The notes under the pieces were generated by a model that searched no databases, was not told the origin of the DNA, and saw only the letters and a list, made by a program, of their open reading frames with translations. From assembly GCF_004010195.1 (NCBI RefSeq), contig NC_057718.1, positions 70,033,789 to 70,072,556 of the forward strand: a stretch of 38,768 bases of DNA, read 5' to 3'. The translations under genes and the position numbers were made by a program. The DNA comes from Chiloscyllium plagiosum. Lineage: Eukaryota. The first letter of the stretch is position 1; every line of letters starts with the position of its first letter. Positions 1 to 38,768 of this stretch are shown one piece after another.

Positions 1-792
1 TTCAGCAACACTCCCTAGGACCTTACCATTAAGTGTATACATCCTGCTAAGATTTGCTTTCCCAAAATGCAGCACCTCGCATTTATCCAAATTCAACTCC
101 ATCTGCCACTTCTCAGCCCATTGGCCCATCTGATCAAGATCCCGTTGTAATCTGAGGTAACCTTCTTCCCTGCCCACTACATCTCCAATTTTGGTGTCAT
201 CTGTAAACTTACTAACTATATCTCTTATGCTCACATCTAAATCATTTTTATAAATGACTAAAAGTAGTGGACCCAGCACCAATCCTTGTGGCACTCCAGT
301 CTGAAAAACAACCTTCCAACACCACCCTCTGTCTTCTATCTTTGAGATAGTTTTGTATCCAAATGGCTAGTTCTCCTTGTATTCCATGAGATCTAATCTT
401 GCTAATCAGTCTCCAATGGGGAACTTTGTTGAACGCTTTACTGAAGTCCAAATAGATCACCTCCACCGCTCTGCCCTCATCAATCCTCTTTGTTACTTCT
501 TCAAAAAACTCAATCAAGTTTGTGAGACATGATTTCCCACGCACAAAGCCATATTGACTATCCCTAATCAATCTTTGCCTTTCCAAATCCATGTACATCC
601 TGTCCCTAGGAATCCCTCCAACAACTTGCCCACCGCTGAGGTCAGGCTCACTGGTCTATAGTTCCCTGGCTTGTCCTTACCACCCTTCTAAGACAGTGTC
701 ACAACATTAGCCAACCTCCAGTCTTCCGGCACCTCACCTGTGACTATCGATGATATAAATATCTCAGCAAGTGGCCCAACAATCACCTCCCC
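1..792 (-). mobile_element. CR1/HER1-type LINE, reverse transcriptase fragment (frameshifted, runs off window)
   Basis: Minus translation gives VPEDWRLANV..KPGNYRPVSLTS, then SQYGFVRGKSCLTNLIEFFEEVT..IYLDFSKAF (ORF 248..598), typical CR1 ORF2 RT motifs. Confidence 0.93.
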
Positions 793-913
793 ATTTACCT
801 ACAATTGAATGTAGCATCTTTGTTTTTATTAATTCTGATATTTTTCAATCCCTCCCTTTCAATAGACTATTGGTTCCCTAAATTTCTGAAAAAATATTTG
901 TGTCTTCTTTTGG

Positions 914-1215
914 GAACATAGAACATAGAACATAGAACTGTACAGCACAGAACAGGCCCTTCAGCCCACGATGTTGTGCCAACCATTGATCCTCATGTAT
1001 GTACCCTCAAATTTCTGTGACCATATGCATGTCCAGCAGTCTCTTAAATGTCCCCAATGACCTTGCTTCCACAACTGCTGCTGGCAACGCATTCCATGCT
1101 CTCACCACTTTCTGTGTAAAGAACCCGCCTCTGATATCCCCTCTATACTTTCCTCCAACCAGCTTAAAACTATGACCCTTCGTGTTAGCCATTTCTGCCC
1201 TGGGAAATAGTCTGG
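914..1215 (-). mobile_element. CR1-type LINE 3' end with (CTATGTT)n tail, 5'-truncated
   Basis: ORF 1007..1288 has the CR1 C-terminus GHSFKL..FFTQKVVRAWNALP..FKRLLD; GAACATA repeated three times at 914-934 is the microsatellite tail. Confidence 0.9.
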
Positions 1216-1444
1216 GAAGACACTTTATTTTGGAGGTATGGGACATACAGGGCTTCTTCCAGGTCAATATGCATTCACAACTAGACATGCATCTTGTGCA
1301 TCTGCAAGGGATGCATTTTGTGGCTTGTAGTTTTTTTTATCATTCATTTTATCACTTACTTGGAGGCTCCGACCTTTCTATACTTCACATTGCTTTCCTG
1401 GCACACATTCACTGATTTCAGTACTGACAGGCACACTGTGACTC

Positions 1445-1552
1445 ACATGGATGATGATGGGAGATAAGCTTAGATTAGTTCACAGGTCAGTGCAACATTG
1501 AGGGCCGAAAGGCCTGTTCTGCGCTGTATTGTTCTATGTTCTATGTTCTATA
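1445..1552 (+). mobile_element. Short CR1-type 3' UTR and tail
   Basis: GGGCCGAAAGGCCTGTTCTGCGCTGTATTGTTCTATGTTCTATGTTC: terminal hairpin plus TTCTATG repeats, reverse-complementary to the tail at 914-970. Confidence 0.85.
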
Positions 1553-2564
1553 TGGTTCACATGGCTTCCTTAGCATGCAGAGTCTTTAGTTCTCAAAGCT
1601 AATACATAGAATAAATCTTTATCTGCAGAGATGTATGGAATCATCACTGATTCCATACTTTTGTCATGACCCTGATGGGAAGAAGGTCCTGTAAACCAAA
1701 ATCCATTATTCCACAACAGGAATGTGAAAATGACCAATTTAATCTCAAGGGTGTCTAATGCCTAACTGTGACCACTATATAAGAGAAAAGAAACTCATAC
1801 TAGATTGCATAATTGAACAAGAAAACAAAAACGTTTTTATTATAACAAACTTACTGTTGTGATTATGTTTGCATTTCCAAGTTTAATGTTAAAAAATTCT
1901 CACTGAAATTTAGGTCTCTGAGCTTGTGAAAGGTGCATATCCTGAGGGATCAGTCACTTCCGGCTCAGATGTGGAGATGGAGATGAGGGTCTCTGGTGCT
2001 AGCCTATTCTTAATGCAGGTTCAGTGGGTGCCACCAGTGTGCACATAAGAGAAGAAATTAGTTGGCAAGGATGGATAAAAACTTGTGCAGATTAAGAATA
2101 AGTTTATGCTAGTGGTAATGGGAGAACTGCACAGCATAGCACAATGAAGCTTCTTGATTTTCCCATCTCACATGAAAATTCATGCTCTTCTCCAGCCAAA
2201 TCTGGAATTTTCTCTGGAGCAAGATGCCTAATGTCCATTATTCCCATCACTGGTCTTGTAACTTGCAGTCTCATTATAGGACAGTTTTTCCTGCAATGAG
2301 CCAAAAAGTGGGATTGTACATGATAGAAGTGATTGCACAAGCAATTACTGGTAATATAAGATGTGGTGGCTGTGAATAGGAAGAAAAAGAGCAGGGAGGG
2401 TTAGTGACTTTAGAGGATGAGATGAATGAGACAGATGTTGCAAAGACAGGAATGCATGCAATGTTAAGAATTATAATCTATGAGTCTTGTTGGAATGTGT
2501 GTGCAATGGCAGAGTTAGAGGGAATTCTGAGCCTGTGAGTGAGAAGTAGCTAAGAAAAGATACA

Positions 2565-2635
2565 CTTACCCTTGTGGATAACAGGAGATCAATGACCTTC
2601 TTCCCACACTGCTGGGCATCCCACTTTACTCAGGA
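2565..2635 (-). pseudogene. Possible Harbinger Myb/SANT-like ORF exon remnant
   Basis: Minus strand reads AQQCGKKVIDLLLSTR then a GTAAGT donor; resembles the QCRKKxNDL end of Myb/SANT-like domains of Harbinger ORF2. Very short match. Confidence 0.4.
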
Positions 2636-2649
2636 TGCAGCACTGATTT

Positions 2650-2950
2650 GAGCTGGTGTGATGGTAACATCACTGGAGTTTCACTACAGAGGCCCAGGCT
2701 AATGCTGTGATGTTTTAGATTCAAATCCCACCATAGAAGCTGGTGGAATTTGGATGCATTTAATAAAATCTGAAAGTGAAAACTAAGCTCAGTAATGATG
2801 ACCATGAAACCAACGTCAAATGTCAGAAACAAAAACTCTCTAGTTCACTGACATTGTCTGGGAAGGAAATGTGCCATCCTCATTTGGTCTGGTATTTATG
2901 TGAACCAGACAACATGTTAACTCTTAATTGTCTTCTGAAATGGCCTAGTA
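2650..2950 (+). mobile_element. Old tRNA-derived SINE
   Basis: Degenerate A box (TGGTGTGATGG) and B box (GATTCAAATCCC, ~2718-2729); the body (GTAATGATGACCATGAAAC..GGGAAGGAAATGTGCCATCCT..CTGAAATGGCCTAG) resembles an abundant shark repeat I recognise from memory. Confidence 0.6.
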
Positions 2951-3440
2951 TAAATGTTATGAAAGAATAAATTGAAAAAAATTTCCACTGAATGTCTTGC
3001 AAGTTTTTGAAATGTGTTTCACTTTTTGGTGGTCTGTGATGTATACACAACAGAGCAATACTCCTCTATTATTCCTTAATTGTTACCAAATGGATTCTAT
3101 TCCTGAAACCGCATGTGCATCATTCCTTTCCAGTGTTGTAACAGTTTTTCTGATTAATACTGTCACCACCTGCTCCCCCTCACTTGCCAGTTCCCTCTCA
3201 AGCTTCATTCTGGATTCACTCTCGATGCCAAATTAGTTCAAGTACTTCGGTATAACATCAGTTAACCTCACTGTGGAGACATTGATCCTAAGCTGGTGCC
3301 ATCTTATATTGACCTCTCCTGCTATAGGACCATTCAAATACGTCAACAGTCTCAAGCCCTCCCCTTTTATCCTAAATACTCAGCCACATATTAGCTTGCT
3401 TAGTCTTATTCCTATATTGCTAACATGTCATTTTCAGTAC

Positions 3441-3748
3441 AGTCATAGAGTCATAGAGATGTACAGCATGGAAACAGACCCTTCGGTCCAACCCGTCCAT
3501 GCCGACCAGATATCCCAACCCAATCTAGTCCCACCTACCAGCACCCGGCCCATATCCCTCCAAACCCTTCCTATTCATATACCCATCCAAATGCCTCTTA
3601 AATGTTGCAATTGTACCAGCCTCCACCACATCCTCTGGCAGCTCATTCCAAACACGTACCACCCTCTGTGTGAAAAAGTTGCCCCTTAGGTCTCTTTTAT
3701 ATCTTTCCCCTCTCACCCTACGCCTATGCCCTCTAGTTCTGGACTCCA
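3441..3748 (-). mobile_element. HER1/CR1 LINE 3' end, 5'-truncated
   Basis: ORF 3525..3716 RGNFFTQRVVRVWNELPEDVVEAGTIATFKRHLD; tail repeats AGTCATAG x2 at the left end. Confidence 0.93.
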
Positions 3749-5120
3749 GGGAAAGTTACTCAGAGATTACCACCTACAAAACACTGCATTATAATTTTGT
3801 CTGAAACTCCTGAAAGCTGTCTGTAGGACCTAATTTTTTTTTTCATAACATCACTGAATCATCTTTGGTTCCAATTTGAACCAAAACTTTTGGTTCATAC
3901 TCTTAACCCTGTAACATTTTCTCCATCATTTCAGAACTTTAACATATTATTTTCTCATTTCCTTTTTATACACTGATAATTGGCAAACCTGTGTCTCAAA
4001 TTTAGTCTGATATTGACTTGTAATTATTCAGGCATTAATAATGATGGAAATTTGGATCAACATAAACTATGTTCAAAGAAAGCTTTAGTTTCCAATCATT
4101 TTGGATCTTAATTCCTGCAAAAAAATTGAAGATTTTAAAGCATTTATTTAAATTGTTTTCTTTTAAAAAAACATTGTATTAATTGTTGTATTAATGCAAA
4201 GATCCCAGAAAGACAGCTAAATAACATCACAAAATGTGACACTGTAGTCTAATTTTGTGTCTGTTCATTCAGCAGTTTGGTAAGCAAGCAATCAGCCAGC
4301 TGGACAGTCAGTTAGTCAGCCAGTCGATGATGTACATAATATAATAATCTAAATAAGTAAGCAAATTGTCAAATAAATGATACGATTTTCCCAATGTTTG
4401 TGTTGCTGTGAGAATGTGTAAATGGATATCTGCAAGCACAATATTGCTTAATTATTCATGAGTTATGGGAATGGTGTTTAAGCCATATCAAAAGCATTTG
4501 GGACTTTAGAGACTGACTTAGATATATCAAAGTTTTTTAACTAGCCAGTGAGAACCAGAAAAGTCCAAAACAAATACTATTCAATTATATTTCTACAACA
4601 GAAGCAAATCAAAACAAGCAAATGCTCTTTAAGTGTATTGGGACAATTGATATATTTTTTCACTTATATTCAAGGGAGCACGAAACCACAACGAGAGAGA
4701 TATTTATAAAATCTACCTTCATTGGCTTTTCTAAGTCAGTGGAGATCTGCAGCAGGTCGTTATCCAGCAGGAGAATATTACATATAGGGAAGCAATTGGA
4801 CAAATACAAACATGATCATTTACTTACAGCCAGCAAAAAGGAACACAAACAAAAGTTCACTGATGTTCACTAAACAACCCCCCCCCCCCGCCCCACCCAC
4901 CCACCCACCACCACAACTATGACTAACATTATTTTACAGTCCATGGTGTTCTGTTGCACACATCTCTCACAAGCTGGAAGTGGGTGTCAATCAGGTTCTG
5001 TCAGGTTTGTACCATTTGACACAGCCTAACTCAGACAAGGATGGTCCCAATACTCCTTGAAAAACTGCTGCCATTTCCCCAGCTTCTTAACATCCACATA
5101 TTGCCTCATTGCTTGCTCTA

Positions 5121-5530
5121 ATTGTGCAAAGCACCGCATACCAGAATGACATGGTATTCTCTGTCTGAACTACACTGAAGGCAACTCAAGATCTGTCCAA
5201 GCAGTGGAACCCCATTTTCAGCAACCCTTTACTCTTTTCCACCGTGGCCCTCCGTGAGGCATGAGTGACATTTATCTGCAGTTCACATTAATCAGGGATT
5301 GCACGATGGTGACATGAGCCATGGTCACAGCAGAAGCCCTTCTTCCTCAATAACCAGCCTGATAAAGCACCTGGACCCTCAAAGACCAGAGTCATGGCAG
5401 CTGCAAGGGCAGTGGGCACAGGAAGTGGTAACTTTGATCACAGATCACCTGATGATCATCTTCCTGTTGATGAAATTTGGAGTGACCCACTCAGTGCCAC
5501 ATGGGTACAATTGCTGGCACCCTTCATTTG
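5121..5530 (-). pseudogene. PIF/Harbinger (HARBI1-like) DDE transposase remnant
   Basis: Frameshifted minus-strand pieces in the expected order: GASNCTHVAL (cf. GAIDCTHVAL), FINRK, QVICD, PCSCHDS (cf. PGSxHD), GWLL, PWLMSP, HASRRATVEKSKGLLKMGFHCLDRS, VILVCGALHN. Confidence 0.82.
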
Positions 5531-5675
5531 GATGAAGGCAGCAAAGTTGTCAAGTCATATTACCTAGACTGCAGCAATGACTTTGTCATGGAGAATAAAA
5601 TGTAATGATGTGATCTTGCACAGATAGGTAATTATCCTGATGTACTTGTGTGTGCATGACTAAGAGATGGTACAC

Positions 5676-5970
5676 ACAGACCTCCGAAGAGTATCCCACC
5701 CAAACCCATTCCCTATTACTCCACATTTACCCCTGACTAATGCATCTAATTTACACATCCCTGAACACTTTGGGCAATTTAGCCTGGCCAATTCACCTAA
5801 CCTGCACATTTTTGGATTATGGGAGGAAAACTGGTGCACCTGGAGGAAACCCACACAGAGACAAGGAGGATGTGCAAACTCCACACAGACAGTCCCGCAA
5901 GGCTGGAATCGAGACCGCGACCCTGGCACTGAGAGGCAGCAGTGCTAACCACAGAGCCACTGTACCGCCC
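5676..5970 (-). mobile_element. HE1-type V-SINE
   Basis: Minus 5' end GGGCGGTACAGTGGCTCTGTGGTTAGCACTGCTGCCTC (A box), GGTCTCGATTCC (B box), V-domain CTGTGTGGAGTTTGCAC..GTGGGTTTCCTCC. Confidence 0.92.
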
Positions 5971-6165
5971 CACATGTCTGGACTGAGGATTAGCTCCCAC
6001 TAGTTTCCAACATGGCCATTTTGTTGAAAAAAAAATGTGCAATGTGTTTGTCTCTCAGGCAGCTAGTACATTCTATTATTACTGACAAGCATAACATGCA
6101 CTCTGTCTGCCCTAAAGAGCTTATCAAAATGCCAATACTGAAATGTCAATGCACTCACCCACAGG

Positions 6166-6315
6166 GTTAAAAATCACACAACATCAGGTTATAGTCCAAC
6201 AGGTTTAATTAGAAGCACACTACTTGTGCTTCCAATTAAACCTGTTGGACTATAACCTGATGTTGTGTAACTTTTAACTTTGTACACCCCAGTCCAACAC
6301 CAGCATCTCTAAATC
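6166..6315. mobile_element. Fold-back mini-element (Penelope-derived), 54-bp arms, 13-bp flanking direct repeat
   Basis: 6166-6219 is the reverse complement of 6225-6278 (3 mismatches); CTCACCCACAGGG at 6154-6166 and 6316-6328; same family as 9134-9353. Confidence 0.85.
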
Positions 6316-6523
6316 CTCACCCACAGGGCAAGGCAAGGAAAGGCACAGATGAATACTGCAAGCATGCAGCCAAGCATTATGTTAGAGAGCACAATAGAAC
6401 AGGTGTGCATCCATGTGGATAAAATGTCCTTGTTGCAGTCTTTTGTTTCTAGTTTCTGGTGTATCCTGCAATTCAAGTCTGTGTTTCTTGAACAGTCTGT
6501 TCATTTATCAGAGAGGTGCCATG

Positions 6524-6676
6524 ATAGAATACAATGGCACAGGAACAGCTCCTTTGGTCCACCACATCTGTGCCAAACATGATGCCACTCTAAACTAATC
6601 CCATCAGCTTGCATATTGTTTGTATCCCTCTGTTACCTGGCTGTTCATGTCACTGTCTTAAATGCCTTTTAAGTTG
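6524..6676 (-). mobile_element. Degenerate CR1-type 3' tail
   Basis: ATAGAATACAATGGCACAGGAACAG..CTTTGGTCCACC..AAATGCCTTTTAA is similar to the tails at 914 and 3441. Confidence 0.65.
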
Positions 6677-6929
6677 TCATGGGCGGTTGACAAATGCCAG
6701 GTGCCAATGTATGTAGTTAAAGGATTCATGCGGCTGGTGCACTAGCTGTAAGCTGGCGCAGACCAAGCAGTGAGCTGAAGTCAGCAAATGCCCAAAGATT
6801 TCAGTGTTCAGTTCTATTTTTCATTGTTGTAGTGATTGGGACCAGGTTAACCTCAGCCTATGAGGCTGTTAATTGGGATTGCTAACCTAGGGCAATCAGG
6901 AAAGCCCTGGCAGAAACAGCTTATAACCA

Positions 6930-7625
6930 TGAAAAAACATTCTCCTCTGCTTTTGCTTACATTTCAGCCCCATACTCCTGATCTTTGGGCACCCAGTGTG
7001 GAGGGGGAGGGCATGTCAGAGGATGTCCTTGTGGGTTTGCTCCTGGGCCTGGCCAAACTGGTCATAAACAAGTCCAGGCAGCAGGCCATGGAGGGGGTGG
7101 TTATGCCTGCCCCTTTTCCTGGGTTATGTTTGAGCCCAGGTGTCCTTGGAGAAGGAGCATGCAATGTCTACCAACACCCTCAAGGTTTTCAGGGGGAGGT
7201 ATGCAGGGAGTGGAGTGCTTTATTCCTCCTCCAACTCTATTTTGATTTAATCCCTGCCCTCCCCTCCACTTTTTTGATCACACAGGATTGCCCTTTGATG
7301 TGAAGGGCACTGCTGTCACTGGCCGCTCAGGTGTTTCCTTTCTTCCTGGTGGTGGAATATAAATAAAGATTTATACACTCGTGTCACAGTGTCCGACACC
7401 TGCACACACATGACGTGGGTGCTGGGGCACTGCTGTCACTGGCCGCTCAGGTGTTTCCTTTCTTCCTGGTGGTGGAATATAAATAAAGATTTATACACTC
7501 GTTATTCTTCACAGTGTCCGACACCTGCACACACATGACGTGGGTGCTGGGGAAAAATAAGCATTACTGCTATTGGGCGATAGTGTGGGGGAAAATAGAA
7601 AACAATTTACAAAAAGAAAAAAATT
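6930..7625 (+). mobile_element. L1/Tx1-like LINE 3' fragment with 3' UTR and A-rich tail
   Basis: Frameshifted FSPILLIFGHPV..SEDVLVGLLLGLAKLVINKSRQ resembles L1/Tx1 ORF2 C-termini; AATAAA in the UTR; A-rich tail ~7592-7623. Confidence 0.7.
7305..7552 (+). repeat. ~120-bp near-identical tandem duplication in the Tx1-like 3' UTR
   Basis: GGGCACTGCTGTCACTGGCCGCTCAGG..GTGGGTGCTGG occurs at ~7305 and ~7425. Confidence 0.92.
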
Positions 7626-7820
7626 AGATAACCACAGAAGTGATGAGGTAGGGAAAATTACAAACGACTGACCATCTGGCTGGTTTAGTACTTCTAGTGG
7701 CACTAAAGAGCTTGCATGTCTCAAGATCAGCCAGGAAAAGACTACAGGAACCTTAATAATCAAATGTCTATGAATGAAGATGTCAAGGACCTATGCACAG
7801 TCCAATCAAATCAACCATTG

Positions 7821-8105
7821 GATTAGATTACTTACAGTGTGGAAACAGGTCCTTCGGACCAACAAGTCCACACCAACCCGCCGAAGCGCAACCCACACAG
7901 ACCCGTTCTCCTACATTTACCCCTTCACCTAACACTACAGGCAATTTAGCTTGGCCAATTCACCTAACCTGCACCCGGAGTAAACCCAAGCAGACACGGG
8001 GAGAACGTGCAAACTCCACACAGTCAGTCGCCTGAGGCGGGAATTGTACCCCGGTCTCTGGCGCAGTGAGGCAGCAGTGCTAACCACTGTGCCATCGTGC
8101 CTCCC
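7821..8105 (-). mobile_element. HE1-type V-SINE with internal deletion and HER1-like tail
   Basis: A box GTGGCACAGTGGTTAGCAC, V-domain, and tail ACAGTGTGGAAACAGGTCCTTCGG similar to HER1 at 3462. Confidence 0.92.
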
Positions 8106-8200
8106 ACATGTAGAGTGCCATTTTATTAGGTCTCTTGGCATACACAGTAACTGATTTTTGTTTTGATGTGCAAATAAACATTTGAAATCTAAAAAAAAAT

Positions 8201-8529
8201 GGTTTTCAGGGAGAGGTGGGCTCCATGGAGTGTGGAGTATTTTCTTTCCCTGCTATTCTATTTTGATTTAGTCCCTTCCCTCCCCTTCACCTTTTTGCTC
8301 ACGCAGCGTTGCCTTTGATGAGAAGGGCACTCCTTGTCACTGGCCACTCAGGTGTTTCGTTTCTTCCTGGTGGTGGAATATGAATAAAGATTTCTGCACT
8401 CGTTGTTCTTCACTGTGTTCCACACCTTCACACACGTGATGTAGGTGCTGGGAAATAAAAGCACTACTGCTATTTGATAGAACTGTTGGGGGTTTATGAA
8501 AAAGAAAGAAAAAAACAGGAGAGAAAAAA
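8201..8529 (+). mobile_element. Tx1-like 3' UTR copy 2 with A-rich tail
   Basis: Aligns with 7183-7620 (GGTTTTCAGGG.., TTCTTCCTGGTGGTGGAATA..AATAAAGATTT). Confidence 0.8.
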
Positions 8530-8542
8530 TATAACTGTGATA

Positions 8543-8847
8543 AGTTTTCAAGGAGAGGCAGTCATTGTAGGGCATGGAGTGCTTTATTTTCCCCTCCGAT
8601 TCTATTTTGATTTAATCCCTACCCTCCCCTTCACTTTTCTGTTCACTTAGGCATTGTCCTTGATGAGAAGGGCACTGCTTTTCACTGGCCACTTGGGTGT
8701 TTCTCTCTTCCTGGTGGTGGATTATGAATAAAGCTTTCTACACTCAATGTTTTTTCACTGTGTCCTACACTGACGCACACATGATGTGGGTGCTGGGGAG
8801 AAATAAGCACCACTGCTGTTTGGCAATAGTGTGGGAAGAAAAAAATA
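8543..8847 (+). mobile_element. Tx1-like 3' UTR copy 3 with A tail
   Basis: Aligns with copies 1 and 2 and starts at about the same point (GTTTTCAAGGGAGAGG). Confidence 0.8.
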
Positions 8848-9133
8848 TATGACCACAAGACTAGAAGCTCCGCAGTTCAGGCGACTAACTCCAAGCTGGC
8901 TGACATAGTGATATTGTCGGTTCTTTATTATTCTTTTGTGGGGAAGTGGCTCATGAGCTGGCTGGCCAGACCCAGTGATACTGTAGGTTATTTTCTTTGT
9001 AAAAATGAAAAGAAAGAATGAAAAACAAGAAAGAAAAACAAAAATATAACCAGGAGAGTGGAATCTCCTCATTTCAGGTGACTGAATCCGAGCTGGCTGA
9101 CCACAGCTAGTGTACTATGCACAAGTAAATAAA

Positions 9134-9353
9134 GTTAAAAATCACACAACACCAGGTTATAGTCCAACAGGTGTATTTGGAAGCACTAGCTTTTGGAGTG
9201 CTGCTCTTTCATCAGGTGATTGTGACACCCACCTGGTGAAAGGGCAGCGCTCTGAAAGCCAGTGCTTCCAAATAAGCCTTGTTGGACTATAACCTGGTGT
9301 TATGTGTTTTTTAACTTTGTCCACCTCAGTCCAACACCTGGTCCTCCAAATCG
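9134..9353. mobile_element. Fold-back Penelope-derived mini-element inserted at the LTR AATAAA, with two inverted degenerate hammerhead motifs
   Basis: Arms 9134-9218 and 9230-9315; CAAGTAAATAAAG at 9122-9134 and 9354-9366; CTGGTGA..GAAA on +, CTGATGA..AAAA on -. Confidence 0.85.
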
Positions 9354-9492
9354 CAAGTAAATAAAGGGTGACTTGGTGATGAGCCCCAGGCCTCTGTGCA
9401 GTTATTTCAGTGGCAACAGGAGAAAACCGGATGAAACAAGAACATTCACTGGCAACTGTCATCTTGGAGTTGGGGTAAGCATTGCTGATATC

Positions 9493-9990
9493 ATGCCTTT
9501 ATTTGGGAAGTTTGACTCATTTGATCCTACCGTCAACGATTGGGCCCAGTATGTCAAAAGAATGTGTTATTTTTTTCCAGGCAAACGACATTGGGGCAGA
9601 TGAAAAGCAACGAGTGATTCTTCTGATGGCTTGTGGACCCATAGCATTTTCAGTGATAAGGGGCTTTCGTTTCCAAGAGGCACCAGATACTAAAACCTTC
9701 CAAGAGTTGATAGAGTTGGTTAAGGAATAATACAACCTAAATCTCCTCTAATTCTGAGAAGCTATCAGTTTTATTCAGCTGTTAGAGAACCATAGAAATC
9801 TATATCAGGATTTTTTATGAGGCTGGCAGAGGCATATGATATTGTGTTAATACTGAATGAGATACTGACAGTCCATTTGGTATAGGGGATTAATGACGTA
9901 ACCATAGAGAAGGTCTATTAGCTGAAGCCTAACTGCACTTTGAATAGGCAATACAACTGGCTTTGTCTTTAGAACATTCAGCAGGTGGAG
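9493..9990 (+). pseudogene. Gypsy gag remnant
   Basis: MPLFGKFDSFDPTVNDWAQYVKRMCYFF / QANDIGADEKQRVILLMACG..APDTKTFQELIELVKE, with a frameshift and stops. Confidence 0.8.
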
Positions 9991-10367
9991 CTGGGAACTA
10001 TAGAGCATCTCGATGGAAATGGACATTCTCGCTTGTCTGATTGAGCTCAGGTATCACCACCTGAGAGTAAGCAATTGCAGAGCTCACACAGGGCATGTTC
10101 TGAGCAGAGAGACCCTAGGCAAACCAATACCAGATGCCCACGACAAAGGCAAACCTCTGCCAAGTGGCTAAAAGGTTCTACAGGATCTGGGCCAGCAAGC
10201 CATTGTAGTTGGTGCTGGTATGGAATTCGAGACAGCAAAGGAGTCGTTCAAGGGCTGACTTGAGTAAGAAAACCCATAAGCCAGTACCCAGGAGAGTGCA
10301 CACCCTGGAAAGTCCCTCTACATGTGGGTTCGAGCAATTAAATTGCTTGGTGACATCCAAGTAGGCA

Positions 10368-10625
10368 CCGATTAAAATTAATGTTTGGTTAAATGGTCAC
10401 CCAGTTCTCATTGAGATGTATACCAGGACAGCTGTATCTCTGGTTGCAGAATCTGTCTTTAACAAGATTCACTCAGGACTCCAATCCTTAAGTTTGTACA
10501 TGACCTCAGCCAGACTGAGAACATACACTGGGGAACTGTTGCAGATTAAGAGTATGACTTTGCTTCTGGTGTCCTATGAGAAGCAGTTGGTAGTAAAAGG
10601 TTTGGGTCCAAGTCTATTATTGGAA
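10368..10625 (+). pseudogene. Gypsy aspartic protease remnant
   Basis: PIKINVWLNGHPVLIEMYTRTAVSLV (decayed DTGAxxS) and LRTYTGELLQIK..GPSLL. Confidence 0.75.
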
Positions 10626-10628
10626 AAT

Positions 10629-12448
10629 GGCAGCATCAAAGGAGAAGGAGAATCAATGTTTCAGGCATAAGCCCTTCTTCAGGAATGAGGAGGGTGTGCC
10701 AAGCAGGCTAAGATAAAAGGTAGGGAGGAGGGACTTGGGGGAGGGACGTTGGGAATGCGATAGGTGGAAGGAGGTTAAGGTGAGGTGATAGGCCGGGAGA
10801 GGNNNNNNNNNNNNNNNNNNNNNNNNNNNNNNNNNNNNNNNNNNNNNNNNNNNNNNNNNNNNNNNNNNNNNNNNNNNNNNNNNNNNNNNNNNNNNNNNNN
10901 NNNNNNNNNNNNNNNNNNNNNNNNNNNNNNNNNNNNNNNNNNNNNNNNNNNNNNNNNNNNNNNNNNNNNNNNNNNNNNNNNNNNNNNNNNNNNNNNNNNN
11001 NNNNNNNNNNNNNNNNNNNNNNNNNNNNNNNNNNNNNNNNNNNNNNNNNNNNNNNNNNNNNNNNNNNNNNNNNNNNNNNNNNNNNNNNNNNNNNNNNNNN
11101 NNNNNNNNNNNNNNNNNNNNNNNNNNNNNNNNNNNNNNNNNNNNNNNNNNNNNNNNNNNNNNNNNNNNNNNNNNNNNNNNNNNNNNNNNNNNNNNNNNNN
11201 NNNNNNNNNNNNNNNNNNNNNNNNNNNNNNNNNNNNNNNNNNNNNNNNNNNNNNNNNNNNNNNNNNNNNNNNNNNNNNNNNNNNNNNNNNNNNNNNNNNN
11301 NNNNNNNNNNNNNNNNNNNNNNNNNNNNNNNNNNNNNNNNNNNNNNNNNNNNNNNNNNNNNNNNNNNNNNNNNNNNNNNNNNNNNNNNNNNNNNNNNNNN
11401 NNNNNNNNNNNNNNNNNNNNNNNNNNNNNNNNNNNNNNNNNNNNNNNNNNNNNNNNNNNNNNNNNNNNNNNNNNNNNNNNNNNNNNNNNNNNNNNNNNNN
11501 NNNNNNNNNNNNNNNGTTGCAGGGGAAGGTGCCGGGAGTGGAGGTTGGGTTGGTGGGGAGTGTGGACCTCACGAGGGAGTCACGGAGGGAGTGGTCTTTC
11601 CTGAACGCTGATAGGGGTGGGGAGGGAAATATATCCTTGGTGGTGGGGTCCGTTTGGAGGTAGCGGGAATGACGAAGGATGATCCGATGTATCTGGAGGT
11701 TGGTGGGGTGGTAGGTGAGGACTAGTGGGGTTCTGTCCTGGTGGCGATTGGAGGGGCGGGGTTCAAGGGCGGAGGAGTGGGAAGTGGAGGAGATGCAGTG
11801 AAGAGCATCGTCAACATCTGAGGGGAAATTGCAGTCTTTGAAGGAGGAGGTCATCTGGGTTGTTCGGTATTGGAATTGGTCCCCCTGGGAGCAGATGCGG
11901 CAAAGGTGAAGGAATTGGGAATATGGGATGGCGTTTTTACAGGGGGCAAGGTGGAAAGAGGTGTAATCTAGGTAGCTGTGGGAGTCAGTCGGTTTATAGT
12001 AAACGTCCGTGTTGAGTTGTCCGTCCGAGATAGAGATGGAAAGGTCTAGGAAGGGGAGGGAGGAGTCTGCGATGGTCCAGGTAAATTTGAGGTCGGGGTG
12101 GAAGGTGTTAGTAAAGTGGATGAACTGTTCAACCTCCTCGTGGGAGCACGAGGTAGCACCGATACAGTCATCAATGTAGCGGAGGAAAAGGTGAGGTGTG
12201 GTGCCAGTGTAGCTGCGGAAGATGTACTGTTCCACATATACAACGAAGAGGCAGGCATAGCTAGGGCTCATGCGGGTGCCCATGGTTACTCCTTTGGTTT
12301 GGAGGAAGTGGGAGGATTGGAAAAAGTTGTTAAGAGTGAGGACCAGTTCAGTCAGTCGAAGGAGGGTGTCAGTGGAAGGGTACTGGTTGGTTCGGTGGGA
12401 AAGGAAGAAGCGGAGCGTTTTGAGGCCTTCGTGATGTGGAATGGGGAG
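10629..12448 (-). mobile_element. Penelope-like element (RT, gap, 3' end with hammerhead motif)
   Basis: MGTRMSPSYACLF..RYIDD..LPFLDL..VYYKPTDSHSYL..KNAIPYSQF are PLE RT motifs; the 3' end carries CTGAAGA-AGGGCTTATGCCT-GAAA. Confidence 0.92.
10655..10686 (-). ncRNA. Minimal hammerhead ribozyme motif in the Penelope terminus
   Basis: CTGAAGA (10682-10676), short stem II, GAAAC (10662-10658); PLE-associated minimal hammerheads are established. Confidence 0.6.
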
Positions 12449-12454
12449 TTCGAT

Positions 12455-12639
12455 GGTCCTGCCCCACCGAACTCATTTCTGCATACCTTGACACAGTCCT
12501 GTCCCCCTTAGTCCAAGAACTCCCCACCTACGTTTGGGATACCACGCATGCCCTCCACCTCCGCCATGATTTTCGCTTCCCCGGCCCCCAACGCCTTATC
12601 TTCACCATGGATATCCAGTCCCTATACATCTCCATCCCC
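12455..12639 (+). mobile_element. Inverted 5' segment of the same Penelope RT
   Basis: SCPTELISAYLDTVLSPLVQELPTYVWDTTHAL..IFTMDIQSLYISIP is the segment directly preceding IPHHEG, which starts the minus-strand part. Confidence 0.88.
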
Positions 12640-13660
12640 TCAGAACAACCAGAAGGCCTGTTGGAAACCATAGCTTCTCCCCCTCCATCCAGTGTTGAGG
12701 AAACCTCAGAGTCCGAGATGGATGCAGCCTTGGTACCATTACCACCAGAAGAAGAGGAGGAAACGCTCCCAAGACACAATGATGCAAGAAATAGGCTACA
12801 ATCTGGTACATGCTGCCCGTGTCAGAGTCCGGATCAGAGGAACCGGACTTGGGGTGAAAACATCACAGGAAACAACATAAGCGAATGACCAGGCCTACAT
12901 CCCTGGACTACGAGGGGTGGCGCAGGGATGTGGTGATTGGAACAGGTTGACCTCATTGACTACCAGATCGTTGATTCAGGTTGTTAACCTGGTTCAATCA
13001 AGAGAGCTCAATCATGTCAGCCCATTGGCTGACCAATGTAACCAGAGATTAGAATTTCCTCAGTTGTGGACTGACTATAAGCTGGCAGCCACAGCCAGTG
13101 TGTTATTGTTGTTTTTTGGTAACTGATTCCTGAACTGGCTGGCCACACAGCCAGTTTGATACTGTAATTCTTTTTTGTGGACTGATTTCTGAGCTGGCTG
13201 ATCTACATAGGCAGTGTATTCTGTTACTTTTTAGTTTTCATTATGGAACTGTTGTTTTGTTCTTTCATTGGCTGTTTGCAGTCTGTGTGTTACCCTCTCT
13301 GTTTTTTGCACAAGGACTATGCTGATTTCGTGGCAGGGCTTGGCTCCTGCATTATAGATTTTAGTATTTGCACTTTCTTTTTGCATGTGTTTTCATGTTT
13401 TTGTGTTTGGATTGAGCATCTGTGAGTCAACTGCACCTTTACAAATAAACTCTATCTCTGTGAGTGGGCCTGGGCCCCCTGGATGAACCCGGCCTCTGTA
13501 GAGACTGAGCCCCTGTGTGTGCTGCCTTGGGGTGTGGACTCAGCTTTTTTTGATGGTCAGTTTTATCACCTGCATTGTGTCTTGTGCGTCCCTGGGTCTG
13601 GTAGGCCTTACTGTGAGCCAGAAGGTTTTAGGTCATCCCAAAAGCTGTCACACAGAGTTT

Positions 13661-13860
13661 GATAGTAGGTAGGCCGTCCCAGGAACCGGATGGTCAGTAC
13701 GTCACCCCTGAAAGCCTGAAGTTGGGGAGGCCAACTCGATACTGGCTGACCTGAGAGTCGGATGGTGAGTAGGCTGTCCCATGAACTGGATGGTCAGTAG
13801 GCTGCCCCAAGAGCCTGAAGGTGGGGAGGCCATCCTGAGTGCCATTGTCCCAGGGCACTC
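13661..13860 (+). repeat. Diverged ~100-bp dimer built from GGATGGTCAGTAGGCTG subunits
   Basis: 13661 and 13761 align (GAT.GT..GTAGGC.GTCCCA.GAAC.GGATGGTCAGTA..GCCTGAAG.TGGGGAGGCCA). Confidence 0.7.
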
Positions 13861-15820
13861 AGGATGGGCTATCCGAGAGGTGATCAGAAGGTGTGTTAAG
13901 ATGGACTAAGCTAGATGGGCCATGGGGTGGACTGAGAGCTGGAAGGGGCATTGGGGCAGGCTGCCTTTGAGTGGCTGGAAGGTGGGAGGGGTAGGTCACT
14001 TGCTGGTTTACTGGGGTGTCTGTGTAATATGTACTGTTTTATTCAGTTGATCGGACTGTTTTGCATGTGTTTGTGTCTACTGTTTCCTCTTTGGTAAGTC
14101 AAGGTGGGATTTGGGATTCGTCCACACTTCCCTGTGAATTAGCTATACTTTGGTGTTTGGCTTTACCACCCCCTTTCCCCTGCAAATTGCTGCTTATTAT
14201 AAATGGCTGCTTATTGTTCATTGTTGACTGTTTGTTTGTGTTTTTTTTGTACAGTTGAATTTTTTAAAAAAACCCAGGAGATTAGAATCTCCTCAGTTGA
14301 GGATTAACCTTGAGCTAACTGGCCACAACCAGTGTGTTGTTGTTCTGTTTTGAGGACTGATTTCTAAGCTGGTTCACCATACAGTCAGTGTACACTGTTC
14401 TTTGTTTTCGTTGGGGAACTGTTGTTTTTTTAATTCACTTGCTGGTTGCAGTCTGTGTTACACTTTTTGTTTGCTTTTTTTTGAGCAAGGTCAATGGTGA
14501 TATTGTGGCAGGGTGTGGCCCTTGCACTGTGGTTTTTAGTATTTGCACTTTAGTTTTGCAAAAAAAAAATAACCAGGAGATTAGAATTTCCTCAGTTCGG
14601 GTGACTGACTCCAAGCTGGCTTGGCCACAGCCAGTGTCCTTTGCACATGTAAATAAAGGTTAACTCAGTGACAGGATACCAGCCTCTATGCAGTTATTTC
14701 AGAAACCAAAAACTACTGGAGAATACTGAAACTTGCTGTAATGTATAAAGAGAACAGAACAGTACCCCAGCTGAGATGTAGATGATTGAGTCCAGTCACA
14801 AGCAGACTGATAAGGACAAAAGCTGGAACCTTAAGCTGTGAATAGGCAAAGATATGGTTGCTGTTTCCATTATTTAAAGATAATGGAAGGTCATCTAGAG
14901 CAACATAGGCAGAGTGGAGCAGGCCCTGTGGGTGTGTGATATTTTTGATGCTGATTGCATGCTTCTATTAGCTGGGAATAAGGCTGTATCCTCTAAGAGA
15001 AGCTGAAATTCTTTGAGGAACTATGAAGGACTTCATGACTGTAAAAAAACAATATAACCAGGAGATTAGAATTTCCTCCGTTCAGGTGAGTGATTGAGTT
15101 GGCCTGTGCACATGTAAATAAAAAGTGACTTGGTGATGCAGTTCTTTCAATCATGTTTGGTAAAGTAGAAAGTTGAATGTTAATGCCTCAACTCACTTCA
15201 TTAATAAGGCATTTAACAAGTAATAATCCCACTTAATTATCAACTTGCTGCTGCCTGGTGAAAATCTTACCATGCCACTTGGGAAAAGCATAAAAGATGG
15301 AGCGAAATGTTCCCAGTGTTGAGAGGGGCCTCACTGGACTCATCTGATTCTGCCATAAATCTCATTATAGCCAACATCACTTAGAACCTTGAGATTCCAT
15401 CCAAAATGTTAGTTGTAAAAGTTTAAGCTATCTGCAGCCTTGTTCTCTCCTCTGTTTATTTCAAACACTGTTCTTGATGACATTGTTCTACTGCCTCCTC
15501 AATTCAAACTGTCTACCTTTCACTTCATCTTGGCCAAAATGACATTCCACCCTTTCATTTATTTTCCTCTCCTTCACTTTGTTCCTTTTGCACTCACTCT
15601 CATTTCCTTTCTCATATCTCTATTATTGCTTCTGTTCCCCTTTTCTTTCTCCTCCATCTGCACCCACTACCAGCATTCCTTTGAGTTGATTCCTCAAATC
15701 TGATTGTGATATCACCTATTAAATGTTACAAAGTAGGTAGGTCACACACTTCAAACAATCTTTTTTTATTGTACTGGAGGTAAATGCTAAATTAACTTCA
15801 GTACTTTGAGGTAAGCTTTT

Positions 15821-16235
15821 GAGTCATAGGATGTACAGCATGGAAACAGACCCTTCAGTCCAAGTCATCCATGCTGACCATATATCCTCAATAAATCTGG
15901 TCCCATTTGCCAGCACTTGGCCCATATCCCTCTAAACCCCTCCTTTTCATGGACCCATCCAAATGCCTTTTAAATATTGTAATTATACCAGCCTCCACCA
16001 TTTTGTCTGGCAGCTCATTTCATACATGTGAAAAAGTTGCCCCCAGGTCCTTTTTAAATTTCCCTCCCTCACCCTAAACTTGTGCCCTCTAGTTCTGAAC
16101 TGCCCTCAAACCAAGGAAAATATCTTGTCGATTTACTCTATCCATGCCCCTCATGATTTTATAAACCTATATAAGGTCACTCGTCAACCTCTGATGCTCC
16201 AAAACATTCCTAGCCTATTCAGCCTCTCCTTATAG
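15821..16235 (-). mobile_element. HER1/CR1 LINE 3' end
   Basis: Same tail and body as 3441-3748 (GAGTCATAG..GTACAGCATGGAAACAGACCCTTC). Confidence 0.9.
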
Positions 16236-16250
16236 TAAGGAGAAAAATAC

Positions 16251-16333
16251 CAGGTTCTGACTGTCATCAAGGAATCTGTCTTTAAAGTGTACGTGTAACG
16301 ATTGGATCCAGGTTTGGCCTCAACTGCGATAAC
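16251..16333 (-). CDS. Candidate 83-nt internal coding exon of an unidentified host gene
   Basis: ttttgtag acceptor, gtattt donor; only one frame open (VIAVEAKPGSNRYTYTLKTDSLMTVRT); retains CpGs. Protein not recognised. Confidence 0.3.
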
Positions 16334-17664
16334 CTACAAAATGTTGCAGCTAGTACTACTTATACACTGAAACACTATGGCTTATGGGGGGTGGGATGGT
16401 GGTGTTAGCGGTGGGGTGACTGATAATCTTGGAGCTGTATCCAAATAAAAAACAAAACAGGCAGGCAGGGCTTAGCGGGTTAAGCAGCATCTGAGGTCCA
16501 GTTGGTCTTTGGTTTGTTTTTCCTTACAGGTGATGCCTGACCTGGTGTGCATTTCCAAATTTCCACCATCCATTATATTTTGCTTTTGTATAGAACAACA
16601 TCCCACAGTTTTGGGTTGGAGAGAAAACAGAACACTTTGCTGAGTGATGGAATTTATCTTCTAATTAATCATCAGAAGAGCTGATAGATGCCTCCATTCT
16701 TTTAGCACAGTAATAAAGGGATCACAGGCAACAAATGCATCAATTAGTCTCTGCCTCCCCCATATAGATGGTTAATGGCTATCATTATTTACTTTCCAGT
16801 ATGTTCCATATTCCATCCATTACAGAATGGAATTTGGTATAAGAGAAAATGCAAAATAAGCTCCAAACCACTAATGAATGATCTGTAGGCTGCCAGAAAC
16901 AGATTACTCTTCTGAGACTCCACTGCAGCATGTAAATTCAACCACTAAAATTTCCCTGATTGCAGTTGGCCGGACAAAGAACTATCCGCAGGCCCAGAGC
17001 TCAAGATAATTTGGCATGAAGTTAACTGTTGATAATAGCACTCTGTGACCTACTGAGTAAATAAGAAAATGTGTTTATATTCTCTATTTTTACATAAGTT
17101 ATTTTATTAACTTTGTGTTGTCAAATCAGTTGCAATGATAAATTCTGGGAAATCTGGTTGACAAAATCTGCTCTTCATATGGATGTAAGAAATCCATGAC
17201 ATCTTGAAGAGATAATTCATAGGGGAGAGCAGGAGAATTCACCTTGGGGCTCAGACTGTCTTGTCAGTAGTGAAGTGGTTATGTTCACTGTTACACATTC
17301 ACTGTTTTAGGATTTTTAATATTTTGAAACAGTAACAAAACATTTTTGAAACTATTATAAACCTCTAAATTGTTTAATACCTTTGTAAATTTTAGTAAGA
17401 CTCTGACCTCTGAACATTGGTACAGAGCAGGATTGCGTCAATGCTCCACGTCCAGGCCTTCAGGCCTCCTCTTGCACATCCACACACTTTTATCACAACT
17501 CCTCTTTCCCCTTGCTCTTCCTATCCCCATCTGGGTTCATCTTTCCTCACACTTGTTCTCCTCTAGCACTCTCCCAGCAGGTTGCCTACCCAGTGTCCCC
17601 TTGTAACTCCTCAGGCACCTCTCACCTCCCAGTTCTCCAACTCCTCTTCCCATTTCACCAAAAC

Positions 17665-19185
17665 ATCCCAGCTGAGCCAGATAGACTGGAGCCAAACATT
17701 GTCAGGAAAGACAGGAACTGAACAATGGGCTACCTTCAACAAGATGTGGTTTGGATACAGTCAAGATAAATATCCCCTTGAAAGGAAAACATAACAAACA
17801 GATCCAGAGTTTCCTGGATAAGAAAGGAGATAGAAATTAAGGTAAAGAAGAAAAAGTGTGCTCATGACAGGTAAAAATACAATCGAGAACCGAGCTGAAT
17901 ACAAAATGTTCACAAAGGAAGTAAAGGGACAAAGAAGAAAACAAAGTCTGGTAGATAACAAGAAAAAAACATGGAATCCCAAAGTCTTCTGCATGCACAT
18001 AAATAGTGAGAACGTGATAGAAGGATAAAGAGGGCCAATTAGGAATAAACAAGGAGATTTATACATAGAGATAAGGGGCATGGCTGAGGTATTAAATTAA
18101 TATTTTACATATGTCTTCACCAAGGCAGCAGATGTTACCCAGGCAATTGTAATAGAGGAGGAAACTAATTCATGAAGAATTCAAAACTAGTAAGGAGGTG
18201 GTACTGGATAAATTGTTTGTACTTAAAGTTGACTAGTACCAAATAAGATACATCCAAAGATATTGAAGGAAGTGAAGGTGAAAATTGGGGAGGTACTAGC
18301 CATAACCTTTCAGTCTTGGCTGACCAAAGGGGTGATTCCAGAGGCATTGAAAACTGCAATTATTACATTCTTGGCAGTGGGAAAACTTCCAGAAATGGTA
18401 ATTCAGAATACAATTAATAGTCAAATGGACCAATATGGGAGAGGCAGCCTGGATTTCAGAAGGGAAAACCATACTTGACAAATTAGGCAGCATTATTTGA
18501 AGATGTAACAGAGGGTTGATTAGCGTAATTCTTTGTAAAAACTCTTGGATACAATGCCTCACAACAGGCTTGCATGAAACATTGCTACTGTATGTTCAAT
18601 GAATGCAATGTGGACAAAAAAATTGACTAAGTGATAGGAAACAGAGGGTAATGATTAATTTTCAGGCTGGAAGGGGGTTTGTAGTGGGTTTCTCCAGGGG
18701 TCAGCATTGGGATTCTGACTTTTTCTGATTTATAGTAATGATCTAATGTCAATGCACAGGGAACAATTTCAAAATTTGTGGACAATACAAAACTTGCAGC
18801 AGCATAAATTGTGAGAAAGACCATGCAGAACATCTAAAGGATAATGACCAGTTGTAATGGGTGACATGTGGCAGATAATATTCAATGTGGATAAGTGAGG
18901 TGATACGTTTTGCTGGAAAGAACGTGGGGAAACAATATAAATTAAAAGGCACTACTCTAAAGGATATGCGGGTGCAAAGTGACCAGGGTGTCTACTTGCA
19001 TGGTTCATTAAAGGGGGCAAGACAGCTGAACAGTATGGTTAATGAAGCATACATTATCCTTGGATTTAGAAGTCGTTGCTGAGAGTGCAAGAGCAGGGAG
19101 GTTAAACTGAATATGTAGATGCCTAGTTAGATCTCAGCTGTATTGTATACAGTTCTGAGAGCACATATTAAAACATGTGTATATA
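17665..19185 (+). mobile_element. Old CR1 LINE ORF2, left part
   Basis: Decayed pieces: NPKVFCMHINS, SKFVDNTKL, DQGVYLHGSLK, EAYIILGF. Confidence 0.8.
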
Positions 19186-19187
19186 AT

Positions 19188-21203
19188 GAACATAGAAAAA
19201 TATAGCGCAGTACAGGCCCTTTGGCCCTCTGTTGTGCCAATCCAAGCCCACCTAACCGACACTAGCCCACTATCCTCCATATGCCTATCCAATGCCTGCT
19301 TAAATGCCCATAAAGAGGGAGAGTCCACCACTGCTACTGGCAGGGCATTCCATGAACTCATGACTCGCTGAGTAAAGAACCTACCCCTAACATCTGTCCT
19401 ATACCTACCACCCCTTAATTTAAAGCTATGCCCCCGAATAGCTGACTCCATACGTGGAAAAAGATTCTCACTGTCGACCCTATCTAAACCCCTAATCATC
19501 TTATACACCTCAATCAAGTCACCCCTAAACCTTCTTTACACCATTGAAAACAACCCCAAGTGCCTCAGCCTGTCCTCATANNNNNNNNNNNNNNNNNNNN
19601 NNNNNNNNNNNNNNNNNNNNNNNNNNNNNNNNNNNNNNNNNNNNNNNNNNNNNNNNNNNNNNNNNNNNNNNNNNNNNNNNNNNNNNNNNNNNNNNNNNNN
19701 NNNNNNNNNNNNNNNNNNNNNNNNNNNNNNNNNNNNNNNNNNNNNNNNNNNNNNNNNNNNNNNNNNNNNNNNNNNNNNNNNNNNNNNNNNNNNNNNNNNN
19801 NNNNNNNNNNNNNNNNNNNNNNNNNNNNNNNNNNNNNNNNNNNNNNNNNNNNNNNNNNNNNNNNNNNNNNNNNNNNNNNNNNNNNNNNNNNNNNNNNNNN
19901 NNNNNNNNNNNNNNNNNNNNNNNNNNNNNNNNNNNNNNNNNNNNNNNNNNNNNNNNNNNNNNNNNNNNNNNNNNNNNNNNNNNNNNNNNNNNNNNNNNNN
20001 NNNNNNNNNNNNNNNNNNNNNNNNNNNNNNNNNNNNNNNNNNNNNNNNNNNNNNNNNNNNNNNNNNNNNNNNNNNNNNNNNNNNNNNNNNNNNNNNNNNN
20101 NNNNNNNNNNNNNNNNNNNNNNNNNNNNNNNNNNNNNNNNNNNNNNNNNNNNNNNNNNNNNNNNNNNNNNNNNNNNNNNNNNNNNNNNNNNNNNNNNNNN
20201 NNNNNNNNNNNNNNNNNNNNNNNNNNNNNNNNNNNNNNNNNNNNNNNNNNNNNNNNNNNNNNNNNNNNNNNNNNNNNNNNNNNNNNNNNNNNNNNNNNNN
20301 NNNNNNNNNNNNNNNNNNNNNNNNNNNNNNNNNTCCTGTAGACAACGAGGATATAAAAATCAAGGCCAATGGCTCTGCAATCTCCTCCCTTGCTTCCCCG
20401 AGAATCCTAGGATAAATGCCATCAGGCCCAGGGGACTTATCTATTTTCACTCTTTCCAGAATTTCCAACACCTCTTCCCTACATACCTCAAAGCTGTCCA
20501 TTCTAATTAATTGTAACTCAGTATTAACATTGGCAACAATGTCCTGTTCCTGAGTGAATACTGACGAAAAGTATTCATTCAGTGTCTCCCCAATCTCTTC
20601 AGCCTCCACACGCAACTTTCCATTACTAACCTTGACTGGACCTATTCCTACCCTAGTCATTCTTTTATTCCTGACATGCCTGCAGAAAGCCTTAGGGTTT
20701 TCCCTAATCCTACCAACTAAGGACTTTTCATGTCCCCTCCTTGCTGCTCTTAGCTCTCTCTTCAGATCCTTCCTGGCTACCTTATAACTCTCCATCGCCC
20801 CAATTGAACCTTCACGCCTCATCTTTGGGCCGCCCTCTTCCCTTTAACAAGGGATACCACTTCCTTATTAAACCACGACCCTTTCCTCCCTGCCTGACAG
20901 GTACATACTTATCAAGGACACTCAATAGTTGCTCCTTGAACAAGTTCCACATATCAATTGCGCCCTTCCCTTGAAGCCTACTTTTCCAAACCACGCATCC
21001 TAAGTTGTGCCTCACCGCATCATTATTTCCCTGCCCCCAGTATAACTCTTGCCCTGCAGTGCACACTTATCCCTCTCCATCACTAGAGTAAAAGTCACCG
21101 AATTGTGGTTACTGTCCCCAAAGTGCTCACCTACCTCCAATTCTAACACCTGGCCTGGTTCGTTACCCAGAACCAAATCCAGTATGGCCTCACCTCTTGT
21201 TGG
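19188..21203 (-). mobile_element. Younger CR1 LINE nested in the old one (contains gap)
   Basis: PTRGEAILDLVL..GDSNHN (APE), KSPGPDGIYPRIL, GHSFKL..WNALP; GAACATAG tail at 19188. Confidence 0.93.
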
Positions 21204-21625
21204 AGGTGAAGAAAGTGGAGTTTGCAAGAATGGATCCAGGAATGATAAACTTAAATTATGGAGATAGATTTGAGGAGTTTTCCTTGCAGACGAGAAGGCG
21301 ACGAGAAGGTTTGATTGAAGTTTTCAAAATCATGAGCAGTCTCGACACAGTAAACATTGAGAGACTGGTCTTGCTCATCAATCAAGAATGGGAGGGCACG
21401 GATTTAAAATGATTTACAAAAGAAGCAATTGTGACGTTAGTGTCTTTATGAAGAAAGTGGTTTGGTTCTGGAATGCACTGCCAGCAAAACATTCAAGAGG
21501 ACTGAAGTGGTTATTTAAATAGAAATAACATGCAGGTCGTGGAAAACAGGTTGGAGGATGGTACTTATTCATGATGCCAACTCAGAGCTGGTGCCAAATG
21601 GCCTTGTTCTCTATTATAACAATTC
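21204..21625 (+). mobile_element. Old CR1 LINE, right part (3' end)
   Basis: FARMDPGM..YGDRFE..LIEVFKIM, WNALP; continues the element interrupted at 19185. Confidence 0.8.
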
Positions 21626-22427
21626 AAAAAGAGAAAAGATCTGCATGCACAGTTGTGAGTTATTCAAATATATATGTTCACAGGAAAATTTACCCTTCAT
21701 TAATATGAGAATATGATAACTCTGCTCTGTTCCACTTTTGTACTTTTCTACACATGCATCAAATACAGTCTTTAAATCATGCACATCTCAGAATGGAATG
21801 TGTTGTAATTTGCCATTCCTTTGGTATCTGCTCTTTCTTCATGGAGTGTCATTCATGTAGTGTGTTGTTGCTATGTTAAATGTTATTGCTGATCAACTTC
21901 TGTTGCGGGGGAACAGAGGACTACTGGGACTGATGGTCATTCTATATTCTGTGCAGATGGTGAGAATGCTTCTTCCTGATCTGTTTATATACAGATGCCT
22001 GTAGTTGTAATGATAAATCTTGTCATTCACATTGACCATGTATGATCACGGTAACAACTTCAAGGGCTGACTTTTGCTGAGATAATTGAATGAATGTTTG
22101 CAGTCTGGCTGGCTTGTCATGCTTAGTTCTAACTATGCCTTGCAGTTTTATCAAAGTGAAATTTGGTGTTCTGCCATGTCATCTTGATTTTGCCACTCAC
22201 ACCTGTTATTACTTCTGGCTTCAGTATTGTTTTTATTATTAGAAGAGGATTCTTGGTGCAACATAACACTAGTCTTGAGAACAGACTACTTTCTTTGCCT
22301 TCATTGAAGTGTAGTTCTCTATTCAAGGACTGCAATGTATAAATCTATGCTGGTTTGTTTGACTTCTTGATGATAACTCTGGCAAATTTCATGTCGTCTC
22401 AGACCATGTGGAGATGTAAAACAAACA

Positions 22428-22525
22428 AAAACAGAAATTGCTGGAGAAACTCAGCAGGTCTGACAGCATCTGTGAAGTGAAAACAAAACGAACATTTTCT
22501 GTCCAGTGAGCTTTCTTCTGTTCTG
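22428..22525 (-). repeat. Penelope-type terminal repeat fragment
   Basis: GCTGGAGAAACTCAGCAGGTCTGACAGCATC is reverse-similar to GATGCTGCCTGACCTGCTG..TCCAGC at 23054. Confidence 0.55.
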
Positions 22526-22737
22526 AGTTAGCATTTCCAAACAAGTATTCATTAAAATGCCCACAAGTAAAGACAAGAGCCTACCTCTCAACATGAGGAT
22601 AATATTGTCCAATTTGTGTTCATGCCCTTGATGGAAATGCAACTTTTACTTGATGCATAAGGGATCGCTCAAAATCCTGTCTCATTGCAATCACAGCGCA
22701 AGGTGACTTCATCATTGATATGGAGATTAGCTCTAGG

Positions 22738-23131
22738 TAATCTTCTGCCTTGGGACCCTCCAATCATATGGCATCAACTTCGATTTCACCAGTTTCCTCA
22801 TTGCCCCTCCCCCACCTCATCCCAGATTCAACCCTCCAACTCACCACCACCCTGTTGAACTGTCCTATCTGTCAATCTTCCTTCCAACCTATCCACCCCA
22901 ACCTATCACCATCACATCTACCTTCATCTACCTATTGCCTTCCTAGCTACCTTTTACTCAGCCCCACCCTCCTATTTATCTCTCAGCCCCATTTATTCCC
23001 CCATATTCCTGATGAAGGGCTTATGGCTGAAATGTCGATTCTCCTGCTCCTCGGATGCTGCCTGACCTGCTGTTTTTCCAGCACCACACTTTCGACTCTG
23101 ATCTCCAGCATCTGCAGTCCTCATTTTCTCC
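22738..23131 (+). mobile_element. Penelope-like 3' end with hammerhead motif
   Basis: IFCLGTLQSYGINFDF (end of the endonuclease domain), pyrimidine-rich UTR, CTGATGA (23009)..GAAA (23029); homologous to 10629-10690. Confidence 0.8.
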
Positions 23132-23134
23132 CTG

Positions 23135-25880
23135 CCTTTTAGAATACCCAACACTACTATTCTCCTAATGCCAACTTTACCTAGAGTAATCAGACATCTA
23201 TCCCTAAGCTCAACATCCACCATGCTCCTCTCCTCTGTGAATATCGATGCAAAGTACTCATTAAGAATCTCGCCCATTTTCTCTGACTCTACGCATGACA
23301 TTCCTCCTTTGCCCTTGAGTGGGCCAACCCTTTCTCTGGTGACCCACTTGTGGCTTATAAACAAATAAAAGGATTTGGGATTTTTCTTTACCCTGTTCAC
23401 TAATGATAATTCTTGACCCCTTTTAGCCTCCTTAATTCCTCACTTCAGATTGGTCCTACATTCCCGATTATTCTTCCAAAGCTTTGTCTTTTATCAGTCA
23501 CCTAGACCTTGTGTATGCTTCCTTTTTCCTCTTAGCTAGTCTCTCAATTTCACCTAATCTTGCCATTTCTAGTCCTCATTTTCACAGGGACATATATGTC
23601 CTGCACTTTAATCAACCACTCTTTAAAAGCCTCCCACATATCAATATGGATTTATCCTCAAACAGCTGCTCCCAATCCACATTCCCCAGCTCCTGCCGAA
23701 TTTTGCTATAGTTGGTCTTTCCCAATTTAGCACTCATCTTTTAGGGCCACTCTTGTCTTTGTCTATGATTATCTTAAAAACTTATGGAATTGTGATCACT
23801 ATTTCCAAAGTAATCGCCTACTGAAACCTCAAGCGCTAGGCCGGGCTCATTCCCCAACATCAAGTCCAGTATGACCACTTCCCAAGTTAGACTATTTACA
23901 TACTGCTCTTAGAAAACCTTCCTGGATGCTCCTTACGAATTCTGCTCCATCTAAACCTCTAAAGCTAAGTGAATCCCAGTCAATGTTGGGAAAATTAAAA
24001 TCTCCCATCACCACTACCCTGTTGCTCCTACATCTTTCCATAGTCTGGCTAACATACTAGTATCTCTATCTGACGCTCGCTGTTGGGAGGCCTGCAGTAC
24101 TGCTCCAACATTGTTACTGCACTCTTCCTATTTCTGAGTTCTGCCCATATTGCCTCACTGCTCAAGTCCTCCATTGTGCCCTCCTTCAGCACAGTTGAGA
24201 TACCTTCTCTGAACCGCAATATAACTTCTCAACCCCTTTTACCACCTCTTCTATCCTGCCTGAAGCATGTATAACCTGGGGTATTTAGTTGCCAATCAAC
24301 CCTTCCGTCAAACAAGTCTCAGTAATAGCAATACCATCATACTCCCAGTTACTAATCCAAGTCCCAGGTTCATCAGCCTTACCTACTATACTTCTTGCAT
24401 TAAAACAAATATACCTCAGAGCACCAGTCCCTCTGCGTTCATCATTGGCTCCCTGCTGACTCTTACCCTTAGTCACACTGACTTCTTCATCTAGTTCCTT
24501 AAGGCTTTAGTTACTACCTCCTTACTGTCCACTAACCACCTAGTTTGATTCCCATATCCTTGCCACATTACTTTAAACCCTGCCCAGCAGCATTAACAAA
24601 AGCATCCCCAAGGACATTGGTTCCAGTCTGGCCCAGATGTAGACCATCCAAATTGTAATAGTCCCACCTCCCCAGAGCCAGTCCCAATGTCCCAAAAGTC
24701 TGAAACCCTCCCTCCTACACCATCTCTCAAGCCAAGCATTCATCCTGCCTATTCTATTGTTCATACTCTGATTAACATGTGGCACTGGTGAACAATCCTG
24801 AGATTACTATCTCCTGAAGTCCTACTTTTTAACTTGGCTCCTAACTCCCTAAATTCTGCTTGTAGGCCTCATCCCGTTTATTGCCTATATAAATTGGTGC
24901 CGAGATGCCCCCAAATAAACCTAGTGTTGCGTGATTTTTAACTTTGTCCATCACTGGTACCTCCACATTATGTATGCACCACGACAGCGGGCAGTTCACC
25001 CTACCCCTTTAGAATGTCCTGCAGCCAATGTGAGACATTCCTGATTGGCGCATCTGGGAGACAACATACCATCCAAGAGTCTCGTTTTCAACCACAGAAC
25101 CGCCTATCTACTCCTCTTACAATTGAATCCCCTGTGAGTATAGCCCTTCCACTTTTTTTTTAAACCCACTCTTCTGAACAGCAGAGTCAGCCACAGTGCC
25201 ATGAACGTAGCTACTGCTGTCTTCTCCTGGTGAGCCATCTCTGCCAACATTATCCAAAATGGTATACTTGCTTTGGAGGATGATGACCACAGGGGACACC
25301 TGCATTGCCTTCCTGCTCTTTCTCTGCCTTTTGGTCACCCATTCCCTTTCTCCTTCAGCAATCCTAATCTGCAGTGTGACCAATTTGCTAAATATACTAA
25401 CCACAACAGCATCACAGATACTTCAAAGTGAGTCTATCTGCAGCTCTGGAGCCATCATGCAGTCTAACAAGAGCTGCAGCTGAAGGAGTCAGGGACATCA
25501 TCCACATCCCTGAGCTACCACATTGTGCAAGAGGAGCATAACACGAGTCTGGGACCTCCTGCCATTTTTACTCTTAAACTTAGTCCAACTATAATATAAA
25601 ATAATAGATAAATGAAATTTTTAAAATTACCAATCACACTACTTACCAGCATATGATAAAAACCAGAAAGAAAAGCCTTTCCTTATTAACACACCACAGA
25701 GTCTCTTTCTTTTAGTGTCTCAGGTTTAGCCACTGCCCAAATATATCCATTCACTCACCTTCCCAGAGTGCAATTCGACTGCTCCCACTCAGCTCCTCAC
25801 TCTCACCGCTGCTGCTGCAAAATGATTCCATGAGGTAAGTGTGTAAACTGGAAATTTACCTTCCCGGCAGCCCCATTGTC
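23135..25880 (-). mobile_element. CR1 LINE 5' half: 5' UTR, ORF1 (zinc finger and esterase), ORF2 APE
   Basis: ATG at 25565 MAGGPRLVLCSSCTMW..FSCSSC; MNAWLERWCRREGFRLLGHWD (SGNH-like); CFNARSI (APE start); NPKSFY..LNEYFASIFT. 5' boundary approximate. Confidence 0.88.
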
Positions 25881-25904
25881 CTGGCTTTCACTGTTCCTAA
25901 AAAA

Positions 25905-26688
25905 CGTCCTGTCCAACTGCAACACAACTTCCCAACTTCTATATTCAATAGCCTGGCTGATGAAGGCTAGTGCACCAAAAGCCTTCTTCACTGCTCTGTC
26001 TACCTGTGACTCCATTTTCAGAGAAATGTGCACCTGAATTCCAAGGTCCCTCTTTTCCACTACACTCCTTAAGATCCTACCATTCACCATAAAACTCCTA
26101 CCTTGATTTGACTTTCCAAAATGCAGGCCCTCACACTTATCTATTTAAACTCCATTTGCCATTTCTCAGCCCACTTGCCCAAGTGATCAAGGTCCTGCTG
26201 CAATTTCTGATAACCTTCCTCACTGTCCGCAATACCGCCTGTTCTAGTCATTTGCAGACTTACTAATCATGCCTTGTACGTTCTCATCTAAATCATTTCT
26301 ATAGATGATAAACAGCAATGGCCCAGCATCGACCCCTGAGGCACTCCAAAAGTCACAGGCCTCCAATCCGACAAGCATCCTTCCACTATTACTCTCTGCT
26401 TCCTACCATCAAGCCAATTATGTATCCAATTTGCCAGTTCCCCTCAGTTCCATGCAATCTAACCTTCCAGAGCAGCCTTCCATGTGAAGCCTTATCAAAG
26501 GCCTTACCGAATCCATATAGACTACATTTATCACCCTGTCTTTGTCAACCTTCCTGGTCAGTTCATGATCTCCCATGCACAAAGCCATGCTGACTATTCC
26601 TAATCAAACTCTCTTTCCAAATGCATGTATATTATATTTCTCAATCTTCTCAAGTAACTTAACTACCAAAAGATGTTAGGCTTAATCA
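25905..26688 (-). mobile_element. CR1 RT fragment
   Basis: Starts at SLTS; includes EKRDLGIQVH..VKKAFGALAFI..IEYRSWEV. Confidence 0.88.
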
Positions 26689-27561
26689 GTGCATTCAGGA
26701 AAGTTTCATTAAGCAGTACATTTGGGAAGGGGGAAAATTTGACCTAATCTTGGGAGAAAGGGCTAAACAGTTGTCTGAGATGGCAGTGCAGGAGCACTTT
26801 AGGACCAGTGACCATAGCTCTATTAATTTCAAAGTAGTTATGGACAGGGACAAAACTAGTCAACAGGTTCAAGTTCTAAATTGGGGTAAGACAAATTTTG
26901 ATAGAATTAGACAGGAGCTTGTAGGGGTTGATTGGAGCAGTTTGATTGCAGGCAAAGGAAGATCTGGCAAATGGGATGCCTTTAAAAGTGAGCTAACTAG
27001 AGTTCAAGGTCTATATGTTCCTGTGAGGGTGAAGGGCAAGGTTGACAGGAATACAAAACTCTGGATAACAAGGGATATTGAGGCTCTGACCAGAAAAAAG
27101 GAGGAGGTATGGCTCAGGTACAGGCAGCTGGGATCAAGGGAATCCCTGGTGGTACATAGGGGATCCATGAGTTTACTGAAGAAGCAAAGTAGGAGGGCAA
27201 AAATGGAGCACGAGATAGACTTGGCTGAGAAGATTAGGGTGAATCCAAAGTGTTCTTTAAATATATTAAAGGAAAAAGAATAACGAGAGAAACCATAGGA
27301 CCTCTTAAGGACCTAAGTGGACAGGCGATGGACGAGGTCCTCAATGAATATTTCTCCTCTGTGTTTACTGTAGAGAAAGACGTGAAGACTTGGGGACCAT
27401 ATATCCAAGAACACTGCAAGACACTACAGAAGAAATTGCGTGGGCCCTGGCTGATGTTTTTGCATCATCGTTAGCCACCAGTGAGCTCCCAGAGACTGGA
27501 GGGTAGCAATTGTTATGCCCTCATTCAAGAAGGGCTGCAAAGAAAAACCTAGGAACTATCG
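26689..27561 (+). mobile_element. CR1 APE-to-RT fragment, inverted relative to its neighbour
   Basis: HFRTSDH, NWGKTNFD, LNEYFSSVFT, PRDWRVA..KPRNYR. Confidence 0.88.
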
Positions 27562-27599
27562 CTTCAGGGAGCAGGTCACACTCTGTTCTAATTTTGGAC

Positions 27600-29250
27600 T
27601 CAAGTTTCTCCCTCATACATCCACATCTAAAGACTAGCAGAACACTAATAATAGCTTCTATTCCAGGAAGACCACTGATCCATTGATACAGTTCAATACA
27701 ACTTGTAAAGACCTAAACCTTGACGAATTGTGGCAAGATTTCTTCAATGTTTTTCATGGAGTTGAGAGCTCTTCAATGTTTTATTGCTGTTCTTTACATT
27801 CCTGCATGCTGTCTCTATGCGACTTATCCAGTCTATATGAGTTGTAACTTTCGTGATTAAGTCTTCTTTTATAACTTTACTATCTTCTGAACTTGAGGGT
27901 AGCTGGAACTCCAAATGCTGAATTAGTCTTGCATGCTTACCTACTTTGAGATGGCTTTCATCTGGAAAATATTCAAGGCCTGTAAAAACATTTTTGACCA
28001 TTGAACAGATCCTAAGATATTAAAGTAACAACTTAGCTGAGAATTTTGCTTCAAATCCACTCTGGAACTCCAGATCTCAACTCTCTCCATTGAATTGGGC
28101 TCTAATCTTCATTTGCCTTCTTGGGATGAGTATAGTTTCAGCATAGTTTTAACCTTAGCTTCAAGGGCTTAACATTTGAATCACTGTCTTGAGTAACTTT
28201 ATACAGATTCTGTGATGCTCATAAAGCATCAGAGTTTATTTGACTAGCAGGTGGTTGGAAGAACACAGCAAGCCAGGCAGCATCAGGAGGTGGAGGAGTT
28301 AATGTTGGGCATAACCCTTCTTCAGGTATGGAGGTGGGGATAGGGGGAGCTGTAGATAAAGGGGAGGGGGGGGGGTTTGAGGATGGAGAGGGGTGGAATG
28401 TTGACTACCTCACCATTCTGCCCTTCTCCCTACCCAGACAGCCCCCTTCCCCCTTTATCTGTAGCTCTCCCTACCCTTACCCCCTTCCTGAAGAAGGTTA
28501 TACTCAAAATGTTGACTTCTCCACCTCTTAATACTGCCTGGCTTGCTGTCTTCTTCCATCCTCCTGCTTGTCTTTGTATTCCAGCATCTGCAGTTTTTTG
28601 TCTCTAACCAACATTTTTTTGATACTTTACATTCATTTGATGCCCTACTTCTACAGCTGTAGCTCTAACAATCATAAACTATTTATCACCTTTAGACCTG
28701 CCAATGCAAACCTGCTGTGTGGTATAAAGTGATTTGTCTAAATAATGAGCTGATAACTCTTCTGCAGCCATCTTTATAGATTTGTGTTGCGTCTATCTAA
28801 TGAAACACTAACATGTTTCAACTTCTTACAGTTACAGCATTGCTTTCCTTATGCTGGACATCTTTTCTTTTCCTTTGTGTGACATCCTTCAAAATATTTA
28901 CATCCTGCTCTCTAATCTTGATCAACCACTGTTTTTTATGTGAATACTTCTTCCTTTTTTCTATTTAGTTCTCATTCAACTTGATAAATGCTTAATCATA
29001 ATCCAAGGTCACAACTGTTCAATAATTAATACATTTTAACTAATTAATAACAATCTCAACTTCCACATACATCCATAACTTTCTTAATAGTAAGCTTCTC
29101 CTCTCTCAGCAGATTTGCTGTCACTGCAGGATTCTTAAGTAACATGAACATAGACCTTAGGCTCCATATTTAAATGTGCTCGAAGCTGCAAGACAACTTA
29201 CAGCAATCTTTCACCAGCATTGACAGCAGTGTTGCTACATTTGCTGTGTT
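27600..29250 (-). mobile_element. Second, older Gypsy gag-pol remnant
   Basis: LLREEKLTIKKVMDVC; zinc knuckles CKYFEGCH..CPA*GKQCCNCKKLKH (28902-28811); RT start VFTGLEYFPDESHL..ITKVTTHIDWIS; IEEILPQ. Confidence 0.72.
28242..28605. mobile_element. Fold-back Penelope-derived element (~150-bp arms)
   Basis: 28242-~28400 is imperfectly reverse-complementary to ~28412-28572; CCTGAAGAAGG motif on both arms; ~33-nt unique tail. Confidence 0.8.
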
Positions 29251-29839
29251 CAGGTTTATAAATTAATTTTGTATTTATTTTAAGCATTTTATATACTTAG
29301 CAGCAAGGAATGAAAAATACACTTACCCAGTAATTCAAAGTTGTAGATTGCTCTTTTGTTACTACCATGCAGTTTCTTTATAGTAGCTAGATTTTTTTTA
29401 AAGCTGTTAAAATTCATTTAATCTCAGCTGTACATACCTGACACCAAGTTTCAAGTAAAGTCTGATAATGGCTGTGACTGACTGCAGACAAAGACATTTA
29501 CAATCAGATTAGAGGTTCACATCACTATGGAAAGCCAACCAGCACACCAAGTACAATTAAATTTCTCCAAACATTTCCACCTTCTCATTGTCACCTCCAC
29601 TGGGCACTTGCTCACACCACAACACCAGCTCCAACATTCACCACCAGTCACTCATTTCACCACCCTCCAACACTACCAGCTCCACAATTTGCACCGCTCA
29701 CCACCCATTGTCTTTTTAACTTCAACTCTTGCCTCTACAAGCTATTCATCTCCTCACCCTCACCACCTCCTCCCAGCTGCTCATTGGAAAATCTAGTCTC
29801 TTGCCAATATATATTCCCCAACCATGACTACAACAATTT

Positions 29840-32228
29840 CATTGAGGATGTGGGCATTGTTGGTTGGGACACCACTTAGTGCCCATCTTTAATTGTTATT
29901 GAGAAGGTATTAGTGAGCTGCCCTCTTGAACTGTTATATTCCACTTAGTGTAAGTATGCCAACAATGCTGTGAGGGAGGAAATTCCAGGATTTTACCCTA
30001 GAGACACTGAAGGAATGGCAATATTTCCAAATCAGTATGGTGACTATCTTGCAGGTGGTGGTGTTTGCATGTATCTACTGCCTTTATTTTTAGACATAAT
30101 AATGGTCGTGCCATTCGAAAGTGCAATCTTAAGAAGTCTTGGTGAATTTCTGCAGTGCATCTTACAGATGATACACACTGCTGCTACTGTTGTTGGTAGT
30201 GGAGAGACTAAACATATGGAGATGTGGTATAATTAAGTAGGCTCATTGTCCTGGATGATGTCAAACTTCTTGAATGTTGTTGGAGCTCCATTCATCGAGG
30301 CAACTCTAAACTTAGGCTTTCCAAATGATGATGTTCTGGGCAGTCGGGTGTATTACTCACCACAATATTCCTAACCTCTGACCTGGCCTTGTAGCCAGAG
30401 TATTTCTACAGCCAGTCCACTCCGTTTCTGATCAATTGTAAGCCCCCAAAAAGTTCATAGTGGGGGATTCAGCAATGGTAATACCATTGAATGTCAAGGA
30501 ATGAGGGTTAGTTTTATTTTGGAGATGATGATTGTGAAGTAAATGTTACTTGTCAGCCCAAGTGAACATTACTACTTCTGGCTTTTTAAATGGCAGGAAG
30601 GCCATTTATGAAGCAGCTGAAGATGGTTTGGCTTAAGACCCTGAGGAACTCCAGCAGCAATGTTTTGGAGTGGAGATGACTGAACTACAACAACCACAAC
30701 CATCTTCCTTTGTGCCATGTATGACATCAACCAACATCAAAACCTTTCTGTGATTCATATTGACAATTTCGGTGGAACTCCTTGATGCCACACCTGGTAA
30801 ATTCCTGACTTCTAGTCAATGGCAGTCACACTCACCTCAGGAGTTCACCTCTTTGTTTATATTTGAACCAAGATTAATGAGGTCAGGAATTGAGTGACCC
30901 CATTGAAATCTGAGCTTTAGTCAGCAGGTTGTTACTATGCAATTGTTGTTTGATAGCACTGTTGATGACACTGTCCATCACTTTACTAATGATCAAGAGT
31001 AGACTAATGGGCCAGTAATTAGCAGGGTGGATTTGTATTTTTGTGTGCAGGACATACCTGGGCAATTTTCCACATTGTTGGATAATTACCAGTGATTTAG
31101 TTGTACTGGAACAATTTGGCTAGGGGAACAAGTTCTGAAGCATAGGCACTATTGCTGCAATAATATCAGAGCCTACAGATTTTAGTACCTTCAGCTATTT
31201 CTTAATATCATATGGAGTGAATCATCTGTAATGCCAGGAATATCTGAAGGAGAATGAGCTGGATCATTCACTCAACAATTCTAGTAGACAATTGGTCCAA
31301 ATGCTACTTATGCATTAATAAGCTCTGCTTTTCCACTGATGGGGATGAGAAGTATTTGTGAAGCTTTCTCCTCCAGTCCATATCATTTCAGGACTGGATA
31401 TAGCAGGAATGCAGAGCTTAGATCTGATTTTGTTGGCTGAGGAATTGCTGAGCTCCATCGCTTCATGCAGCTGCTGGAATGCCCTTCTGCATGCTTCATT
31501 CAACCAGGGTTGATCCCCTGGCTTGGTGTTAATGGTAAATTTGGAATATGCCAGGCCACAAAGTTACAGATTGTATTGGAGTACAATTCATTCGCTGCTG
31601 CAGGCCCACAGTGCCTCATGGATGGCTAGTTTTGAGTTACTGATCTGTTCAAATTCTATCCTTATGATAGTGCCACCAACTCAACGAAGAGTGTTGGCAG
31701 TTAACTCCACAAGGAAACCATTACTATACTCCCATAGAGAGTTGGCAGACTGGTGGGGATGAGGTCAAGTAATTTTTTCACTCAACCGGAATAGACCCAG
31801 TCTACCAGCTATGTCCTTTGAGACTCAACTAGCTTAATCAGTATTTATCCTATTGGGCTCTTGGTGATGGACAATGATATCCCACACCCAGAGCATTGTC
31901 ATCATTAGTTCTTCTTTCAAGTGGTGTTCAGCATGGATGAATACAGATTCATCAGCTGAGTTGTGGTATTAGGTGTTAATCAGCAGGATGTTTCCTTGCC
32001 CATGTTGACTTGATGCAATATGACTGCATAGGGTTCAGAATCAATATTGAAAACTCCCAAGGCAAATTCCACCTGAATGCATGTACTGTCACATTTGTCA
32101 CGGATATGGCATATCTAGGAATGGTGATGTTGGTATCTAGAATATTGTTGTAAGTATGGTTCTATAAGTATGACAGTTATGCTGTTGCTTAACTATATGT
32201 CAGCCAACTCTCCCAATTTTGGCACTAC
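29840..32228 (-). mobile_element. Old, heavily decayed LINE (CR1/L2-group, clade uncertain)
   Basis: ORF 30883..31065 HPANYWPISLLLIISKVMDSVINSAIK is an RT domain motif; 3' tail near 29845. Boundaries approximate. Confidence 0.72.
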
Positions 32229-32587
32229 ACCCCCCCCCCCAAATATCATACAGTATCTTAAGTACCTTGAACAATATATCATGTGGGTCCAGTGTTGACA
32301 TAAGATATTATATCATAAGTATTATTAACATTATATTGTGTGTGTGTCCAGTGTCATGGTTAAGCTGACATTGAGAAAGATGTGGAAATGGAGCAATATG
32401 ACTGCAATTTCCTTTCAACCAGGACAATTCAACAATTGATACTTTCTACTAATTACAATGGTAGGGATGTTGATTACTGTTCCACAGAAAGAGGGAAAAT
32501 GTTTGAATTTCCATCAGTAAAGTATGGAGAACTAATTTAATAAGTTCATTGTTGTGGTTTTGTGCGCCGAGCTGGGAATTTGTGTTG

Positions 32588-32627
32588 CAGACATTTCGTC
32601 CCCTGTCTAGGTGACATCCTCAGTGCT
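32588..32627 (-). ncRNA. Hammerhead ribozyme motif
   Basis: CTGAGGA-T-GTCACCT-AGAC-AGGGGAC-GAAA: both core boxes plus a 7-bp stem II with one mismatch. Confidence 0.68.
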
Positions 32628-32785
32628 TGGGAGCCTCCTGTGAAGCGCTTCGGCATTTATAGTGGTTTGAATCTGCCGCTTCCGGTCATCAGTTCCAGCT
32701 GTCCGTTGCAGTGGTCGGTATATTGGGTCCAGGTCGATGGGCTTATTGATTGAATCTGTGGATGAGTGCCATGCCTCTAGGAATT

Positions 32786-32877
32786 TTGCTGCTCCTCGGA
32801 TGCTGCCTGAACTGCTGTGCTCTTCCAGCACCACTAATCCAAAATCTGGTTTCCAGCATTTGCAGTCATTGTTTTTA
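32786..32877 (+). mobile_element. 92-bp Penelope tail nested with a 10-bp TSD
   Basis: TCTAGGAATT at 32776-32785 and 32878-32887; the insert matches 23045-23130. Confidence 0.88.
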
Positions 32878-32925
32878 TCTAGGAATTCCCTGGCTGTTCT
32901 CTGTTTGGCTTGTCCTATAATTGTT

Positions 32926-35900
32926 TGTCTGTTTGTCCGTCCGTCCGTCCATCCAATACTGACCGACCACCCATGCAATACCGACCGCCCAACCACCTGC
33001 CGTCCGCCCGCCCGTCCGTCCACCCGATACCGACCGACCGTCCGCCCGTCCATCCAATCCCGTCCGCCCGTCCATCCAATCCCGTCCATCCAATACCGAC
33101 CGCCCGTCCGCCCGTCCATCCAATCCCGTCCATCCACCCAATACCGACCGACCGACCGCCCGTCCATCCATCCAATACCGTCCGCCCGTCCATCCAATCC
33201 CGTCCATCCACCCAATACCGTCCGCCCGCCCGCCCAATAGCGACCGACCGTCCGCCCGCCCGCCCAATAGCGACCGACCGTCCGCCCGCCCAATACCAAC
33301 CGCCCGCCCAATACCGACCGCCCGTCCGCCCGTCCATCCAATCCTGTCCGCCATTCCGCCCGTCCATCCAATCCCGTCCGCACGTCCATCCGTCCATCCA
33401 ATACCATCCGCCCGTTCATCCAATACCGACCGCCCTTCCACCGGACCATCCAATACCGTCCATCCACCCAATACCGACCGCCCGTCCGTCCATCCAATAC
33501 CGTCCGCCTGTCCATCCAATACTGTCCATCCACCCAATACCGACCGCCCGACTGCCCGTCCATCCAATAGCGACCGCCCGTCCACCGGACCATCCAATAC
33601 CGTCCATCCACCCAATACCGACCNNNNNNNNNNNNNNNNNNNNNNNNNNNNNNNNNNNNNNNNNNNNNNNNNNNNNNNNNNNNNNNNNNNNNNNNNNNNN
33701 NNNNNNNNNNNNNNNNNNNNNNNNNNNNNNNNNNNNNNNNNNNNNNNNNNNNNNNNNNNNNNNNNNNNNNNNNNNNNNNNNNNNNNNNNNNNNNNNNNNN
33801 NNNNNNNNNNNNNNNNNNNNNNNNNNNNNNNNNNNNNNNNNNNNNNNNNNNNNNNNNNNNNNNNNNNNNNNNNNNNNNNNNNNNNNNNNNNNNNNNNNNN
33901 NNNNNNNNNNNNNNNNNNNNNNNNNNNNNNNNNNNNNNNNNNNNNNNNNNNNNNNNNNNNNNNNNNNNNNNNNNNNNNNNNNNNNNNNNNNNNNNNNNNN
34001 NNNNNNNNNNNNNNNNNNNNNNNNNNNNNNNNNNNNNNNNNNNNNNNNNNNNNNNNNNNNNNNNNNNNNNNNNNNNNNNNNNNNNNNNNNNNNNNNNNNN
34101 NNNNNNNNNNNNNNNNNNNNNNNNNNNNNNNNNNNNNNNNNNNNNNNNNNNNNNNNNNNNNNNNNNNNNNNNNNNNNNNNNNNNNNNNNNNNNNNNNNNN
34201 NNNNNNNNNNNNNNNNNNNNNNNNNNNNNNNNNNNNNNNNNNNNNNNNNNNNNNNNNNNNNNNNNNNNNNNNNNNNNNNNNNNNNNNNNNNNNNNNNNNN
34301 NNNNNNNNNNNNNNNNNNNNNNNNNNNNNNNNNNNNNNNNNNNNNNNNNNNNNNNNNNNNNNNNNNNNNNNNNNNNNNNNNNNNNNNNNNNNNNNNNNNN
34401 NNNNNNNNNNNNNNNNNNNNNNNNNNNNNNNNNNNNNNNNNNNNNNNNNNNNNNNNNNNNNNNNNNNNNNNNNNNCCATCCAATACCGACCGCCCATCCA
34501 ATGCCGACCGACCGCCCGCCCAACGCCGTCCGTCCGCCCAACGCCGACCACCCGTCCAACGCCGACCACCCGTCCAACGCCCATCCAATGCCGACCGCCC
34601 ATCCAATGCCGACCGCCCATCCAATGCCGACCGCCCATCCATCCAATGCCGACCGCCCGTCCATCCACCCATCCAATACCGACCGACCACCCATCCAATG
34701 CCGTCTGGCCAATACCGACCGACCACCCATCCAATGCCGTCTGGCCGCCCAATGCTGACCGCCTGTCCAACGCCGTCCATCCGCCCACCCAATGCTGACC
34801 GCTCATCCAATACCGACCATCCATCCATCCAATACCGACCGCCCATCCAATACCGACCGCCCATCCAATACCAACCATCCATCCATCCGCCCATCCAATA
34901 CCGACCGTCCATCCATCCGCCCATCCAATACCGACCGTCCATCCATCCGCCCATCCAATACCGACCGTCGATCCATCCAATACCGACCGTCGATCCATCC
35001 ATCACCGACCGTCCATCCATCCATCACCGACCGTCCATCCATCACCGACCGTCCATCCATCCATCCAATGCCGACCGCCCATCCAATGCCGACCGTCCAT
35101 ATATCCAATGCCGACCGCCCATCCAATACCGACCGTCCGTCCATCTACCCATCCAATACCGACCGCCCGTCCAACGCCGTCCGTCCGCCCGCCCAATGCC
35201 GACGACCCGTCCAACGCCATCCATCCATCCAATACCGACCGCCCATCCAAAACCGACCGCCCATCCATCCATCCAATACCGACCGCCCATCCATCCACCC
35301 ATCCAATACCGACCGCCCATCCAATCCCGACCCCCCTACCGTCCAACCAATACCGACCGCCCATCCAAAACCGACCGCCCATCCATCCATCCAATACCGA
35401 CCGCCCATCCAAAACCGACCGCCCATCCATCCATCCAATACCGACCGCCCATCCAAAACCGACCGCCCATCCATCCATCCAATACCGACCGCCCATCCAN
35501 NNNNNNNNNNNNNNNNNNNNNNNNNNNNNNNNNNNNNNNNNNNNNNNNNNNNNNNNNNNNNNNNNNNNNNNNNNNNNNNNNNNNNNNNNNNNNNNNNNNN
35601 NNNNNNNNNNNNNNNNNNNNNNNNNNNNNNNNNNNNNNNNNNNNNNNNNNNNNNNNNNNNNNNNNNNNNNNNNNNNNNNNNNNNNNNNNNNNNNNNNNNN
35701 NNNNNNNNNNNNNNNNNNNNNNNNNNNNNNNNNNNNNNNNNNNNNNNNNNNNNNNNNNNNNNNNNNNNNNNNNNNNNNNNNNNNNNNNNNNNNNNNNNNN
35801 NNNNNNNNNNNNNNNNNNNNNNNNNNNNNNNNNNNNNNNNNNNNNNNNNNNNNNNNNNNNNNNNNNNNNNNNNNNNNNNNNNNNNNNNNNNNNNNNNNNN

Positions 35901-38768
35901 NNNNNNNNNNNNNNNNNNNNNNNNNNNNNNNNNNNNNNNNNNNNNNNNNNNNNNNNNNNNNNNNNNTCCATCCATCACCGACCGTCCATCCATCCACCCA
36001 TCCAATGCCGACCGCCCATCCAATACCGACCATCCGTCCATCTACCCATCCAATACCGACCGCCCGTCCAACGCCGTCCGTCCGCCCAATGCCGACCGCC
36101 CGTCCAACGCCATCCATCCATCCAATACCGACCGCCCATCCAATACTGACCATCCATCCATCCAATGCCGACCGCCCATCCAATACCAACCATCCATCCA
36201 TCCGCCCATCCAATACCGACCGACCGTCCATCCATCACCGACCGTCCATCCATCACCGACCGTCCATCCATCCACCCATCCAATGCCGACCGCCCATCCA
36301 ATGCCGACCGTCCATATATCCAATGCCGACCGCCCATCCAATACCGACCATCCGTCCATCTACCCATCCAATACCGACCGACCGTCCATCCATCACCGAC
36401 CGTCCATCCATCACCGACCGTCCATCCATCCACCCATCCATTACCGACCGCCCGTCCATTACCGACCATCCATATATCCAATGCCGACCGCCCATCCAAT
36501 ACCGACCATCCGTCCATCTACCCATCCAATACCGACCGCCCGTCCAACGCCGTCCGTCCGCCCAATGCCGACCGCCCGTCCAACGCCATCCATCCATCCA
36601 ATACCGACCGCCCATCCAAAACCGACCGCCCATCCATCCATCCATCCAATACCGACCGCCCATCCAATACTGACCATCCATCCATCCAATGCCGACCGCC
36701 CATCCAACACCGACCGTCCATCCATCGCCGACCGACCGCCCGTCCAACGCCGTCCGTCCGCTTGGCCATTGCCGACCGCCGTTCCAACGCCGTCCGTCCG
36801 CCCGGCCAATGCCGACCGCCCATCCAATACCGACCATCCATCCATCCAATACCAACCGCCCATCCAATGCCGACCGACCGCCCAACGCCGTCCGTCCACC
36901 CGCCCAATGCCAACTGCCCGTCCAACACCGACCATCCACCCATCCAATACCGACCGCCCATCCATTCACCCATCCAATGCCGACCGCCCATCCAATACTG
37001 ACCGTCCGTCCATCCACCCATCCAATACCGACCGACCGCCCATCCAATGCCGTCCGGCCGCCCAATGCCGACCGCCTGTCCAACGCCGTCCATCCGCCCA
37101 CCCAATGCTGACCGCTCATCCAATACCATCCATCCAATACCGACCACTCATCCAATACCATCCATCCAATACCGACCGCCCATTCAATACCAACCATCCA
37201 TCCATCCGCCCATCCAATACCGACCGACCGTCCATCCATCACCGACCGTCCATCCATCACCGACCGTCCATTACCGACCATCCATCCATCCATCCATCCA
37301 ATACCGCCCATCCAATACTGACCATCCATCCATCACCGACCGCCCATCCAATACCGACCATCTATCCATCCACCCATCCAATGCCGACCGGCCATCCAAT
37401 GCCGACCGGCCATCCAATGCCGACCGGCCATCCATCCACCCATCCATTACCGACCGCCCGTCCATTACCGACCATCCATCCATCCATCCATCCAATGCCG
37501 ACCGTCCATATATCCAATGCCGACCGGCCATCCAATGCCGACCGGCCATCCAATGCCGACCGGCCATCCAATACCGACCGGCCATCCATCCACCCGACCA
37601 TCCATCCATCCATCCAATGCCGACCGCCCATCCAATACCCACCGCCCATCCATCTACCCATCCAATACCGACCGCCCGTCCAATGCCGTCCGTCCATCCA
37701 ATACCGACCACCCATTCATCCATCTAATGCCGACCGTCCATCCAATACCGACCATCCATCCATCCATCCAATATCGACCGTCCATCCATCCACCCATCCA
37801 ATGCCGACCGCCCATACAACACTGACCGTCCATCGATCGCCGACCGACCGCCCGGCCAACGCCGTCCGTCCGGCCAACGCCGACCGCCCGTCCAATGCCG
37901 TCCGTCCGGCCAACGCCGACCGCCCGTCCAATGCCGTCCGTCCGCCCCGCCAACGCCGACCGCCCGTCCAATGGCGTCCGTCCGCCCGTCCAATGCCGTC
38001 CGACCGCCCGTCCAATGCCGTCCGTCCGCCCGGCCAACGCCGACCGCACGTCCAATGCCGTCCGTCCGCCCGGCCAATGCCGACCACCGTTCCAACGCCG
38101 TCCGTCCGTCCCCCTGGCCAATGCAGACCGCCCATCCAATACCATCCATCCACCCATCCAATACCGAGGGCCCATCCAATACCATCCATCCACCCATCCA
38201 ATACCATCCACCCATCCAATACTGACCATCCATCCATCCAATGCCGACCGCCCATCCAATACCGACCACCCACCCATCCATCCACCCATCCAATACCGAC
38301 CACCCATCCATCCAATACCGACCACCCATCCATCCAATGCCGACCGCCCATCCAATACCGACCGTCCATCCATCCAATGCTGACCGTCCATACATCCAAT
38401 GCCAACCGTCCATCCAATACCGACCGTCCGTCCATCCACCCATCCAATACCAACCGCCCGTCCAACGCCGGCCGTCCGTCCGGCCAACGCCGACCGCCCG
38501 TCCAATACCGACCGCCCATCCAATGCCGACCGACCGTCCATCCGTCCAATGCCGACTTCCCATCCAATACCGACCGACCTCCCATCCACCCAGCCAATAC
38601 CGACCACCCAGCCAATACCGACCACCCATCCACCCATTCAATACCATCCATCCACCCAATACCATCCATCCACCCAATACCGATCACCCATTCACCCAAT
38701 ACCGATCACCCATCCATCACCGACCACCCCTCCCTCCATCACCGACCACCCATCCACCCATCACCGAC
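32926..38768. repeat. Complex C-rich satellite (core CCATCCAATRCCGACCGC with CCAT/CCGT/CCGA/CCGC tetramers), two gaps, runs off window
   Basis: Directly visible periodicity with extreme C/G strand skew. Confidence 0.97.

Follow-up and report, generated by a model that had tools for sequence, protein, structure and literature searches.

A retrotransposon broken at one site in both LTRs

The window, by which we mean the whole 38,768-nucleotide stretch of Chiloscyllium plagiosum DNA that was analysed, is repeat-rich vertebrate DNA, and all of the DNA evidence presented here comes from this one locus. Part of the stretch is contained in 20 public runs, and no RNA runs were found among those listed. 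The window holds a decayed LTR retrotransposon in which both LTRs are interrupted at the same site by A-tailed sequences, with different contents in the two LTRs. The features of the element and its inserts are as follows.

6828–6929, plus strand: left part of the 5' LTR, which starts with TG and is closed by the first copy of the target, TATAACCA (6922–6929)
6930–7626, plus strand: unit 1, a 5'-truncated L1/Tx1-type LINE with an A-rich tail; frameshifted ORF2 C-terminus with its stop at 7248–7250
7627–7634, plus strand: target relic GATAACCA, 7/8 matches
7635–8199, plus strand: unit 2, a polyadenylated sequence of about 270 nt without its SINE; AATAAA is followed 18 nt later by an A9 tail
about 7816–8111, minus strand: SINE inserted into unit 2, 77–91% identical to a copy at 5764–5977
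8200–8529, plus strand: unit 3, a short LINE 3' end adjoining the unit 2 tail; 242/283 identical to unit 1
8530–8544, plus strand: target relic TATAACT with a degenerate continuation
8545–8847, plus strand: unit 4, a short LINE 3' end; 233/286 identical to unit 3 and 239/284 to unit 1
8848–9044, plus strand: unit 5, LTR-headed; its head, about 57 nt of the LTR right half counted from the target, is followed by a monomer, then by a T-rich stretch and an A-rich tail of 45 nt
9045–9409, plus strand: right part of the 5' LTR, with the full target TATAACCAGGAG, AATAAA at 9128 and a TTTCA end
about 9131–9352: palindromic element interrupting the right part of the 5' LTR and duplicating about 14 bp
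9411–12928, plus strand: decayed internal region with broken gag-like frames; purine-rich tract at its 3' end
10630–12470, minus strand: RT-bearing element inserted in the host interior
12929–13044, plus strand: left part of the 3' LTR, ending in target copy TGTAACCA (13037–13044)
13045–14272, plus strand: unit A, LTR-headed, with 59-nt monomers, a T-rich body and an A7 tail; no recognisable ORF
14273–14569, plus strand: unit B, same family as unit A, with an A10 tail after about 300 nt
14570–15052, plus strand: candidate unit C, made up of an entire LTR right half (to 14701) followed by 348 nt of unrelated sequence, with an A7 tail
15053–15149, plus strand: LTR right half behind the A7 tail, 84/96 identical to the 5' LTR, then ATCAT

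The downstream part of the target site reads ACCAGGAG.

The host element has direct LTRs of the TG...CA form, a primer-site-like start, a purine tract and a degenerate target site duplication (TSD), as LTR retrotransposons do. It is likely Gypsy-like, a label taken from layout rather than from domain order. The left part of the 5' LTR is identical to 12929–13044 at 75/101 positions (shuffle z 10.1, 0/1000 shuffles), a match that is invisible to BLASTN alone, and the LTR pair is about 81% identical overall (159/197). A weak match of P0023 to the left end of the LTR was left out of the evidence. The internal region starts with TGG, which resembles a primer-binding site as judged by eye, without tRNA matching. 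After the gag-like frames there is a retropepsin-like stretch (10365–10619), and Atlas features matched the Asp_protease_2 and gag-asp_proteas clusters at 0.95, which we use as a lead only. The gag and protease pieces gave no match in Pfam, and a PDB search with the protease piece returned nothing meaningful. No RT or integrase of the host element's own was recognised in the stretches scanned. The minus-strand insert at 10630–12470, which has a weak RVT_1 match (E 7e-4) and is cut through by an N gap, is one that we take to be probably Penelope-like.

The LTR right half at 15053–15149 is the probable true end of the host element. The 5' flank, ATTGT, pairs with the ATCAT that follows 15149 at 3/5 positions plus a TG/CA swap, a pattern of CpG decay. 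A TSD-like pair of this quality is expected by chance in 1.9% of cases, and the flank of the other right half, at 14568, does not match.

Several further repeats were seen in the window. Palindromic elements with a degenerate hammerhead-like core occur at 9131–9352, inserted at the AATAAA of the LTR, and also at 6161–6315 and 24918–24950. We presume this element to be probably Penelope-derived; an Rfam search with it gave only sub-threshold matches to miRNA hairpins. From 32900 to 38768 runs a long degenerate satellite of CCAT/CCGT units with periods of 18, 22, 40 and 44 nt and N gaps inside. Many decayed LINE fragments on both strands, which we assume to be CR1-like, lie at 1–900, 15830–16200, 19200–21400, 23140–24450 and 25900–27560, and none is tied to the LTR site.

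Stacked units and the sequence behind their tails

An earlier reading made from the letters of the DNA alone (the sequence-only reading) had described a head-to-tail array of about five same-strand, A-tailed units between the break of the 5' LTR at 6921 and its resumption at 9045. Our analysis confirmed that this array is real and well supported locally. The motifs were found where that reading had placed them, with TATAACC at 6922 and 9045, ATAACC at 7628, TATAACT at 8530, TGACCA at 8850, AATAAA at 8173 and A9 at 8191–8199. What that reading had missed is that the 3' LTR is broken at the homologous site (13037) by two, probably three, further A-tailed units.

To gauge the junctions, we scored the 8-mer right after each tail against the LTR half at 15053, which was left out for this purpose, and used 109 runs of A≥5 as controls. 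The 8-mers following units 1, 3, 4 and 5 scored 7, 6, 7 and 8 of 8, respectively; 0/109 controls reached 7 and 4/109 reached 6. This upholds the earlier statement that four units are followed by a copy or relic of the target, and its implication that no target copy follows unit 2 is likewise borne out (3/8). Units A and B had low 8-mer scores (2 and 3) because their tails merge with the start of the motif, and both are covered by a position-free test with 20-mers. In that test all 37 control runs of A≥6 scored below the junctions behind units 4, 5, A and B. The relics at 7628 and 8530 taken alone were within chance in the position-free test (6% and 18% of random positions), so they count only by their position next to a tail. 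We also observed that CAGGAGAG (8517–8524), lying between two A runs in the tail of unit 3 (8509–8529), resembles the second half of the target; by its sequence it may be a further relic or mark an extra insertion consisting of a tail only.

By BLASTN, all three LINE 3' ends and all three LTR-headed bodies in the 31,334 non-N bases of positions 1–32800 are at the target site. No LINE or LTR-headed copies were found elsewhere in 1–32800, and the 39 exact TTAAAA sites of the window are without copies. The idea that the inserts merely follow the generic TT/AAAA preference of L1, which the sequence-only reading had named as a possible refutation, does not hold, since the junctions read A-tail then TATAACC and the 39 TTAAAA sites are empty. 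A related explanation is that the site is a hot spot and not a destination, with a very abundant LINE of loose A/T-rich nicking preference for which the LTR site is one good substrate that each added A tail improves. The nick context is indeed A/T-rich (AATATAA), unit 3 sits against the unit 2 tail with no more than a short A-rich duplication, and weak preference is common: in the available text of PMC4494074, SINEU-1 and SINEU-2 are flanked by their target in only 23% and 13% of cases. However, the other A runs of the window are without the LINE or LTR-headed families, the break falls at the same position in both LTRs, and the site is not TTAAAA. We regard this explanation as unlikely.

The position of the target within the LTR is also of interest. 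The Pol II TATA box has the consensus TATAWAWR and lies about 30 nt before the start site. The match of TATAACCA to this consensus covers its first five bases only. In two LTR halves AATAAA lies 83–84 nt beyond the target, and an initiator-like A follows 26 nt on in one of the three halves; these spacings are plausible for a TATA box, and TATAACCA may be one. If so, insertions into the promoter of the LTR might have been kept by the host since they silence the retrotransposon, and the target is placed where a core promoter would be. A single insertion would be enough for this, though, and stacking needs no selection. Moreover, the element is decayed, and the LTR-headed units restore what follows the site instead of destroying it. 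The suggestion of an LTR-disabling trap as a host function found no support in any observation at the locus, and we give such a trap hardly any credence.

Identity of the LINE and of the LTR-headed units

The sequence-only reading had called three of the units Tx1-like 3' ends. Units 1, 3 and 4 are the 3' end of one LINE (BLASTN 80–87%), and this LINE is of L1/Tx1 type; the narrower Tx1 label rests on a C-terminal motif, and here we assume it. The ORF2 C-terminus of unit 1 matches P0003 over 6933–7217 (tblastn E 3e-12), and just upstream of the matched end P0003 has a zf-RVT domain (26 bits, cut-off 27.5). This domain belongs to the relative and is absent from the truncated copy in the window. 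P0014, a fragmentary whale-shark gene model, matches human L1 ORF2p including its N-terminus (whole-sequence E 2e-4). Because the ORF2 end matches P0003 with its zf-RVT domain and the relative P0014 matches human L1 ORF2p, we place the LINE of unit 1 in the L1 group. It has the traits of L1/Tx1-type elements, with an ORF2 that ends after zf-RVT (in P0003), a 3' UTR, a poly(A) tail, 5' truncation and a short TSD. The copies in the window are truncated, and neither the N-terminal apurinic-type endonuclease nor the RT of this LINE was found there.

Searches for relatives outside the window gave the following results. Full-length ORF2 relatives numbered 0/785 candidates, named Tx1 references were absent from the results, an Atlas search with the ORF2 fragment gave no usable match, and a PDB search with P0003 returned nothing meaningful. 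Pattern scans of metagenome and viral contigs for other DNA copies yielded 0 matches, and protein-based locus scans confirmed 0/554 and 0/34 candidate stretches. The protein relatives come from sharks, with 18 of the 19 matches looked up being whale-shark gene models and one further match coming from the epaulette shark. One whale-shark gene model, P0009, joins the 3' end of the host element and the start of its LTR (window 12718–12940, 53–71% identity) to the same ORF2 end, both parts being in the same orientation. This link is present in 1/20 protein matches and the gene model does not give the distance between the parts, so that P0009 provides weak cross-species support for the LINE in this LTR. 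As a side observation, the first ~60 residues of P0004, annotated as a shark pentraxin-like model, are the ORF2 end of this LINE; the LINE start of P0004 is probably a gene-model artefact.

We considered whether the array arose mostly at the DNA level, with one or two insertions multiplied by ancient tandem duplication or by unequal exchange between struck LTRs (unit 3 giving unit 4, and unit A giving unit B) and with two LTR subfamilies recombined at the 3' end. Local duplication did happen inside unit 1, where a 120-bp internal tandem duplication in the 3' UTR (7305–7552) is identical at 119/120 positions. By comparison, identity between LINE units is 85.5% for 1 and 3, 84.2% for 1 and 4, and 81.5% for 3 and 4. 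Neighbours are thus not each other's best match, and a recent duplication of the three LINE units, the alternative raised by the sequence-only reading, is disfavoured. The LTR pair itself is only ~81% identical, so identity alone leaves room for an old duplication. Units 3 and 4 start at almost the same point of the LINE (within ~3 nt), close to where ORF2 ends. This favours duplication and is not predicted by independent truncation. The shared start could also reflect a short non-autonomous family or a pause site. A hairpin behind this start is unsupported (z –3.4 in unit 3, but 0.3 and –0.2 in units 1 and 4). Further points in favour of DNA-level expansion are the derived changes common to units A and B and the uneven identity of the left and right halves of the LTR pair (p 0.02). 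Against it, similarity is lowest between units 3 and 4, units A and B agree at just 78–80% and have different end points and separate A tails, and the window contains no template for units 1, 2 and C. On balance we find this origin improbable.

Unit 2 differs from its neighbours in being unrelated to the LINE. The window holds no second copy of it except for a single 25-nt match (E 0.019), and its first part gave no Pfam match in three frames. The minus-strand SINE within it (7816–8111) is presumably HE1-like. HE1 is given as a SINE of sharks and rays in the available text of PMC3747384.

Unit 5 had been read as LTR-derived. This is true of its head, which is identical to the local LTR right half at 43/55 positions, but the rest is a T-rich body that it has in common with two units of the 3' LTR. 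Unit 5 matches unit A at 90/118 positions and unit B at 81/112, and units B and A match each other at 93/120 and 125/156, which places all three in the same family. Units A and B have heads of ~65 nt of LTR right half, then 59-nt monomers, a T-rich body and an A tail of their own. Both heads carry a C-to-G change and a 2-nt deletion that are missing from all three LTR right halves; at least this stretch of the head must then have come in with the element and not from a local duplication of the target, provided that B is not an old copy of A. The heads of the LTR-headed units end before the AATAAA of the LTR. The three units have intact 5' ends and three different 3' stops, the reverse of LINE truncation, and such stops fit what is expected of transcripts polyadenylated at different places. 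Pfam gave no family for unit A. No match at E 0.01 was obtained in units A, B or C by tblastn with 22 relatives, so that this search gave no sign of their being the LINE's own 5' end. We also noted GC-rich imperfect repeats with a spacing of 28–100 nt in unit A (13654–13840) and a 44-nt palindrome at 13827–13870.

On sequence comparison, 14570–15052 is quite likely an imported unit C, consisting of the right half of another LTR with 348 nt of foreign flank. We read it in this way because the U5 of the 15053 half is nearer to that of the 5' LTR (24/26, versus 30/43 for the 14568 half) and because the ATCAT/ATTGT flank pair belongs to the 15053 half while the flank of the 14568 half is mismatched. 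The 348-nt flank has no copy in the window. Counter to this, the 75/101 identity of the 3' left half fits the 14568 half better (Fisher p 0.34 vs 0.02); the imported piece may extend further 5', or two LTR subfamilies may have recombined.

An insertion model and comparison with known targets

Together, these data lead us to favour, with reasonable confidence, a model in which an L1/Tx1-type LINE that prefers this site rebuilds the LTR target with each insertion and also copies LTR-headed and other non-LINE RNAs into it. The sequence-only reading of a site-specific LINE stands as far as repeated, same-orientation insertion at a single LTR site and restoration of the target are concerned, and it is extended by the 3' LTR having been struck at the same site with different contents. 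The specificity of the enzyme, the Tx1 clade, the order of events and the sources of the RNAs are what we infer from this anatomy and from the L1-type ORF2 end.

The steps proposed here follow established LINE biology. The target would be nicked just before TATAACCAGGAG, and target-primed reverse transcription would then start with priming on the poly(A) tail, with some 8–17 bp of target duplicated per insertion. An intact target would always be left before the LTR right half, and so the site could be struck again and inserts would stack head to tail. Unit 2 would be a polyadenylated RNA, presumably cellular, that was copied by the LINE machinery. Units 2 and 3 probably arose together by a single template switch, with the relics at 7627 and 8530 marking the limits of the event; this fits because AATAAA lies 18 nt before the tail of unit 2, which directly abuts unit 3. 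Units 4 and 5 might be one 3' transduction. Units 5, A, B and C would most simply be read-through transcripts of LINE copies in other struck LTRs, that is 3' transductions, or transcripts from the LTR promoter, and LTR-headed RNAs would join seamlessly by homology of their 5' end with the target. In all, the 5' LTR would record three to five events. Besides the shared start of units 3 and 4, the chance-level 20-mer scores of two relics, the ~81% identity of the LTR pair and the better fit of the 3' left half to the 14568 half, it counts against the model that it comes from one DNA locus and that 19/20 protein matches are without a link of the P0009 type.

A more far-reaching possibility is that units 5, A and B belong to a non-coding retroposon family that propagates itself. 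Its LTR head, running from the target to just before the poly(A) signal, would rebuild the core promoter; transcription from the host LTR would avoid the LTR poly(A) signal, and the Tx1-type LINE would return the RNA to the same site, giving a closed loop of three elements. We put this forward as a tentative and rather doubtful idea. A literature search by title and the start of abstracts, whose scope left most subscription journals and Repbase Reports outside, found no LTR-headed, LTR-homing passenger in sharks and no shark case of LTR-targeted stacking.

L1 elements are known for 3' transduction, and the products of mammalian L1 land at loose TT/AAAA sites. By contrast, the inserts described here are at one LTR site. 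Transduction, together with template-switch chimeras of the U6/L1 type described in the available text of PMC4494074, would explain unit C and the junction of units 2 and 3. According to the same text (Kojima, 2015), the crocodilian elements Tx1-8_Crp and Tx1-4_AMi prefer LTR retrotransposons, and a family is considered target-specific when >20% of its flanks are one target sequence; within our window, 3/3 LINE ends are at the target. The LTR families and positions are unnamed in that text as available, whereas at our locus the target is a single position of a shark Gypsy-like LTR, where as many as five units are stacked. Likewise, Tx1L of Xenopus laevis inserts at a specific site of Tx1D, a non-autonomous piggyBac (cited in PMC4494074). 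This resembles our locus in that a LINE is at a specific site of another transposon, and differs in that the target is a DNA transposon and not an LTR. The suggestion that the LINE is a parasite of a parasite fits but is not new, having already been described for Tx1 elements.

There is also a resemblance to Tx1-Mar and its passengers SINEU-2 and SINEU-3, which share a Mariner target. As set out in the available text of PMC4494074, a TSD lies between tandem SINEU-3 copies, a target-like 5' extension is present in SINEU-2B, and transcription from the flank was proposed. Both systems have a LINE and non-autonomous passengers in tandem at one target within another transposon. Unlike theirs, where the target is Mariner and the heads are derived from U1/U2, the target here is an LTR and the heads are LTR-derived; an Rfam search of 8112–9500 and 12900–15200 gave no U1/U2 match and nothing at gathering score, so these units do not have the head of a SINEU. 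Tandem insertion has also been described for Utopia in U2 genes (PMC4640811, in the text available).

The targeting principle is already known from crocodilians and this locus is a new shark example of it; novelty is limited to the LTR-headed passengers and unit C, and no other part adds anything. With this example, a shark LTR site is added to the targets known for Tx1-type LINEs. Where a short target is regenerated and inserts stack up, the order of insertion is recorded and other RNAs are captured. An apurinic-type endonuclease that chooses a site of 12–17 bp could help in work on the evolution of specificity. Should the LTR-headed units prove to be a real family, Kojima's proposal that targeted passengers take their promoter from the target could be tested on them directly.
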